A stretch of 64,000 nucleotides of DNA, taken from an uncultured Muribaculaceae bacterium. GTDB taxonomy: Bacteria; Bacteroidota; Bacteroidia; Bacteroidales; Muribaculaceae. The stretch is from contig CANCXM010000004.1 of NCBI GenBank assembly GCA_947381945.1, positions 29,176-93,175 of the forward strand, in the 5' to 3' direction. Below the pieces are notes generated by a model, which saw only the letters and a list, made by a program, of their open reading frames with translations, was not told where the DNA came from and ran no database searches. Positions 1 through 64,000 of this stretch are shown here, piece by piece (positions within the stretch are counted from its first letter, which is position 1; every line of letters begins with the position of its first letter). Both the position numbers and the translations under genes were made by a program.

Positions 1-212
1 CCATCAGTGCCATCAAACTCATCATCCACCGCAAGATGCTCGTCAAGGAATTCCTCATCCAGGCCATCAACAAGGGCAGCAACGATGTGGGCAAGGTCCA
101 CATGACCGTCGAGCATGAAGGTGTGCCTTACTACGGCTTCTCGGCGAATACCGACATCGTCGGAGCCAGTGCCGAGGCATTCATCGACGCTATCAACAAG
201 TTTGTCCGCTAA
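1..212 (+). CDS. leuA: 2-isopropylmalate synthase, C-terminal fragment (gene begins upstream of window)
   Basis: The frame is open from the window edge (codons from nt 3) to TAA at 210-212. The translation ...VHMTVEHEGVPYYGFSANTDIVGASAEAFIDAINKFVR resembles the LeuA C-terminal regulatory domain. It lies directly upstream of leuC/leuD. Confidence 0.75.
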   Translation, partial: ISAIKLIIHRKMLVKEFLIQAINKGSNDVGKVHMTVEHEGVPYYGFSANTDIVGASAEAFIDAINKFVR

Positions 213-254
213 TCATCATTCACCATAAATCCATCCAAAGACCATACGCTCATC

Positions 255-1649
255 ATGGGTAAAACTCTTTTTGACAAAATCTGGGATGCTCACGTCGTAA
301 ACAACATCGAAGGAGGCCCATCCCAACTCTATATCGACCGTCACTACTGCCACGAAGTGACCAGTCCCCAGGCTTTCGAGGGACTGCGCACACGCGGTCT
401 GAAAGTGTTCCGTCCGGAAAAAACATTCTGTTCACCCGACCACAACATCCCGACCCTCAATCAGGACAAGCCGATTGCCGACCCTGTGTCGCGCAATCAG
501 GTCGAGACCCTCACCCGCAACGCCAATGAGTTCGGAGTGACACTCTTCGGCCTCGGACACGCCAAAAACGGCATCATCCACGTCATCGGTCCGGAAAATG
601 GCCTTACGCTTCCCGGATACACAATCGTCTGTGGCGACAGCCATACATCGACCCACGGAGCTTTCGGCGCAGTGGCTTTCGGCATAGGTACAAGCGAGGT
701 GGAGATGGTACTCGCATCGCAATGCATCCTCCAGCCCAAGCCCAAGACAATGCGCATCAATGTCAACGGTCAGCTCCGTCCGGGAGTGACCGCCAAGGAC
801 ATTGCCCTCTACATCATCGCCAAGATGACCACCGGCGGCGCAACAGGTTACTTTGTCGAATATGCCGGAGACACCATCCGCAATCTCTCGATGGAAGAGC
901 GCATGACAGTCTGCAACCTCTCTATTGAGATGGGTGCGCGCGGTGGCATGATCGCTCCCGACGAAACGACATTCGCCTACGTCGAAGGACGCGAATTCGC
1001 TCCCAAGGGTGAGGAATGGGAAAAAGCTGTGGCCTACTGGCGCACTCTTCCCTCCGATCCGGATGCTGAATTTGACCGTGAAATCAACTTCGACGCAGCC
1101 GACATCGAACCCCGCATCACTTTCGGAACCAACCCGGGCATGGGCATCGGCATCAACGATCCTATTCCCGCTCCCGATCCCGAGGATGAGGCCGGAAAAA
1201 TCTCCTACGAGAAATCACTCGACTATATGGGCTTCAAAGTGGGACAGGTGCTCGCTGGAACCCCCATCGACTATGTGTTCCTCGGCAGTTGCACGAATGG
1301 ACGCATCGAGGATTTCCGCGCGTTCGCAAACTTTGTCAAGGGTAAGAAGAAAGCTCCCGGCGTGACAGCATGGCTTGTTCCCGGTTCATGGAAAGTGGAC
1401 GCACAGATACGCGAGGAGGGACTGGACAAGATTCTTGAGGAAGCCGGCTTCGAAATCCGTCAGCCCGGTTGCTCGGCCTGCCTCGCAATGAACGAGGACA
1501 AGGTACCCGCAGGCAAACTCGCCGTCTCGACATCAAACCGCAACTTCGAAGGCCGTCAGGGTCCCGGCTCACGCACAATCCTCGCCGGTCCTCTTGTAGC
1601 CGCAGCCTCAGCAGTCACCGGAGTGCTCACAGATCCCCGCACCGTCTAA
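255..1649 (+). CDS. leuC: 3-isopropylmalate dehydratase large subunit
   Basis: 464-aa ORF with an ATG start. Aconitase-family motifs are present ([34 protein letters not shown]). It sits in a leu operon context. Confidence 0.97.
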
Positions 1650-1669
1650 ACCCATCCACCGAAAGCATC

Positions 1670-2257
1670 ATGAAAGAAAAATTCAGCACCATAACATCAA
1701 CCTGTGTCCCTCTGCCCATGGAGAATGTGGACACTGACCAGATTATCCCCGCACGCTTCCTCAAAGCTACCTCGCGCGAAGGTTTCGGCGACAACCTCTT
1801 CCGCGACTGGCGATATGACAAGGACGGCAATCCGGTGAAGGACTTCGTGCTCAACGACCCGACCTATTCAGGCTGCATCCTAGTGGCCGGAAAGAATTTC
1901 GGCTCCGGTTCAAGCCGCGAACATGCCGCATGGGCAATTCATGACTACGGTTTCCGCGTGGTCGTGTCGAGCTTCTTCGCCGACATCCACAAAAACAACG
2001 AACTCAACAACTTCGTGCTCCCCGTGGTGGTAAGCGAACCCTTCCTTGCAGAACTCTTCGAGTCAATCGCCGCAAACCCGCGCACGGAAGTGAAAGTCGA
2101 CCTCCCCTCACAGACAATCACCAACCTTGCAACCGGCAACAGCGAGACTTTCGACATCAACGCCTACAAGAAGCAATGCCTGTCGGAAGGTCTTGACGAC
2201 ATCGAATATCTGCTTTCAAAGAAAGACGACATCGAAGCCTGGGAAGCGAAGCGCTGA
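1670..2257 (+). CDS. leuD: 3-isopropylmalate dehydratase small subunit
   Basis: I chose the ATG at 1670 ([32 protein letters not shown]..., a typical LeuD N-terminus). The track ORF starting at 1469 overlaps leuC and its extra 67 aa are Arg/Ser-rich junk. Confidence 0.95.
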
Positions 2258-2374
2258 CCACAGGTGCTGTATCAAAAAAACGGAAGAACTGAATTATGAT
2301 ACAGCACCCGGCCATCCTCCTCACACATAGTCACACCAAATACCAACACATATTATCATACCCCCCTGTAAGGC

Positions 2375-3898
2375 ATGTATGTTGAAATAATGGACACAAC
2401 TCTCCGCGATGGAGAGCAGACTTCGGGAGTCTCGTTTTCGACTTCCGAGAAGCTTGCAATCACACGCCTGCTTCTTCAGGAACTCCACGTCCCGCGAATT
2501 GAAATCGCGTCGGCACGAGTTTCGGATGGAGAGCGTGAGACTGTGCGCAAAGTCTGCTCCTGGGCGGAGCGCAACGGTTACATCGACCGCATCGAAGTGC
2601 TCGGCTTCCTTGACGGAGGCGAGTCGGTGAGATGGATAAGCGATGTCGGAGGAAAGGTCATAAATCTTTTGGCGAAAGGTTCGGAAAAGCATTGCCGTCT
2701 GCAGCTCAAACAGACTCCGGAGCAACATTTCACAGCCATAGCCGCCGAAGTTGCCCGCGCCCGTGAGGCCGGCCTTGCCGTAAACATATACCTCGAGGAC
2801 TGGTCAAACGGTATGAAGCATTCGCGCGACTATGTGTTCGCAATGATGGAAGCCATCAAGAATCTGCCCATCCGCCGTTTCATGCTGCCCGACACCCTCG
2901 GCATCCTCAATCCGTATGACACGCTGTCATACGTCCACACCATCGTGAAGCACTATCCCGCTCTCCATTTCGACTTCCATGCCCACAACGACTATGACCT
3001 TGCGACAGCTAACGTATTCGCAGCCGTGAAAGGGGGAGCCAAAGGTGTGCACTGCACCATCAATGGACTGGGAGAACGGGCGGGAAATGCGACACTGTCG
3101 AGCACAGTAGCCGTCATCCATGACCAACTCGGCGACACGACCGACATCGACGAAAGCAAAATCAACAAGGTCAGTCATATCGTCGAGTCATTCTCCGGCA
3201 TCATGGTGCCACCCAACAAACCCATCATCGGCGACAGTGTGTTCACACAATGTGCGGGCGTACATGCCGACGGCGACAACAAAAACCAGCTCTATTTCAA
3301 CGAGCTTCTTCCCGAACGCTTCGGCCGTGAACGCGAATATGCCCTCGGCAAGACGTCCGGAAAGGCAAATATCAAGAAAAATCTTGAGGCTCTCGGCATA
3401 GAGTTAAGTGACTCCGACATCCGCAAGGTGACGGAACGCATCATCGAGCTTGGCGACAAGAAGGAGATTGTCACACAAGGCGATCTCCCCTTTATCATCG
3501 CCGATGTGCTCAAACATCCGACTCTTCCTTCGGATGTTCGTGTGGACAACTATGTGCTAACCCTGACCCAGGGTCTGCGACCGACAGCCACAGTCAAACT
3601 CATTGTCGGCGAAGCGGAATTTCAGGAATCTGCGGTCGGCGACGGTCAGTTCGACGCTTTCATGCGTGCTGTACGAAACATTTACCGTGGAAAACTCCAA
3701 CGTCCTTTCCCCTCGCTCGTCAACTACTCCGTCAATATCCCTCCGGGTGGAAAGACGGATGCGCTCGTCCACACCACCATCACATGGAGCTTCGAGGGCA
3801 ACGTCTTCAAGACCCGTGGTCTCGACCCGGACCAGACGGAAGCAGCCATCCAGGCCACCGTCAAGATGCTCAATATGCTTGAGAGCACTCCGAGGTGA
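2375..3898 (+). CDS. LeuA/CimA/NifV-family synthase, probably (R)-citramalate synthase (second paralogue in the leu operon)
   Basis: 507 aa with an MDTTLRDGEQ HMGL-like N-terminus and an HAHNDYDLATAN metal site. It has a C-terminal LeuA-dimer-like region. A separate leuA lies upstream, so this copy is likely cimA-like. Confidence 0.85.
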   Translation: MYVEIMDTTLRDGEQTSGVSFSTSEKLAITRLLLQELHVPRIEIASARVSDGERETVRKVCSWAERNGYIDRIEVLGFLDGGESVRWISDVGGKVINLLAKGSEKHCRLQLKQTPEQHFTAIAAEVARAREAGLAVNIYLEDWSNGMKHSRDYVFAMMEAIKNLPIRRFMLPDTLGILNPYDTLSYVHTIVKHYPALHFDFHAHNDYDLATANVFAAVKGGAKGVHCTINGLGERAGNATLSSTVAVIHDQLGDTTDIDESKINKVSHIVESFSGIMVPPNKPIIGDSVFTQCAGVHADGDNKNQLYFNELLPERFGREREYALGKTSGKANIKKNLEALGIELSDSDIRKVTERIIELGDKKEIVTQGDLPFIIADVLKHPTLPSDVRVDNYVLTLTQGLRPTATVKLIVGEAEFQESAVGDGQFDAFMRAVRNIYRGKLQRPFPSLVNYSVNIPPGGKTDALVHTTITWSFEGNVFKTRGLDPDQTEAAIQATVKMLNMLESTPR

Positions 3899-3908
3899 GG
3901 GGGAGGAA

Positions 3909-3936
3909 GTTTTTAGTTGTGAGTTTTTAGTTTTCA
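3909..3936 (+). repeat. Heptamer-periodic tract GTTTTTA GTTGTGA GTTTTTA GTTTTCA between the cimA-like gene and leuB
   Basis: Read directly: four consecutive 7-nt units of the form GTTKTKA. The same unit family recurs at 28533-28560 and, on the other strand, at 28897-28931. Confidence 0.6.
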
Positions 3937-3961
3937 GATAATAACAATAATATACATCAAG

Positions 3962-5023
3962 ATGAATCTTAAAGTAGCAGTTCTGCCCGGCGACGGTATC
4001 GGACCGGAGATTTCCCGTCAGGGCGTCGACGTGATGAGCGCCGTTTGTGAGAAATTCGGCCACAGTGTCGAGTATCGTTATGCCATCTGCGGAGCGGATG
4101 CCATCGACAAGGTAGGCGATCCCTTCCCCGAAGATACCTACGAAACCTGTCTTTGGGCCGATGCAGTTCTTTTCTCTGCCGTAGGCGATCCCAAATTCGA
4201 CAATAATCCCAACGCTAAGGTGCGACCCGAGCAGGGACTGCTTGCCATGCGCAAGAAACTCGGTCTTTTTGCGAACATCCGTCCGGTCGAGACATTCAAA
4301 TGCCTCATCCACAAATCTCCGCTTCGTGCAGAACTCGTAGAAGGCGCTGACTTCATCTGTATCCGTGAGCTGACCGGCGGCATGTATTTCGGCGAAAAGT
4401 TTGAAAGCGACGAACGCGCCTACGATACCAATGCATACACGCGCCCTGAAATCGAGCGCATCCTCCACGTTGCCTACAGCTATGCACTCCGTCGCAACAA
4501 ACACCTCACTGTTGTCGACAAGGCCAACGTGCTTGCCTCCTCACGTCTCTGGCGCAAGGTCGCACAGGAAATTGCTCCGCAGTACCCCGACGTCACAACC
4601 GACTTCATGTATGTCGACAATGCCGCCATGCGCATGATTCAGGAACCACGCTTCTTCGACGTGATGGTCACTGAAAATACTTTCGGCGACATCCTTACAG
4701 ATGAAGGCTCGGTAATCTCCGGCTCAATGGGCCTCCTCCCCTCGGCTTCAACCGGCGAGAAGACTCCTGTGTTTGAACCCATCCACGGTTCATGGCCTCA
4801 GGCAAAAGGCAAGAACATCGCCAATCCCCTTGCCCAGATTCTCTCAGTGGCAATGCTCTTCGAATACTTCAATCTCAGCGAAGAGGGCAAACTCATCCGT
4901 GAAGCTGTCAACGCATCGCTCGACGCCAATGTCCGCACACCTGAAATTCAGGTTGAAGGTGGTGCCAACTACGGCACTGACGCAGTCGGCGCATGGATTG
5001 TCGACTACATCAAGAAAGCCTAA
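3962..5023 (+). CDS. leuB: 3-isopropylmalate dehydrogenase
   Basis: 353 aa. It has the [18 protein letters not shown]-terminus and an [12 protein letters not shown] motif of isocitrate/isopropylmalate dehydrogenases. Confidence 0.97.
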
Positions 5024-5079
5024 TCCACTCATGAAAGCTTGAAGTCAATTAAACTCTGACTTCCCGACTTCAAGTCCAT

Positions 5080-5170
5080 AAAAAATCAGGAATCCGCGAA
5101 ATATGGTCCACCGGCGCAAAAGCAATCGCGCCGTAAACCGGGGCTACATTTCGCGGATTCCTGATTTTTT
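5080..5170. terminator. Long hairpin, bidirectional terminator-like (23-bp perfect stem, 45-nt loop with a nested hairpin)
   Basis: AAAAAATCAGGAATCCGCGAAAT (5080-5102) is the exact reverse complement of 5148-5170. A T-run follows on the + strand and an A-run precedes it. The loop contains CGGCGC...GCGCCG. Confidence 0.65.
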
Positions 5171-5215
5171 CAACCTATCGACTCAACCTGCATAAGCTCC
5201 TCAAAAGTCCCGTAA

Positions 5216-5296
5216 GTTAGAAAAATGTGTAAGTTTCCACATTTTATGTTGGAAAAATGTGAGAAATCACACATTTCTCGTTGGAAAAATGTGAAA
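5216..5296. repeat. 2.5 tandem copies of a ~32-nt unit GTTGGAAAAATGTG(N6-8)CACATTT, each unit a hairpin
   Basis: The units are at 5216-5247, 5248-5279 and 5280-5296. AAAATGTG and CACATTTT segments alternate, so several mutually exclusive hairpins can form. Confidence 0.7.
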
Positions 5297-5351
5297 ACCC
5301 CAAACTAATCAATATTTTCCCCGACAGACACTCACTCAATCATAAAATGCC

Positions 5352-5390
5352 AAAAGCGCCGGCGAAATCACTTCGCGGCGCTTTTGTTTG
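5352..5390. terminator. Rho-independent terminator-like hairpin
   Basis: AAAAGCGCCG (5352-5361) pairs with CGGCGCTTTT (5376-5385). It is GC-rich with A/T runs on both sides. It lies in the gap between convergent leuB and the sigma-factor gene. Confidence 0.55.
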
Positions 5391-5668
5391 TGTGGGTGTG
5401 TTTTTATTATAGTGTAGATTACCAATACCTTAACATGAAAAATCTTAGTCTTAAATCTTATCTATTATTATCTTATTTACTGAATCCTAAAAACAAATCT
5501 TATCTTACCTTTGAATCAATACCTAATCGAAAACTTATACCTAAATGAACCAATCTTATTTTACCTTTCAAATCTGTACGTTTCGGAAACTATGTGTGTA
5601 TTTCGTGTAGAAGTTGCATAATCTTTCGGGAAGAATTTCTTGCGGCGATTGCCACAACCGAACTGCTA

Positions 5669-6259
5669 TCAACGGTAGTCGGCGAAGCGCACCTGGAGTT
5701 TCTTGCGTGCGAAGAAGATACGGCTCTTCACTGTTCCGAGAGGAAGATTCATCTTCTCGGCGATTTCGTTGTATTTGTAACCGGCGACGTGCATCGAGAA
5801 GGGGATGCGGTATTCGTCGGGAAATTCGTTGATTGCGTCTGAAATCTCGTTGGCGCCGAATGAGCCTTCGGGAGTCTCAAGGCCTGAGTCCTGAGAGAGA
5901 TTGAGGTGGTAGAGGTCTTCAGTCTGGTCGATGACTGTTGCTGAGCGGGCAACACGACGGTAGTTGTTGATGAAGATATTGCGCATGATGGTGAAAACCC
6001 AACCCTTGAAGTTGGTGTTGTCAACATACTTGCTTTCGTTATCAAGGGCCTTCAGGGTAGTATCCTGGAGTAGATCGTAAGCATTGTCTCTGTTAGAGGT
6101 GAGCATATAGGCAAAGTTAAGAAGGTTGCCCTGAAGGCTCATAAGCTTGTTCTGAAATTCCTGAGTTCCCATAATTATTGTGTTTTGATGAGTTGAACTT
6201 TTGTGAGAGTCTTTCTGGCGAAAGGCATTCTGTGATGAGTTGTTGTTTTTGTTTGACAT
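5669..6259 (-). CDS. RNA polymerase sigma-70 family factor (ECF-type)
   Basis: 196 aa. Region 2 (DLLQDTTLKALDN...FKGWVFTIMRNIFINNYRR) and region 4.2 (YNEIAEKMNLPLGTVKSRIFFARKKL) are recognisable. An alternative start is M30 (ATG at 6172). No anti-sigma gene is adjacent. Confidence 0.85.
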   Translation of the reverse strand: MSNKNNNSSQNAFRQKDSHKSSTHQNTIIMGTQEFQNKLMSLQGNLLNFAYMLTSNRDNAYDLLQDTTLKALDNESKYVDNTNFKGWVFTIMRNIFINNYRRVARSATVIDQTEDLYHLNLSQDSGLETPEGSFGANEISDAINEFPDEYRIPFSMHVAGYKYNEIAEKMNLPLGTVKSRIFFARKKLQVRFADYR

Positions 6260-6632
6260 TTCAAAATTACAACGAAAATCAGCGATGCGAATAAATTTTA
6301 TGTAAAAATATGTTAATTCAATGACAAACTTGTTACAAATATCACATTATATTGATTTACTGCACATTACAACAAATAACAATGATTACAAAATTGTTAC
6401 AATGTAACTGATTTTGCAACAATTTAACCAAAAAACAGCTGATTTTTATTACAACGCTTGCATTATCGCACCTTTTTCGCCCTTACTCAACATTATCTTT
6501 GCATACGGGCAAAACAGAAATAATCACATCAAAACATCCACACAGTCATGAACCACCTCACAACTCTTCCACATTCCCCTCCGGACCGTACAAAAAACAG
6601 TCCCGACCCCGAAAACGGAATCAGGACCAACA

Positions 6633-6660
6633 TATATCTATATAGCGTATATCTATATAG
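6633..6660. repeat. Direct repeat TATATCTATATAG x2 (2-nt spacer) at the edge of the R-M island
   Basis: Read directly at 6633-6645 and 6648-6660. It lies immediately 3' of the HNH endonuclease stop codon. Confidence 0.6.
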
Positions 6661-6666
6661 TATGTA

Positions 6667-7383
6667 TTAGATATCGACATTCAGTCTCTCATGGATTAGA
6701 GACTTTATCGTCCTTTCTGCTTCTTCCTCTCCGACCTGACTAATCAATTGATTGTAGTCATTGATTTCATCACCGGTGAAAGTAAGCACTATACGGCGTT
6801 CCTCCTTGCCGGCAATATGAGTGTAATTTTCAGGATGACACCAAAAACATTGGACACAAAAACTGCTGTCTTTCATGCTCCAGTTAGGGCAATGTTCACA
6901 TGCCCACGACTTTGCGCGGTTTGCAGAAGGCGACAGGAGCATATAGGCATCTATCTCCTTCGATTCCTCTCCGGCAATTTCGTATGGGACCCTATGGTCG
7001 ATCTGCAACAATGACGCTTCCACTTCCTGTTGGTAGATAAAGCATCGACTTCCATATTTTTCAATCAGTGCATCCCTAAGCGCTTTTGCAAGAACGGTCC
7101 GACCCCGCACCTTCGAAAGAGAGTCGTCCAGACCAGAAGGATCTCCGAATCTATATGCCGCTATATTTCGGCCCTGTTTATCCTTGACCCTGAATGTTTC
7201 AACCGGAATTCCCTGTTCTCTGACATCCCGTATGGCTCTCGGAGGATGATTATAGCCATAGACATCCTTGATTTCCTCGGATGTGATATACCCATGTTGA
7301 AGAATATGGTTTATGATGGTTGCAGGTCGTTTTCCTGTGACCGACTTTAACTTATCAATAAATTCCCGTGGAAAATCAGACAT
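6667..7383 (-). CDS. HNH (beta-beta-alpha-Me, Zn-finger) endonuclease, putative type II restriction enzyme
   Basis: 238 aa. The HNH core is IDHRVPYE...LLSPSANRAKS, flanked by CEHC and CVQCFWC cysteine clusters. The N-terminus looks wHTH-like. It is 40 nt downstream of a DNA methyltransferase, and its codon usage is AT-richer than its neighbours. Confidence 0.75.
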   Translation of the reverse strand: MSDFPREFIDKLKSVTGKRPATIINHILQHGYITSEEIKDVYGYNHPPRAIRDVREQGIPVETFRVKDKQGRNIAAYRFGDPSGLDDSLSKVRGRTVLAKALRDALIEKYGSRCFIYQQEVEASLLQIDHRVPYEIAGEESKEIDAYMLLSPSANRAKSWACEHCPNWSMKDSSFCVQCFWCHPENYTHIAGKEERRIVLTFTGDEINDYNQLISQVGEEEAERTIKSLIHERLNVDI

Positions 7384-7422
7384 GATGCGAATAAAAATTA
7401 AACAAATGAGTGGAAACGTCTT

Positions 7423-8319
7423 CTAAAACAAAGGCAAGGAGGGTTGCAACACCATTCCGGATTTAGCCAGATTGCGGCTCACATACAGCGCTTCCTTTGT
7501 TTCAACTCTCTCTCCATTAAAAAGGGATTGGGTTGATAATCCGGCATTAAGATATGACAATTTCAAGCCAAGATCATCCGGAAGAATTTCCCCATAGCCC
7601 TTATCCCCGCAGAAACCGTCATAACTGACAATGTAGTCGACATTTCTTGAATTGAGCTTATCCAATGCGTCTACAAATTCATTAAAGGCAATACCTGAAT
7701 AGTAGCGTGAATCGCGTCCGGTACACACACCTTGATACGGCGGATCAAGATATACGACATCCCCCGGAGCAGCCATATCAAGGACCTCGCGGTAGTCCAT
7801 CGCATAAAACTCACTTTTCCCACGGAGCAATTGCGACACTCCGGCTATATTCCTCCTCAGAGTCTGTGGGTTCGTACCGTTGCGCCGTTTGTCCGGTGAT
7901 TGATTGAAGCGCCCGTTCGAACCATATCTCACAGCCCCTTTAACGCATCTTGCCAGTATGTAAAGCATCATGGAAGGATCTTTTTCACCATTGTTAAAAC
8001 GCTCCCTGATATGATAATAATGGGCTTCTGAACCAGCCTCATATCTGAATTGCTCTTCCCAGATAGCAGTATAATCCGAAACAATTTTATCAGGATTGTT
8101 CACTGCCTCTCTCAAAATCCCCAGCAAGGGTTCATTCAGGTCATTTATGAAAAATCTGGGACACCGATGTTCTTTAGCTGTAGCGATGGAAACCGCAGCC
8201 ATTCCTGCAAACGGCTCAATAAGGCGATTGAACCTTTGCGGGAAATAAGATAGAATCTGAGGCGCCAGTTTTCTTTTGGAACCCTGATACTGGACAATAT
8301 GCGGTATGCTTCCTTTCAT
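7423..8319 (-). CDS. Dam-family (D12 class, alpha group) N6-adenine DNA methyltransferase
   Basis: 298 aa. It has QYQGSKRKL, SAM motif I EPFAGMAAV, and catalytic motif IV DPPY (VVYLDPPYQGV) C-terminal to motif I. Confidence 0.88.
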   Translation of the reverse strand: MKGSIPHIVQYQGSKRKLAPQILSYFPQRFNRLIEPFAGMAAVSIATAKEHRCPRFFINDLNEPLLGILREAVNNPDKIVSDYTAIWEEQFRYEAGSEAHYYHIRERFNNGEKDPSMMLYILARCVKGAVRYGSNGRFNQSPDKRRNGTNPQTLRRNIAGVSQLLRGKSEFYAMDYREVLDMAAPGDVVYLDPPYQGVCTGRDSRYYSGIAFNEFVDALDKLNSRNVDYIVSYDGFCGDKGYGEILPDDLGLKLSYLNAGLSTQSLFNGERVETKEALYVSRNLAKSGMVLQPSLPLF

Positions 8320-8397
8320 ATCGCAAATATAACAAAAAAAGTGCCCCCATACAATATGGAGACACTATATTATAGAATCGTTCTTAAGAACACTGGG

Positions 8398-9921
8398 TTA
8401 CTCCCACTCGATTGTTGCCGGTGGCTTTGAGGAGATGTCGTAGCAGACGCGGTTGACGCCACGGACCTTGTTGATGATGTCGTTGCTGACCTTGGCCATG
8501 AAGTCGTAGGGGAGATGCGCCCAGTCAGCAGTCATGGCATCGGTCGAGGTCACGGCGCGGAGAGCGATCGCACGTTCGTAGGTACGCTCATCGCCCATCA
8601 CACCGACACTCTGGACGGGGAGGAGGATAGCACCTGCCTGCCATACCTTATCGTAGAGATCCCAGTCGCGGAGACCCTGGATAAAAATATCATCGGCGTC
8701 CTGGAGTATGCGCACCTTCTCGGGAGTGATGTCGCCAAGGATACGCACTGCCAGACCGGGGCCGGGGAAGGGGTGACGCTTGATGAGATGTTCGGGCATA
8801 CCGAGCTGACGGCCAACGGCGCGGACCTCGTCTTTGAAGAGCAGACGGAGGGGTTCGCAAAGTTTGAGGTTCATCTTCTCGGGCAGACCGCCTACATTGT
8901 GGTGGCTCTTGATGGTCGTGCCGGTTATCGAAAGGCTTTCGATGCAGTCAGGATAGATGGTACCCTGTGCAAGCCACTTCACATCTTTAATCTTGTGGGC
9001 CTCCTCATCGAAAACATCAATGAAGCCCTTGCCGATAATCTTGCGCTTGCGTTCGGGTTCGGTCACACCGGCGAGCTCGCTGAAGAACTTCTCTGAAGCA
9101 TCGACTCCGACCACATTGAGGCCGAGGCACTCATAGTCATGGAGCACATTGCGGAACTCGTTCTTGCGCAGCATACCGTGGTCAACGAATATACAGGTCA
9201 GATTCTTGCCGATGGCGCGGTTGAGAAGCACTGCTGCAACCGAAGAATCCACACCACCGCTCAGACCGAGTACCACCTTGTCGTCGCCAAGCTGTTCCTT
9301 AAGCTGGGCCACGGTGCTCTCGATGAATGATTCGGCTGTCCAGTCCTGCTTGCCGCCGCAGATGTCAACGACGAAATTGCGCAGCAACTGTGTGCCATGC
9401 TCCGAATGGTAAACCTCGGGGTGGAACTGTACGCCCCAGGTCTGCTCGCCCTCGACGTGATAGGCAGCGATGGCAACCTTGTCGGTCGAAGCGATGGTCT
9501 TGAAGCCTTCGGGGATTGAAGTGATGGTGTCGCCGTGGCTCATCCACACCTGCGAACCGACGGGGATATTCTTGAAGAGGGGACTCGAAGTGTCAATTTT
9601 CGTAAGATGGGCACGGCCATACTCACGCGAGGGGGCAGGCTCGACACTGCCACCGGAGGTATAGGCTATAAACTGCGCGCCATAGCAGATGCCAAGCACG
9701 GGAAGATGACCGCGCAGACGGTCAAGCTCTGTCTTGAATGCCTTATCGTCGTAGACCGAGAAAGGCGAACCCGAGAGAATCACGCCGATGACCGACGGAT
9801 CGTCATACGGGAATTTGTTGTAGGGCAGAATCTCGCAATATTCGCCAAGCTCACGAACGCGACGGCCAATAAGCTGCGTGGTCTGCGACCCGAAATCGAG
9901 AATAATAATCTTTTCCTGCAT
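8398..9921 (-). CDS. guaA: GMP synthase (glutamine-hydrolysing)
   Basis: 507 aa. The GATase domain shows GICYGAQ and the ATP-PPase P-loop shows [11 protein letters not shown]. The C-terminus ends ...PPATIEWE. Confidence 0.97.
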
Positions 9922-10019
9922 AATGTGGGAAGAGGTATATTAGTTGATAATGATTGAATCTGAGTGCAAAGTTACACAGAATTAACCGATTTTTAGAGGG
10001 ATAATCTAATTTTTTTGAG

Positions 10020-10027
10020 TAATTTTG
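10020..10027 (+). promoter_or_regulatory. Candidate Bacteroidetes -7 promoter box (TAATTTTG) for the kdsC operon
   Basis: Exact match to the TAnnTTTG consensus, ~45 nt upstream of the ATG at 10071. Confidence 0.4.
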
Positions 10028-10070
10028 CACCCTAAAAATCAGAACAGTGCATTCAATTCAATATCCTTTG

Positions 10071-10556
10071 ATGAAAAATATACGTCTTTTCCTCACCGAT
10101 GTCGACGGCACACTCACGGACGGAGGCATGTATTACACTGCCGACGGTGACGTGATGAAGAAATTCAACGCGCGCGACGGCATGGGTCTCCAACTTCTGC
10201 AGAAAGCCGGCATTAAAGTCGGAATCATAACAAGCGAGGACACTCAGCTTGTGAAACGTCGCGCCGAGAAACTCGGTGTCGACTTTCTCGTGCAGGGCAA
10301 GCGCGACGGCGGAAAACTCGCCGCCTGCGCTGACATCTGCGAGAGTCTCGCCATCACCCTCAACGAGGTAGCCTATATCGGCGACGATGTCAACTGCGTC
10401 GAAATCCTCAAAGCCGTCGGCCACCGCGCATGTCCGGCCGATGCAATGCCGGATGTGAAATCCCTCCCCGGCATCCGCGTCATGAATCTCAAAGGCGGCG
10501 AAGGCTGTGTCCGCGAGTTTGCCAACATCATTCTCGACGAAAGGAGCAAGGCATGA
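10071..10556 (+). CDS. kdsC: KdsC-type HAD phosphatase (3-deoxy-D-manno-octulosonate 8-phosphate phosphatase family)
   Basis: The HAD motif FLTDVDGTLTDG is present, followed by KFNARDGMG...YIGDDVNC. I prefer the ATG at 10071 over the GTG at 10047 used in the track. Confidence 0.8.
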   Translation: MKNIRLFLTDVDGTLTDGGMYYTADGDVMKKFNARDGMGLQLLQKAGIKVGIITSEDTQLVKRRAEKLGVDFLVQGKRDGGKLAACADICESLAITLNEVAYIGDDVNCVEILKAVGHRACPADAMPDVKSLPGIRVMNLKGGEGCVREFANIILDERSKA

Positions 10557-11239
10557 GCAAAGTCAAAATCTCAGTCACCTTCATGCTGCTTGCGGTGACC
10601 TTCTGCGTCTGCCTCATCGTCAGCAACCTCATGGAAATCAAGACTGTCGACCTCGGCCCACTCACAATCACCGCCGGAGTCATCGTCTTCCCTATCTCCT
10701 ATATTCTCAACGACTGCATCGTCGAAGTCTACGGTTTCAACAAGGCCCGCCTCGTCATCTGGCTCGGCTTCGGCATGAACCTCCTCGTCTCCCTGCTGCT
10801 CCAGCTTGGCATCTGGCTTCCCGGCTCTGAATCCTGGACCGGACAGGAAGCCATGACAACCATTTTCGGAGCCGTCCCGAGAATCTTCGCCGCAAGTTTC
10901 ATCGCCTTCCTGTGTGGCTCAATGGTCAACGCCTACGTCATGTCGCGCATGAAAGTCGCCTCCGGCGGACGTCGCTTCTCGCTGCGCGCCATAGTCTCAT
11001 CACTTTGGGGCGAAGGTGTCGACTCTGTAATCTTCTTCCCCATCGCCTTTGGCGGCATCCTCGCATGGAGCGAAATCGGTATGCTCATCCTCACCCAGAC
11101 ACTCCTCAAGACTGCCTACGAAATCCTCATCCTCCCCGTCACTCTCCGCGCTGTAAAATTCCTCCGCGACCACGAGGGAGGCGACGTGACCGACACTCCG
11201 GGAATGTCATACAAATGGTGGAAAATCAATGAAATCTGA
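10553..11239 (+). CDS. Queuosine-precursor transporter (YhhQ/DUF165 family)
   Basis: The ATG at 10553 overlaps the kdsC stop (ATGA). It is a polytopic membrane protein: ...VFPISYILNDCIVEVYGFNKAR...SLWGEGVDSVIFFPIAF. The upstream extension in the track ORF is Arg-rich junk. Confidence 0.8.
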   Translation: MSKVKISVTFMLLAVTFCVCLIVSNLMEIKTVDLGPLTITAGVIVFPISYILNDCIVEVYGFNKARLVIWLGFGMNLLVSLLLQLGIWLPGSESWTGQEAMTTIFGAVPRIFAASFIAFLCGSMVNAYVMSRMKVASGGRRFSLRAIVSSLWGEGVDSVIFFPIAFGGILAWSEIGMLILTQTLLKTAYEILILPVTLRAVKFLRDHEGGDVTDTPGMSYKWWKINEI

Positions 11240-11963
11240 CCTCAGTATGAAAAGCGCCGACTGGATATGGTTTGACCTCGACGACACCCTCATCGACTTC
11301 CATACAAACTCGCGTCTCGCGCTCCGCATCGTCTACGACGAATGCGGCATTGACCGCTTCTACCCGACCCCGGAAGAGTGGATAACGGCCTACGAGACTC
11401 ACAACAAGGAACTTTGGGATGCCTACAGCCGTGCGGAAATCACTCAGGATTTCCTGCGTCTCGACCGTTTCGCCACACCCCTGTATCCACACTGGACAGA
11501 CAGCCGGGAGGAACTTGACGAGTTCTCACGCGCCCTCGACCCAATCTATCTCGGACGGCTTGCCGAGCAGACAGTCATTATTGAAGGTGCATTCGAAATC
11601 CTCGCGCACCTGCGCGCGCATGATTATAATATAGGTGTCCTGAGCAACGGTTTCACCGACGTCCAGCACCGCAAGCTCACCAACACAGGACTCGACCGGA
11701 TGGTCGACCTCATGGTGCTGAGCGACGACATCGGGGTCAACAAACCCGACCCGCGCCTCTACCGCCATGCAATGGAGCGCGCCGGCAACACTGACCCCTC
11801 TCGCCATCTCATGGTCGGCGACAACCGCGCCACCGACATAGCAGGCGCCATCGCCTCCGGCTGGCGCGCGATATGGCTCACTCCACACGCTCCGGAACTG
11901 TCGGTGGAGACCGATAGTGTGATTGTGACACCAAAACTTTCTCTGCTAAAAGAGCTTTTTTAA
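11229..11963 (+). CDS. HAD-superfamily hydrolase (YjjG-like nucleotidase subfamily)
   Basis: It has the WFDLDDTLIDF motif I, VLSNGF motif II and a MVGDNRATDIAGA motif III/IV region. It overlaps the upstream gene by 11 nt. The start could also be the ATG at 11247. Confidence 0.8.
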   Translation: MKSDLSMKSADWIWFDLDDTLIDFHTNSRLALRIVYDECGIDRFYPTPEEWITAYETHNKELWDAYSRAEITQDFLRLDRFATPLYPHWTDSREELDEFSRALDPIYLGRLAEQTVIIEGAFEILAHLRAHDYNIGVLSNGFTDVQHRKLTNTGLDRMVDLMVLSDDIGVNKPDPRLYRHAMERAGNTDPSRHLMVGDNRATDIAGAIASGWRAIWLTPHAPELSVETDSVIVTPKLSLLKELF

Positions 11964-12139
11964 GCTCCCGACACGCTGTTTTTACCTCTAACGTGGTGAG
12001 GAAGTGAATTTTAAGCAAAATTTTAGCACAAACATAGCTGATAATTCAAAAAAAGTTCCGATATTTGCACTTGCAAAAAACTTGCGCCCTACAAAGGTGC
12101 AACATCAAAGATATTAACCAATTATAAATTAATATTGTA

Positions 12140-12421
12140 ATGACTAAAGCTGACATTGTCAACGAGATTTCGAAATCTACCGGCATCGACAAAGCCAACG
12201 TACTCGAAACCATCGAAAAGTTCATGGAAACAGTGAAAGAGTCTCTTTCTCATGGCGAGAACGTCTACCTCCGTGGATTCGGTAGTTTCATCACCAAGGT
12301 TCGTTCAGAAAAGACAGCCCGCAACATTTCCAAAAACACCACCATCATCATTCCCGAGCACCGCATTCCCGCCTTCAAGCCTGCAAAAGTGTTCATGGAA
12401 GAGGTGAAGGACCTGAAATAA
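12140..12421 (+). CDS. hup: HU-family DNA-binding protein
   Basis: 93 aa. The sequence MTKADIVNEISKSTG...RGFGSF...ARNISKNTTIIIPEHRIPAFKPAK is a typical HU/IHF fold sequence. Confidence 0.93.
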   Translation: MTKADIVNEISKSTGIDKANVLETIEKFMETVKESLSHGENVYLRGFGSFITKVRSEKTARNISKNTTIIIPEHRIPAFKPAKVFMEEVKDLK

Positions 12422-12468
12422 TATAGAAAACAACTATTGTCAAACAATAATATTAATCCCTTCCTACT

Positions 12469-12558
12469 ATGCCCAGCGGAAAGAAAAGAAAAGGCCACAA
12501 GATGGCCACACACAAGCGTAAAAAACGCCTTCGCAAAAACCGTCACAAGAAGAAATAA
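12469..12558 (+). CDS. 29-aa highly basic mini-protein, likely ribosomal protein bS22 (AURKAIP1/COX24-like)
   Basis: It is not in the ORF track because it is under 60 aa. The reading frame runs from ATG 12469 to TAA 12556-12558 and encodes MPSGKKRKGHKMATHKRKKRLRKNRHKKK. The K/R-rich KHKRKKR core matches what I recall of bS22 from Bacteroidetes and mycobacterial ribosomes. Confidence 0.65.
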   Translation: MPSGKKRKGHKMATHKRKKRLRKNRHKKK

Positions 12559-12761
12559 GCCGGCCTCGCCTGCTACCTCTTGCGTAGACGCGTAAATAAC
12601 ACAAAGAACAAACTTTTGACAGGCACACAACAATAAGGCCCCCTCAACGGTTTGTTCTTTGCGTTGTTTGACGCAAACCGCTCCCCGGCCGCTCCATCGG
12701 CGGCTTCCTCCGACCTCCCCTCAGCAATCAAAAGAATCTTTTACAGATCTCCAACCGACTA

Positions 12762-14384
12762 ATGAAAAGTGAACTTATTGTAGACGTACAGCCCGGCGAG
12801 GTATCAATTGCCTTGCTCGAGGACTCTCGGCTCGTTTCTCTGCAGAAGGAGTCGCGCAACATCGCCTACGCCGTCGGTGACATCTACCTGGCCAAAGTCA
12901 AAAAACTGATGCCCGGCCTGAATGCCGCCTTCGTCAACGTAGGTTACGAGAAGGACGCTTTTCTTCATTATTTGGATCTCGGTTCACAATTCTCCACCTA
13001 CTCGGCCTTCCTCAAGGCCGCCATCACCGAAAAGAAAGCCGACGCCTCAGTCTCGAAAATCAAACGCCTCCCCGACATCGACAAGCACGGTTCAATCACC
13101 AATGTGCTTGAACCCGGGCAGGAACTGATGGTGCAGATCGTCAAGGAACCTATCTCATCAAAAGGCCCGCGACTGACCACCGAAATCACCTTCACGGGAC
13201 GCTACATGGTGCTGATTCCTTTCGGTGACAAAATCTCAATCTCGCAGAAAATCAAGACCACGGAGGAGAAACTCCGTCTGCGCCAGCTCATCGAGAGCAT
13301 CAAACCCAAGAACTTCGGGGTAATCATCCGCACCTCAGCCGAAGGAAAGAGCGTGCGCGAACTGCACCACGAGCTCCGGACACTGCTCCGCTGCTGGGAC
13401 GAGACTGTCACAAAGGCGCGCACCGCCACAGCCCCCGCCCTCATCTTCGAGGAAGAGAGCCGCATCGTCGGGATGCTGCGCGACGTCTTCAGCCCCACGT
13501 TCGAGAGCATCCATGTCAACGACAAGGAAATCTTCAGTCAAATCTCAAAGTACGTCAATCTAATTTCTCCCGAGAGCAAGGACATCGTCAAGCTCTACGA
13601 GGACAACGTACCCATCTTTGACCATTTCAACATCACCCGCCAGATAAAATCGTCTTTCGGAAAGACAGTATCGTTCAAATCGGGTGCCTACGTTATCATC
13701 GAACACACTGAAGCCCTCCACGTCATCGACGTAAACTCCGGCAATCGCTCCAAAGCAGCTCCCGACCAGGAGAGCAACGCACTTGAAGTCAATCTACGTG
13801 CCGCCGACGAAATCGCACGACAGCTCCGGTTGCGCGACATGGGCGGAATCATCGTCATCGACTTCATCGACATGAACAAGGCCGAACACCGCCAGAAACT
13901 CTACGAGCACATGCGCGAAGTGATGGCCAACGACCGTGCCCGCCACAACATCCTCCCCCTGAGCAAATTCGGCCTGATGCAGATAACACGCCAACGCGTC
14001 CGTCCGGCCCTCGACATCGACACAACGGAGGAATGCCCGTCATGCCACGGCAAAGGAAAAGTGCGCCCGTCACTCCTATTTACCGACACCCTCCATGAGA
14101 AGCTTGACTATCTTGTAAACACTCTCAAAGTCAAGAACTTCATTCTCTACGTCCACCCCTTCGTTTCAGCTTATCTGAAAAAAGGCTTCCCGTCGCTCTA
14201 CCGTCGCTGGCAACTCGAATTCGGCTTCAACTTCCGCATCGTCCCCGACGAATCGCTCGCCTACCTGCAATACAAGGTGGTTGACCGCGAACACAATGAA
14301 ATCGACCTGCAGGAAGAAAAGGACATGGACTCCTCGGCAACAAAGTCAAAATCCAAAGCAAAGAACCGATCCAAGGAAGATTAG
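12762..14384 (+). CDS. rng: Ribonuclease E/G family (RNase G-like)
   Basis: 540 aa. It has an S1-like N-terminus (GDIYLAKVKKLMPGLNAAFVNVG), a DNase-I-like/Zn-link region (ALHVIDVNSG, CPSCHGKG) and a Lys-rich tail. Confidence 0.92.
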   Translation: MKSELIVDVQPGEVSIALLEDSRLVSLQKESRNIAYAVGDIYLAKVKKLMPGLNAAFVNVGYEKDAFLHYLDLGSQFSTYSAFLKAAITEKKADASVSKIKRLPDIDKHGSITNVLEPGQELMVQIVKEPISSKGPRLTTEITFTGRYMVLIPFGDKISISQKIKTTEEKLRLRQLIESIKPKNFGVIIRTSAEGKSVRELHHELRTLLRCWDETVTKARTATAPALIFEEESRIVGMLRDVFSPTFESIHVNDKEIFSQISKYVNLISPESKDIVKLYEDNVPIFDHFNITRQIKSSFGKTVSFKSGAYVIIEHTEALHVIDVNSGNRSKAAPDQESNALEVNLRAADEIARQLRLRDMGGIIVIDFIDMNKAEHRQKLYEHMREVMANDRARHNILPLSKFGLMQITRQRVRPALDIDTTEECPSCHGKGKVRPSLLFTDTLHEKLDYLVNTLKVKNFILYVHPFVSAYLKKGFPSLYRRWQLEFGFNFRIVPDESLAYLQYKVVDREHNEIDLQEEKDMDSSATKSKSKAKNRSKED

Positions 14385-14418
14385 CACTCAGTCCGCTAAA
14401 ACATCCGAACAACATCAA

Positions 14419-14459
14419 CCTCCGCCCCCGGTCAGAAAAAAACCGTGGCGGAGGTTTTT
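14419..14459 (+). terminator. Rho-independent terminator after rng
   Basis: CCTCCGCC (14419-14426) pairs with GGCGGAGG (14447-14454), followed by TTTTT. Confidence 0.65.
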
Positions 14460-14537
14460 ATGTTGCTATTTATTTTTATTTTGGCATTTTATGTTGTATA
14501 ACATAAGTATTTTTTTTGTCACATTCGCAATAGATTG

Positions 14538-14545
14538 TATTTTTG
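14538..14545 (+). promoter_or_regulatory. Candidate -7 promoter box (TATTTTTG) for galM/symporter/ara genes
   Basis: Matches TAnnTTTG and lies ~105 nt upstream of the galM ATG. Confidence 0.4.
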
Positions 14546-14556
14546 CAAACAGAAAT

Positions 14557-14575
14557 AAGTGTAAAATCTACACTT
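14557..14575. promoter_or_regulatory. Perfect palindrome AAGTGTA-N5-TACACTT, candidate operator
   Basis: 7-bp inverted repeat with a 5-nt spacer. It begins 12 nt downstream of the -7 box, near the expected transcription start. Confidence 0.35.
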
Positions 14576-14651
14576 AATCTACAGACTTCTCTCTCAGAAT
14601 CTTCCGATCATCAAATCAAACATCAAATCTCTCAATTCATTTAACCAGACC

Positions 14652-15815
14652 ATGAAAAGGATCTTACCTCATGTCGTTGCCTTAGGGGCAGGAATTGCAA
14701 TGATTACAGCCGCCTGCAATCAGTCCTCAACATCAACACCAAGCATCACCAAATCCGGCATTAACCCCGAAAAATTTGTCAGCGAGTACAACGGCAAGCC
14801 TACCGCGCTCTACACTCTCGAAAATGCCAACGGCATGGAAGCCTGCATCACCAACTTCGGTGGCCGCATCGTCTCCCTCATGGTTCCCGGCCGTGACGGT
14901 GAGTTGCGCGACGTGGTCCTCGGCTTCGACAGCATCGCCGCCTATTTCCCCGAAAACAACCAGACAGACTTCAGCGCCGCAATCGGACGCTATGCCAACC
15001 GTATCAACCAAGGCCGTTTCGTGATTGACGGCGACACCATCCAGCTCCCGACCAACAATTTCGGCCACTGCCTCCACGGCGGTCCGACAGGATGGCAGTA
15101 TCAGGTCTACGAAGGCGAGCAGCCCAACGACTCAACCGTGGTCCTCACAATGCACTCTCCCGACGGCGATAACAACTTCCCCGGCAATGTGACTGCCAAG
15201 GTCACCTACACACTGACCTCCGACAACCGCCTTGACATCGCCTACGAGGCTGTCACCGACAAGCCCACCGTCATCAACATGACAAACCACGCCTACTTCA
15301 ACCTCAACGGCGACCCCTCGAAGCCCATCACGGACAACGAACTTTATGTCAACGCCACCAATTTCACCCCCGTTGACTCAACCTACATGACCACAGGCGA
15401 GATCATTCCCGTCACCGGCACTCCCATGGACTTCACAGGTTTCCGCCTCATCGGCGAACGCATCAACGAGACCGACTATGAGCAGATCCGCAACGGCAAC
15501 GGCTATGACCACAACTGGGTGCTCGACACCAACGGCGATGTCACTGTCTCAGCCGCCACACTCAGATCACCCTCGACAGGCATCGTGCTCAATGTCTTCA
15601 CTGACGAACCCGGCATCCAGGTCTATTCCGGTAACTTCCTCGACGGAACAATCACCGGCAAGGGTGACAAGGTCTACAACCAGCGCACAGGCATCTGCCT
15701 TGAGACTCAGCACTACCCCGACAGTCCCAACAAGCCCGAATGGCCATCGACTGTCCTCCGTCCCGGTGAGACCTACAAGAGCCACACCGTCTTCGCTTTC
15801 TCAACCTACAATTAA
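14652..15815 (+). CDS. galM: Aldose 1-epimerase (galactose mutarotase)
   Basis: 387 aa with a lipoprotein-like signal. Mutarotase motifs are present: GRYANRI, HGGP.GW, TNHAYFNL, and GICLETQHYPDSPN. Confidence 0.92.
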   Translation: MKRILPHVVALGAGIAMITAACNQSSTSTPSITKSGINPEKFVSEYNGKPTALYTLENANGMEACITNFGGRIVSLMVPGRDGELRDVVLGFDSIAAYFPENNQTDFSAAIGRYANRINQGRFVIDGDTIQLPTNNFGHCLHGGPTGWQYQVYEGEQPNDSTVVLTMHSPDGDNNFPGNVTAKVTYTLTSDNRLDIAYEAVTDKPTVINMTNHAYFNLNGDPSKPITDNELYVNATNFTPVDSTYMTTGEIIPVTGTPMDFTGFRLIGERINETDYEQIRNGNGYDHNWVLDTNGDVTVSAATLRSPSTGIVLNVFTDEPGIQVYSGNFLDGTITGKGDKVYNQRTGICLETQHYPDSPNKPEWPSTVLRPGETYKSHTVFAFSTYN

Positions 15816-15933
15816 ACTCCCAATCACCAACGGAAATTACGGGCACTGAGGATTTAACCTATCCTCAGGCCCCAAAATCACAATCCTGAAAATAATCTTC
15901 TATTTCTAACCTTATAATACTCAAAAGAAAACT

Positions 15934-17637
15934 ATGGCATTACTTGACTGGATTGTCATCGGCATCTTTGCTCTTGCCCTCATCGGCGTAATCGTCTGGG
16001 TGATGCGACAGAAGCAAAACAACGCCGCTGACTACTTCCTCGGTGGCAAAGACGCGACATGGATTGCGATCGGTGCCTCGATCTTCGCTTCAAACATCGG
16101 TTCCGAACACCTCATCGGCCTCGCCGGCTCAGGTGCTTCATCGGGCATGGCAATGGCCCACTGGGAAATCCAGGGCTGGATGATTCTTCTCCTCGGCTGG
16201 GTTTTCGTACCCTTCTACACCCGCTCCATGGTCTACACCATGCCGGAATTCCTTGAAAAGCGTTTCAATCCTCAATCACGCACAATCCTCGCCACAATCT
16301 CGCTCATCAGCTATGTGCTCACCAAGGTTGCTGTGACTGTCTATGCAGGCGGCCTCGTGTTCCAGCAGGTGTTCGGCATCGACACTCTCTGGGGTATCGA
16401 CTTCTTCTGGATTGCAGCTATCGGCCTCGTCCTCATCACCGCTCTCTACACCATCTTCGGCGGTATGAAATCCGTGCTCTACACCTCCGTGCTCCAGACC
16501 CCCATCCTTCTTCTCGGCTCGCTTATCATCCTTGTACTCGGCCTCAAGGAACTCGGCGGCTGGGACGAGATGATGCGCATCTGCTCGAGCGTCAAGGTCA
16601 ATGAATACGGCGACACTATGGTCAACCTCATCCGCGACAACAACGACCCCAACTATCCCTGGCTCGGAGCCCTCATCGGTTCTGCCGTCATCGGTTTCTG
16701 GTACTGGTGTACCGACCAGTTCATCGTTCAGCGCGTACTCTCCGGTAAGGACGAGAAGGAAGCCCGCCGAGGCACCATCTTCGGCGCTTACCTCAAGCTC
16801 CTCCCCGTGTTCCTCTTCCTCATCCCCGGCATGATTGCATTCGCAATCCATCAGAACGCCATCGCCGCCGGAGGTGAAGGCTTCCTCCCGATGCTTGCCA
16901 ACGGCAACGTCAACTCCGATGCCGCCTTCCCCACCCTCGTGGCCAAGCTCCTCCCTGCAGGCGTGAAGGGTCTCATAGTCTGCGGTATCCTCGCAGCCCT
17001 CATGTCGTCGCTTGCTTCGCTCTTCAACTCTTCGGCAGCACTCTTCACCATCGACTTCTATCAGCGCTACCGTCCCAACACCGATCCCAAGAAACTCGTG
17101 CGCATCGGTCAGGCCGCAACCGTGGTCATCGTGATTCTCGGCATCCTCTGGATTCCCGTGATGCGTTCCGTAGGCGACGTGCTCTACCTCTATCTCCAGG
17201 ACGTGCAGTCAGTGCTTGCCCCCGGTATCGCCGCAGCCTTCCTCATCGGTATTCTTTGGAAGCGCGCCTCTGCCCAGGGTGGCATGTGGGCCCTTCTCTC
17301 AGGCCTCATCATCGGCCTCACCCGTCTCGGTGCCAAGGTCTACTACAGCAATGCCGACATGATTCCCGGTGCGGACTCAAGCTGGTTCCAGTACATCTTC
17401 TATGATTGCAACTGGCTCTTCTTCTGCGGCTGGATGCTCGTGTTCTGCCTCGCGGTAGGTGTGATCGTATCACTCTGCACCAAGGCTCCCGATCCCGAAA
17501 AGATTCAGGGTCTCGTGTTCGGCACATCCACTGCCGAGCAGCGCGCCGTGACCCGCGCAAGCTGGAACGTCTGGGATGTCATCAACTCGATCATCATCCT
17601 CGGTATCACAGTAGCCTTCTACGTCTACTTCTGGTAA
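15934..17637 (+). CDS. Sodium:solute symporter (SGLT/SSS family) sugar transporter
   Basis: 567 aa and polytopic. It shows the GGKDATWIAIGASIFASNIGSEHLIGLAG and YTMPEFLEKRF signatures of Na+/glucose-galactose-type symporters. Confidence 0.9.
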   Translation: MALLDWIVIGIFALALIGVIVWVMRQKQNNAADYFLGGKDATWIAIGASIFASNIGSEHLIGLAGSGASSGMAMAHWEIQGWMILLLGWVFVPFYTRSMVYTMPEFLEKRFNPQSRTILATISLISYVLTKVAVTVYAGGLVFQQVFGIDTLWGIDFFWIAAIGLVLITALYTIFGGMKSVLYTSVLQTPILLLGSLIILVLGLKELGGWDEMMRICSSVKVNEYGDTMVNLIRDNNDPNYPWLGALIGSAVIGFWYWCTDQFIVQRVLSGKDEKEARRGTIFGAYLKLLPVFLFLIPGMIAFAIHQNAIAAGGEGFLPMLANGNVNSDAAFPTLVAKLLPAGVKGLIVCGILAALMSSLASLFNSSAALFTIDFYQRYRPNTDPKKLVRIGQAATVVIVILGILWIPVMRSVGDVLYLYLQDVQSVLAPGIAAAFLIGILWKRASAQGGMWALLSGLIIGLTRLGAKVYYSNADMIPGADSSWFQYIFYDCNWLFFCGWMLVFCLAVGVIVSLCTKAPDPEKIQGLVFGTSTAEQRAVTRASWNVWDVINSIIILGITVAFYVYFW

Positions 17638-17678
17638 ACGACTTCCGTTTTTACGGTTTTGAAAATGACCTCCCGGTT

Positions 17679-17713
17679 TTAAGCAACTATAACTCAGCTT
17701 AAGCAACTATAAC
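17679..17713 (+). repeat. Direct repeat TTAAGCAACTATAAC x2 (20-bp period) immediately upstream of the Nudix regulator gene
   Basis: Exact 15-mers at 17679-17693 and 17699-17713. The second copy ends 10 nt before the ATG at 17724. Confidence 0.6.
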
Positions 17714-17723
17714 CTGTCCCAAG

Positions 17724-18395
17724 ATGTTTTATTCTGAAAATCCTCAATTTTTTGTAGCGGTCGACTGCATCATTTTCGGTCTGGTCGACGGAAAGCTCTG
17801 CCTTCTCCTCTCCAAGCGACTTTTCGAGCCAGAAAAGGGGAAATGGTCAGTCATGGGAGGATTCGTGCAGCAAGGCGAGAGCGTCGATGATGCCGCACGC
17901 CGCGTGCTCCGCGACCTCACTGGCCTGGAGGACATCTACATGGAGCAGGTGCAAGCCTTCGGGGCCGTCAACCGTGACCCGGGTGAAAGAGTGATTTCCA
18001 TCGCTTACTATGCCCTTCTCGGTCCCGATGAATACAACCTCGAACTGCTTTCGAAACACAACGCCGTGTGGGTGGAGATCAACAATCTCCCCCCCCTCGG
18101 CTTTGACCATCCCGAAATGGTCAGGAAGACCCTTGAGCTCATCCGAGTCAAATGTTCCCATGAGCCCATCGGCTTCAACCTCCTCCCCGCGATGTTCACC
18201 CTCACCCAGTTGCAGTCGCTCTACGAGACCATCCTCGGCGAAAGCCTCGACAAGCGCAATTTCCGCAAGCGCGTGGCCGAGACCGACTGCATCGAGAAGA
18301 CGGAGTTCATCGACAAGACCGGCTCACGGCGTGGAGCTTCGCTCTACCGCTTCAACGACCGCGTCTATCTCTCCCATCCGAAATTTAAAATCTAA
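17724..18395 (+). CDS. Nudix-domain / winged-helix regulator of the NrtR family, AraR-like
   Basis: 223 aa. It has a Nudix fold (GKWSVMGGFVQQGESVDDAARRVLRDLTG) plus a C-terminal wHTH-like part (NFRKRV...). It sits next to araA/araB, as the Nudix-type AraR does in Bacteroides arabinose clusters. Confidence 0.75.
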   Translation: MFYSENPQFFVAVDCIIFGLVDGKLCLLLSKRLFEPEKGKWSVMGGFVQQGESVDDAARRVLRDLTGLEDIYMEQVQAFGAVNRDPGERVISIAYYALLGPDEYNLELLSKHNAVWVEINNLPPLGFDHPEMVRKTLELIRVKCSHEPIGFNLLPAMFTLTQLQSLYETILGESLDKRNFRKRVAETDCIEKTEFIDKTGSRRGASLYRFNDRVYLSHPKFKI

Positions 18396-18431
18396 CCTCT
18401 TACAACAAACAATCTAAACAATCTAAAGCCT

Positions 18432-19967
18432 ATGTACTCAAACTATGAAATATGGTGGGTAACCGGTGCGCAGCTCCTTTACGGAGGTGACGCAGTAGTA
18501 AGCGTCGACGCTCATTCCAAAGAAATGGTCGACGGCCTCAACAACTCAGGAATTCTTCCCGTAAAAGTCGTATATAAGGGCACTGCCAACTCCTCTCACG
18601 AAGTCGAGGACATCATGAAAGCCGCCAACAACGATCCCCGTTGTGCCGGTATCATCACCTGGATGCACACCTTCTCACCCGCAAAGATGTGGATCCACGG
18701 TCTGAAAGTCCTTTCCAAGCCCCTTCTCCATTTCCACACCCAGTACAATGCAGAAATTCCCTGGGACACCATGGACATGGACTTCATGAACCTCAACCAG
18801 AGCGCCCACGGCGACCGCGAGTTCGGACACATCTGCGCCCGTATGCGTGTGCGCCGCAAGGTTGTCACCGGCTACTGGAAGGATGCCAAGACCCTCGAGC
18901 GCATCGCCGTATGGCAGCGTGTCTGCATCGGCTGGGCTGACGCTCAGGACATGCGCATCATCCGTCTCGGCGACCAGATGAACAACGTTGCCGTGACCGA
19001 CGGCGACAAGGTCGAGGCAGAAATCCGCCTTGGCTACCATGTCGACTACATGCCCTTCAGCTCACTCATGAAGTACTTCGACGAGGTGAAGGACGAAGAT
19101 GTCGACGCTCTCGTTCAGGAATATTTCCGTCTCTACGCCCACGACGCATCTCTCGAAGACAAGGGCAACGAAGCCTACACCAAAATCTGGAACGCAGCCA
19201 AGGCCGAGCTTACCCTCCGCGCCATGCTCAAGGACACCGGTGCCAAGGGCTTCACAACCAACTTCGATGACCTCGGTGACTACCATGTAGAGCAGACCGG
19301 ACGTGGTTTCGACCAGATTCCCGGCCTCGCATCGCAGCGCCTCATGGCCGAAGGCTACGGCTTCGGTGCCGAAGGCGACTGGAAGTCGGCTGCTCTCTAC
19401 CGCACCCTCTGGGTCATGACACGCGGTATGGAAGGCGGATGCTCATTCCTCGAAGACTACACCCTCAACTTCAACGGCAAGGAAAGCTCAATCCTTCAGG
19501 CCCACATGCTTGAAGTCTGCCCCCTCATCGCAGAGGAGCGTCCCCGCCTCGAAGTGCACTTCCTCGGCATCGGTGTCCGCAAGACCCAGACCGCACGTCT
19601 CGTCTTCACTTCGAAGCCAGGCGCAGGTGTCACCGCCACTGTTGTCGACATGGGCAACCGTTTCCGCCTCATCGTCAACGATGTTGACTGCATCAAGTCC
19701 AAGCCCCTGCCCAAACTCCCCGTGGCTTCAGCCCTCTGGATTCCGCAGCCCGACTTCGAGACAGGCGCAACCGCATGGATTCTTGCCGGAGGTACCCACC
19801 ACTCCTGCTTCTCCTACGCTGTCACTCCCGAATTCTGGGAAGACTACGCCGAAATCGCAGGCATCGAGATGGTACACATCGACAAGGACACAACCATCGA
19901 GAACTTCAAGAACTCGCTCCGCATGGGTGAGGTCTACTATATGCTCAACAAGTCACTCTATCTCTAA
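18432..19967 (+). CDS. araA: L-arabinose isomerase
   Basis: 511 aa. The N-terminus YEIWWVTGAQLLYGGDA..., then ITWMHTFSPAKMW and the AraA-typical length and C-terminus all fit. Confidence 0.95.
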   Translation: MYSNYEIWWVTGAQLLYGGDAVVSVDAHSKEMVDGLNNSGILPVKVVYKGTANSSHEVEDIMKAANNDPRCAGIITWMHTFSPAKMWIHGLKVLSKPLLHFHTQYNAEIPWDTMDMDFMNLNQSAHGDREFGHICARMRVRRKVVTGYWKDAKTLERIAVWQRVCIGWADAQDMRIIRLGDQMNNVAVTDGDKVEAEIRLGYHVDYMPFSSLMKYFDEVKDEDVDALVQEYFRLYAHDASLEDKGNEAYTKIWNAAKAELTLRAMLKDTGAKGFTTNFDDLGDYHVEQTGRGFDQIPGLASQRLMAEGYGFGAEGDWKSAALYRTLWVMTRGMEGGCSFLEDYTLNFNGKESSILQAHMLEVCPLIAEERPRLEVHFLGIGVRKTQTARLVFTSKPGAGVTATVVDMGNRFRLIVNDVDCIKSKPLPKLPVASALWIPQPDFETGATAWILAGGTHHSCFSYAVTPEFWEDYAEIAGIEMVHIDKDTTIENFKNSLRMGEVYYMLNKSLYL

Positions 19968-19985
19968 GCCCATCCCCGCCGACCT

Positions 19986-21584
19986 ATGAAACTTGATCCT
20001 AAATCAACCATAGAGCAGGGCAAGGCCATCCTCGGCATCGAGTTCGGCTCGACCCGCATCAAGGCCGTGCTCATCGACGAGGAGAACAAGCCCATCGCGC
20101 AGGGTTCCCACGAGTGGGAAAACCAGCTTGCCGACGGACTCTGGACCTACAGCACCGAGGCCATCTGGTATGGCCTCCAGGACTGCTACGCCGACCTCCG
20201 TGCCAATGTCCGCAAGGACTACGACATCGAGATTGAAAACCTCGCAGCCATCGGTATCAGCGCGATGATGCACGGCTACATGCCCTTCGACAGCAAGGAG
20301 GAAATCCTCGTTCCCTTCCGCACATGGCGCAACACCAACACCGGTAAGGCCGCTGCGGAACTTTCGGAACTCTTCGTCTACAACATCCCCCTCCGCTGGA
20401 GCATCTCGCATCTCTATCAGGCCATACTCAACGGCGAACCCCACGTCAAGGACATCGACTATCTGACCACCCTCGCGGGCTACATCCACTGGCAGCTCAC
20501 CGGCGAGAAGGTCCTCGGCGTAGGGGATGCCTCCGGCATGATTCCCGTCGACCCGCAGACCAAGGACTATTCTTCCGAAATGGTTGCGAAGTTCGACAAG
20601 CTCATCGAGCCGAAGGGTTTCTCATGGAAGCTCCTCGATATCATGCCCAAGGTGCTTGTCGCAGGCGAGAATGCGGGAACACTCACAGCCGAAGGCGCAA
20701 AACGCCTCGACGTGTCGGGCCATCTGAAACCCGGCATCCCCTTCTGTCCACCGGAAGGTGACGCAGGAACAGGCATGGTCGCCACCAACGCTGTCCTCCA
20801 GCGCACAGGCAACGTGTCGGCCGGAACATCATCGTTCTCCATGATTGTTCTCGAAAAGGAACTTTCAAAGCCTTACGAGATGATCGACATGGTGACCACC
20901 CCCGACGGCAGCCTCGTCGCAATGGTCCACTGCAACAACTGCACATCCGACCTCAACGCATGGGTAAATCTCTTCAAGGAGTATCAGGAACTCCTCGGCA
21001 TCCCCGTCAACATGAACCAGGTCTTCGGCCTGCTCTACAACAACGCCCTCAAAGGCGAGACGGACTGCGGAGGTCTCATCTCCTACAACTACTTCTCCGG
21101 AGAGCCCATCACCGGTCTCGAAGAGGGCCGTCCCCTCTTTGTCCGTTCGGCCAACGATAAATTCAACCTCGCCAACTTCATGCGCGCCAACCTCTACGCT
21201 TCGGTATGCGTGCTGAAAATCGGCAACGACATCCTCTTCAACGAAGAGAAGGTCGAGGTTGACCGCATCACCGGCCACGGCGGTCTGTTCAAGACCCCCG
21301 GAGTAGGTCAGCGCATCCTCGCCGCCGCCCTCAACTCTCCCATCTCAGTGATGGAGACTGCAGGCGAAGGCGGAGCATGGGGCATCGCCCTCCTTGCAGC
21401 CTACCTTGCCAACAACACCAAGGGCCAGTCGCTCGCGGGCTTCCTCAACGACAATGTGTTCCTCGGCAACGCCGGAACTGAAATAGCTCCGACAGCCGAA
21501 GAAGTCGAAGGCTTCAACGCTTACCTCGAAAACTACAAGCGCGGCCTCGCCATCGAGCGCACCGCCACCGAAGCCAAGTCATAA
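19986..21584 (+). CDS. araB: FGGY-family carbohydrate kinase (ribulokinase/xylulokinase-like)
   Basis: 532 aa. It has the N-terminal [15 protein letters not shown] ATPase motif and GHGGLF. It lies directly downstream of araA. Confidence 0.8.
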
Positions 21585-21605
21585 TCCTCAAAATACCCCT
21601 CCGAT

Positions 21606-21741
21606 GGAAGGGTACAAAAGGACATAAGTTCAAGAAGGGACATAAGTTTTTTCATCTGTCGGACAGACTGAATATGACAGTTATCCGATTAAACGAAAAA
21701 CTTATGTCCCTTCTTGAACTTATGTCCTTTTGTACCCTTCC
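21606..21741. terminator. 46-bp perfect inverted repeat with 44-nt spacer between convergent araB and the rubredoxin gene (bidirectional terminator or MITE-like)
   Basis: 21606-21651 (GGAAGGGTACAAAAGGACATAAGTTCAAGAAGGGACATAAGTTTTT) is the exact reverse complement of 21696-21741. Each arm carries an internal direct repeat GGACATAAGTT. Confidence 0.7.
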
Positions 21742-21773
21742 TTCAAATAGTGGTCGAAGGAGGAGAGGGGGGA

Positions 21774-21938
21774 TTATTCGTCGACGGGGCGGAACTGGTC
21801 CTTGCCTACACCGCAAAGAGGGCAAACCCAGTCATCGGGAAGGTCGGCAAACGATGTGCCGGGTTCAATACCGTTTTCGGGGTCACCTACCTCGGGATCA
21901 TATACCCAATCGCATACTTCACATACATATTTTTCCAT
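21774..21938 (-). CDS. Rubredoxin (54 aa)
   Basis: It is not in the track because it is under 60 aa. The minus-strand frame runs from ATG 21938 to TAA 21776-21774 and encodes [54 protein letters not shown]. Both CxxC knuckles and the CPxCG motif are present. Confidence 0.9.
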
Positions 21939-22166
21939 AGTGATTCTTATTTGTTTAAATTTGACATAATTTTAACTATCAACACCTCATATTTACACAT
22001 TGTTTAACCCCTCTTTCATTTCCCCGACCCGACAGCAGCCATCCACAAGCCCGACAATCCGAATAACCCTGCCATTTTGGCCACTTTTTAATTTTTAGTG
22101 CCGAATTTATTGAATTTTGCGTAATTATTGGGTAATCATAATTTTGCCATCACCGATTTTTATACT

Positions 22167-22174
22167 TAAATTTG
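22167..22174 (+). promoter_or_regulatory. Candidate -7 promoter box (TAAATTTG) upstream of the mce/mmd cluster
   Basis: Matches TAnnTTTG. A second match, TAATTTTG, lies at 22139-22146. The box is ~100 nt upstream of the ATG at 22274. Confidence 0.3.
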
Positions 22175-22273
22175 CAACGGTGAAAAAATCTGCACAAATA
22201 TTTCCAGCAGATTCTATCCACCCCGAAACAACATGAATCAGAAAAAGTAATTTACCAAACACAATCATTTATC

Positions 22274-22693
22274 ATGGATATTTCACACATCGAACATGTG
22301 GGCATCGCAGTGCCCGACCTTCAGGCAGCTATCGCTTTTTATGAAAACACTCTCGGTCTCAAGTGCTTCGCAATCGAAGAAGTTGAGGATCAGAAAGTAC
22401 GCACAGCCTTCTTCAAGGTAGGTCAGACCAAAATCGAGCTCCTCGAAGGCACTTCGCCCGAAAGCGCAATCTCGAAGTTCATCGAGAAGAACGGTGGCCG
22501 CGGCGGCATCCAGCACATCGCATTCGCCATCGAGGACGGCGTAGCCAACGCTCTCGCCGAAGTTTCAGAGAAGGGCTGCGCCCTCATCGACAAGGCTCCC
22601 CGCAAGGGTGCCGAAGGCCTCAACATCGCCTTCCTCCACCCGAAATCAACTTGCGGAACCCTCATTGAGCTTTGCGAGGACCCCAACAAGTAA
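22274..22693 (+). CDS. mce: Methylmalonyl-CoA epimerase (VOC/glyoxalase fold)
   Basis: 139 aa with IEHVGIAVPDL...IELLE...GGIQHIAF...GTLIELCE. It sits upstream of the methylmalonyl-CoA decarboxylase genes. Confidence 0.9.
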   Translation: MDISHIEHVGIAVPDLQAAIAFYENTLGLKCFAIEEVEDQKVRTAFFKVGQTKIELLEGTSPESAISKFIEKNGGRGGIQHIAFAIEDGVANALAEVSEKGCALIDKAPRKGAEGLNIAFLHPKSTCGTLIELCEDPNK

Positions 22694-22760
22694 AATTGAA
22701 AAATCCGGACATCCGACAACATCAACAAATCACAAACCAACTCTTACATAATCTCCACAG

Positions 22761-24314
22761 ATGAGTAACCAGCTTGAAAAAGTAAAAGAGCTTATCGCCC
22801 TTCGCGAAGAAGCTCGTCTGGGCGGCGGTGAAAAGGCCATCCAGAAACAGCATGAAAGAGGCAAGTACACCGCCCGCGAGCGCATTGCCCAGCTTCTCGA
22901 CGAAGGTTCTTTTGAGGAAATCGACATGTTTGTACGTCACCGTTGCTACAACTTCGGCCAGGAAAAGAAAAGCTATCTTGGCGACGGCGTTGTGACAGGC
23001 TACGGTACAATCGACGGTCGTCTCGTATATGTATTCGCCCAGGACTTCACCGTGTTCGGTGGTTCGCTCAGCGAGACCATGGCCCTCAAGATCTGCAAGA
23101 TAATGGACATGGCAATGAAGATGGGTGCTCCCGTCATCGGCCTCAACGACTCGGGCGGTGCCCGCATCCAGGAGGGTATCAACGCTCTCGCAGGCTACGC
23201 TGAAATCTTCCAGCGCAACATCCTCGCATCTGGCGTGATTCCCCAGATTTCAGGTATCCTCGGTCCGTGTGCCGGTGGTGCGGTATATTCTCCCGCCCTC
23301 ACCGACTTCACTATCATGACAAAGGGTATCAGCTACATGTTCCTCACCGGCCCGAAGGTTGTGAAGACCGTGACCGGCGAAGACGTGAGCCAGGAAGCTC
23401 TCGGCGGCGCAACCGTCCACTCACAGAAGAGCGGCGTTGCCCACTTCGCAGCCGAGGATGGCGAGGAAACCCTCCGCATCATCCGCAAGCTCTTCAGCTA
23501 CATTCCCCAGAACAACCTCGAAGAGCCACCGCTGGTCGAGTGCAACGACCCCATCGACCGTCTCGAAGACTCCCTCAACGAAATCATCCCCGACTCGGCC
23601 AACCGCCCCTACGACATGTATGAGGTCATCAACGCCATCGTCGACAACGGTGAATTCCTTGAAATCCAGCGCGAATACGCCAAGAACATCATCATCGGCT
23701 TTGCCCGCTTCAACGGTCAGGCCGTCGGCGTTGTCGCCAACCAGCCCAAGTTCCTCGCAGGTGTGCTCGACAGCAACGCATCGCGCAAGGGCGCACGTTT
23801 CGTCCGCTTCTGCGACGCATTCAACATTCCTCTGGTGACCCTCGTCGACGTCCCCGGCTTCCTCCCCGGAACAGGCCAGGAATACAACGGCGTTATCCTC
23901 CACGGTGCGAAGCTCCTCTATGCCTACGGCGAAGCCACAGTGCCCAAGGTGACAGTGACACTCCGCAAGAGCTACGGCGGTTCACACATCGTGATGTCGT
24001 GCAAGCAGCTCCGTGGCGACATGAACTACGCATGGCCTACCGCAGAAATCGCCGTTATGGGTGGTGCAGGTGCCGTCGAAGTCCTCTATGCCAAGGAAGC
24101 CAAGGCAGCCGAAGATCCCGCCAAGGTGCTCCGCGAGAAGGAGGAAGAGTACAACAAGCTCTTCTGCAACCCCTACAACGCAGCCCGCTACGGCTACATC
24201 GACGACGTCATCGAGCCGCGCAACACCCGTTTCCGCATCATCCGCGCCCTTCAGCAGCTCGCCACCAAGAAGGTGGTCAACCCTGCCAAGAAGCACGGCA
24301 ACATACCTCTCTAA
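22761..24314 (+). CDS. mmdA: Methylmalonyl-CoA decarboxylase alpha subunit (acyl-CoA carboxyltransferase)
   Basis: 517 aa with both carboxyltransferase N and C domains ([38 protein letters not shown]). It is followed by OadG-like, BCCP and beta-subunit genes. Confidence 0.92.
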
Positions 24315-24400
24315 GAGGGTCACTCCCGCGTCAGGGCCTCCACGCGAAGGCCATTGGCGCGGACAGCCTGTAAATCTTATTAATCATCTCAACAAAAGTT

Positions 24401-25327
24401 ATGAAAAAAAGACTTTTATCGCTGCTGCTGGTGACTCTCGCATGTGTCATGGCCGTTTCCGCCCAAGGACGACGCGGTCTGCGCATCAACGAGGTGATGA
24501 TCGTCAACGACTCCACAAGCGTGGTTGACGACTTCGGACAGTACTCGGCATGGATCGAGCTCTACAACTCGACTTTCGCCCCGCTTGAAATCTCAAGCGT
24601 CTTCCTCACCAACGACCGCAACAACAATACGCTTTATCCCGTCCCCTTAGGCGATGTGAACACCGAGATTCCCTCGCGCCAGCACATCCTCTTCTGGGCC
24701 GACGGCGAACCCAACAAGGGTACGTTCCACACTAACTTCACCTTCACCCCCGGCGAGGACAACTACATTGCCATCTACGATGCCAACGGTCTGAGCCTCA
24801 TCGACGAGATTGTCGTCCCGGGCAACCTGCTTCCGGGCCAGTCATACGCCCGCAAGGCTGACGGCGAAGGGGGAATCAATAATCCCGACGACTGGGAAGT
24901 GCGCGACGGTTCCGAAGCTCACTACATCACTCCGTCGAGCAACAACATCATCAAGAGCACCAACAACAAGGTCGACAGCTTCGCCGAGCATGACCCCCAC
25001 GGTTTCGCAATGGCAGTGATGGCAATGTGTATCGTGTTCACCGCTCTTCTTGTCCTCTCGATCTGCTTCTACATCATCAACTCCATCGGTGCGTCGATCT
25101 CCCGCAAGCGCAAGGTGCAAGCCCTCGCAGGCGACAGCGATGAAATCGAGGACCACCACCACGAACAGGATTCGGGTGAAGTCATCGCAGCCATCACCGC
25201 CGCACTCGCAGAGCATCTTGATGCACACGACCGCGAGAGCACCGTCCTCACCATCAACAAGGTACGCCGCGCTTACTCACCCTGGAGCTCGAAGATCTAC
25301 AGTCTCCGCGAACTCCCCCGCCGTTAA
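24401..25327 (+). CDS. Lamin-tail-domain (LTD) protein fused to an OadG-like membrane anchor (decarboxylase gamma/delta-type subunit)
   Basis: 308 aa, with a signal peptide MKKRLLSLLLVTLACVMAVSAQ. The LTD signature is LRINEVM...AWIELYNST...YIAIYDANG. One TM segment (FAMAVMAMCIVFTALLVLSICFYII) follows, then an OadG-like tail (EVIAAITAALAEHL). Confidence 0.7.
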   Translation: MKKRLLSLLLVTLACVMAVSAQGRRGLRINEVMIVNDSTSVVDDFGQYSAWIELYNSTFAPLEISSVFLTNDRNNNTLYPVPLGDVNTEIPSRQHILFWADGEPNKGTFHTNFTFTPGEDNYIAIYDANGLSLIDEIVVPGNLLPGQSYARKADGEGGINNPDDWEVRDGSEAHYITPSSNNIIKSTNNKVDSFAEHDPHGFAMAVMAMCIVFTALLVLSICFYIINSIGASISRKRKVQALAGDSDEIEDHHHEQDSGEVIAAITAALAEHLDAHDRESTVLTINKVRRAYSPWSSKIYSLRELPRR

Positions 25328-25395
25328 AGCGCCAGGACCCCAAAGTCATTTAAAAATTTCCCCCGCTTCAACCATTTGAAACATTCAAAACAGAA

Positions 25396-25830
25396 ATGAA
25401 AGAGTATAAATATAGAATCAACGGTAACCTCTATACGGTGAAAATCGGCGATATCGACAATAATCTCGCCAAGGTGGAGGTCAACGGTGTTCCTTACAAA
25501 GTCGAACTCCAGAAGACTGAAAAGCCTGTCACCATCGTTTCGGCACCCCGTCCATCGGCAGCACCCCGCACCGAGAGCGGCGCCAAGGTCATCAACAAGC
25601 CACAGGTCAAGACCGGCGGTCACGCAGTCGAGGCTCCGCTCCCCGGCGTTGTGCTTTCAATCAACGTCAAGGTAGGCGACACCGTCAAGGCTTCCGATAC
25701 CGTAGCCGTGCTTGAGGCAATGAAGATGGAAAATGCCATCCATGCCGGCCAAGACGGCAAGGTGGCCGCCATCAATGTAGCCACAGGTGATTCCGTCCTC
25801 CAGGGCACACCCCTCCTGACCCTCGAATAA
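25396..25830 (+). CDS. mmdC: Biotin carboxyl carrier subunit of the decarboxylase
   Basis: 144 aa with a C-terminal biotinyl domain containing the EAMKME biotinylation motif. Confidence 0.92.
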   Translation: MKEYKYRINGNLYTVKIGDIDNNLAKVEVNGVPYKVELQKTEKPVTIVSAPRPSAAPRTESGAKVINKPQVKTGGHAVEAPLPGVVLSINVKVGDTVKASDTVAVLEAMKMENAIHAGQDGKVAAINVATGDSVLQGTPLLTLE

Positions 25831-25898
25831 GTAGAGTGAGCGTCTTACAAAGCTTCACACTTTTTGAAAACCTCACATCTAAGTAACCAACAAACATT

Positions 25899-27053
25899 AT
25901 GTTTAGCGAATTCTTACTTCAAAACCTTCAGGAGTTCTGGCATCTGACAGGTTTTTACAACGCCACATGGCAGCATCTGGTGATGCTCGTCGTGGGCTTG
26001 TTCTTCATCTGGCTCGCTATTAAGAAGAATTTCGAACCGATGCTCCTCGTGCCCATCGGCTTCGGTATACTTATCGGCAACGTCCCCTTCAACACCACAG
26101 CCGGTCTCGAAATCGGTATCTATGAAGAAGGTTCGGTGCTCAATATTCTTTACAATGGTGTCAGCGCCGGATGGTATCCCCCGCTCATCTTCCTCGGCAT
26201 CGGTGCAATGACCGACTTCTCGGCCCTCATCGCCAATCCGAAGCTCATGCTCATCGGTGCTGCCGCCCAGTTCGGTATCTTCGGAGCCTACATGGTCGCA
26301 CTCCTTCTCGGCTTCGCGCCTGACCAGGCAGGTGCAATCGCCATCATCGGCGGTGCCGACGGCCCGACTGCAATCTTCCTTTCGTCGAAACTCGCGCCGA
26401 ACCTCATGGGTGCGATCGCAGTGTCGGCTTACTCCTACATGGCACTCGTCCCCGTGATCCAGCCCCCGCTGATGCGCCTGCTGACCACCAAGAACGAGCG
26501 CGTCATCAAGATGAAACCCGCGCGCGCCGTCTCGCAGAACGAGAAGATTATCTTCCCCATCGTGGGTATGATTCTCACCTGCTTCGTGGTTCCCTCCGGT
26601 CTGCCCCTGCTCGGTATGCTCTTCTTCGGCAACCTTCTTCGTGAATGCGGCGTGACCAACCGTCTTGCAAAGACCGCAAGCAACGCCCTCACCGACATCG
26701 TCACCATCCTTCTCGGTATGACCGTCGGCGCATCCACCCAGGCTTCGGAGTTCCTCACCTCAGAGACTATCCGCATCTTCCTTCTCGGATTCATGGCCTT
26801 CGTCATCGCATCGGCCAGCGGTGTGCTCTTCGTGAAGCTCTTCAACCTCTTCCTGCCGAAATCCAAGAAGATCAACCCGCTCATCGGTAACGCCGGTGTA
26901 TCGGCAGTGCCCATGTCGGCCCGTATCTCCAACAACCTCGGTCTTGAATATGACCCGAGCAACTATCTGCTCATGCACGCCATGGGCCCGAACGTGGCCG
27001 GTGTCATCGGTTCAGCCGTAGCCGCAGGTGTCCTCCTCGGATTCCTCGCTTAA
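25899..27053 (+). CDS. mmdB: Na+-translocating decarboxylase beta subunit
   Basis: 384 aa, polytopic, OadB/MmdB-like (GGADGPT, GNAGVSAVPMSAR). Confidence 0.93.
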   Translation: MFSEFLLQNLQEFWHLTGFYNATWQHLVMLVVGLFFIWLAIKKNFEPMLLVPIGFGILIGNVPFNTTAGLEIGIYEEGSVLNILYNGVSAGWYPPLIFLGIGAMTDFSALIANPKLMLIGAAAQFGIFGAYMVALLLGFAPDQAGAIAIIGGADGPTAIFLSSKLAPNLMGAIAVSAYSYMALVPVIQPPLMRLLTTKNERVIKMKPARAVSQNEKIIFPIVGMILTCFVVPSGLPLLGMLFFGNLLRECGVTNRLAKTASNALTDIVTILLGMTVGASTQASEFLTSETIRIFLLGFMAFVIASASGVLFVKLFNLFLPKSKKINPLIGNAGVSAVPMSARISNNLGLEYDPSNYLLMHAMGPNVAGVIGSAVAAGVLLGFLA

Positions 27054-27091
27054 TCAATCCGAACCCAACGAACCCGTTTCGTCCGATACCC

Positions 27092-27142
27092 GCGCAGGGA
27101 CATAATTACTGAAATGAAGTTATGTCCCTGCGCTCTTTTTTC
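27092..27142 (+). terminator. Rho-independent terminator after mmdB
   Basis: GCGCAGGGACATAA (27092-27105) pairs with TTATGTCCCTGCGC (27120-27133), followed by TCTTTTTT. Confidence 0.8.
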
Positions 27143-27391
27143 CACAATAGTCAACTCCCCTCAGTGCCATTCACGGCATGGCCGGATAAAAAAAGACGTT
27201 CCGACCAAAAGAATGTATCCATTTTAACAGTTTACCATCAAACCTTAGCCATTCATGGTTGTTTTATAAGTACAGACAACTTCACCGCGCAAAGAAATTC
27301 ATCACAAGTGTTTCATCACCCACAGTGAAACTGTCTCTATAAAGAAGCCAGCCTGCCAATTCCGGCAAAAAATTCTTTTACATTAGAGAAT

Positions 27392-27766
27392 ATGGTAACA
27401 CGACAACTCATTGATAAGATTTACAAGCTTTACAAGCGTCCGCCGGCCTCGCCCGACGAGCTCAACCTCGGACTTCTCTTTGCCTACGCCTTGGAGAACC
27501 ACGGTATAGTCATTGATGAAAATGATCTCTATATCGGCAGTGTCGATCCGAAATCCCCGTTTGCGACAATCCCCTTGCGCCACATCCACGAAATTCTCGA
27601 ATTCGAGACATGCATAGCCATCGTGCTGCGCAATTCCATCATATTCTTAAACAAGGAAAACTCCGACGTGAATGTCCATCTGCGCATGGAGACTCCCTCC
27701 GTATGGTCGAAGCTGAAGGATTCGCTTGCAAGCAAACGCGGAGCCACACGCTGCGCACTCCTTTGA
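27392..27766 (+). CDS. Hypothetical protein (124 aa)
   Basis: ATG start with native-looking codon usage. It ends 4 nt before the tcdA ATG. I recognise no motif. Confidence 0.55.
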   Translation: MVTRQLIDKIYKLYKRPPASPDELNLGLLFAYALENHGIVIDENDLYIGSVDPKSPFATIPLRHIHEILEFETCIAIVLRNSIIFLNKENSDVNVHLRMETPSVWSKLKDSLASKRGATRCALL

Positions 27767-27770
27767 CAAG

Positions 27771-28547
27771 ATGAACCGCGAAGAAGTATTCAACCGCACA
27801 GCCCTGCTTATCGGGCGCGAAAATCTCGACCGTCTCGGAGAAGCACGGGTGATAATTTTCGGCATGGGAGGAGTCGGTAGCTGGGCTGCCGAGACTCTCG
27901 TCAGGAGCGGATTCTCCCGACTGACAATCGTTGATGCCGACCGCATAGCTCTTTCCAACATAAACCGTCAGCTTCCGGCAACAACCTCGACACTCGGGGA
28001 GGTGAAGGTCGAAGCCATGAAAAAAAGACTCCTCGACATCAATCCCGATGCGGAAATCGAGGCTATCCACGATTTTTACAACTCATCAACGCAGGACAGA
28101 TATGTCCTGACGGATTTCGATGTAGTCATTGATGCCATTGATTCCCTTTCCGACAAAGCTCTGCTCATACTGAAGGCTACAGAAGCCGCCGCTGCCACAG
28201 CCAAGAGCGAAAGACCGACACGCTTTTATTCGTCAATGGGAGCGGCGCTGAAAATGGACCCTTCACGCATCGCTGTGGCTGAATTCTGGAAGGTGAAAGG
28301 GTGTCCGCTCGCGGCAGCTCTCCGCAGGAAGTTCAAGAAGAGCGATGAGTTTCCTGCAAGGAAGTTCAAATGCGTGTATTCCGACGAACTTGTCGCCAAC
28401 CATAAAGATGCAGCCGAACTTACCGACCACTCAGGCGCGATGACCTACAACAAGGTTGCAAGCAACGGCGCGATGATGCACATCACCGCCATTTTCGGCA
28501 TAACCCTCGCCTCACTGGCGATCCGGGAGATGGTTGTGAGGTGTTAG
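27771..28547 (+). CDS. tcdA: tRNA threonylcarbamoyladenosine dehydratase (ThiF/E1-like, TcdA/CsdL)
   Basis: I chose the ATG at 27771 (MNREEVFNRTALLIGRENLDRL...IIFGMGGVGSW Rossmann motif, NINRQ). The track ORF start at 27726 overlaps the upstream gene. Confidence 0.88.
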   Translation: MNREEVFNRTALLIGRENLDRLGEARVIIFGMGGVGSWAAETLVRSGFSRLTIVDADRIALSNINRQLPATTSTLGEVKVEAMKKRLLDINPDAEIEAIHDFYNSSTQDRYVLTDFDVVIDAIDSLSDKALLILKATEAAAATAKSERPTRFYSSMGAALKMDPSRIAVAEFWKVKGCPLAAALRRKFKKSDEFPARKFKCVYSDELVANHKDAAELTDHSGAMTYNKVASNGAMMHITAIFGITLASLAIREMVVRC

Positions 28548-28552
28548 TTTTT

Positions 28553-28874
28553 AGTTGGTTGTAGGGACGCGCTGTAGCGCGTATGCCCGATGACCATATC
28601 CGACATTTCACACGACGATTGCCATATTTTTTGAGGTACAAAAATTCAGAAATCACAAAAATAACAGACTATTATTTAAACTACGCGACATTTACCCTGC
28701 TACAGTTGATGTATGCTGTGCGGTAAATGCAAATAGGATGAATAATGGTCTGTTATTTTTGTGATTTCTGAATTTCTGTACCACATACCCACGTTCCGGG
28801 AATAATGGGTTAATCGGGGTAGGTCGTATAGGGTCATCGGGCATACGCGCTACAGCGCGTCCCTACAACCAACT
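28553..28874. mobile_element. 322-bp nested palindromic element (MITE/REP-like): 43-bp perfect outer inverted repeat plus 42-bp near-perfect inner inverted repeat
   Basis: The outer arms 28553-28595 and 28832-28874 are exact reverse complements (AGTTGGTTGTAGGGACGCGCTGTAGCGCGTATGCCCGATGACC). The inner arms 28635-28676 and 28741-28782 differ at 2 positions. There is no ORF. It lies between convergent tcdA and the DUF3037 gene. Confidence 0.7.
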
Positions 28875-28896
28875 GCAGCAACCAACGGATGCAGCC

Positions 28897-28931
28897 CACA
28901 ACTGACAACTCACAACTAAAAACTCACAACT
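28897..28931 (-). repeat. Five heptamer units (minus strand AGTTGTG AGTTTTT AGTTGTG AGTTGTC AGTTGTG) flanking the palindromic element
   Basis: On the plus strand this reads CACAACT GACAACT CACAACT AAAAACT CACAACT. A matching tract on the other side of the element (28533-28560) overlaps the tcdA stop. Confidence 0.6.
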
Positions 28932-28941
28932 CTCCCACCCC

Positions 28942-29328
28942 TCACAACACCAACTCCGCAAACAGGCGGTCGAAGGTCGCATCGAGGTCGGGGGTGAGGC
29001 CTGGATGGGGGCGCGAGGTTGCGAGACAGGCACTGCGCACAGCCGTCAGCCAGCGGAAACGCTCGTGCGGGTCGAGTTCACCAATCGCTCCGGGACATCC
29101 GTCGGCCACACGGCAGAACGCATCAAGCTGACCGCGCAACGCATCAATATCGGCATCGGGACAGAAAGCTTTCAGCCGCGATTCGTCTATGCTGATTCGC
29201 GCACGGATCCACCGCCGGCGCTTACACATCATCACCAATCCGATGTTGATAAATTCCTCTCGCTCCACACGCGGAAGAAAACGCACGACGGAGTATTCAA
29301 ACAAGTGTCTTTCGGGTCCTGCTTGCAT
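28942..29328 (-). CDS. DUF3037-family protein
   Basis: 128 aa. The N-terminal FEYSVVRFLPRVEREEFINIGLVM matches what I recall of the DUF3037 signature. It overlaps the upstream kinase gene by 32 nt (ATG start), or ~7 nt if a TTG start is used. Confidence 0.7.
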   Translation of the reverse strand: MQAGPERHLFEYSVVRFLPRVEREEFINIGLVMMCKRRRWIRARISIDESRLKAFCPDADIDALRGQLDAFCRVADGCPGAIGELDPHERFRWLTAVRSACLATSRPHPGLTPDLDATFDRLFAELVL

Positions 29329-30085
29329 TGCTGACGAATATTTGAGAATTTGACAATCGGGTCTTCAGGAAATTTCTATAGACATCGCGCTGCTCAGCGA
29401 CCGATGCGGGAGTGCCGGAAGCGGCCAACCAGTCATCCGGGACGGCATCGACAACAGCATCAATCACTTCGGGAGTAATCCTCGCGCGCATTTCCGCATC
29501 AGCCTCCTCCATGCGGGTAGCGTGGCGGATGAGGGCATGGTCCTTGACGTAGGGGAATGGACTCAGGGCTGCCTTTTCCCAATCCGACCATGAATGATGG
29601 AAATAGAGCGAGGCCCCTTGGTCGATTAGCCACAGTTCACGGTTCCAGAGGAGCATGTTTGTGTTGCGGGCCGTGCGGTCGATGTTGGTCAGGAAAGCGT
29701 CGAGCCAGACAAGACGCGAGGCTGTCAGTTCGTCCATACGGTTGGCCAGCACATCCCACGTCAGCGCCCCAGACAGGAAATGGACACCGAGATTCAACCC
29801 TGCACTTCCCTTCAGCAGATCCTGCACCTCCTCGTCGGGTTCGGTGCGGCCGAAATCCTCCGGAAGATCAAGAAAAATCAGTTCGGGCACGCGGAAGCCT
29901 GCCGCACGGGCGATTTCTGAACCGATAAATTCAGCGATAAGCGCTTTTGTGCCATGACCGGCTCCTCGGAACTTGGCCACATACTTGAAACCGTCCGTCG
30001 CTTCCACGAGGCCGGGAAGTGAACCACCCTCGCGAAGAGGCTGCATGTAGAGGGCGGTTGATTCATGTCGTATATCGAGTTTCAT
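29297..30085 (-). CDS. HipA-like (PI3/4-kinase fold) putative Ser/Thr kinase
   Basis: 262 aa. It has a Gly-rich KFRGAGHGTKALIAE segment, a catalytic-loop-like NIDRTARNTNML and a metal-binding-like LIDQGASL. No HipB-type HTH gene is nearby. Confidence 0.65.
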   Translation of the reverse strand: MKLDIRHESTALYMQPLREGGSLPGLVEATDGFKYVAKFRGAGHGTKALIAEFIGSEIARAAGFRVPELIFLDLPEDFGRTEPDEEVQDLLKGSAGLNLGVHFLSGALTWDVLANRMDELTASRLVWLDAFLTNIDRTARNTNMLLWNRELWLIDQGASLYFHHSWSDWEKAALSPFPYVKDHALIRHATRMEEADAEMRARITPEVIDAVVDAVPDDWLAASGTPASVAEQRDVYRNFLKTRLSNSQIFVSNASRTRKTLV

Positions 30086-30315
30086 ATTCTTTATTGTCTA
30101 CAAAATTACAACATTTTTCCTACTGATTTGTGGGAAAGCGCATTAAAGAAATATTTCATTATTGTAAATTTTGAAGTCAGAATGATAATTGCGACCTTTG
30201 CGCATAGATTCGCCACAAACCGACGGATTGCAACCGACATGGGCGTGAAGCCGGGGTCGGTAACGCAGAGAATTAACTGAATCTTTAACTATAATCCATG
30301 AAATCTATTTAGAAA

Positions 30316-31608
30316 ATGGTAACTGCTATCGTCACGTTTTTTATTCTCGGTTATCTGTGCATCGCTCTTGAAAGCGTGCTCAAGATCAACAAGGCAGTGC
30401 CCGCGCTGTTGATGTGCGTGGTCTGCTGGACACTCTATGCCTGCGGAGTCGGAGGCGAGGCCGACACTTCCGGCCGTCTGCTCCACCATCTGGGCGAGAC
30501 CTGCGAAATCCTCTTCTTCCTAATGGGAGCCATGACAATCGTGGAGATTGTCGATGCCAACGGCGGCTTCTACTTCGTCCATGACGCTCTCGCCACCAAG
30601 AGCAAACGTGCGCTCCTCTGGCGAATCACCGCAATGACTTTCATCCTCTCGGCAATCCTCGACAACCTGACCACCTCAATCGTGATGATAATGGTGTTGA
30701 GAAAACTCATCGAAGACCACAAGGACCGCATGATATACGGCGGTATCATCATCATCGCAGCCAACGCCGGCGGTGCATTCTCGCCCATCGGCGACGTCAC
30801 CACCATCATGCTCTGGATCAAGGGTATGATCTCAACCGGCGGTGTGATTTCACAGCTCATCCTCCCCTCGATTGTCTCGGTTGTCGTATCGGCTCTCTGC
30901 GTGTCGCTCTATCTTAAAGGCGATGTCGTAGCTCCCGCCGGTTCGGCCTCAAACCTCCCGACCAACTCCCCTGCCGACAGGAAAATCATCCTCTTCTTCG
31001 GTGTCGGCGGTCTGATTTTTGTCCCCATCTTCCGTATGCTCACCGGACTTCCCCCCTTCATGGGCATCCTTCTCGCCCTCGGCGTTCTGTGGCTTGTCAG
31101 CGAATGGCGCACCACCCGCGCATCAATCGTCGTTGAGGACAGCCATCTGAAAGTGACAACACTTCTCTCACGCATCGACCTCGCCACCATCCTCTTCTTC
31201 CTCGGCATCCTTCTCGCGGTTGCTACCCTTCAGGAAACAGGAGTGCTGACAGCCTTCGGCCAGTGGCTCAACGAGGTCTCAAACGGCAACCACTATCTCG
31301 TCACCGGTGTCATCGGCGTTGTTTCGAGTATTGTTGACAATGTGCCTCTCGTTGCAGGCTGCATGGACATGTATCCCATTGCTGCAACCGGCGATTTCGC
31401 TTGCGACGGCCTCTTCTGGCAGCTCCTCGCCTACTGTGCCGGTGTCGGCGGCTCGATGCTCATCATCGGCTCTGCCGCAGGCGTGGTCGTGATGGGTCTG
31501 GAGAAAATCAGCTTCGGATGGTATCTCAAGAAATTCACATGGATCGCATTCGTCGGCTACATAGCCGGTATCGCCGTCTATGCCCTCGAAACCCTCTTCA
31601 TGGGCTAA
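30316..31608 (+). CDS. nhaD: NhaD-family Na+/H+ antiporter (ArsB/NhaD permease superfamily)
   Basis: 430 aa and polytopic. It carries ILDNLTTSIVM and VSSIVDNVPLVA repeat motifs typical of NhaD. Confidence 0.85.
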   Translation: MVTAIVTFFILGYLCIALESVLKINKAVPALLMCVVCWTLYACGVGGEADTSGRLLHHLGETCEILFFLMGAMTIVEIVDANGGFYFVHDALATKSKRALLWRITAMTFILSAILDNLTTSIVMIMVLRKLIEDHKDRMIYGGIIIIAANAGGAFSPIGDVTTIMLWIKGMISTGGVISQLILPSIVSVVVSALCVSLYLKGDVVAPAGSASNLPTNSPADRKIILFFGVGGLIFVPIFRMLTGLPPFMGILLALGVLWLVSEWRTTRASIVVEDSHLKVTTLLSRIDLATILFFLGILLAVATLQETGVLTAFGQWLNEVSNGNHYLVTGVIGVVSSIVDNVPLVAGCMDMYPIAATGDFACDGLFWQLLAYCAGVGGSMLIIGSAAGVVVMGLEKISFGWYLKKFTWIAFVGYIAGIAVYALETLFMG

Positions 31609-31641
31609 GTAACACTGTCAAAACATACAGTCCAAAAATAA

Positions 31642-31692
31642 GCCATCCGGCATTGCAACTCACGCAATGCCGGATGGCCTATTTTTTATTTT
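31642..31692 (+). terminator. Rho-independent terminator after nhaD
   Basis: GCCATCCGGCATTGC (31642-31656) pairs with GCAATGCCGGATGGC (31664-31678), followed by ATTTTTTATTTT. Confidence 0.85.
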
Positions 31693-31709
31693 CAATTAAA
31701 ATCAGGCGC

Positions 31710-31747
31710 TTGTAGGGACGCGCTGTAGCGCGTATGCCGAATGAACC
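31710..31747 (+). repeat. Solo copy of the palindromic-element terminal repeat
   Basis: TTGTAGGGACGCGCTGTAGCGCGTATGCCGAATGAACC matches the left arm at 28559-28595, with one substitution (C/G) and one extra A. It is in the same orientation and lies between convergent nhaD and maa. Confidence 0.7.
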
Positions 31748-31780
31748 TCAAACATGCCCCAAATAAATGCCCTCACCCCA

Positions 31781-32338
31781 TCAAATCGAACGGATAACGC
31801 GACAGGGATTGCCGACAGCAAGTGAATTGGCCGGGATGTCGCGGTTGACCACACTTCCGGCACCAATCACGCAATTGTCGCCTATCGTGACCCCGGGAAG
31901 CACATTAACTCCCGCACCGATCCACACATTGTTGCCAACTGTGATAGGACGGGCATATTCAAGTCCCTGATTGCGCTGAGCGACATCGAGAGGATGACCT
32001 GCCGTGTGGAAACCGCAGTTTGGAGCGATGAACACGTTGTCACCGAAAGTAACCTTGGCACCGTCGAGAATGACAAGGTTGACGTTGGAATAGAAATTCT
32101 CCCCGATTTCAATATTGTAGCCGTAGTCGCAATAGAACGGCTGCTCAATGAAAAACTCACCGGACGTCTTACCGAGAAGCGATCTCATGAGGGCTTTACG
32201 CTCCTCAAGCATGTCGGGTTGCAAATCGTTGTAGGCACGGCAGCGCTTCTTGCACTCCATGCGCTCGGCGATGAGTTGCGGATTGTAGTTTGCATCATAA
32301 AGCTCTCCGCGAAGCATTTTTTCTTTCTCCGAATCCAT
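31781..32338 (-). CDS. maa: Maltose/galactoside O-acetyltransferase (hexapeptide-repeat family)
   Basis: 185 aa. It has the N-terminal Mac domain (KMLRGELYDANYNP) and LbH repeats (VWIGAGVNVLPGVTIGDNCVIGAGSVV). Confidence 0.9.
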   Translation of the reverse strand: MDSEKEKMLRGELYDANYNPQLIAERMECKKRCRAYNDLQPDMLEERKALMRSLLGKTSGEFFIEQPFYCDYGYNIEIGENFYSNVNLVILDGAKVTFGDNVFIAPNCGFHTAGHPLDVAQRNQGLEYARPITVGNNVWIGAGVNVLPGVTIGDNCVIGAGSVVNRDIPANSLAVGNPCRVIRSI

Positions 32339-32395
32339 TGGAAAGGTGATTATAGAGTTATTTTACAATTTCAAAGAGAATGTTTTTACCCGTCA

Positions 32396-33313
32396 TCAAT
32401 TGGCCGTCGTCACATATCCGTGGACAGTGGCGGAGATGCGGGCAATCAGACGCTCGGCACCCTCCATCGTGCCATCGAAATCCTTCACGAGTACAGCGAG
32501 GGAATAGGAATGCCCGTCGGGGAGGGTGATGTAGGCCACATCATTGACCGCCGCAATCACACCGTCTTCATTAATGTAGCCGCTGCCTGTGCGGTGACCG
32601 ACAGTGATGCTGTCATTGTCGAAAAATGGCGCAGGAATGCGTTCACGGCCCGTCTCGCAACGTTTCAGTGCCGAGATGAGGAATTCTTGCTTCCGAGGGG
32701 AAACGAGGCTGTCGGTGAACACACGGTTGATGAGCGCGGCACAAGCCAAGGGTGACGACCAGTTGTCGGCAGCCAACGAATGGTCGAGCTGCATGGAGTG
32801 CTCGGTGTGACGGATGGAAAAATCAGTGATGCCGGTCATTCGGCGGATGATACTGTCGGTCCGTTCGGGCGAACAGAAACGGTCAAAGAGTATGTTGCTG
32901 ACATTGTTGTCGCTCAGCAAGAGCAGATAGTCAAGCAGGTCGGTCATCGGGAGGCTGAAATCACCTTCCGGGTAGTCTTTCAGCATCGGACTCCATGTCT
33001 GAAGATTGAGTTCGTCGTGTCGGATCTGCACAAGCGTGTCAATTTCCACCGACATGCCGTCAAGAACCGCGCAGAGAGCTACGGCCTGATGAAGTTTGAA
33101 CACACTCATCAGCGGGTAGCGGACATCGTCGTTGTTGACCGTAACGGTATCCTTGCCATCGATAATCACTGCTACGCCGACATCCCCTTTCGCATCTTTC
33201 ACCACATCCATCAACTGCGATTCGAGCGTGGGAGCGGTCTTGCAGGAACATACTGCAATAAAAATAGTCACGATGAGAATCAGAAAGGACTGAAATGATG
33301 AAAGATTGCGCAT
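32396..33313 (-). CDS. Class A beta-lactamase (lipoprotein-type signal)
   Basis: 305 aa. The motifs are S70-V-F-K73, S134-D-N, an E171 region, and HRTGSG at 240-245 (KTG-box with Arg in place of Lys). The signal peptide ends ...AVCSC. Confidence 0.8.
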   Translation of the reverse strand: MRNLSSFQSFLILIVTIFIAVCSCKTAPTLESQLMDVVKDAKGDVGVAVIIDGKDTVTVNNDDVRYPLMSVFKLHQAVALCAVLDGMSVEIDTLVQIRHDELNLQTWSPMLKDYPEGDFSLPMTDLLDYLLLLSDNNVSNILFDRFCSPERTDSIIRRMTGITDFSIRHTEHSMQLDHSLAADNWSSPLACAALINRVFTDSLVSPRKQEFLISALKRCETGRERIPAPFFDNDSITVGHRTGSGYINEDGVIAAVNDVAYITLPDGHSYSLAVLVKDFDGTMEGAERLIARISATVHGYVTTAN

Positions 33314-33524
33314 AGAGAATGGAATTTTACAAATTATCTGATTTATGATTGTGGCGGGAAGAGGAGAAAACTCCCCGGCGACTCTCCCGGAGGCTGACGG
33401 AATAAGCCTTTGGAGATTATACGACGAAGCCTTTCGTCATGCTTATGAAGGCAAGCCGAAAGGCTTCGGGATTTATCGTTGCACACCCCAAACGGGGCGT
33501 TGCACAGACTGAGGGATGGAGGAA

Positions 33525-34106
33525 TCAACCGATCTTGATGCCGGAGAATCCCATGAAGGCCATGGCGAGGAGACCTGCGCAAATCATGGCGATGGGCACA
33601 CCGCGCATTGCCTTGGGTACGGAAGTCCAGGCAAGCTGTTCGCGGATACCGGCGAAGATGGCGATTGCCATTGTGAAACCGACGGCGGTTGCGAAGGCAT
33701 AGACGATGCTCTCGCCGAGGTTCATGCCCTTCTGGACAACAGTGATGGCCACACCGAGCACGGCGCAGTTGGTTGTGATGAGGGGAAGGAACACACCGAG
33801 TGCGCTATAGAGCACCGGAGCAATCTTCTTAAGGATAATCTCAAGCATCTGCACGAGAGCGGCGATGACGAGGATGAAGACGATTGTCTGCATGAATCCG
33901 AGGCCGAAGGGGGTGAGGACGAGGTCCTGGAGGAGCCATGTGATGGCAGTGGCAAGCAGCATGACGAAAGTCACGGCTGCACCCATGCCGACAGCGCTCG
34001 ACAGCTTGCGCGAAACACCGATGAAGGGGCAGATGCCGAGGAATTGGGCAAATACGATGTTGTTGACAAAGATTGCCGTTATGATGATGGAAATGTATTC
34101 TAACAT
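33525..34106 (-). CDS. rnfA: Rnf electron-transport complex subunit A
   Basis: 193 aa. The sequence MLEYISIIITAIFVNNIVFAQFLGICPFIGVS is RnfA-type rather than NqrE. Confidence 0.9.
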   Translation of the reverse strand: MLEYISIIITAIFVNNIVFAQFLGICPFIGVSRKLSSAVGMGAAVTFVMLLATAITWLLQDLVLTPFGLGFMQTIVFILVIAALVQMLEIILKKIAPVLYSALGVFLPLITTNCAVLGVAITVVQKGMNLGESIVYAFATAVGFTMAIAIFAGIREQLAWTSVPKAMRGVPIAMICAGLLAMAFMGFSGIKIG

Positions 34107-34149
34107 AAACTTAGTTAAGTATTAAGTTTTAAGGACTAAGTATAAAGTA

Positions 34150-34743
34150 TCAGCAGGATTTCGCACGGAGTTTCGAGAAGAGCGCGATGAGAAGACCGAG
34201 GGCGATGAACGCACCGGGGGCGAGGACGAAGACGAGCGAACCGAACTGCTCGGGATAGATGGTGAGGTCGAAAATCTTACCTGTTCCGAGGAATTCACGC
34301 ACAGCACCGAGGAGTGTGAGCGCGATGGTGAAGCCGAGGCCGATGCCGATACCGTCAAGGCAACTGTCGAGGACACCGTGGCGCGAAGCGAAGGCTTCAG
34401 CACGTCCGAGGACGATACAGTTCACCACGATAAGGGGAATGAAGATGCCGAGAGTGGCGTAGAGCGAGGGGACGTAAGCTTCCATGACAAGCTGAAGCAC
34501 CGACACGAAGGCCGCGATCACGACGATGTAGGCAGGGATGCGCACCTTTGAGGGCACAAAGTTCTTGATGAGCGAGATCACCACATTGGAGCAGATGAGC
34601 ACTGCCATTGTGGCAAGTCCCATACTCATGCCGTTGAGGGCACTGCCGGTGGTACCGAGAGTGGGACACATACCCAACATCAGCACGAATGTCGGGTTTT
34701 CGGCGATAATACCGTTGAAAAGTATTTTAAGTTTATCGTTCAT
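34150..34743 (-). CDS. rnfE: Rnf complex subunit E
   Basis: 197 aa with ENPTFVLMLGMCPTLGTT, of RnfE/NqrD type, in rnf gene order. Confidence 0.9.
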   Translation of the reverse strand: MNDKLKILFNGIIAENPTFVLMLGMCPTLGTTGSALNGMSMGLATMAVLICSNVVISLIKNFVPSKVRIPAYIVVIAAFVSVLQLVMEAYVPSLYATLGIFIPLIVVNCIVLGRAEAFASRHGVLDSCLDGIGIGLGFTIALTLLGAVREFLGTGKIFDLTIYPEQFGSLVFVLAPGAFIALGLLIALFSKLRAKSC

Positions 34744-34758
34744 GGCTTGATGAGGGGT

Positions 34759-35337
34759 TTATTGCTGTGCGGCAAATTGTTGTGAAGCCTGATTGGCGAG
34801 TGTGAGAGCTCTCAGGAACGCGCGCGACGAGATGGTCGCTGCAGTGATCGCGTCGACATCACCACCATCCTTGCTGACAGTGAGGTTGGAAGTGGCGGGG
34901 TTGAGTCCGATGATGCTGTGGGCGGGATTGCAGAACCACTCACCCATCTTTGATCCGAGGCCTGGGGTCTCGGCGTGTTGCATCACAGCATAGCCAGTAA
35001 TGTCGCCGGCAGGATTGAAGCCATACATCACGGTGATAAGACCGGAGAATCCGTTGGTGTCGTGGCTCTCGACAGCTATGCCGACGAGTTCGCCATCCTG
35101 ACGGGCGGGGAAGACGGTGACAGTCTCGCCGTCGACAGTCACTTCCGAAGCCTCATCGGCAGGGTTGTTGTTGAACTGTATGTCGGGGAGCACCTGACCG
35201 ATTGCAGCTTTCTGCTTCTCGGCCTTGGCCTGTGCGATAGGTTCCTTGGTTGCGGTGTAGACTCCGGCAAGCGCGGCAGCGGCCACGACAGTGATGATGC
35301 CGAGCGAAAGCACCATGTTTACGAGCGATGATTTCAT
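34759..35337 (-). CDS. rnfG: Rnf complex subunit G (FMN-binding)
   Basis: The ATG at 35337 overlaps the rnfD stop (ATGA). The sequence MKSSLVNMVLSLGIITVVAAA... is a TM anchor, and DAITAATISSRA is the FMN-attachment motif. The track start at 35451 lies inside rnfD. Confidence 0.88.
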   Translation of the reverse strand: MKSSLVNMVLSLGIITVVAAAALAGVYTATKEPIAQAKAEKQKAAIGQVLPDIQFNNNPADEASEVTVDGETVTVFPARQDGELVGIAVESHDTNGFSGLITVMYGFNPAGDITGYAVMQHAETPGLGSKMGEWFCNPAHSIIGLNPATSNLTVSKDGGDVDAITAATISSRAFLRALTLANQASQQFAAQQ

Positions 35338-36290
35338 GCGGCTACCCTCCCTTCTCCGAATTTGCGGGGTTTGACATAACAGTTGATGAGCGGAGTGAGA
35401 CCGTTCATGATAAGGATGGCGAAGGAAACGCCTTCGGGATATGCACCCCACTGGCGGATGACTACGGTGATGATACCAATCATGATACCGTAGATGATCA
35501 TGCCTGCGTGGCTCATGGGCGAGGTGACATAGTCAGTCGCCATGAAGATAGCGCCGAGCATCAGACCGCCTGTGAGCAACTGGACACCTACATTGGCGCC
35601 GATGCAGAGCGAGAAGACGGCAACTGTGCCAAGGATGGCAACGGGGATATGCCAGGTGATGACGCGGGTGCAAAGAAGGTAGATGAAACCGATGAGAAGC
35701 GCGATGGCTCCGATCTCACCCATCGAACCGCCGGTAAAACCGAGCGCCTGCGTGAGAAGGTCGACATCCGCACCGGAAATCTGGTCCATCTTGAGCTGAC
35801 CGAGGGTTGTGGCACCGGTTGTCGCATCAAGGTAGTTGAGACGGTTTTCCATCGGGAGAGGCCATGTGGTCATCTGCACGGGGAACGAGAGGAGCAGGAA
35901 CACACGACCGACAAGTGCGGGATTGAAAATGTTGCAACCGAGACCGCCAAAAGTCATCTTGCCGATACCGATTGCGATGACGCAACCGATGAGGACTGTC
36001 CAGATCGGAAGATTCGACGGGAGGTTGAGCGCGAGAAGAAGACCGGTAAGCACAGCCGACATGTTGCCGATTGTGGGACGTTCTCCAAGCATGTAGCGCG
36101 AGATGAGATATTCAACGGCTACGCAACCGACTATAGACGTGACTATTACGATTGCTGCGCCGATACCGAAGCAGTAGAGCGCCAAAGCGACGGCGGGAAG
36201 AAGTGCAATGATGACATGCGTCATCAGCTTCTTCACCGTGACAGATGTCTGCGCATGGGGCGAAGGTGAAATGGTGATAAGCTGGCTCAT
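35334..36290 (-). CDS. rnfD: Rnf complex subunit D
   Basis: 318 aa and polytopic. It shows the RnfD length and motifs (SPSPH near the N-terminus, MATDYVTSP FMN site). Confidence 0.9.
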   Translation of the reverse strand: MSQLITISPSPHAQTSVTVKKLMTHVIIALLPAVALALYCFGIGAAIVIVTSIVGCVAVEYLISRYMLGERPTIGNMSAVLTGLLLALNLPSNLPIWTVLIGCVIAIGIGKMTFGGLGCNIFNPALVGRVFLLLSFPVQMTTWPLPMENRLNYLDATTGATTLGQLKMDQISGADVDLLTQALGFTGGSMGEIGAIALLIGFIYLLCTRVITWHIPVAILGTVAVFSLCIGANVGVQLLTGGLMLGAIFMATDYVTSPMSHAGMIIYGIMIGIITVVIRQWGAYPEGVSFAILIMNGLTPLINCYVKPRKFGEGRVAA

Positions 36291-36321
36291 TACTAAGTTT
36301 TGAAATTGGTATTAGTCGGTG

Positions 36322-36329
36322 CAAAATTA
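36322..36329 (-). promoter_or_regulatory. Candidate -7 promoter box (TAATTTTG on minus strand) directly upstream of rnfD
   Basis: Plus-strand CAAAATTA at 36322-36329, ~32 nt upstream of the rnfD ATG. A terminator for the upstream gene lies at 36441-36479. Confidence 0.4.
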
Positions 36330-36440
36330 AGAAAAAATTTTAAAATATTGCATAATTAATCTTCACTTAATGCACAATTACTGTTTTGGAGAGCATAATT
36401 CATAGTGGTTTACGGATGACTTGAAACAATGTCCGGGCAG

Positions 36441-36479
36441 AAAAAACTCAGGCCGGCTCCGGAATGGAGTCGGCCTGAG
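36441..36479 (-). terminator. Rho-independent terminator after the PUL-1 lipoprotein gene
   Basis: CTCAGGCCG...CGGCCTGAG with an inner CTCC/GGAG stem. On the minus strand it is followed by TTTTTT (plus-strand A-run 36441-36446). Confidence 0.75.
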
Positions 36480-36541
36480 GCTTTTGGAAGATGTCCGATA
36501 TTTAACTTCAGTCAAATATCGTAGACATCATTTTTTCGAGA

Positions 36542-38830
36542 TTAGTACCAACGGGGGTCACCGATGCGCTTCTGATAAATCTCGTGAGACTGAACCTTGG
36601 CATCAGAGCCGCGGACCTTAAGAGCCTCGAAGATGTTATCGGGAGCTGCATGGTCTTCCCTGTGGGGAGCAGCCTTGCTGTAGTTGGTATGCTTCGGGTT
36701 GGGAGCCTGGAAGAATTCATCGGCGCGGAGCGGAGTTGCACCGGTCTTAACGACGAGGTCAGATGCATCACCGGAAACAAGACCGGGAGTCCAATCCCAC
36801 TTGTCGCCGATGGAGTTCTTCTTGGCCGAGAAGCCGGCTGAGGTGAAGATACCGTCGTCCTTCATGTGGGCGTCACGCGAACCGAGCGAATAGTTGTCCT
36901 TGAGGTCCCATGTCACATTGGCTGCACCAGCGATATTGCGGAAGTCACAGCCTGACTGGTTGAGTTCGCGAGTGTCGTTCTTATCAGATGCAAGAACGAT
37001 GAGGTTGTTCTTGAATGTGATTTTCGAATCATTGGGCATAAAGCGGAATTCGAAGAGCATACGGCCTGACGAACGGGTCGAGAAGTTGATGAACGTACAG
37101 TTCTCGATAGCGATGTTGAAGTGGATGTCATCGCCCCAGAGAAGGTCCTTGTTGTTGTCAGAGAGGAGGGCGTGGCGCGGAGAATCGTAGAATGTGCAAC
37201 GACGCATCTGGAAATCATTGTAGAGATTTGATTTCGCATTGTTACCGTCACCTGCAAACCAGGAGTAACCGCGACCGTTGTTGTCATAGTAGCCCTGATT
37301 GTAGAAGAGACAGTCCTCGATAAGGATCTTCTTGAAGATTTTGTAGCGGGGACCCTGCACACGGAAGAAGCCGCGGGTGAAGCCCTGGAATGTACAGTTC
37401 TTAAGCTGGAACGATTCAAATGTCACGGCAAGACCGCCTGAGTACATGTTGACGAAGTAGTTACCGGTAGCGCTGCCGTCGCCAAAGTTGCGGGCGAGAG
37501 GACACTGGAAGTCAATGCCTTCGAAAATGACGTCGCCAATTTCGATAGGAGCATCAACGTCGCCTGCTTCCTTGTTCTTACCAAGTACCCAGTTTCCGGT
37601 CACAGGATTGCCACCCTTAAGGGAGATACCGCCGAGGTAAACGACTGCACGCTTGCCTTCAGCGAGGTCATCGGGATGTGTAGCAAGGGTGAAGCCTTTC
37701 TGTACGAGGGGGTTACCGGTGGTGTAGTAGTTGTGTCCACCACGGAGATAGTAAACCTGGCCTTCTGCAATCTCATTTGAGTTTACAAAGTTGGTGATGA
37801 TGGTGTCAATACGTGTTGCATTGTACTCTACTGCACCGGGGATAGTGTCATTGGGGTCAACGATAGGCTCGATGATGATGGGATCACCGGGGTCACCCTT
37901 GGTGCGGACAAAAACCTGATTGTATTCAGCATCGATGTCGGTGCTGACAGTCTCACCTGACATATTTGTATAGGTGAACATGCGTGAATCATTACGGAGG
38001 GTGATGTAGTATCCGCAGTTTTCGTCAAGACCGGTAAGGCGGATTTCACCGGCAGCCTTTTCCTCGTCTGTCAGGGTACGGAGACCATTGACAAATCCGT
38101 CAGGCATCTTGGCATTCGGATTAAAAGGAGCAGGCTTGACTACGATTGTGCTGACAACGAAATTGCCGTTGTTATCGACATCGAAGCGGTTCTTGATGTA
38201 GTCGGGGTTTGGTGTGCCGTCCTCAAGAGTCTCCATGAGGTCTGACGATGAATAGTCCTTGGCATCAAATGCGAGCTTATAAGTAAAGGTAACCTCATGG
38301 TAATCCTTTTCCTTCTGTCCGCAGATACCGGGAGTGGTGTAGCGGTCATCAGTCTTGATACCGCAGAAATCCTCCCACTCGCGGCCACCGCCGAGTCCAT
38401 ACCATTCCGAGTGATGGCCTTCGCCCTTGGGCGAAAGTACACGGATGATAAAACGGTAGTCGGTTCCATAGTTGAGGTTGGGAATTTCAACATGAGTGAC
38501 ATCCGGACCTACGACAAAGGATTCGACAATCTTGGCGGGATCATTCCAATCCTCCAGAAGACCGGTGTTGAGATTCTCGGCATAACGGATCTCATAGCCT
38601 GCAGCCCCTTGAATACCGAACCAATGGAGTTGGACAGTGTTTCGTGTGCGGGGAACAAGTTTTGAAGAATATTCGTCGTTCTCGGGTTTTACATTAGTAG
38701 TGTTCTCGGACCTGAACATTGTTCTTGGCATACGGTCCAAATCCACGGGTGAATAGTTTACATCGTCATCCTTACACGAAGTCGCCCCGAGAGCAACGAG
38801 AAGCGTAAGAGCATATATGAATTTTTTCAT
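36542..38830 (-). CDS. PUL-1 surface lipoprotein, FN3-like N-domain plus right-handed beta-helix (DUF4957/DUF5123-like, putative glycan-binding protein)
   Basis: 762 aa. The lipoprotein signal plus export signal is LGATSCKDDD. PbH1-like repeats are present (LKNCTFQGF, IEDCLFYN, MRRCTFYD, IENCTFINF). It lies downstream of susC/susD and has paralogues at 50288 and 52848. Confidence 0.7.
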   Translation of the reverse strand: MKKFIYALTLLVALGATSCKDDDVNYSPVDLDRMPRTMFRSENTTNVKPENDEYSSKLVPRTRNTVQLHWFGIQGAAGYEIRYAENLNTGLLEDWNDPAKIVESFVVGPDVTHVEIPNLNYGTDYRFIIRVLSPKGEGHHSEWYGLGGGREWEDFCGIKTDDRYTTPGICGQKEKDYHEVTFTYKLAFDAKDYSSSDLMETLEDGTPNPDYIKNRFDVDNNGNFVVSTIVVKPAPFNPNAKMPDGFVNGLRTLTDEEKAAGEIRLTGLDENCGYYITLRNDSRMFTYTNMSGETVSTDIDAEYNQVFVRTKGDPGDPIIIEPIVDPNDTIPGAVEYNATRIDTIITNFVNSNEIAEGQVYYLRGGHNYYTTGNPLVQKGFTLATHPDDLAEGKRAVVYLGGISLKGGNPVTGNWVLGKNKEAGDVDAPIEIGDVIFEGIDFQCPLARNFGDGSATGNYFVNMYSGGLAVTFESFQLKNCTFQGFTRGFFRVQGPRYKIFKKILIEDCLFYNQGYYDNNGRGYSWFAGDGNNAKSNLYNDFQMRRCTFYDSPRHALLSDNNKDLLWGDDIHFNIAIENCTFINFSTRSSGRMLFEFRFMPNDSKITFKNNLIVLASDKNDTRELNQSGCDFRNIAGAANVTWDLKDNYSLGSRDAHMKDDGIFTSAGFSAKKNSIGDKWDWTPGLVSGDASDLVVKTGATPLRADEFFQAPNPKHTNYSKAAPHREDHAAPDNIFEALKVRGSDAKVQSHEIYQKRIGDPRWY

Positions 38831-38855
38831 TGTTCTTTAGTTTTTCTGATTGGGA

Positions 38856-40928
38856 TTACTTGTAACCGTATTTATTCTCATAGCGACCCTGCGAACGGCT
38901 TATGACAGCACGGGGAATAGGAAGAATATAGCGGAGCACAGGAAGATCCTTACGGCCGGGGAATGTGGCGAGATCTCGCGAATCCATTGCGAAACGGCCA
39001 TTGTCATTAATCATGACGACACCGCCTGCTCCATTCTCGTCGCCTTCGTCCGGAGTCATGTAGATGTAGCCTCGGAGTGAGAATCGGATTTCATTGCGGA
39101 TGACACCCTCTTTTGACCATTCGACGATGTCCTCGCGTACATTGCTGAGTCCTAATGCATTTGCCTCGGCAGATGACATTGTCTTGTAGGGATTCAGGAT
39201 ACGGCATACCTTGACAGTCTGATTGGGGAAAACGTTCTTGGCATAGATGGGCATCTCCACTCCGTCGACAGTCATCTTGTTGTCAGTCGTGCGAACGTTG
39301 CGGATTGAGAAAGGCACCTTGTCGTAGGCTTCATCATTACCGTCAAAGTCATAGGCTGCAACATGAGCAAGGTTGGACGAAGAGGTCTCAGAAGACTCGG
39401 CAAGCGAGAGATAGCGGTAGAAAGTCCAATATACATTCTCAGCAAGGAGGTCGTGGCGGACGAGATCGCGCCAACGCATGTTCTCACCGGCGAACTCAAA
39501 CTTACGTTCATCAAGCACGAGCTTACGGAAAGCATCCTCTGATGTGCGGGCTGAGATATAAGGCTCAACAAGTTCAGGGTTGTTTGGGAAAGCGCGATGG
39601 CGAACCTGGGCGACTGCTTCCATTGCCTTGGCTCCGTTAGGACCGCCGACACCGTGCTCAATCTCATTGATGGCCTCAGCATACATGAGAAGCACGTCAG
39701 TATAGCGCATGAAGGGGAAGTCGATACCGGTCTTGTCAGTGGTCTGGTTGCCGAGACCTCCGTTGACCCAGAGCTTCGACCACTTACCGTTGGAGACGGT
39801 GTAGTCGTTGTCAAACATCGCATCACCGTTAGGTGCATCGTACTTTATGAGCTGGTTGACATAGTCGCGGCGGACATCGTTCTCATTGAACATGAAACGA
39901 TATGTGGCGTTAAGGCGGACATCAGACTTGGCCTCACCATAGTTATGGGGAGTCTCACTCTGATAGGAGCTCATCTTCGGGCCGTGGGCATAGCCTACGC
40001 GTCCGTTGGCTGTTTTTGCGAAAGGAATCTCCCAGATGATGTCGTCACCGGTCGATGAGATGAAGTTACATTCATCGTAGAACACCTGATAGAATTCCTT
40101 TCCGAGACGGTGCTTCTGCGAATCGATGACCTTCTGGGCGTAGTCGCGGGCGATGGCGTAATAGTCCAGATAATTGTCATTCATGCGGACCATCTTGCCA
40201 TAGCTGTCACCGTCGGGACGGAGGGTATAGCCGGCGGCAGTCTGCGCGATGCGCGCGATCATTGCCCATGCCATTTCCTTGGAGATACGCTCGACACCAT
40301 CGGAAAGCTCGTCGGAATACTTCATATCTTCAGCCACTTCCTTGAGGTCCTCGATAACTTTGTCAAGAATCTCGGCACGATCCATGATGGGATAGATCTT
40401 CTCGGTTGCAGTGCGCGAGGAATTGAACGAGAAAGGAACGTCACCGAACATCCAGGTGAGGTCATGGTAGACAATTGCGCGCATCACCTTGGCTTCGCCG
40501 ACCATCTGACGGATGTCTGCATACTCAAGCTCGTCTTCAGGATTGTAAAGATCAGAAGCCTCGGCACCCTCTACAAAGAGGTTGGCCAATTCGATTGTGG
40601 CATACTGCTGCTTCCATGTCGAGCTTATGTTGCCTCCGTCGGGGTCTGCATCGTAACGATACCAGTTCGAGCCTGAAAGGAATCGGCCGGAGTTGGTCTT
40701 GAAGTCAACGTCAGTGTTCATGACGTAGGTTGAGTACAGCTTGTCGCCATAGGTGTCGCCGCTCAGCATGGCAGTGTAGATACCGTTGAGGGCATTGTTC
40801 ATCTCGGTCTTGTCGGAGTAAACATAGTCCGGGTCGTTCTGCGAGGGTGCATCAACGTCCAGATAGTCCGAGCAAGAGGCAAGTGCCACTACCGAGAGAC
40901 CTGTTAAAAATATATTGCGAAATTTCAT
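38856..40928 (-). CDS. SusD/RagB-family nutrient-binding lipoprotein (PUL-1)
   Basis: 690 aa with a lipobox ALASCSDYLDVDAPS. SusD motifs RYTDVLLMYAEA and ERKFEFAGENMRWRDLVR are present. Confidence 0.93.
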   Translation of the reverse strand: MKFRNIFLTGLSVVALASCSDYLDVDAPSQNDPDYVYSDKTEMNNALNGIYTAMLSGDTYGDKLYSTYVMNTDVDFKTNSGRFLSGSNWYRYDADPDGGNISSTWKQQYATIELANLFVEGAEASDLYNPEDELEYADIRQMVGEAKVMRAIVYHDLTWMFGDVPFSFNSSRTATEKIYPIMDRAEILDKVIEDLKEVAEDMKYSDELSDGVERISKEMAWAMIARIAQTAAGYTLRPDGDSYGKMVRMNDNYLDYYAIARDYAQKVIDSQKHRLGKEFYQVFYDECNFISSTGDDIIWEIPFAKTANGRVGYAHGPKMSSYQSETPHNYGEAKSDVRLNATYRFMFNENDVRRDYVNQLIKYDAPNGDAMFDNDYTVSNGKWSKLWVNGGLGNQTTDKTGIDFPFMRYTDVLLMYAEAINEIEHGVGGPNGAKAMEAVAQVRHRAFPNNPELVEPYISARTSEDAFRKLVLDERKFEFAGENMRWRDLVRHDLLAENVYWTFYRYLSLAESSETSSSNLAHVAAYDFDGNDEAYDKVPFSIRNVRTTDNKMTVDGVEMPIYAKNVFPNQTVKVCRILNPYKTMSSAEANALGLSNVREDIVEWSKEGVIRNEIRFSLRGYIYMTPDEGDENGAGGVVMINDNGRFAMDSRDLATFPGRKDLPVLRYILPIPRAVISRSQGRYENKYGYK

Positions 40929-40961
40929 TGTGATTATTCCGTAATTGGTATTATGATTTAA

Positions 40962-43900
40962 TTAGAAGGTCACGTTAAGACCGAAAACGTAGCTACGTGA
41001 ACGCGGGTAGCGGTTCATATCGTAGGAAGGAGTGAGGCCGCTCTGCACATCAATTTCGGGGTCAAAACCGGAATAGCTGGTGATGATGAACGGATTGGTC
41101 ACAGAAGCATAGAAGCGGAGCTTCGACATGCCGGCCTTGCTGATGATATTCTGGGGAAGTGAGTAGCCGAGAGTGATGTCGGTACAACGGAGGAATGAAC
41201 CGTCCTCAACGAAACGTGAAATGGTGTATTCCTTGGTGATGTCGGCGGGGTTCCACTCTTTGCGGTTGCCGTTGATGTACTGATACATCTCATAGCCCCA
41301 GAGCTCTCTGTTTTCAGTCATGGGAACGCCTGAACCTTCGAAGTTTGTCCATGTGCCCTGAGTGTTGCCAAGCATGTGTTCCCAACGCTTCTCGACATCA
41401 GTGTAGGTCCAACGTGTGCCCTTGTTGAACGACGAGAGGACATTGTAGAAATTGTTCTTGTTGTTCATCGAGGATGACAGACGGTAGGCAGTTGCGTTGT
41501 AGACGTCGAAGTCAAGGAAGAAGGTGAAGTTGGCTGTGAAGTCAAAACCCTTATACTGACCGTTGAGGCCGAAACCACCCTGGAGTTTGGGAGTCGTGCG
41601 GCCGATGATGGTCTTGTCGTTCTGGTCAATCACGCCATCGCCGTTGAGGTCCTTGAATTTGGGCTTACCGGGCTGTGTCTGTGCGCCCTGGTCATTCGAG
41701 TTATACATATTGTCCATAAGTATTGTACCCGAAACGAGCTTGCCGTTCTCATCGAACACCTGGGGAATGGGATCGTAGGCAGACTTTGCTGCGTTGTAGG
41801 TGAATTCGTCAAAGCCATAAAGACCGTCGTAGACATAACCATAGATGAGACCTACTTCGCCACCGACTTCAAGACGGTAGTTGTTACCTGCGTCTTTGTC
41901 AGCGCGGGAGTGATGGAGTTCGAGGAAGTTTTCATCGCCTGTGAGCTTGTCGACCTTCATCTTGTTGGCACCGAGGTTGAAGTTGGCCGAGAGGACATAG
42001 TCCTTACCACGGAGAATGTCGCCGTTGACAGAGATTTCAAAACCGCGGTTGGTCACCTGACCGATGTTCTGGAACTGCTTGCCATAGCCGATGGTGGTCA
42101 GCACGTCTGCCTCATAGATAAGGTCGGAAGTAGTGTTCCAGTAGTATTCCGGAGTGATACGCAGACGACCGTTGAAGAACGAAAGGTCGAGAGCGAAGTT
42201 GCGGGTGAGGGTAGTCTCCCACTTGATGTCGGGGTTGGGGAGATAGTTGGAGGTGTCGTAGTAAAGTTCACCATCAGGGTTCTCGGCAGATTCACCGAAG
42301 TTGGGACCACCTGAACCGTTGGAGGTGTAGAGATAACGCCACATGTCAGCTTTGATGCGGTTGTTACCGGCCTTACCGATAGCAGCACGGAGCTTAAGTT
42401 CGGTGAGCCAGGTGAGGTCCTTCATGAAATCCTCGCTTGATATAACCCATGCACCTGAAACCGAGGGGAAGTAGCCCCACTGGTGGCCGGGAGCGAACAT
42501 TGTCGAACCATCGGCACGGAATGTAGCCGAGAGGAGATACTTGTGGTCATAGTTGTAGTTGAGCTGACCGAAGTATGAAGTGGTGCGGTCTGCAGTGCCG
42601 AGGCTTGATTCAGAAACCCAGGGCTTGCCGAGACCGAGATTGTGGATAGCCTTGTCAGCTGTGATTTCGCGGGGGAAATAACGGTTCTTCTGCAAAGTTG
42701 ACTCACCCTGCTTGTGGTAAAGTTCGAAACCGACGAGAGCGTAGAAATTGTTCTTCTCCTTGATTGACCAATCGTAGGAAGCAGTTGTGGTCCATGTGTA
42801 CTGTGTTGTCTGCTTCTTTTCAACCTGAGCGACAGGAAGAGTCTGGTTATCGCGACCGGTTTTAGTCAGAGGGCCCCAGAAACGGTTGTCGTCGCTGAAT
42901 GAGAATGTATAGTTGCCTTCGGTGCGGAGAGTAAGGTTCTGGATAGGCTTGAACTCGAGAGAAGCCTGGTTGGCAATGGTGTAAGCGTGCTTCTTACGCA
43001 CATTTGTACGGATGTCGTTGACAGGGTTGGTGTATTCGAAGAGGGCTTCCTGGTCAGGGTCGGCTGCACCGGGAGTCCATGTGATACCACCGCCAAGTTC
43101 GCGGATACCGTTGGATGGACGGTAGCGGAGCACGTCGATGATACCGCCGGTGCCCACGTTGTCGCCACCTGCACCCTCGTCACGGCGATACGAAATCTTA
43201 GGATTGTACTGGAGTGTGAGGTTGGGGAGAAGCTTGGTCTGGAGTTTGGTGTGGATGTTTGTACGGCGAACGCCTGAACCCATGATGATACCGCGGTCGT
43301 CAGACTGGGTGAAAGAGATGTTGTAGCGGGTCTTGTCGTTACCGCCACCGATAGAGAGGTTGGTCGAGTAAGAGAAAGGATCATTACCCATCACCTCGTC
43401 CTGCCAATCGTGGGTGGGAGCGCTGCGATAAAGGTCAAGGTCACGGATGTTACCGAAATTGTAGCGGAAGAGCTTCGCTGCGCTGGAGGATTTCGAACGA
43501 CCGGTTGCAAAGTCCCACTGATAATCTACGAATCCGTAGGCATCCAGAAGGTCGAGCTTCTTGGAAATGTGGCTGACAGAACCCTGAAGATTGAGCGATA
43601 CCTGGGTCTTGCCTTCCTGAGCGGACTTGGTGGTCACGATGACTACACCATTACCACCCTTCGCACCATAGATAGCAGTGAGGGAGGCGTCCTTGAGGAT
43701 GTCGATGCTCTGGATGTCGCTCGGCGGGATGTCGTTGATATTCTCAACCTGGAAACCGTCGACGATATAGAGAGGGTCGTTGGACTGGGTCACTGACGTC
43801 GCACCACGCACGCGGATGTTGATGTCGGCACCCGGCTGACCGTCGACTGTGGTAACCTGCACACCTGCAACCTTACCCTGGAGGGCAACGGCGGCTGAGG

Positions 43901-44360
43901 TGACGGGGACAGCGGCGAGCTTGGCTCCGGAAACCGAACCTACCGAACCGGTGAGGTCGCGGCGGGCGCGGGTGCCACCGTAACCGATGACGACGACTTC
44001 TTCGAGTGATTCAGAGTCTTCAGAGAGGACAACATTGATGTTGGTCTGACCGTTGACAGCAATTTTTTCAGTTTTGTAGCCGATGTACGATACGACGATG
44101 GTAGCGTTCTTGGCAACGTTCTTGAGGGTAAAGTTACCGTCGATGTCAGTGACGACCACATTCTTGGTGCCGTCTACCTGGACGGTAGCTCCGATCATTG
44201 GTTCATCGGTGCCGTCGACCACCGTACCGGATACGGTGATATTCTGCGCATTGGCATTGAAACCGACACAGAGCACCAACAGAAGTAGCATTGTTTTCCA
44301 GTGCGTCGCAAAGGAAAAGTGCCGCAGCCATTGACTACGACTTGTCATTAAGTCTTTCAT
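40962..44360 (-). CDS. SusC/RagA-family TonB-dependent outer-membrane transporter (PUL-1)
   Basis: 1132 aa. It has a carboxypeptidase-regulatory-like domain (NITVSGTVVDGTDEPMIGATVQV), a TonB-box/plug (EEVVVIGYG) and a beta-barrel ending ...YVFGLNVTF. There is no STN signalling domain. Confidence 0.95.
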   Translation of the reverse strand: MKDLMTSRSQWLRHFSFATHWKTMLLLLVLCVGFNANAQNITVSGTVVDGTDEPMIGATVQVDGTKNVVVTDIDGNFTLKNVAKNATIVVSYIGYKTEKIAVNGQTNINVVLSEDSESLEEVVVIGYGGTRARRDLTGSVGSVSGAKLAAVPVTSAAVALQGKVAGVQVTTVDGQPGADINIRVRGATSVTQSNDPLYIVDGFQVENINDIPPSDIQSIDILKDASLTAIYGAKGGNGVVIVTTKSAQEGKTQVSLNLQGSVSHISKKLDLLDAYGFVDYQWDFATGRSKSSSAAKLFRYNFGNIRDLDLYRSAPTHDWQDEVMGNDPFSYSTNLSIGGGNDKTRYNISFTQSDDRGIIMGSGVRRTNIHTKLQTKLLPNLTLQYNPKISYRRDEGAGGDNVGTGGIIDVLRYRPSNGIRELGGGITWTPGAADPDQEALFEYTNPVNDIRTNVRKKHAYTIANQASLEFKPIQNLTLRTEGNYTFSFSDDNRFWGPLTKTGRDNQTLPVAQVEKKQTTQYTWTTTASYDWSIKEKNNFYALVGFELYHKQGESTLQKNRYFPREITADKAIHNLGLGKPWVSESSLGTADRTTSYFGQLNYNYDHKYLLSATFRADGSTMFAPGHQWGYFPSVSGAWVISSEDFMKDLTWLTELKLRAAIGKAGNNRIKADMWRYLYTSNGSGGPNFGESAENPDGELYYDTSNYLPNPDIKWETTLTRNFALDLSFFNGRLRITPEYYWNTTSDLIYEADVLTTIGYGKQFQNIGQVTNRGFEISVNGDILRGKDYVLSANFNLGANKMKVDKLTGDENFLELHHSRADKDAGNNYRLEVGGEVGLIYGYVYDGLYGFDEFTYNAAKSAYDPIPQVFDENGKLVSGTILMDNMYNSNDQGAQTQPGKPKFKDLNGDGVIDQNDKTIIGRTTPKLQGGFGLNGQYKGFDFTANFTFFLDFDVYNATAYRLSSSMNNKNNFYNVLSSFNKGTRWTYTDVEKRWEHMLGNTQGTWTNFEGSGVPMTENRELWGYEMYQYINGNRKEWNPADITKEYTISRFVEDGSFLRCTDITLGYSLPQNIISKAGMSKLRFYASVTNPFIITSYSGFDPEIDVQSGLTPSYDMNRYPRSRSYVFGLNVTF

Positions 44361-44438
44361 GTGATGATGTTAAATAATAATAAATAAGATTTCTTTCATG
44401 CAGTTTTTGTCTTCAATTTTTACTTGCCGATATAGAAA
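43600..44438. repeat. Left arm of the inverted repeat shared by susC-1 and susC-2 (perfect core 44074-44438)
   Basis: It is the reverse complement of 44744-45582. The first 365 nt are exact, and the remainder has ~25 mismatches by my manual alignment. Confidence 0.85.
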
Positions 44439-44540
44439 GTATTGGTTTTGTTTTCAATGATTGGTATAAGAGGTTAACAGTGAAGATGTTATACCCAAAT
44501 AAAAGTGCAATTTTCCTAAGGTGGGAATGCTAATTTGCGA

Positions 44541-44548
44541 CAAAATTA
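44541..44548 (-). promoter_or_regulatory. Candidate -7 promoter box (TAATTTTG, minus strand) in the unique spacer between susC-1 and susC-2
   Basis: Plus-strand CAAAATTA. It lies back to back with a weaker plus-strand ATATTTTG at 44553-44560. The shared leaders themselves contain no TAnnTTTG. Confidence 0.35.
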
Positions 44549-44743
44549 TGAAATATTTTGTAAAGTGCAAAGAAATCTAAAGTTTTTAACCAAATGGGTG
44601 AAATTGAGGGGATAAGGAGGCTAAATAGGCCGAAAAAACACGTCGATACAAGAAGGGTAATGTTAAATTTTATGCATTATAGCCCCAAAGACAGTAAGTT
44701 GTCGCAGGAATTCACTATGTCGGTATCATTCAGAATAGTACAT

Positions 44744-45582
44744 TTTCTATATCGGCAAGTAAAAATTGAAGACAAAAACTGCATGAAAGAAATCTTATTT
44801 ATTATTATTTAACATCATCACATGAAAGACTTAATGACAAGTCGTAGTCAATGGCTGCGGCACTTTTCCTTTGCGACGCACTGGAAAACAATGCTACTTC
44901 TGTTGGTGCTCTGTGTCGGTTTCAATGCCAATGCGCAGAATATCACCGTATCCGGTACGGTGGTCGACGGCACCGATGAACCAATGATCGGAGCTACCGT
45001 CCAGGTAGACGGCACCAAGAATGTGGTCGTCACTGACATCGACGGTAACTTTACCCTCAAGAACGTTGCCAAGAACGCTACCATCGTCGTATCGTACATC
45101 GGCTACAAGACAGAAAAAATCGCCGTCAACGGTCAGACCAACATCAATGTTGTCCTCTCCGAAGACTCTGAATCACTCGAAGAAGTCGTCGTCATCGGCT
45201 ACGGTGGCACCCGCGCGCGCCGCGACCTCACCGGTTCGGTAGGTTCCGTTTCCGGAGCCAAGCTCGCCGCTGTCCCCGTCACCTCCGCCGCCGTCGCCCT
45301 CCAGGGTAAGGTCGCCGGTGTGCAGGTTACCACAGTCGACGGTCAGCCGGGTGCCGACATCAATATCCGCGTGCGTGGTGCGACGTCAGTGACCCAGTCC
45401 AACGACCCTCTCTACATCGTCGACGGTTTCCAGACCGACAACATCAACGACATTCCGCCGAGCGACATCCAGAGCATTGACATCCTCAAGGACGCCTCCC
45501 TCACCGCTATCTATGGTGCGAAGGGTGGTAACGGTGTAGTCATCGTGACCACCAAGTCCGCTCAGGAAGGCAAGACCCAGGT
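44744..45582. repeat. Right arm of the inverted repeat shared by susC-1 and susC-2 (perfect core 44744-45108)
   Basis: See the left arm. The antisense ORFs 44083-44334(+) and 44848-45099(-) in the track encode identical 83-aa strings. Confidence 0.85.
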
Positions 45583-48160
45583 CAATGTCAATTTCCAGGG
45601 TTCAGTCAGCGAACTGTCGAAGAAGCTAGATCTTATGGGCGCTTATGATTATGTACAGTATCAGTGGGACTACGCTGCAGGTTCAGGTTCTCAGAAGTAC
45701 AATAACAAGCAGACCAACCTTTTCCGCTACAACTTCGGTAATCCCGCCGACCTTGATCTATATCGCAACGCACCTAGCCACGATTGGCAGGATGAGGTAA
45801 TGGGTGGTCATCCCTTCTCATACTCTACCAATGTTTCTATCGGTGGTGGTAACGACAAAACCCGCTACAACATCTCGTTCACCCAGTCTGACGACCGCGG
45901 TATCATCATGGGCTCAGGCGTTCGCCGTACAAACATCCACACCAAACTCCAGACCAAGATTCTCCCCAACCTTACTCTCCAGTTCAACCCAAAAGTGACT
46001 TACCGTCGCGATGAAGGTGCAGGCGGTGAAAAGGTCGGCACCGGCGGTATCATCGACGTGCTCCGTTACCGTCCCTCAAATGGTCTCCGCGAACTCGGTG
46101 GTATCTATTGGGATGAAGGCGTAGCTGACCCCAAACAGGAAGAATACTTCCAGTACACCAATCCTGTGAGCGACATCGAGCAGAACCAGCGCAAGAAACA
46201 CTCATACACAATCGTGAATCAGGCCTCACTCGAATACAAGCCTATCCAGGGACTCACACTCCGCACTGAAGGTGTCTACAACTTCAGCTTCAGCGACGAC
46301 AACCATTTCTACGGCCATCTTACTTCAAATGCCTATCAGAATCTTCCCGTCGCAGAAATCGTGAAGAAGCAGGTGAACTCCTACACATGGACAACTACTG
46401 CATCATACGACTGGACCATCAAGGACAAGCATAATTTCTTCGCTCTTGCAGGTTTTGAAATCTGGCACAAACAAGGTGAGGAATCCAAGCAGCGTAACCG
46501 TCTCTTCCCCGAGACAATCACCGCACAGAAAGCTTGGGACAACATGAGCCTCGGTACTGACCACTATATCTCGACAACCAGCCTCGGAACAGCAGACCGT
46601 ACAACTTCCTATTTCGGTCAGCTCAACTACAACTTCGACCACAAATATCTCCTCTCCGCTACATTCCGCGCCGACGGTTCGACAATGTTCGCACCCGGCA
46701 ACCAGTGGGGCTACTTCCCCTCGGTTTCAGGTGCATGGGATATCGCGCAGGAAAACTTCATGCACGATCTGACATGGCTCAACGAACTTAAGTTCCGTGT
46801 GGCTATCGGTAAGGCCGGTAACAACCGTATTGATGCAGATATGTGGCGTTACCTCTACTATTCAAACGACACAGGCGGTCCTGCCTTCAACGAAGGTTCG
46901 GAATCAAGCTCTGCTGAACTCTGGTATGGAACTTCAGGCAACCTCCCCAACGAAAAAATCAAATGGGAGACCACACTTACCCGCAACTTCGCATTTGACA
47001 TCTCACTCTTCAACGGTCGTCTCCGCATTTCTCCCGAATATTACTGGAACACGACTTCCGACCTTATCTACAAGGCTGACGTGATCACCACTCTCGGCTA
47101 CTCGAAGCAGTTCCGCAACATCGGTCAGGTGACCAACCGTGGTTTTGAAATCTCTGTTAACGGCGACATCCTCCGTGGAAAGGACTATGTCCTCTCTGCC
47201 AACTTCAACCTTGGCGCAAACAAGATGAAGGTCGACAAGCTTACCGGTGATGAAGACTATATCGACATCAAGAAAGGTAGCTCATCCTATGACAACTATC
47301 GTCTTCAAGTAGGTGGAGAAGTTGGTCTCATCTATGGCTTTATCTACGATGGCCTCTACTCTTTCGATGATTTCGAATTTGACCCCAATACCCAAAACTA
47401 CACCACACCCAAGGAAGGCGTAGTCTCAATGGATGGCATGTACAATGATTTCGGTAACTCCGCCGTCGGCAAGCCTACCGCCCCCGGCAAGCCCAAATTC
47501 AAGGACATGAACGGCGACGGCATCATCGACGACAAGGACCGTACGGTAATCGGCCGCACCACTCCCCGCATCCAGGGCGGTTTCGGTGTCTCAGGCCAGT
47601 GGAAAAACTTCGACTTCACCGCCAACTTCACTTACTTCCTTGATTTCGATGTCTACAACGCAACCAACTATTACCTCTCATCGTCAATCAAGAATGACAA
47701 CAACTTCTACAATGTCCTCGGCAAGTTCAACAACCGCTGGACATACGTCATCAACAAAATCAATGCAGACGGAGTAGAAATTAACGATGTCCTCTACGGT
47801 GCGCCCTCAGGCCTCATCAGCCGAAACGACCGCGAATATGAGACCATCAACGGCAACAGGTCTCTTTGGAATCCCGGTGTTGTCAACAAGGACTTCACAG
47901 TTAGCAATTTCGTGGAAGACGGTTCATTCCTCCGTTGTACAGACATCACCGTCGGTTACAGCATTCCCCAGAATATCATCAAGAAGGCAGGCATGTCGAA
48001 ATGCCGTATCTACGGCTCTGTGACCAATCCATTCATCATCACCAACTATTCAGGCTATGACCCTGAGGTCGATGTGCAGAGCGGTCTCACACCTTCCTAC
48101 GACATCAACCGTTACCCCCGTGCGCGCAGCTACGTTTTCGGTATCAATCTTTCCTTCTAA
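44822..48160 (+). CDS. SusC/RagA-family TonB-dependent transporter (PUL-2)
   Basis: 1112 aa. The first 204 aa are identical to susC-1. It has the same domain layout and the barrel ends ...YVFGINLSF. Confidence 0.95.
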   Translation: MKDLMTSRSQWLRHFSFATHWKTMLLLLVLCVGFNANAQNITVSGTVVDGTDEPMIGATVQVDGTKNVVVTDIDGNFTLKNVAKNATIVVSYIGYKTEKIAVNGQTNINVVLSEDSESLEEVVVIGYGGTRARRDLTGSVGSVSGAKLAAVPVTSAAVALQGKVAGVQVTTVDGQPGADINIRVRGATSVTQSNDPLYIVDGFQTDNINDIPPSDIQSIDILKDASLTAIYGAKGGNGVVIVTTKSAQEGKTQVNVNFQGSVSELSKKLDLMGAYDYVQYQWDYAAGSGSQKYNNKQTNLFRYNFGNPADLDLYRNAPSHDWQDEVMGGHPFSYSTNVSIGGGNDKTRYNISFTQSDDRGIIMGSGVRRTNIHTKLQTKILPNLTLQFNPKVTYRRDEGAGGEKVGTGGIIDVLRYRPSNGLRELGGIYWDEGVADPKQEEYFQYTNPVSDIEQNQRKKHSYTIVNQASLEYKPIQGLTLRTEGVYNFSFSDDNHFYGHLTSNAYQNLPVAEIVKKQVNSYTWTTTASYDWTIKDKHNFFALAGFEIWHKQGEESKQRNRLFPETITAQKAWDNMSLGTDHYISTTSLGTADRTTSYFGQLNYNFDHKYLLSATFRADGSTMFAPGNQWGYFPSVSGAWDIAQENFMHDLTWLNELKFRVAIGKAGNNRIDADMWRYLYYSNDTGGPAFNEGSESSSAELWYGTSGNLPNEKIKWETTLTRNFAFDISLFNGRLRISPEYYWNTTSDLIYKADVITTLGYSKQFRNIGQVTNRGFEISVNGDILRGKDYVLSANFNLGANKMKVDKLTGDEDYIDIKKGSSSYDNYRLQVGGEVGLIYGFIYDGLYSFDDFEFDPNTQNYTTPKEGVVSMDGMYNDFGNSAVGKPTAPGKPKFKDMNGDGIIDDKDRTVIGRTTPRIQGGFGVSGQWKNFDFTANFTYFLDFDVYNATNYYLSSSIKNDNNFYNVLGKFNNRWTYVINKINADGVEINDVLYGAPSGLISRNDREYETINGNRSLWNPGVVNKDFTVSNFVEDGSFLRCTDITVGYSIPQNIIKKAGMSKCRIYGSVTNPFIITNYSGYDPEVDVQSGLTPSYDINRYPRARSYVFGINLSF

Positions 48161-48196
48161 CCAAGTCTTTTGTAACTCTTAGTTAAAAAACAAACA

Positions 48197-50257
48197 ATGA
48201 AACTACGCAATATATTCATCGCCGGTCTGTCGGCAGTAGCTCTTGCTTCCTGCTCTGACTACCTTGATGTTGACGCGCCATCCAAAAACGACTACGACTA
48301 CGTCTTCTCACAGAAGATTGAAATGGAACGCGCTCTCAACGGTGTCTACACCGGCCTTATCTCCGGCAATACATTCGGAGATATGATTCTCACATCATTC
48401 CAGCTGAACAGCGATGTCGATTTCGCTTCCAACGGTTCGGCATCCACTTCGTCAGGCAACTTCCGTCGTTTCGACTGCGATGCCGACGGTGGAAACCTCA
48501 GCAAAATCTGGGCAACCCTTTATGAGGGTATTGAGACCGCCAACCTTTTCATCGAAGGTGTGCAAAACTCGCCCCTATATGATGCTGAGGAACCTGATAC
48601 TGAAATCGCCCAGATGCTCGGTGAGGCCAAAATTATCCGTGCCATCTACTATCATGAGCTTATATGGATGTTCGGCGATGTTCCCTTCTCTTTCAATTCG
48701 TCCAAAACTTCCGAGGTGAAGATCTATCCTATCACAGACCGTCTGGAAATCATCTCCAAGCTCATCGCTGACATCAAGGAAACTGCTGATTTCATGAACC
48801 TCTCGGCCGAGGTGTCCGTAGAACGTCCTAATCGTCAGACAGCATACGCGATGATTGCCCGTCTTGCACTCACTGCAGGTGGCTATACCCTCCGTCCCGA
48901 TGGAGATTCATACGGTAAGATGGAGCGCATGGCGAAGGAAAACTATCTTGAATACTACAAGATTGCCCGCGATGCCGCCTATGAGGTTATCTATGGCAGC
49001 ATGATGGGTACACATGCCCTCAACAAGTCATATCAGCAAGTGTTTGTTGATGAATGCAACTTCATTGTCGACAATCGCGACGATATCATATTCGAGATTC
49101 CGTTCGCTAAAAATTCATCAGGCAACATCGGTTATATCAATGGTGTGACTATGAAGAGCTATGATGGTGAGACTGTGACTCATAATTATGGTAAGGCTGA
49201 TGCAGGCAAAGCTGCACTCAACGCTTTCTACCGCTTCATGTTCGATCCCGAGGATTCGCGTCGCGATTATGTGAACCAGCTCTTCTATCTCGACGGTACA
49301 GCTACTGCAAATGCAGCCAAATGCTCCGCCGGATATACTGTCAACAATGGCAAATGGTCCAAACTTTGGAATACCGGTGGTCTCGGAAGCCGTACAGAAG
49401 GCTCGACAGGCATCAACTTCCCCTATATGCGTTACACTGACGTGCTCCTCATGTTTGCTGAAGCTGACAATGAGCTCAACGGTGGTCCTACAGCTGATGC
49501 TACAATGGCTCTCGAGCAGGTGCGTGCACGAGCTTTCAGAAGCACTAATCCTGCAAAAATATCTGACTATCCCAAAGGTTCCAAGGAAGAATTCCTCAAG
49601 GCTGTTCTTGACGAACGTAAATTTGAATTCGCAGGTGAGAACATGCGTTGGCGCGACCTCGTCCGCAACAACCAGTATAATCTTGTCACCTACTATAACT
49701 TCTGGCGTTACTATGCTGTGGCTGATGCGCAGGAAGGCACCGGTTCATTCTGTGCCGCTGTCTCAGAATTTGACTTCGGTGAAGGAGAGGATGAGCATTG
49801 GGATGCACTCCCCGACAAGCTCTTCCGCGTTGAGGATGTCCCCAATGAAGTCACTGACGAAAATGGCAATGTAATAGGCCGTCTTGTCCCCGAAACTTCA
49901 TTCCCGACAAATCAGAATATCCATGTCTGCAACATCGTGAATCCCTACACTTACATGACCCAGCCTCAGGCGAATGCACTTGGTCTTAAGAACATGGGTT
50001 ATACAGACCTTTTTGCCGACTGGTCAAGTGACAATACTATCAAAAATGAGGTCCGCTTCTCACTCTTGGGCTATATCTATTGTGATGAGACTGAGAACAT
50101 CCGCATTGTTGACAATGGTGTGCTCAAGATGGCTCCCGACCTCAGCACCAAACCTACAGTCGAGTCACTCCCCGTACTTCGTTACATCCTGCCCATCCCC
50201 AATACTGTAATCCGCCGTTCTTCCGGACAATACGTCAACAAATACGGCTATAAGTAA
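48197..50257 (+). CDS. SusD/RagB-family lipoprotein (PUL-2)
   Basis: 686 aa with ALASCSDYLDVDAPS, RYTDVLLMFAEA and ERKFEFAGENMRWRDLVR. Confidence 0.93.
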   Translation: MKLRNIFIAGLSAVALASCSDYLDVDAPSKNDYDYVFSQKIEMERALNGVYTGLISGNTFGDMILTSFQLNSDVDFASNGSASTSSGNFRRFDCDADGGNLSKIWATLYEGIETANLFIEGVQNSPLYDAEEPDTEIAQMLGEAKIIRAIYYHELIWMFGDVPFSFNSSKTSEVKIYPITDRLEIISKLIADIKETADFMNLSAEVSVERPNRQTAYAMIARLALTAGGYTLRPDGDSYGKMERMAKENYLEYYKIARDAAYEVIYGSMMGTHALNKSYQQVFVDECNFIVDNRDDIIFEIPFAKNSSGNIGYINGVTMKSYDGETVTHNYGKADAGKAALNAFYRFMFDPEDSRRDYVNQLFYLDGTATANAAKCSAGYTVNNGKWSKLWNTGGLGSRTEGSTGINFPYMRYTDVLLMFAEADNELNGGPTADATMALEQVRARAFRSTNPAKISDYPKGSKEEFLKAVLDERKFEFAGENMRWRDLVRNNQYNLVTYYNFWRYYAVADAQEGTGSFCAAVSEFDFGEGEDEHWDALPDKLFRVEDVPNEVTDENGNVIGRLVPETSFPTNQNIHVCNIVNPYTYMTQPQANALGLKNMGYTDLFADWSSDNTIKNEVRFSLLGYIYCDETENIRIVDNGVLKMAPDLSTKPTVESLPVLRYILPIPNTVIRRSSGQYVNKYGYK

Positions 50258-50287
50258 TTAATAAACTTAACCATCTCTATAATATCA

Positions 50288-52633
50288 ATGAAAAAGTTAT
50301 TATATCTTCTTGCCGGTATCATGGCTTTTGCGACGACATCGTGTAACGACGATGACACGACCATCTACACCCCTGCAGATGATCTCGACCGTATGCCGAT
50401 GACCATGTTCCGTAAGAACCACAATACAAATGTCAGCAACAGCGAGACTTACGCATGTAAGGTCGTTGACGGCACCCGCAATACAGTGCAACTTTACTGG
50501 TACGGTGTTGAAGGAGCCGGAGGTTACGAAATCCGCTATGGTGTGGAGAGTGGCCTCACCTCCGGAACTGAAGAAGACTGGAGCAATCCAGACCGTCTTT
50601 CAGGCACCTACATTGTAGGCCCCGAAGTTCTTCACTTCGAGATTCCCGACCTCAATTACCAGACCCCCTACCGTTTTTCTATCCGAGTACTTCATCCGGA
50701 TTATATCAAGACCGGTGCAAATGGTCAGATTGAAATAATCGAATCCACCAAGCACTCCAAGTGGTACGGTCGTGGAAACGGTCAGCAATGGGAAGATTAT
50801 CTTGGCATAGGAACATCCGAACGCTATGTCACTCCGAATGTTATCTTCGCTTCTGACAAGGATTTCAACTCATTCAACATTTATGTTGACCTTTCAGACA
50901 AGACCGGCTCCATGTCGCAGGCTGACAAGGATACTATCGCAGCCCGATTTGACAAGACTCCAAACGGTGACTTTGTCGCCCATACAGTTTATGTGATTCC
51001 TGATGCAATCAATCCTGACGCATCAGTGCCCGCCCAGTTCCGCGACGGTTATCCCATTGACCAGAACGCTCTAAAAGAAAATGGCGGTGTCATTCACGTC
51101 GACGGTCTTGACGAGAACTCAACCTACGTTATCCGTATCCAAAACAAGGACCGTATCTTTGTCAACCGCGAAGGAAAGACTATTGATGTGGACTCATATT
51201 ATAATGATGCCACTATCCGTACAAAGGGTACACCCGGTGAGCCTATCCTCATCAAACACAAGATTACTGACAAGATTTACAATGACTCAACTTGGAATGT
51301 AGGTGAACGTGAGTACAACTGTATGCGCATAGACACCATCATTTCTCAGTTCAACGCATCTCCGACCCTCGCTGAAGGTCAGGTATTCTATCTTGAAGGT
51401 GGCAAGGCTTATTATTTCTGGAACAATACAGACATCAATAAGGGTTTCACTCTTGAAACTAATCCCGAAGACGTAGCGCAGGGCAAGCGTGCCACTGTTT
51501 ATATGGCCGGTATCGCAGACAATCAGGGCAAACAGAACGACACTCGTACATGTAACTTCATGTTTGGTAAGAACCTTGGCGCAGGTGAGGTGGATGCTCC
51601 CGTTCAGGTTGAAAACGTTGTGTTCCGCAACATTGATTTCTCCGTTCCTAAATTCCAAGTATATGCAGACCGTGGTTCAGACGGCAATGGTAACTACTTT
51701 GCCAACATGTACTCAGGTGGTCGCGGTATCACATTTGACAAACTCGAGCTTGACGGTTGTACATTCCAGGGCTTCGTGCGTGGCTTTATCCGCACACAGG
51801 GTTCAAAGGCCAAGCAATTCAAACAGATAATCGTGAACAACTGCGTCTTCCAGAACAACGGTTATTTCCGTACCAACAATGGTGGCGCATACAACTTCAT
51901 CCATGGTGACCAGTCATCAGTAAACAACAACATCTTTACTGACCTCAGAATCACCAACAATACATTCTACGATTGCCAGAATTCAGGCCTCATGACCATG
52001 GGTAACAACTCACAGGATTGGCCGGCAGACCTCCACTACAACATCACTGTCGAAAACAATACATTCATCAACTTCGGAACACGTGCAGGTGCACTGCTCT
52101 TCAACTTCCGCTACTTCCCCGGTGGATCATCAATCACATGCCAGCGCAATCTTATTGTACTCGCTGCTGCCGATGATGACGAGCGTGAGCTCAAATGTAT
52201 TGGTTCTGACTTCCGTACTGTGAACGGCTCCGGTGTTGTCACACTTAAGTTCAAGGACAATTATTCAGTTGGCTGCCGCGATGCCCATTATAAAGACAAC
52301 GGCATCTTTAGCGGTAACCTGTTCTCAGCAACCAAGAACTCCTTCGGAGCATTCAAGGATGGTCTTGTCGGCGGCGATGAAACTGACCTCTTTGTGAAGG
52401 TTGGCAGCACTCCTCTCAAGGCTACTGAACTTTTCTCAGATCCTAATCCCCAGCACAAGCAGGTCAAGGGAACAAGTCATCCGATGGACCACCGTTCGAC
52501 TTCTGACATTTACGAGCGTCTTCGCTACCGCAATGATGCAAAGGTGACCTCACATGAGATTTATCTGAAGAACATCGGTGACCAGCGTTGGAAACTTGCA
52601 GACCCCAAGACTGCATGGATGAATAATGACTGA
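50288..52633 (+). CDS. PUL-2 surface lipoprotein, FN3-like plus beta-helix (DUF4957/DUF5123-like)
   Basis: 781 aa. The signal is ...FATTSCNDDD, followed by RMPMTMFR and GAGGYEIRYG. Beta-helix repeats are present (LDGCTFQGF, VNNCVFQN, ITNNTFYD, VENNTFINF). The C-terminus is IGDQRWK. Confidence 0.7.
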   Translation: MKKLLYLLAGIMAFATTSCNDDDTTIYTPADDLDRMPMTMFRKNHNTNVSNSETYACKVVDGTRNTVQLYWYGVEGAGGYEIRYGVESGLTSGTEEDWSNPDRLSGTYIVGPEVLHFEIPDLNYQTPYRFSIRVLHPDYIKTGANGQIEIIESTKHSKWYGRGNGQQWEDYLGIGTSERYVTPNVIFASDKDFNSFNIYVDLSDKTGSMSQADKDTIAARFDKTPNGDFVAHTVYVIPDAINPDASVPAQFRDGYPIDQNALKENGGVIHVDGLDENSTYVIRIQNKDRIFVNREGKTIDVDSYYNDATIRTKGTPGEPILIKHKITDKIYNDSTWNVGEREYNCMRIDTIISQFNASPTLAEGQVFYLEGGKAYYFWNNTDINKGFTLETNPEDVAQGKRATVYMAGIADNQGKQNDTRTCNFMFGKNLGAGEVDAPVQVENVVFRNIDFSVPKFQVYADRGSDGNGNYFANMYSGGRGITFDKLELDGCTFQGFVRGFIRTQGSKAKQFKQIIVNNCVFQNNGYFRTNNGGAYNFIHGDQSSVNNNIFTDLRITNNTFYDCQNSGLMTMGNNSQDWPADLHYNITVENNTFINFGTRAGALLFNFRYFPGGSSITCQRNLIVLAAADDDERELKCIGSDFRTVNGSGVVTLKFKDNYSVGCRDAHYKDNGIFSGNLFSATKNSFGAFKDGLVGGDETDLFVKVGSTPLKATELFSDPNPQHKQVKGTSHPMDHRSTSDIYERLRYRNDAKVTSHEIYLKNIGDQRWKLADPKTAWMNND

Positions 52634-52671
52634 TTCGCTGTAGATACAATAAAACATCTACCTTAAATTTC

Positions 52672-52701
52672 CGGTCGGTTCCAATAGGGACCGACCGTTT
52701 T
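52672..52701 (+). terminator. Terminator after the PUL-2 lipoprotein gene
   Basis: CGGTCGGT (52672-52679) pairs with ACCGACCG (52690-52697), followed by TTTT. Confidence 0.6.
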
Positions 52702-52719
52702 ATATATCAATTTTTCTCT

Positions 52720-52758
52720 AAAAAAAGACCTCTCCCCGACAGGAAGCCGAAGAGAGGT
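52720..52758 (-). terminator. Terminator after the PUL-3 lipoprotein gene
   Basis: ACCTCTC (52728-52734) pairs with GAGAGGT (52752-52758). On the minus strand it is followed by a T-run (plus-strand A-run 52720-52727). Confidence 0.55.
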
Positions 52759-52847
52759 TGAAGAGGGAGAATGAGTGCGGATGGGTTCAGAGGGTGAACC
52801 TCATCGGTTCCAGTGACGACCGGTGTCACCGGTATAGGTCATTGCAA

Positions 52848-55184
52848 TCAGTTGCGCCAGCGGGGGTCGCCGATATTCTTCTCGACGATTACCGAGGGGA
52901 GAGTGCGGTAACGGAGAGCGTTGTGTATGTCGGCGGGAGCCTCGTGGTCCGAGGGATTCGGACGAGCGGCATCGTAGGCCGAGTTGACGGGATTCGGGCT
53001 GGTGAAGAGGTCTGTAGCGCGGAGAGGCTTGCCGTTGTCGTCGGTGAGAGCCTTCACCTTCAGGTCATCCTTCGAACCAAGGTTACCGGGATTCCATGTG
53101 AGAGCGCCAAATGAGTTCTTGGCGTTGGAGAACTGCGAACCGGTGAAGATCTTGTCGTCCTTGTCATGGTTGTCGGTGCAACCAACAGAGTAGTTGTCCG
53201 AGACATTGAAGGAGAATTCACCGCTACCCTTGACCGTGCGGATGTCGGCACCGGTCTGATAGATTGAACGCTCATCGGCAGCGTCGCGGGCGAGTACAAT
53301 CAGGTTGCGACGGAAAGAGTAGTATGAACCACCGGGAACGTAGCGGGTCTGGAAGAAGTTGCGGCCCGAGGAACGGGTGGAGAAGTTGATGAAGGTGTTG
53401 CCTTCGATGCGGATGTTCCACTTCACGTTGTCGGCATAGTTGATGTCCTTGTCGTTGTCAGAGATGAGAGCAGTGCGGGGAGAGTCATACATGGTGTTGT
53501 TGGTCCATGAGAAATCGCGGAAGATGTTTGAGGTGGTCTTCGCGCCGTCACCGGCAATCCATGCATAGCCACGACCATTGTTGTCATAGTAACCGCAGTT
53601 GTAGAAGAGGTTGCCGTCGACAACGATTTTCTTGAACGTCTTGTCCTTCTTGCCCTGGACACGGAGGAAACCGCGGATCATGCGCTGGAAAGAACAGTTG
53701 CGGATTTCGAGCGACTCGAACACGACTTCCATACCGTCGGAGTACATGTTGGCGAAGTAGTTGCCAGAAGCCGAAGCCACGCCGGTCTCCTGATGGCCGA
53801 AGTTGGTGGCCTTGGGACAGTCAAAATCAATGTTCTCGAAGATAACCGAGCCAACCTCAATGGGGAAGTCCGACTCGCCTGCCTGACGCTGACGGCCAAA
53901 CATGAAGTTGGAAGTGTTGAGTTCGGCAGTTTCCGCACCGTATTCGTCAAGACGCACACCGATGCCGCCGAGGTAGACAGTCGCACGCTTTCCAAGAGCC
54001 ACATCGTCGGGGTTGGTGGCGAGGGTGAAGCCCTTTGCAATCACGGGATTCTCATAGAAGTAGTAAGCCTTACCGCCTTCGAGATAGAAGACCTGACCTT
54101 CGGCGAGACGCACATTGTTGGCAAACTGACCGATGACGGTGTCGAGGGGACATGCATTGTATTCAACAGCGCCGGGGATGGGGTCCTTGGCCCAGACCTT
54201 GTGCTCGATGAGGATGGGAGCACCGGGATCGCCGTAGATAGGCTTGCTGATTGAGTTGTAGCGGGCATCTACAATCGCGGGTTTCGCAACGTTGATGGCG
54301 TTGATTTCATATTTGGCGTTCATTGTGAGACCGCCTACGCGGAAGGTTGCGACACCATCCTTGAAATCAGTGGGCTGGAGAGTATAGTCGAGCCATTTGG
54401 ACTCGATGCTTGCATCGGGAGTATCCTTGGAGGGGGTGATGACGAGCTTGTCGACCTTGAACTTGGCGGTAGCCATGTCATTCTGGGTGCCGTCCTGCAC
54501 GAAATCGAAGTTCTTCTTGAAATCCTCGAAAATCGACTGATATTCCGATTCCTTGGTGGCGAGTTCCTTCACATGGTCAAAGACATTGATGTCGATGCTC
54601 ACGATGAAGGCATCATTGCTCTCGGCAATGTCGGCCTTGACCATCTTGGGAGTAGCGTAGCGAGGTTCGGTCACAAGACCTGCCTGCTCGGCCCACTCGC
54701 GGCCATTGCCCATGCCATACCACTTGGAGTGGCGCGACTCATTGCCGTCGGGGTGAAGCACGCGGATTGCGAAACGATAGCCCTGCTCATATTCGAGGTC
54801 GTCGATGCGGAGAGTGAGCTGATCGGCGGGAACAATCTTCGAGTAGCTTCCGTCGGGCCACTGATAGAGGCGCGAGGTGTCGGTCCAGTGCTCTTCGAGG
54901 CCGGAGGTCAGACCCGCTTCGGGTCCGAACTTGATCTCATAGCCTGCGGCACCCGAAACGCCATACCATGCGAGGATGACTGAGTTGAGTTCTTCGGTGA
55001 GCACGCGCATCCCGTAGGGGTCGTCGGAGACATTGGTGTTCTCCTCCAGACGGAACATGGTCATCGGCATACGGTTATAGTCTTCCGCAGGATTTGCGGG
55101 CCCCATGATCTCATCGTCGTCCTTACAGGAAGCGAATCCGAGGCCGATGATGGCGGTCAGGCAGTATAATAGTGTCTTTTTCAT
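52848..55184 (-). CDS. PUL-3 surface lipoprotein, FN3-like plus beta-helix (DUF4957/DUF5123-like)
   Basis: 778 aa. The signal is ...GFASCKDDD, followed by RMPMTMFR and GAAGYEIKFG. Beta-helix repeats are present (IRNCSFQRM, WTNNTMYD, IEGNTFINF). The C-terminus is IGDPRWRN. Confidence 0.7.
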   Translation of the reverse strand: MKKTLLYCLTAIIGLGFASCKDDDEIMGPANPAEDYNRMPMTMFRLEENTNVSDDPYGMRVLTEELNSVILAWYGVSGAAGYEIKFGPEAGLTSGLEEHWTDTSRLYQWPDGSYSKIVPADQLTLRIDDLEYEQGYRFAIRVLHPDGNESRHSKWYGMGNGREWAEQAGLVTEPRYATPKMVKADIAESNDAFIVSIDINVFDHVKELATKESEYQSIFEDFKKNFDFVQDGTQNDMATAKFKVDKLVITPSKDTPDASIESKWLDYTLQPTDFKDGVATFRVGGLTMNAKYEINAINVAKPAIVDARYNSISKPIYGDPGAPILIEHKVWAKDPIPGAVEYNACPLDTVIGQFANNVRLAEGQVFYLEGGKAYYFYENPVIAKGFTLATNPDDVALGKRATVYLGGIGVRLDEYGAETAELNTSNFMFGRQRQAGESDFPIEVGSVIFENIDFDCPKATNFGHQETGVASASGNYFANMYSDGMEVVFESLEIRNCSFQRMIRGFLRVQGKKDKTFKKIVVDGNLFYNCGYYDNNGRGYAWIAGDGAKTTSNIFRDFSWTNNTMYDSPRTALISDNDKDINYADNVKWNIRIEGNTFINFSTRSSGRNFFQTRYVPGGSYYSFRRNLIVLARDAADERSIYQTGADIRTVKGSGEFSFNVSDNYSVGCTDNHDKDDKIFTGSQFSNAKNSFGALTWNPGNLGSKDDLKVKALTDDNGKPLRATDLFTSPNPVNSAYDAARPNPSDHEAPADIHNALRYRTLPSVIVEKNIGDPRWRN

Positions 55185-55235
55185 ATTATGAGTCTGATGA
55201 TTTAGATTTAGGAGTTGTTTTTGGAAAAATTGATG

Positions 55236-57245
55236 TTATCTGTAACCGTATTTGTTGACATATTTACCCTGGGAGCGTGTGATGACCGCACGCGGATAAG
55301 GAAGGATGTAGCGCACTGCCGGAAGCTGCTCTACGGTCGGGTAGCTCGAGGGATCGGGAGCATTGACATAGTTGCCGTTGTCGTTTATCTTTATCATGCC
55401 ACCGTCGAAGGTGATGTAGCCACGGAGCGAGTAGAGGAAGTGGGCGGTCGGGCGTGAGTTGTTCTCGTCAAACCAGTTCATATAGTCGGCGCGTGCCACA
55501 GTCTGGTCCTTGCCGTCGACCTTTATCTTTATCTTCTCGTCGCCGGAAGACGGGAGACGGTAGGGATTCACGATGTAGACCACACGGACGTTGGGCGACT
55601 GCTGGGGGAACTTGCTTACTGAATAATAGTCATTGTTGGGGACATTATTGAGATAGTAGAGCGAGTTCATCCATTTGCTGTTGTAGATGGAACCGTCACC
55701 GAAATCATATTCACCGACGAATTCGTCGTAGCCGCTTCCGCGGTCAGCCGCTGCATAGTAGCGGAAGAAGGTCCAGTAGAGCTGCTCGCTGAGCATGTTG
55801 TTGCGGACAAGGTCGCGCCAGCGCATGTTCTCACCTGCGAACTCAAACTTGCGTTCGTCAAGGACAGCCTTGAGGAAGGAATCGTGGTCCATGCCACCGG
55901 TGTAGGCAGCCTTGGAGGGAGCGGTCGGGAAAGCGCGCTGACGCACCTGCTCGTAGCGCTCGATAGCCTTCGAGGTCGGACGGCCGTTGAGCTCGTTCTC
56001 AGCCTCGGCCGACATGAGGAGGACATCGGCATAGCGCATGTAGGGGAAGTTGAAGCCGGTGTTGCCCTCGGTAGCCGAACCGAGACCGTTCTTGTTCCAG
56101 AGTTTCGACCACTTGCCGTTGTAGTTCGTACGGCCATTGTTGAGCGTAGCCTCGCCCTGATTGTTGTAGCCGAAGAGCTGGTTCACGAAGTCGCGGCGCA
56201 CGTCGTCCTCATCGAAGAGGAAGCGGTAGAGAGCGTTGAGCTGAGCCGAGCTTGAAGCCTTACCCCAGGAGTGGGTGGTCACGCCTGACTGGTTGTCCAT
56301 CTTCGGGCCGTGGATATAGCCCACGTTGCCTGATGAGAGAGTTCCGAAGGGGATTTCCCAGATGACATCGTCGCCGGGAGTGTAGTCATAGTTGCAGTTA
56401 CCGACAAACACTTCGTGGTAGGGCTTGGCGAGGGTATGGTTGGTCTTCATCACCACTGAGTCGCAATACTCGGCTGCGGTGGCATAGAATTCCTTGTAAT
56501 TGTCCGGACGCTTCATGGTTCCGAACTCACCGCCCTCGGGACGGAGTGAATAACCGCCGGCTGTCATTGCCATACGGGCAATCATCGCCCATGCCATATC
56601 CTTCGAGATGCGCTGGGGACCGTCGGAGAACGACTGGGCAGTCGAAAGCTGCATCTTCGATGCTATCCCCTTGAGGTCTTCGATGAGATCCGAGAGAATC
56701 TGGGTGCGGTCACCGACCGAATAGATTTTCTCCGGGCTCTTGTAGGAGGGAAGGAGGGAATAGGGAACATCGCCGAAGTACCAGACGAGGTCATGATAGA
56801 AAATCGAGCGGAGCACCTTGACCTCACCGAGCATCTGCATCAGTTCAGAGTCTTCCTCATCGTAGATGACAGCATTCTCGATACCGTCGATGAGCATGTT
56901 GGCGCGTTCGATACCTGTGTAGAGGGCATCCCATGCCTTTTTGATGTCACCGCCGTCGGGGTCGCACTCATAGCGCTGGTAGGCCGACGATGATGCGAAC
57001 TCACTGTCGAGAATCTTGAATTCGACATCGGTGTTGAACGAGAGTTTCTCGATGAAATTCTGTCCGTAGGTCTCATTGTTGAGCATGGCCGCATAGACAC
57101 CGTTGAGAGCATTGCGCATCTCCTTCTTGTCAGAGAACACATATTCGGGATCATTCTTCGACGGAGCATCGACATCGAGATAGTCGGAGCAGGAAGCGAG
57201 GGCAACCGCCGAGAGACCGGTTAAGAATATATTGCGTAATTTCAT
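55236..57245 (-). CDS. SusD/RagB-family lipoprotein (PUL-3)
   Basis: 669 aa with ALASCSDYLDVDAPS, RYADVLLMSAEA and ERKFEFAGENMRWRDLVR. Confidence 0.93.
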   Translation of the reverse strand: MKLRNIFLTGLSAVALASCSDYLDVDAPSKNDPEYVFSDKKEMRNALNGVYAAMLNNETYGQNFIEKLSFNTDVEFKILDSEFASSSAYQRYECDPDGGDIKKAWDALYTGIERANMLIDGIENAVIYDEEDSELMQMLGEVKVLRSIFYHDLVWYFGDVPYSLLPSYKSPEKIYSVGDRTQILSDLIEDLKGIASKMQLSTAQSFSDGPQRISKDMAWAMIARMAMTAGGYSLRPEGGEFGTMKRPDNYKEFYATAAEYCDSVVMKTNHTLAKPYHEVFVGNCNYDYTPGDDVIWEIPFGTLSSGNVGYIHGPKMDNQSGVTTHSWGKASSSAQLNALYRFLFDEDDVRRDFVNQLFGYNNQGEATLNNGRTNYNGKWSKLWNKNGLGSATEGNTGFNFPYMRYADVLLMSAEAENELNGRPTSKAIERYEQVRQRAFPTAPSKAAYTGGMDHDSFLKAVLDERKFEFAGENMRWRDLVRNNMLSEQLYWTFFRYYAAADRGSGYDEFVGEYDFGDGSIYNSKWMNSLYYLNNVPNNDYYSVSKFPQQSPNVRVVYIVNPYRLPSSGDEKIKIKVDGKDQTVARADYMNWFDENNSRPTAHFLYSLRGYITFDGGMIKINDNGNYVNAPDPSSYPTVEQLPAVRYILPYPRAVITRSQGKYVNKYGYR

Positions 57246-57285
57246 TTTTTCTTCTTCGTAAAAGAGGTATATAGATTTTTATGTC

Positions 57286-60200
57286 TTAGAAAGTGACATT
57301 CAGACCGAACACATAGCTGCGGCTACGGGGATAGCGGTTGAAGTCGAATGAAGGAGTGAGACCGCTCTGGACATCCACTTCAGGGTCATAACCGGTGTAG
57401 TTGGTGATGATGAAGGGGTTGGTGACAGAAGCATAGAAGCGGAGCTTCGACATGCCGGCCTTGTTTATGAAGTTCTGCGGGACGTTGTAGCCGAGGGTGA
57501 TGTCGGTACAGCGGAGGAACGATCCGTCTTCAACGAAGTAGCTCATTGTCACGTCCTTGTTGAGATCCATGGGATTCCAGCGGGTCTGGCCCTGGTTCAT
57601 CGCGAGGTAGCGGTCGTAGGCACCCTGCATCCAGGTGTTGCCGTAGAGACATTCGGAGCCGTCGGCGTAGCGCCAGCGGTCGGCGAATGCGCCGAGCACG
57701 TTCTTGAAGTTATTCTTGTTGTCGATTGACGACGAGAGATAGTAGGCAGTGGCGTTGTAGACATCGAAGTCGAGGAAGTAGGTGAAGTTGGCGTTGAAGT
57801 CAAAGTTCTTCCACTGACCGTTGAGGCCGAAACCACCCTGGAGGCGGGGAGTAGTGCGTCCGATGACGGTACGGTCATGATCGTCGATGACACCGTCGCC
57901 GTTGAGATCCTTGAACTTGGGCTTGCCCGGAAGGGTCGGAGCGCCTGACTGGGAATTGTCAAAGATATTGTCCATGCTGACAGTTCCTTCCTTGGGATAG
58001 TAGGTTGCCTTGGGGACATCATAGTAGAACTCGTCGGTCGAGTAGAGTCCGTCGTAGACGAAACCGTAGAGCAGACCTACCTCACCGCCCACTTCGAGGC
58101 GATAGTTGTAACCTCCGTCCTTAGAGCGGCTGTGGGTATCGTAGAGATACTTGTTGTCGCCTGTGAGCTTGTCGACCACCATCTTGTTTGCGCCAAGGTT
58201 GAAGTTGGCTGAGAGCGAGTAGTCTTTGCCACGGAGAATGTCGCCGCTGATTGCGATTTCAAAACCGCGGTTGGTCACCTGACCGATGTTCTGATACTGC
58301 TGGGTGTAGCCCACGGTGGAGAGGATGTCGGCCTTGTAGATAAGGTCGGAAGTGGTGTTCCAGTAGTATTCCGGAGTGATGCGCAGACGACCGTTGAAGA
58401 GAGAGAGGTCAATCGCGAAGTTGCGGGTAAGGGTGGTTTCCCACTTGAGGTCGGGGTTGGGGAGATACTTGTCAGGACCATACCAGAGGTTGCCGTCGTT
58501 GGCACCGCCTGTCTCGCCGAAGGCCGGACCTACGGTGGTGTTGGTCTGATAGAGGTAACGCCACATGTCGGCATCGATGTTATTGTTACCGGCCTTACCG
58601 ATGGCAGCACGGAGCTTGAGTTCGGTGAGCCAGGTGAAGTCCTTCATGAAGTCCTCGCTTGACACAACCCATGCACCTGAAACAGAGGGGAAGTAGCCCC
58701 ACTGGTTGCCGGGAGCGAACATCGAGGAACCGTCGGCGCGGAAGGTAGCGGAGAGGAGATACTTGTGGTCATAATTGTAGTTGAGCTGACCGAAGTATGA
58801 GGTCGTGCGGTTGGGAGTTCCAAGCTCAGAGGTCGACTGGTAGGGAGAACCGAGGCCCATATTGTTGAGAGCCTTGTCGGCCGAAATGTTGTCGGGGAAG
58901 TAGCGGTTCTTCTGATAGGTCGACTGTGCCTGCTTGTCGTAGAGTTCGAAACCTGCGAGGGCATAGAAGTTGTTCTTGTCCTTGATGGTCCAGTCGTAGG
59001 ATGCGGTCGTGGTCCAGGTGTAGGAATTGGTCTGGATCTTTTCGATTGAAGCTACAGGGTTTGAGTTGTGCTTCTTGCCTTCGGCTGTGTGACGGCCCCA
59101 GAAACGCTTGTCGTCCTTGAACTGGATGGTATAGACACCTTCGGTGCGGAGAGTCAGACCGTCGATGGGTTTCCATTCGAGAGAGGCCTGGTTGGCGATG
59201 GTGTAGGAGTGGCGCTTGCGCACGTTTGTCTTGATGTCGGATACGGGGTTGGTATATTCGAAAATCTTCTCCTGGTCCGGGTCGATGGTCTCTGCGGGCC
59301 ACCATGCGCCGTCGCGTTCGCGGATACCGTTGGTCGGGCGGTAGCGGAGCACGTCGATGATACCGCCGGTGCCCACGTTGTCGCCACCTGCACCCTCGTC
59401 ACGGCGATATGACATCTTGGGATTGTACTGGAGGGTAAGGTTAGGGAGAATCTTGGTCTGGAGTTTGGTGAGGATATTGGTACGGCGAACACCTGTGCCC
59501 ATGATGATACCTTCGTCGTCAGACTGTGTGAGCGATACGTTGAAGCGGGTCTTTTCATTGCCGCCACCGATTGATACGTTGGTAGAATATGAGAAGGGAT
59601 TGTTGCCCATCACCTCGTCCTGCCAGTCATGTGTGCGTGCCTGCTTGTAGAGGTCCATATCCTGCGGGTTACCAAAGTTGTAGCGGAACAGACGGGTCTG
59701 TGAGTTACGGGTCGAACGTCCGGTCGCATAGTCCCACTGGTAGTTCACGAAATCATACGCGTCCATCAGCTCGAGCTTCTTGGAGATGTGGCTGATAGAA
59801 CCCTGGGCGTTGAACGATACCTGGGTCTTGCCCTCCTGAGCCGACTTGGTTGTCACGATGACTACACCGTTACCACCCTTCGCACCATAGATGGCGGTGA
59901 GCGATGCGTCCTTGAGAATGTCGATGCTCTGGATATCGCTGGGAGGAATGTCGTTGATGTTGTCGGTCTGGAAACCGTCGACGATGTAGAGAGGGTCGTT
60001 GGACTGGGTCACTGACGTCGCACCACGGACGCGGATGTTGATATCGGCACCGGGCTGACCGTCGACCGTGGTCACCTGCACACCTGCGACCTTACCCTGG
60101 AGGGCTACAGCCGCCGAGGTCACGGGGACCGCTGAAAGTTTTGCTCCGGAAACCGAGCCTACCGAACCGGTGAGGTCGCGGCGGGCGCGGGTGCCACCGT

Positions 60201-60579
60201 AGCCGATGACTACCACTTCGTCGAGTGATTCAGAATCTTCAGTGAGAGTGATTGTGAGGTTGCTCTGACCGTTGACGGCGACTTTCTCAGTCTTATAGCC
60301 GATGTAGGTAACCACGAGAGTGGCGTTGGAAGCAACATTCTTAAGGGTAAAGTTTCCGTCGAGGTCAGTAACCACTATATTATTAGTGCCATCAACTTGG
60401 ACGGTAGCTCCAATCATAGGTTCCTCGGTGCTGTCGATGACCGTACCGTTGACGGTAAGGTTCTGGGCATTTGCTTTGAAGCCCACGCAAAGCACCAACA
60501 AGATTAGCATGGTTTTCCATTGCACTGCAAAGGAAGGGTGGCGCAGCCATTGACTACGACTTACGATCAAGTCTTTCAT
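57286..60579 (-). CDS. SusC/RagA-family TonB-dependent transporter (PUL-3)
   Basis: I chose the ATG at 60579 (MKDLIVSRSQWLRH...) because it aligns with the susC-1 and susC-2 starts. The track start at 60591 is a TTG. The domain layout is the same and the barrel ends ...YVFGLNVTF. Confidence 0.93.
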   Translation of the reverse strand: MKDLIVSRSQWLRHPSFAVQWKTMLILLVLCVGFKANAQNLTVNGTVIDSTEEPMIGATVQVDGTNNIVVTDLDGNFTLKNVASNATLVVTYIGYKTEKVAVNGQSNLTITLTEDSESLDEVVVIGYGGTRARRDLTGSVGSVSGAKLSAVPVTSAAVALQGKVAGVQVTTVDGQPGADINIRVRGATSVTQSNDPLYIVDGFQTDNINDIPPSDIQSIDILKDASLTAIYGAKGGNGVVIVTTKSAQEGKTQVSFNAQGSISHISKKLELMDAYDFVNYQWDYATGRSTRNSQTRLFRYNFGNPQDMDLYKQARTHDWQDEVMGNNPFSYSTNVSIGGGNEKTRFNVSLTQSDDEGIIMGTGVRRTNILTKLQTKILPNLTLQYNPKMSYRRDEGAGGDNVGTGGIIDVLRYRPTNGIRERDGAWWPAETIDPDQEKIFEYTNPVSDIKTNVRKRHSYTIANQASLEWKPIDGLTLRTEGVYTIQFKDDKRFWGRHTAEGKKHNSNPVASIEKIQTNSYTWTTTASYDWTIKDKNNFYALAGFELYDKQAQSTYQKNRYFPDNISADKALNNMGLGSPYQSTSELGTPNRTTSYFGQLNYNYDHKYLLSATFRADGSSMFAPGNQWGYFPSVSGAWVVSSEDFMKDFTWLTELKLRAAIGKAGNNNIDADMWRYLYQTNTTVGPAFGETGGANDGNLWYGPDKYLPNPDLKWETTLTRNFAIDLSLFNGRLRITPEYYWNTTSDLIYKADILSTVGYTQQYQNIGQVTNRGFEIAISGDILRGKDYSLSANFNLGANKMVVDKLTGDNKYLYDTHSRSKDGGYNYRLEVGGEVGLLYGFVYDGLYSTDEFYYDVPKATYYPKEGTVSMDNIFDNSQSGAPTLPGKPKFKDLNGDGVIDDHDRTVIGRTTPRLQGGFGLNGQWKNFDFNANFTYFLDFDVYNATAYYLSSSIDNKNNFKNVLGAFADRWRYADGSECLYGNTWMQGAYDRYLAMNQGQTRWNPMDLNKDVTMSYFVEDGSFLRCTDITLGYNVPQNFINKAGMSKLRFYASVTNPFIITNYTGYDPEVDVQSGLTPSFDFNRYPRSRSYVFGLNVTF

Positions 60580-60617
60580 GTTGTGTTTCAAAATAATAAA
60601 TTAAGATTTCTTTCATG

Positions 60618-60625
60618 CAAATTAA
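60618..60625 (-). promoter_or_regulatory. -7-like box (TTAATTTG, minus strand) abutting the conserved susC leader motif of susC-3
   Basis: Plus-strand CAAATTAA. It is a 7/8 match to TAnnTTTG and lies ~40 nt upstream of the ATG at 60579. The equivalent position in the susC-1/2 leaders lacks it. Confidence 0.35.
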
Positions 60626-61292
60626 ATGATTGATATGATAGTGGTTAGCCTTGGAAGCTATTACCGTTTCAAAAGGTTTGTGAAATTGGGTGTGTTTTTG
60701 TTGGTTTCTAAATTCAGTTGATTTGGTTCGGGCCGAAAAAGGGCCGTCGGTTCATAGAGGAAATGAATCGGCAGATCGCATGATTGGCCTACGGAGGAGT
60801 CTGTTAAAAGAGGGGATTGTTCAGATAAAGGTCGGGAGGGAGATCAGAAGGATGGCGCATAGGCCGGGATCAATAAAAGTCAGTATGTGTGTTTTCAGAC
60901 ATTTGGTCTTTAGTTCGGATGGCGGTCATCGACCGGCTTTTCGACAATTGTGAACCTTTATTTATAAGGTGGAAAATTATGACTGAAAAACATTGTAAGA
61001 AATACGAAAAGTGCATTCTTCAATTGGTGTAATCAGAGTTGATGCTGTGTGTGTTTTTGTTTTCGATTGTAAAATTACCAATTCTCTCGGAAACATGCAA
61101 ATTTTCAGAGCTAATTTAGTATGTTTTAATATCTTAGCTAAATTTTATTTAATTTTAAAATCTATTCGCAATTTTATCGGCCGATAGGTGATGTCGACCA
61201 TTTTTACCAATTCAAAATGGATGAAATACAACATAATTGTTAACATTAAATAATTCTTCACGATGTCAGTTGGCAATTTGGAAGCGTATTGC

Positions 61293-61300
61293 TAATTTTG
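61293..61300 (+). promoter_or_regulatory. Candidate -7 promoter box (TAATTTTG) for the GH28 gene
   Basis: Exact TAnnTTTG match ~120 nt upstream of the ATG at 61420. It is followed by a hairpin-rich leader (CCGACA 61305-61310 / TGTCGG 61339-61344). Confidence 0.4.
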
Positions 61301-61419
61301 TAGGCCGACACGCAGGCTTCGGCCCTTTCAGGGTCTTCTGTCGGTATACAATAAGAGGGGGCTCCCCCAAGCCTGTCAGATGACGACATTCATAACCAAT
61401 CAAACAATAACAGACCACC

Positions 61420-62895
61420 ATGAAGAAATTTGCAATGATTGCCGCCGCTCTCTGCATCGGTCTCTCGGGCTTCGCGCAGGACGCACCCAAGGATTGCTGC
61501 AAGCAAGGGGCCAAGAAGGAGTGCTGCAAAGCCAAGAAATCTTGCTGCACAGCCAAAAGTCTTGACGCTAAGGAAGCGTGGGCAACCCTCTATCCTCAGA
61601 TCGAAAAATCAATCCAGGCTCCGACTTTCCGCGACAAGGACTACAAGATTTTCGACTACGGAAAGAAATCAAAGACCAAAGGCTTTCTCTACACCGAGCT
61701 TATTAATAAGGTGATTGACCTTTGTTCAAGCGAAGGTGGCGGCCGTGTCATCATCCCCAAGGGCACATGGCTCACAGGTCCCATCACACTCAAGAGCAAT
61801 GTGAACCTCCATCTTGAAGAAGGAGCGACACTCCTCTTCTCCGACGATCCCTCGCAGTATCCCATCGTGAAAACACGTTGGGAGGGCATGGACTGCTACA
61901 ACTATCAGCCCATGATTTATGCCTACAAGCAGGAGAACATCGCCCTTACCGGCAAAGGTACGGTCGACGGCGGTGCGTCCAACGAAAACTGGTGGCAGAT
62001 GAGCGGCAAGCGCGGCTATGTCGAAGGCCCCGTGACCCAGAAAATCGGCCGCCCGCTCCTCCAGGAATGGAACGAGAACGGCGTGCCCGTTGAAAAGCGC
62101 ATCCTCGGCGAAGGCTACGGTATGCGTCCGCAGCTCGTCAACCCCGTAGAGTGCAAGAACGTGCTCATCGAGGATGTGACACTCCTCCGCGCCGCCTTCT
62201 GGGTAATCCATCCCCTTCTCTGCGAGAACCTCACCGTCAAGGGTGTCCACATCCAGAACGACGGCCCCAACGGCGACGGCTGTGACCCCGAATCGTGCAA
62301 GAACGTGCTCATCGAAGGCTGCTACTTCGACACCGGCGACGACTGCATCGCAATCAAGAGCGGACGTAACCGCGACGGTCGCGAACAGGGTATCCCCTCT
62401 GAAAACATCATCGTCCGCAACTGCCAGATGAAGAACGGCCACGGCGGTATCGTTGTCGGCAGTGAAATCTCCGGCGGTTTCAAGAACCTCTTCCTTGAGA
62501 ACTGCGTCATGGACAGCCCCGAGCTTGACCGCGTGGTCCGCATCAAGACCAATGCCTGCCGCGGCGGTGTCATCGAGGACATCTATGTGCGCAACGTCGA
62601 GGTCGGCCAGTGCAAGGAATCGGTATTGAAAATCAACCTCGTCTATGAGCCCAAAGAGCTCTGCGACCGCAGCTTCCCTCCGACCGTCAAGAACGTATGG
62701 CTCGACAACATCACTTGCAAGAAGAGCAAATATGGCGTGATGATTGAAGGCTTCAAGGAAATCTGCAACATCGACAATATCAACGTTGACAATTGCCACT
62801 TCGATGGCGTGACCTCCGACGGCAACTCAATCTCGGGTCTCACAAAGAACGTCAAATTCAACAACCTGTATATCAACGGCAAACTCGTAAAATAA
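61420..62895 (+). CDS. Glycoside hydrolase family 28 (polygalacturonase/rhamnogalacturonase-like)
   Basis: 491 aa with a signal peptide. The GH28 catalytic motifs are NDGPNGDGCDP, TGDDCIAIKSG, GHGGIVVGSE and VRIKT. Confidence 0.9.
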   Translation: MKKFAMIAAALCIGLSGFAQDAPKDCCKQGAKKECCKAKKSCCTAKSLDAKEAWATLYPQIEKSIQAPTFRDKDYKIFDYGKKSKTKGFLYTELINKVIDLCSSEGGGRVIIPKGTWLTGPITLKSNVNLHLEEGATLLFSDDPSQYPIVKTRWEGMDCYNYQPMIYAYKQENIALTGKGTVDGGASNENWWQMSGKRGYVEGPVTQKIGRPLLQEWNENGVPVEKRILGEGYGMRPQLVNPVECKNVLIEDVTLLRAAFWVIHPLLCENLTVKGVHIQNDGPNGDGCDPESCKNVLIEGCYFDTGDDCIAIKSGRNRDGREQGIPSENIIVRNCQMKNGHGGIVVGSEISGGFKNLFLENCVMDSPELDRVVRIKTNACRGGVIEDIYVRNVEVGQCKESVLKINLVYEPKELCDRSFPPTVKNVWLDNITCKKSKYGVMIEGFKEICNIDNINVDNCHFDGVTSDGNSISGLTKNVKFNNLYINGKLVK

Positions 62896-62945
62896 ACGGC
62901 AGCGGAGACCGCTCCGCACTCACCGGTTTTTCAACTTTTACATTC

Positions 62946-62980
62946 AATGAGGGAACAGATGTCAATGCTGTTCCCTCATT
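62946..62980 (+). terminator. Hairpin after the GH28 gene
   Basis: AATGAGGGAACAG (62946-62958) pairs with CTGTTCCCTCATT (62968-62980). The T-tract (GTTGTT) is weak. Confidence 0.5.
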
Positions 62981-63216
62981 GTTGTTAGTACATTTTGCCA
63001 AATTTTTCATTATTAAAATCTCCAAATCGTTAATTATTTTAAAAGTTTGTTGAATTCTAACGGAAAATCATTAACTTTGGGAGAAATTTACCATACTTAA
63101 ATCTATAACTTTCAAAAACTTACCCTAAACGGCTAATTTACTATGAATTAGTAGCTCACACCGTATATCGGCGTCAATCCGGGCCGTTGAAGGTTATAAT
63201 GACTTTTTTAAACAAC

Positions 63217-64000
63217 ATGAATCTAAGTAAGCGAATCACATTTCTTACCCTTGCAGCGGCCTTCTCGCTTGGAGCCATGGCCGACAGCAAGCCCTACATC
63301 TCTCAGGTATGGTCACCCGACCTCGGTAACGGACAATACAAGAATCCCGTCATCAACGCCGACTACTCCGACCCGGACGTGGTTCGCGTGGGTGATGACT
63401 ACTACATGACCGCATCAAGCTTCTGCGACATCCCCGGTCTGCCAATCCTTCACTCGAAGGACCTCGTCAACTGGACCCTTATCGGCCATGCCATCACCGA
63501 AATGCCTGAATATGCACAGGCTGCGCCCGACCCCAGCCACGGCAACCATGTGTGGGCTCCCTCTATCCGCTACCACAACGGTGAATTCTACATCTACTAC
63601 GGCGACCCCGACCTCGGCATCTTCATGACCAAGACCAAGAATCCCGCAGGTCCGTGGGAACCCCTCGTGCATGTCCACAAAGCCAAAGGCATCATCGACA
63701 CCTGCCCCTTCTGGGACGAGGACGGCAAGGCATACATTGCCCACGGCTATGCCGGAAGCCGCGCCGGAGTCAAGAGCATCCTTGGAATGATTGAAATGAC
63801 CCCCGACGGAAAATCGACAATCGGTCAGGACCGCGTCATCTACGACGGCCACATCGAGAACGAGACCATCGAGGGCGCAAAAATGTATAAGGTAGGCGAC
63901 TGGTACTACATCTTCTCACCCGCCGGAGGCGTTGCCACCGGATGGCAGGAAGTGCTCCGTTCGAAGAACCCCTGGGGTCCGTACGAAGTACGCAATGTGA
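63217..64000 (+). CDS. Glycoside hydrolase family 43 (beta-xylosidase/alpha-L-arabinofuranosidase-like), 5' part; continues past window end
   Basis: The frame is open from ATG 63217 to the window edge. The signal is MNLSKRITFLTLAAAFSLGAMA. The sequence NPVINADYSDPDVVRVGDDYYMTASSF...PILHSKDLVNW...HVWAPSIRYHNGEFYIYY is typical of the GH43 five-bladed propeller. Confidence 0.85.
   Translation, partial: MNLSKRITFLTLAAAFSLGAMADSKPYISQVWSPDLGNGQYKNPVINADYSDPDVVRVGDDYYMTASSFCDIPGLPILHSKDLVNWTLIGHAITEMPEYAQAAPDPSHGNHVWAPSIRYHNGEFYIYYGDPDLGIFMTKTKNPAGPWEPLVHVHKAKGIIDTCPFWDEDGKAYIAHGYAGSRAGVKSILGMIEMTPDGKSTIGQDRVIYDGHIENETIEGAKMYKVGDWYYIFSPAGGVATGWQEVLRSKNPWGPYEVRNV

Follow-up and report, generated by a model that had tools for sequence, protein, structure and literature searches.

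Simple ON/OFF invertible promoters, such as E. coli fimS and the Bacteroides capsule promoters (Mpi), involve a promoter segment of about 300 bp, short inverted repeats and a site-specific recombinase. For Campylobacter fetus, Dworkin and Blaser reportedly described in 1996-97 a RecA-dependent inversion that brings the one sapA promoter in turn to S-layer cassettes of opposite orientation. In B. fragilis, susC/susD loci are controlled by trans-acting invertases (PMC4747536), and inversions of susC/susD clusters are under the master invertase Tsr0667 (Nakayama-Imaohji 2009, as summarized in PMC4747536). SusC/RagA genes are strongly enriched among the predicted targets of programmed inversion (PMC9881135). 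In B. thetaiotaomicron, BT1040/BT1042/BT1046 constitute a PUL shufflon (Porter et al. 2020; bioRxiv 10.1101/521070), for which a role in phage evasion has been proposed (bioRxiv 10.1101/521070). Muribaculaceae dominate the mouse gut, and a full-text search that combined Muribaculaceae with the one term inverton yielded no paper.

The DNA analyzed here (the window, 64 kb in full length) originates from a mouse-gut Duncaniella (Muribaculaceae). In the neighborhood of genes for pectin and galacturonate (among them GH28, GH43, pectinesterase and UxaA/B/C), it carries susC/susD/surface-protein triplets in three deeply diverged versions. The triplets are arranged as follows:

36542..44360, minus strand: operon 1 (Pfam scan and list of open reading frames)
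40962-44360, minus strand: susC-1 of operon 1, start codon at 44360
38856-40928, minus strand: susD-1 of operon 1
36542-38830, minus strand: DUF5123/fn3 surface protein of operon 1 (Pfam scan)
44822..52633, plus strand: operon 2 (Pfam scan)
44822-48160, plus strand: susC-2 of operon 2, start codon at 44822
48197-50257, plus strand: susD-2 of operon 2
50288-52633, plus strand: third gene of operon 2
52848..60591, minus strand: operon 3, the third paralogous triplet, tail to tail with operon 2

Pfam scanning detected CarbopepD_reg_2 and Plug domains in each of the three susC genes, and SusD_RagB and SusD-like_3 in each of the three susD genes. Thus, the hallmark of a SusC/SusD-type polysaccharide utilization locus, a SusC-like TonB-dependent transporter adjacent to a SusD-like lipoprotein, is present three times. 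The three susC genes, each of full length, have N-termini that are identical or nearly so, and a conserved leader element GCATGAAAGAAATCTTATTTATTATTATTTAAC was found upstream of all of them and of every orthologue aligned. When operons 1 and 2 were compared, the amino acid identity was 76% for susC, 53% for susD and 46% for the third gene. Because of the two latter values, operons 1 and 2 are, judged from their sequences, old duplicates beyond the susC 5' parts, and the two sets differ strongly in their surface-exposed portions. Operon 3 lies outside the repeat core described below and its 5' end is just 84% identical to susC-2.

The first-pass annotation of this DNA had described an inverted repeat around an AT-rich spacer between susC-1 and susC-2, and the corresponding elements are located as follows:

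43500..44438, minus strand: left arm, leader of 78 nt and the first ~287 codons of susC-1; perfect core 44074-44438
44744..45682, plus strand: right arm, leader of 78 nt and the first ~287 codons of susC-2; perfect core 44744-45108
44439..44743, no strand: spacer of 305 nt, the proposed invertible segment; colinear with the upstream regions of orthologues
44541..44571, minus strand: predicted Bacteroidetes-type promoter TTTG-N19-TAATTTTG (motif scans; inferred transcription start)
44421..44438, minus strand: putative left recombination core TTTCTATATCGGCAAGTA, where the left arm meets the spacer (homology to species X)
44744..44761, plus strand: putative right recombination core TTTCTATATCGGCAAGTA, where the right arm meets the spacer (homology to species X)
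44369..44401, minus strand: leader element GCATGAAAGAAATCTTATTTATTATTATTTAAC; second copy at 44781-44813, plus strand

Base-by-base comparison outward from the spacer confirmed that 44074-44438 is the exact reverse complement of 44744-45108 over 365 nt, which comprise 78 nt of leader and 287 nt of coding sequence, and the matching antisense reading frames (44083-44334, plus strand; 44848-45099, minus strand) are present in the list of open reading frames. The first mismatch was found at offset 365 and 24 mismatches were counted between offsets 365 and 840. Beyond offset 850, the ungapped identity drops to 74%, 54% and then about 30%. A repeat search delimited arms of 939 nt, which are 94% complementary and 305 nt apart. 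Thus, an inverted repeat pair around a short segment, as expected for an inverton, is present in the form of long arms plus inner core sites.

The same annotation had attributed this identity profile to repeated inversion or gene conversion, and two observations speak for gene conversion. When susC-1 and susC-2 are compared, codons 1-240 are identical at a fraction of 0.87-1.0, which amounts to about 0.6-0.7 elsewhere as well as in comparison with susC-3. Moreover, when the window was compared with a sister lineage (locus identity about 96%), eleven sites within the first 365 nt differed between the lineages, but within each lineage both arms were alike. Since gene conversion between the arms is evident, the arms do recombine. 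Separately, we observed that one cassette has been replaced wholesale between strains that are 96-97% identical in their shared sequence at this locus.

The spacer is indeed AT-rich (34% G+C vs. 52% for the whole window). In alignments, its full length is colinear with the sequence preceding single-copy orthologues (L005, L102, species X), and it represents the ancestral upstream region of susC-1. The perfect box TAATTTTG was recovered on the minus strand (44548-44541), where it reads toward susC-1 and has a TTTG 19 nt upstream. Only four full TTTG-N19-TAATTTTG motifs occur in the 64 kb, the spacer copy included, and this promoter motif is kept in L005, L010, L024, L103, L106 and species X. 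Motif and conservation together suggest that the segment carries an outward-reading promoter, as invertons do. In the assembled orientation, the predicted promoter is 181 nt away from the susC-1 start codon and, after a flip, it would be located at the same distance (181 nt) from that of susC-2. Since the 78-nt leader lies in the arms, the 5' UTR would also be identical after a flip. A zero-mismatch TAnnTTTG facing susC-2 was not detected by motif scanning, and the plus-strand sequence ATATTTTG, previously put forward as a weaker second box, is not credible as a promoter: it has two mismatches and represents the other half of a near-palindrome. There is also no TAnnTTTG facing operon 3 in the 840 nt upstream of it and, therefore, the missing consensus promoter before susC-2 is no proof of silence.

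The most direct evidence for inversion comes from species X, which is about 81% identical to the window and carries a single-copy locus. Here, BLAST comparison of independent assemblies revealed that the homologous segment (roughly 300 nt; 359 nt in L100) has opposite orientations in L100 and in L097, L098 and L101, with flanks that are about 99% colinear; L109 and L110 show the site arrangement of L098. Thus, both orientations exist in this species, and for the window strain one was found. It can be seen that the inner flanks swap around a 10-nt core, TTCTATAACG, and that the differing outer flanks stay put, so that the exchange point is this core within short imperfect repeats. Since these repeats are too short and imperfect to mislead an assembler and too short for RecA, the exchange is site-specific. 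At its inner edge, each window arm starts with 18 nt, TTTCTATATCGGCAAGTA, that are homologous to the species X site and the same on both sides. We propose TACTTTC-TATAWCG-NNAAGTA as consensus of the recombination site, the cores of the window sites being written as TTTCTATATCG. The idea that the inverted repeat serves as inversion substrate holds in modified form: the primary substrate is likely the short core at the inner arm ends and not the 365-nt repeat itself.

Taken together, we consider it fairly probable that the 305-bp spacer is an invertible promoter cassette, which is flipped at the core sites and selects between two operons (A/B) whose arms are homogenized by gene conversion. Two inverted copies of the short site would flank the cassette, and a site-specific recombinase whose gene lies at another place in the genome would flip it; such an enzyme has its precedent in the Bacteroides 'master' invertases acting on distant loci. 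In the assembled orientation, the sole canonical promoter would read into susC-1, susD-1 and surface protein 1 and, in the flipped orientation, into susC-2, susD-2 and surface protein 2. The ancestral form, which relatives appear to retain, would be an ON/OFF switch before a single operon, and a second, deeply diverged operon abutting the far site may have turned it into an A/B selector. Through gene conversion between the arms, near-identity would be maintained in the leader and over the initial ~254-287 codons, which encode the signal peptide, N-terminal domain and plug, and this would account for the long repeat. The long arms might additionally permit a slower inversion of the RecA type.

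The earlier suggestion of an invertible promoter spacer between two complete loci is strengthened by comparative data (the species X flip, the conserved promoter, the intact cores), but inversion is unseen in the four assemblies of this strain (window, L001, L002, L003), which agree with each other and share one orientation. This single orientation would also fit a static inverted duplication under concerted evolution, in which the operons are transcribed independently (e.g., through a regulator that senses the substrate, together with a promoter of non-canonical type), the core sites are relics and the spacer effectively never flips. Gene conversion alone could explain the identity profile, operon 3 is presumably expressed even though it also lacks a consensus promoter, and some orthologues such as L005 have degenerate sites and look locked ON. 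However, both core sites of the window are intact, identical and a close match to the species X sites that were seen exchanging. Moreover, the first-pass annotation had proposed to compare the junction in related genomes and we found that the head-to-head layout with long homogenized arms recurs in two other Duncaniella lineages (L086-L096; L103), so that the arrangement around the cassette is kept in three lineages. Finally, a perfect inverted repeat of 365 nt with copies 305 nt apart recombines at some rate in any recA-positive cell. We therefore regard a static duplication as unlikely.

If homologous recombination alone were at work, RecA-dependent crossovers anywhere in the 365-939-nt arms would flip the promoter and a dedicated invertase would be dispensable, as is reported for the sapA promoter of C. 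fetus. The arms far exceed the minimum length for RecA and gene conversion shows that they recombine. As previously noted, the window carries no recombinase gene: none was found among the 47 open reading frames of at least 150 aa that were scanned (47 of 61, the other 14 lying inside or antisense to scanned genes), which cover every inferred gene. There was also none in the 10 kb beyond the right end of the window and none beside the single-copy switch. In the L086-L096 and L103 lineages, both spacer orientations occur among the assemblies behind identical arms of 464-644 nt. When L087 and L095 of the sister lineage, which have opposite orientations, are compared, the junction SNPs (arm offsets 22-23) remain linked with the spacer ends, as a crossover further out would give, and the end-B/TT junction predicted by a pure core-site flip was never seen there. 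However, short reads cannot phase such arms and assemblers demonstrably collapse them, since all differences between assemblies of the sister lineage are located in the arms and mirrored on both; the orientations in these lineages may therefore be arbitrary, and the L087/L095 contrast comes from assemblies unable to phase the arms. The homologous segment flips in species X with a perfect core of only 10 nt, which is too short for RecA, and both arms of the window retain this conserved core intact. Thus, RecA as sole agent appears quite improbable.

An assembly artefact, i.e., a collapsed or chimeric head-to-head join or repeat, is extremely improbable: the L004 contig begins exactly at 44744 (the inner arm edge), these susC 5' regions are frequent break points of MAG contigs and the mirrored differences indicate arm collapse in the sister lineage, but the layout with its unique flanks (Rnf genes; operon 3 and GH28) is read in three other contigs of the strain and also occurs in two other lineages, dozens more contigs carry the same susC proteins, the arms diverge outward into clearly different genes and a collapse could only alter the exact count of arm differences. 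As to this count, the 'perfect' arm identity in the window could hide a few real differences.

Returning to the core-site-flipped cassette, it is possible, and we suggest this tentatively, that operon fusion at the far site converted an ON/OFF promoter into a two-way selector, that recombination at the switch drives the gene conversion and that the locus functions as a modular 'expression port'. Leader, signal peptide and plug would be held identical, and barrel, SusD and surface protein would be free to diverge. Muribaculaceae would thus possess exchangeable surface cassettes for glycan capture, which selection by phages, immunity or diet would have shaped.

The proposed promoter selector is a variant of the inversion trick already known in Bacteroidales, and either of the two operons, but probably not both, is active in a given cell. 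If the switch operates in this manner, an individual Duncaniella cell expresses one of two pectin-type uptake sets but never both, and populations would be heterogeneous at a dietary-fiber locus, both in how they capture glycans and in the targets that they offer to phages and antibodies. The locus also offers a clear evolutionary path from an ON/OFF to an A/B switch. Short-read tools for invertible promoters do not see long-arm switches of this kind, and assemblers collapse the arms.

When compared with the described systems, the window resembles the B. thetaiotaomicron shufflon in that paralogous susC operons share 5' sequence and recombination re-assigns the expressed operon (in the window, as proposed). 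However, there the 7-bp recombination site is part of the susC coding sequence, only one of three copies has an untruncated 5' end, the tyrosine recombinase BT1041 is encoded within the locus and expression needs an ECF sigma factor. Neither this site nor the sigma factor feature was found in the window, all susC genes are full-length and, without 5'-truncated silent susC or a recombinase in the locus, we rejected a shufflon of the BT1040-46 type.

The Tsr0667 system, as far as the published summary describes it, is similar in three respects: DNA inversion selects the expressed SusC/SusD outer-membrane set, the invertase acts in trans on distant loci (which we also propose here), and simple promoter inversions occur together with multi-gene arrangements beside susC/susD. 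The differences concern the site (AGTYYYN4GDACT in that summary vs. TACTTTC-TATAWCG-NNAAGTA), the host (Muribaculaceae, not Bacteroides) and the architecture, since in the window both susC genes are full-length and only a promoter cassette lies between the sites. A Tsr0667-type shufflon was rejected: AGTYYYN4GDACT (one mismatch allowed) gave 11 matches vs. 15.8 expected, none of them at the arm ends.

With the C. fetus sapA system, as it is reported, the window shares a single promoter on an invertible segment between oppositely oriented homologues, several hundred bp of shared leader and 5' coding sequence and, as proposed here, the alternating expression of cassettes; long conserved 5' regions of opposed homologues around a single promoter were also found here. 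That system is said to be RecA-dependent and to work without a short core site, whereas the window has a conserved short core whose flip was seen in a relative. The cargo also differs, reportedly S-layer genes there and nutrient-uptake operons here. Finally, the single-copy relatives of the window locus look exactly like simple ON/OFF invertible promoters of the fimS/Mpi type. The window departs from this type in that a second complete operon lies in the 'OFF' direction and that the repeats appear to have grown to 365-939 nt by gene conversion.

The window originates from a mouse-gut Duncaniella (Muribaculaceae) and carries three paralogous susC + susD + surface-protein triplets in a row. These triplets are followed by genes for GH28, GH43, a pectinesterase, UxaB/A/C and a sugar transporter, and this neighbourhood marks the stretch as a pectin and galacturonate region. 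The triplets are old paralogues, whose SusC proteins are 74-76% identical in amino acids, their SusD proteins 48-53% and their third proteins 43-46%. Farther away (5669-8319, minus strand), an ECF-type sigma factor, a winged-helix protein and an orphan methyltransferase, for which no partner restriction enzyme was seen, lie between leucine-biosynthesis genes and guaA. A HipA-like kinase ORF (29297-30085, minus strand) adjoins a CitMHS transporter gene.

36542-44360 (-), operon 1
44822-52633 (+), operon 2
52848-60591 (-), operon 3
5669-6259 (-), ECF-type sigma factor
6667-7383 (-), winged-helix protein
7423-8319 (-), orphan D12-class N6-adenine DNA methyltransferase

A repeat search in the window returned two inverted arms of 939 nt (43500-44438 and 44744-45682), which are 94% complementary and enclose 305 nt. 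Base-by-base comparison outward from the spacer met no mismatch in the first 365 nt, which makes 44074-44438 and 44744-45108 exact reverse complements, but such perfect identity in short-read assemblies should be treated with care, given the mirrored differences of the sister lineage described below. At offsets 365-840 we counted 24 mismatches, and past about 850 identity collapses. Since the start codons are located at 44360 (-) for susC-1 and 44822 (+) for susC-2, each perfect arm consists of 78 nt of leader and 287 nt of coding sequence. The 365-nt repeat and the pair of antisense ORFs reported in the first-pass annotation were both recovered, the latter from the ORF list, and the observation of an inverted repeat around the spacer is confirmed.

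The spacer had been called AT-rich, and its G+C content is indeed 34% compared with 52% for the window. When its minus strand was aligned with the upstream regions of single-copy susC-1 orthologues (loci L005 and L102, species X), it was colinear over its entire length. A motif scan predicted one canonical Bacteroidetes promoter, which reads toward susC-1 and is kept in L005, L010, L024, L103, L106 and species X; across the 64 kb, the full motif has just four occurrences. The same scan found no zero-mismatch -7 box toward susC-2, and the plus-strand ATATTTTG, previously taken for a weaker box, carries two mismatches and forms the mirror-image half of a near-palindrome. Upstream of susC-3, 828 nt (60592-61419) contain no TAnnTTTG box toward this gene; the sole box there (61293, plus strand) points toward the GH28 gene. 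A consensus promoter is missing from operon 3 as well, so its absence before susC-2 is weak evidence for silence. A leader element of about 33 nt, GCATGAAAGAAATCTTATTTATTATTATTTAAC, stops 8 nt before the start codons of susC-1 and susC-2. Hardly any of its positions vary among the three susC paralogues and all the aligned orthologues (including L005, L010, L012, L024 and L038), and the element may serve for control at the translational or RNA level; an Rfam search of 43500-45700 (E up to 1) returned nothing, so the element has no match there.

44571-44541 (-), predicted promoter TTTG-N19-TAATTTTG toward susC-1
44369-44401 (-), leader element, susC-1 copy
44781-44813 (+), leader element, susC-2 copy
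about 60592-60625 (-), leader element upstream of susC-3

Scanning the JGI metagenomes with a promoter 20-mer led to loci of species X, a relative with a single-copy operon; one further match (L099) was discarded as an unrelated chance match, and a spacer 24-mer gave no match in these metagenomes. Four contigs of this one species (L097, L098, L100, L101) are about 81% identical to the window. Here, we found that a 359-nt segment of L100 (2960-3318) is inverted relative to the other three, with flanks that are colinear at 99.1-99.7% identity; L109 and L110 share the site arrangement of L098. At the base level, the inner flanks ATATATG and AATACATT swap around a 10-nt core, TTCTATAACG, and the outer flanks CGAAGTAG and GAAAGTAAAAAAA keep their places. 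Since these repeats are too short and imperfect to confuse an assembler and lie below the need of RecA, the contigs indicate that the promoter segment was truly inverted in a site-specific manner. The homologous sequence TTTCTATATCGGCAAGTA opens both window arms in identical form (44421-44438, minus strand; 44744-44761, plus strand). Across lineages the site reads TACTTTC-TATAWCG-NNAAGTA with a dyad about a 7-nt centre, a layout that suggests a tyrosine-recombinase core site; in L005 the sites are degenerate. From comparison with L005, the inner repeat boundary had been considered an inverted-duplication junction at 7-9-nt microhomology. The species X data overturned this idea and show the boundary to be the probable far recombination site of an older switch.

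In the mechanism that we propose, a single operon would ancestrally have been preceded by an invertible ON/OFF promoter. In the window, the second operon would abut the far site, so that the former OFF direction would now feed operon 2. Because the leader lies inside the arms, both mRNAs would share one 5' UTR, and 181 nt would separate the -7 box from each of the two start codons. Transcription would begin near 44534 (-), with a counterpart start toward susC-2 in flipped cells alone, and individual cells would express one operon to the exclusion of the other. The first-pass annotation had proposed a candidate invertible switch; as a candidate it is supported by the species X flip at the homologous core site, but its mechanism is now refined to that site. 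We consider a site-specific switch between operon 1 and operon 2 the probable explanation, with moderate confidence. No recombinase gene was found in the window, as had been stated before, nor in the 10 kb past its right end or beside the single-copy switch of species X.

Against the old-paralogue background, susC-1 and susC-2 are unusually alike over their 5' 840 nt. Over codons 1-240, the two genes share an identical-codon fraction of 0.87-1.0, compared with about 0.6-0.7 versus susC-3 and across the remainder of the gene. Within the first 365 nt, 11 sites differ between the window lineage and the sister lineage (about 96% identical at the locus), and at these sites both arms have the same base within each lineage. 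This codon-identity excess and the arm-matched sites argue for arm-to-arm gene conversion, under which the arms evolve in concert, and they bear out the previous reading of the sharp identity decay. The homogenised tract ends near residue 254, where loss of similarity had been placed; this is the end of the plug domain, at which all paralogues diverge. A static repeat under such concerted evolution would fit the single orientation shared by the window, L001, L002 and L003, which represent one strain (L004 ends exactly at 44744). The identical core sites on both arms, homologous to the site of the species X flip, speak against a static repeat, and we regard this explanation as unlikely.

Two further lineages share the head-to-head design and its long homogenised arms, the sister lineage (L086-L096; perfect arm identity 620-644 nt) and a D. 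muris-like lineage (L103; 464 nt perfect, 426-nt spacer). The sister-lineage promoter points toward susC-2 in L086, L087, L090, L091 and L093 and toward the other susC in L095 and L096, and the orientation of L103 differs from that of L104, L105 and L007. The L103-L104 difference, at first read as a clean inversion over a 29-nt repeat, was downgraded since the arms are perfect over 464 nt. All these orientation calls are unreliable, and those of the sister lineage are not decisive as direct flip evidence, because every difference between assemblies is mirrored on both arms. Otherwise identical 23-kb loci from independent assemblies of one strain (L086, L087, L090, L093, L089, L094) differ solely in the arms (about 8869-9328 and 9945-10507). 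Either assemblers collapse two slightly different arms or co-conversion is very fast; the mirroring suggests a collapsed path walked twice, with the spacer not phasable against unique flanks. At the junction SNPs (arm offsets 22-23, CA or TT), spacer end B always goes with CA and was never seen joined to TT in the sister lineage, and end A goes with TT, or with CA in L086 and L093 (contrast set L087, L090, L095). These combinations do not follow cleanly from a simple core-site flip or from simple gene conversion; they are better matched by arbitrary assembly, or by a crossover at a more distal point of the arm, than by a pure core-site flip. Inversion by RecA alone could draw on such an outer crossover and on the long arms, and the short repeats of species X weigh against it, so that we give it a low probability. 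That the repeat as a whole is an assembly artefact is highly improbable, collapsed arms notwithstanding, as the design recurs across lineages.

In L088, L089 and L094, a 169-nt deletion upstream of susC-2 shortens the intergenic region to 291 nt instead of 460. Lost with it are about 19 nt at the inner end of the left arm, including the far core site, and the half of the spacer that is distal to the promoter; the remaining promoter points toward susC-2, and the deletion may represent a naturally locked variant. At the position of operon 1 (window 36542-44360), the sister lineage carries a different cassette (1870-9540 in L086, L087, L090 and L093) with a susC of 1110 aa, a SusD 48% identical to SusD-1 and a third protein also 48% identical. 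Around this cassette the lineage retains the Rnf flank and operons 2 and 3, with alignable flanks 96-97% identical to the window, and one switch side has undergone strain-level cassette replacement. Another head-to-head susC pair occurs in Duncaniella sp. MGBC127601 (L015, 2871-8546), with a 2.76-kb inverted repeat (96% identity, 1256 nt perfect) around a 162-nt spacer; its inner repeat sequence differs, and CAAACGTACC is present on one arm. Head-to-head susC pairs whose 5' ends are homogenised seem to be a recurrent feature of Duncaniella. A scan of GTDB genomes yielded no intact copy of the exact locus; the nearest representative is MAG MGBC102213, whose own copy is split at the repeat.

Bacteroides is well known for DNA inversions at susC/susD loci. 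Across bacteria, few predicted inversion targets are as strongly enriched as SusC/RagA genes (PMC9881135), and gut inflammation is associated with inversions close to susC/susD (PMC10939037). The master invertases of B. fragilis act in trans; one of them, Tsr0667, works on three susC/susD clusters (PMC4747536). In contrast to that system, the Tsr0667 motif is not enriched in the window, and a lone match near the outer arm edge is merely conserved coding sequence for YQWDY. BT1040, BT1042 and BT1046 of B. thetaiotaomicron are shuffled via a 7-bp site by the locus-encoded recombinase BT1041 (10.1101/521070). Unlike this shufflon, the window locus has neither 5'-truncated copies nor a local recombinase. 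Functionally, it resembles the promoter inversion at C. fetus sapA.
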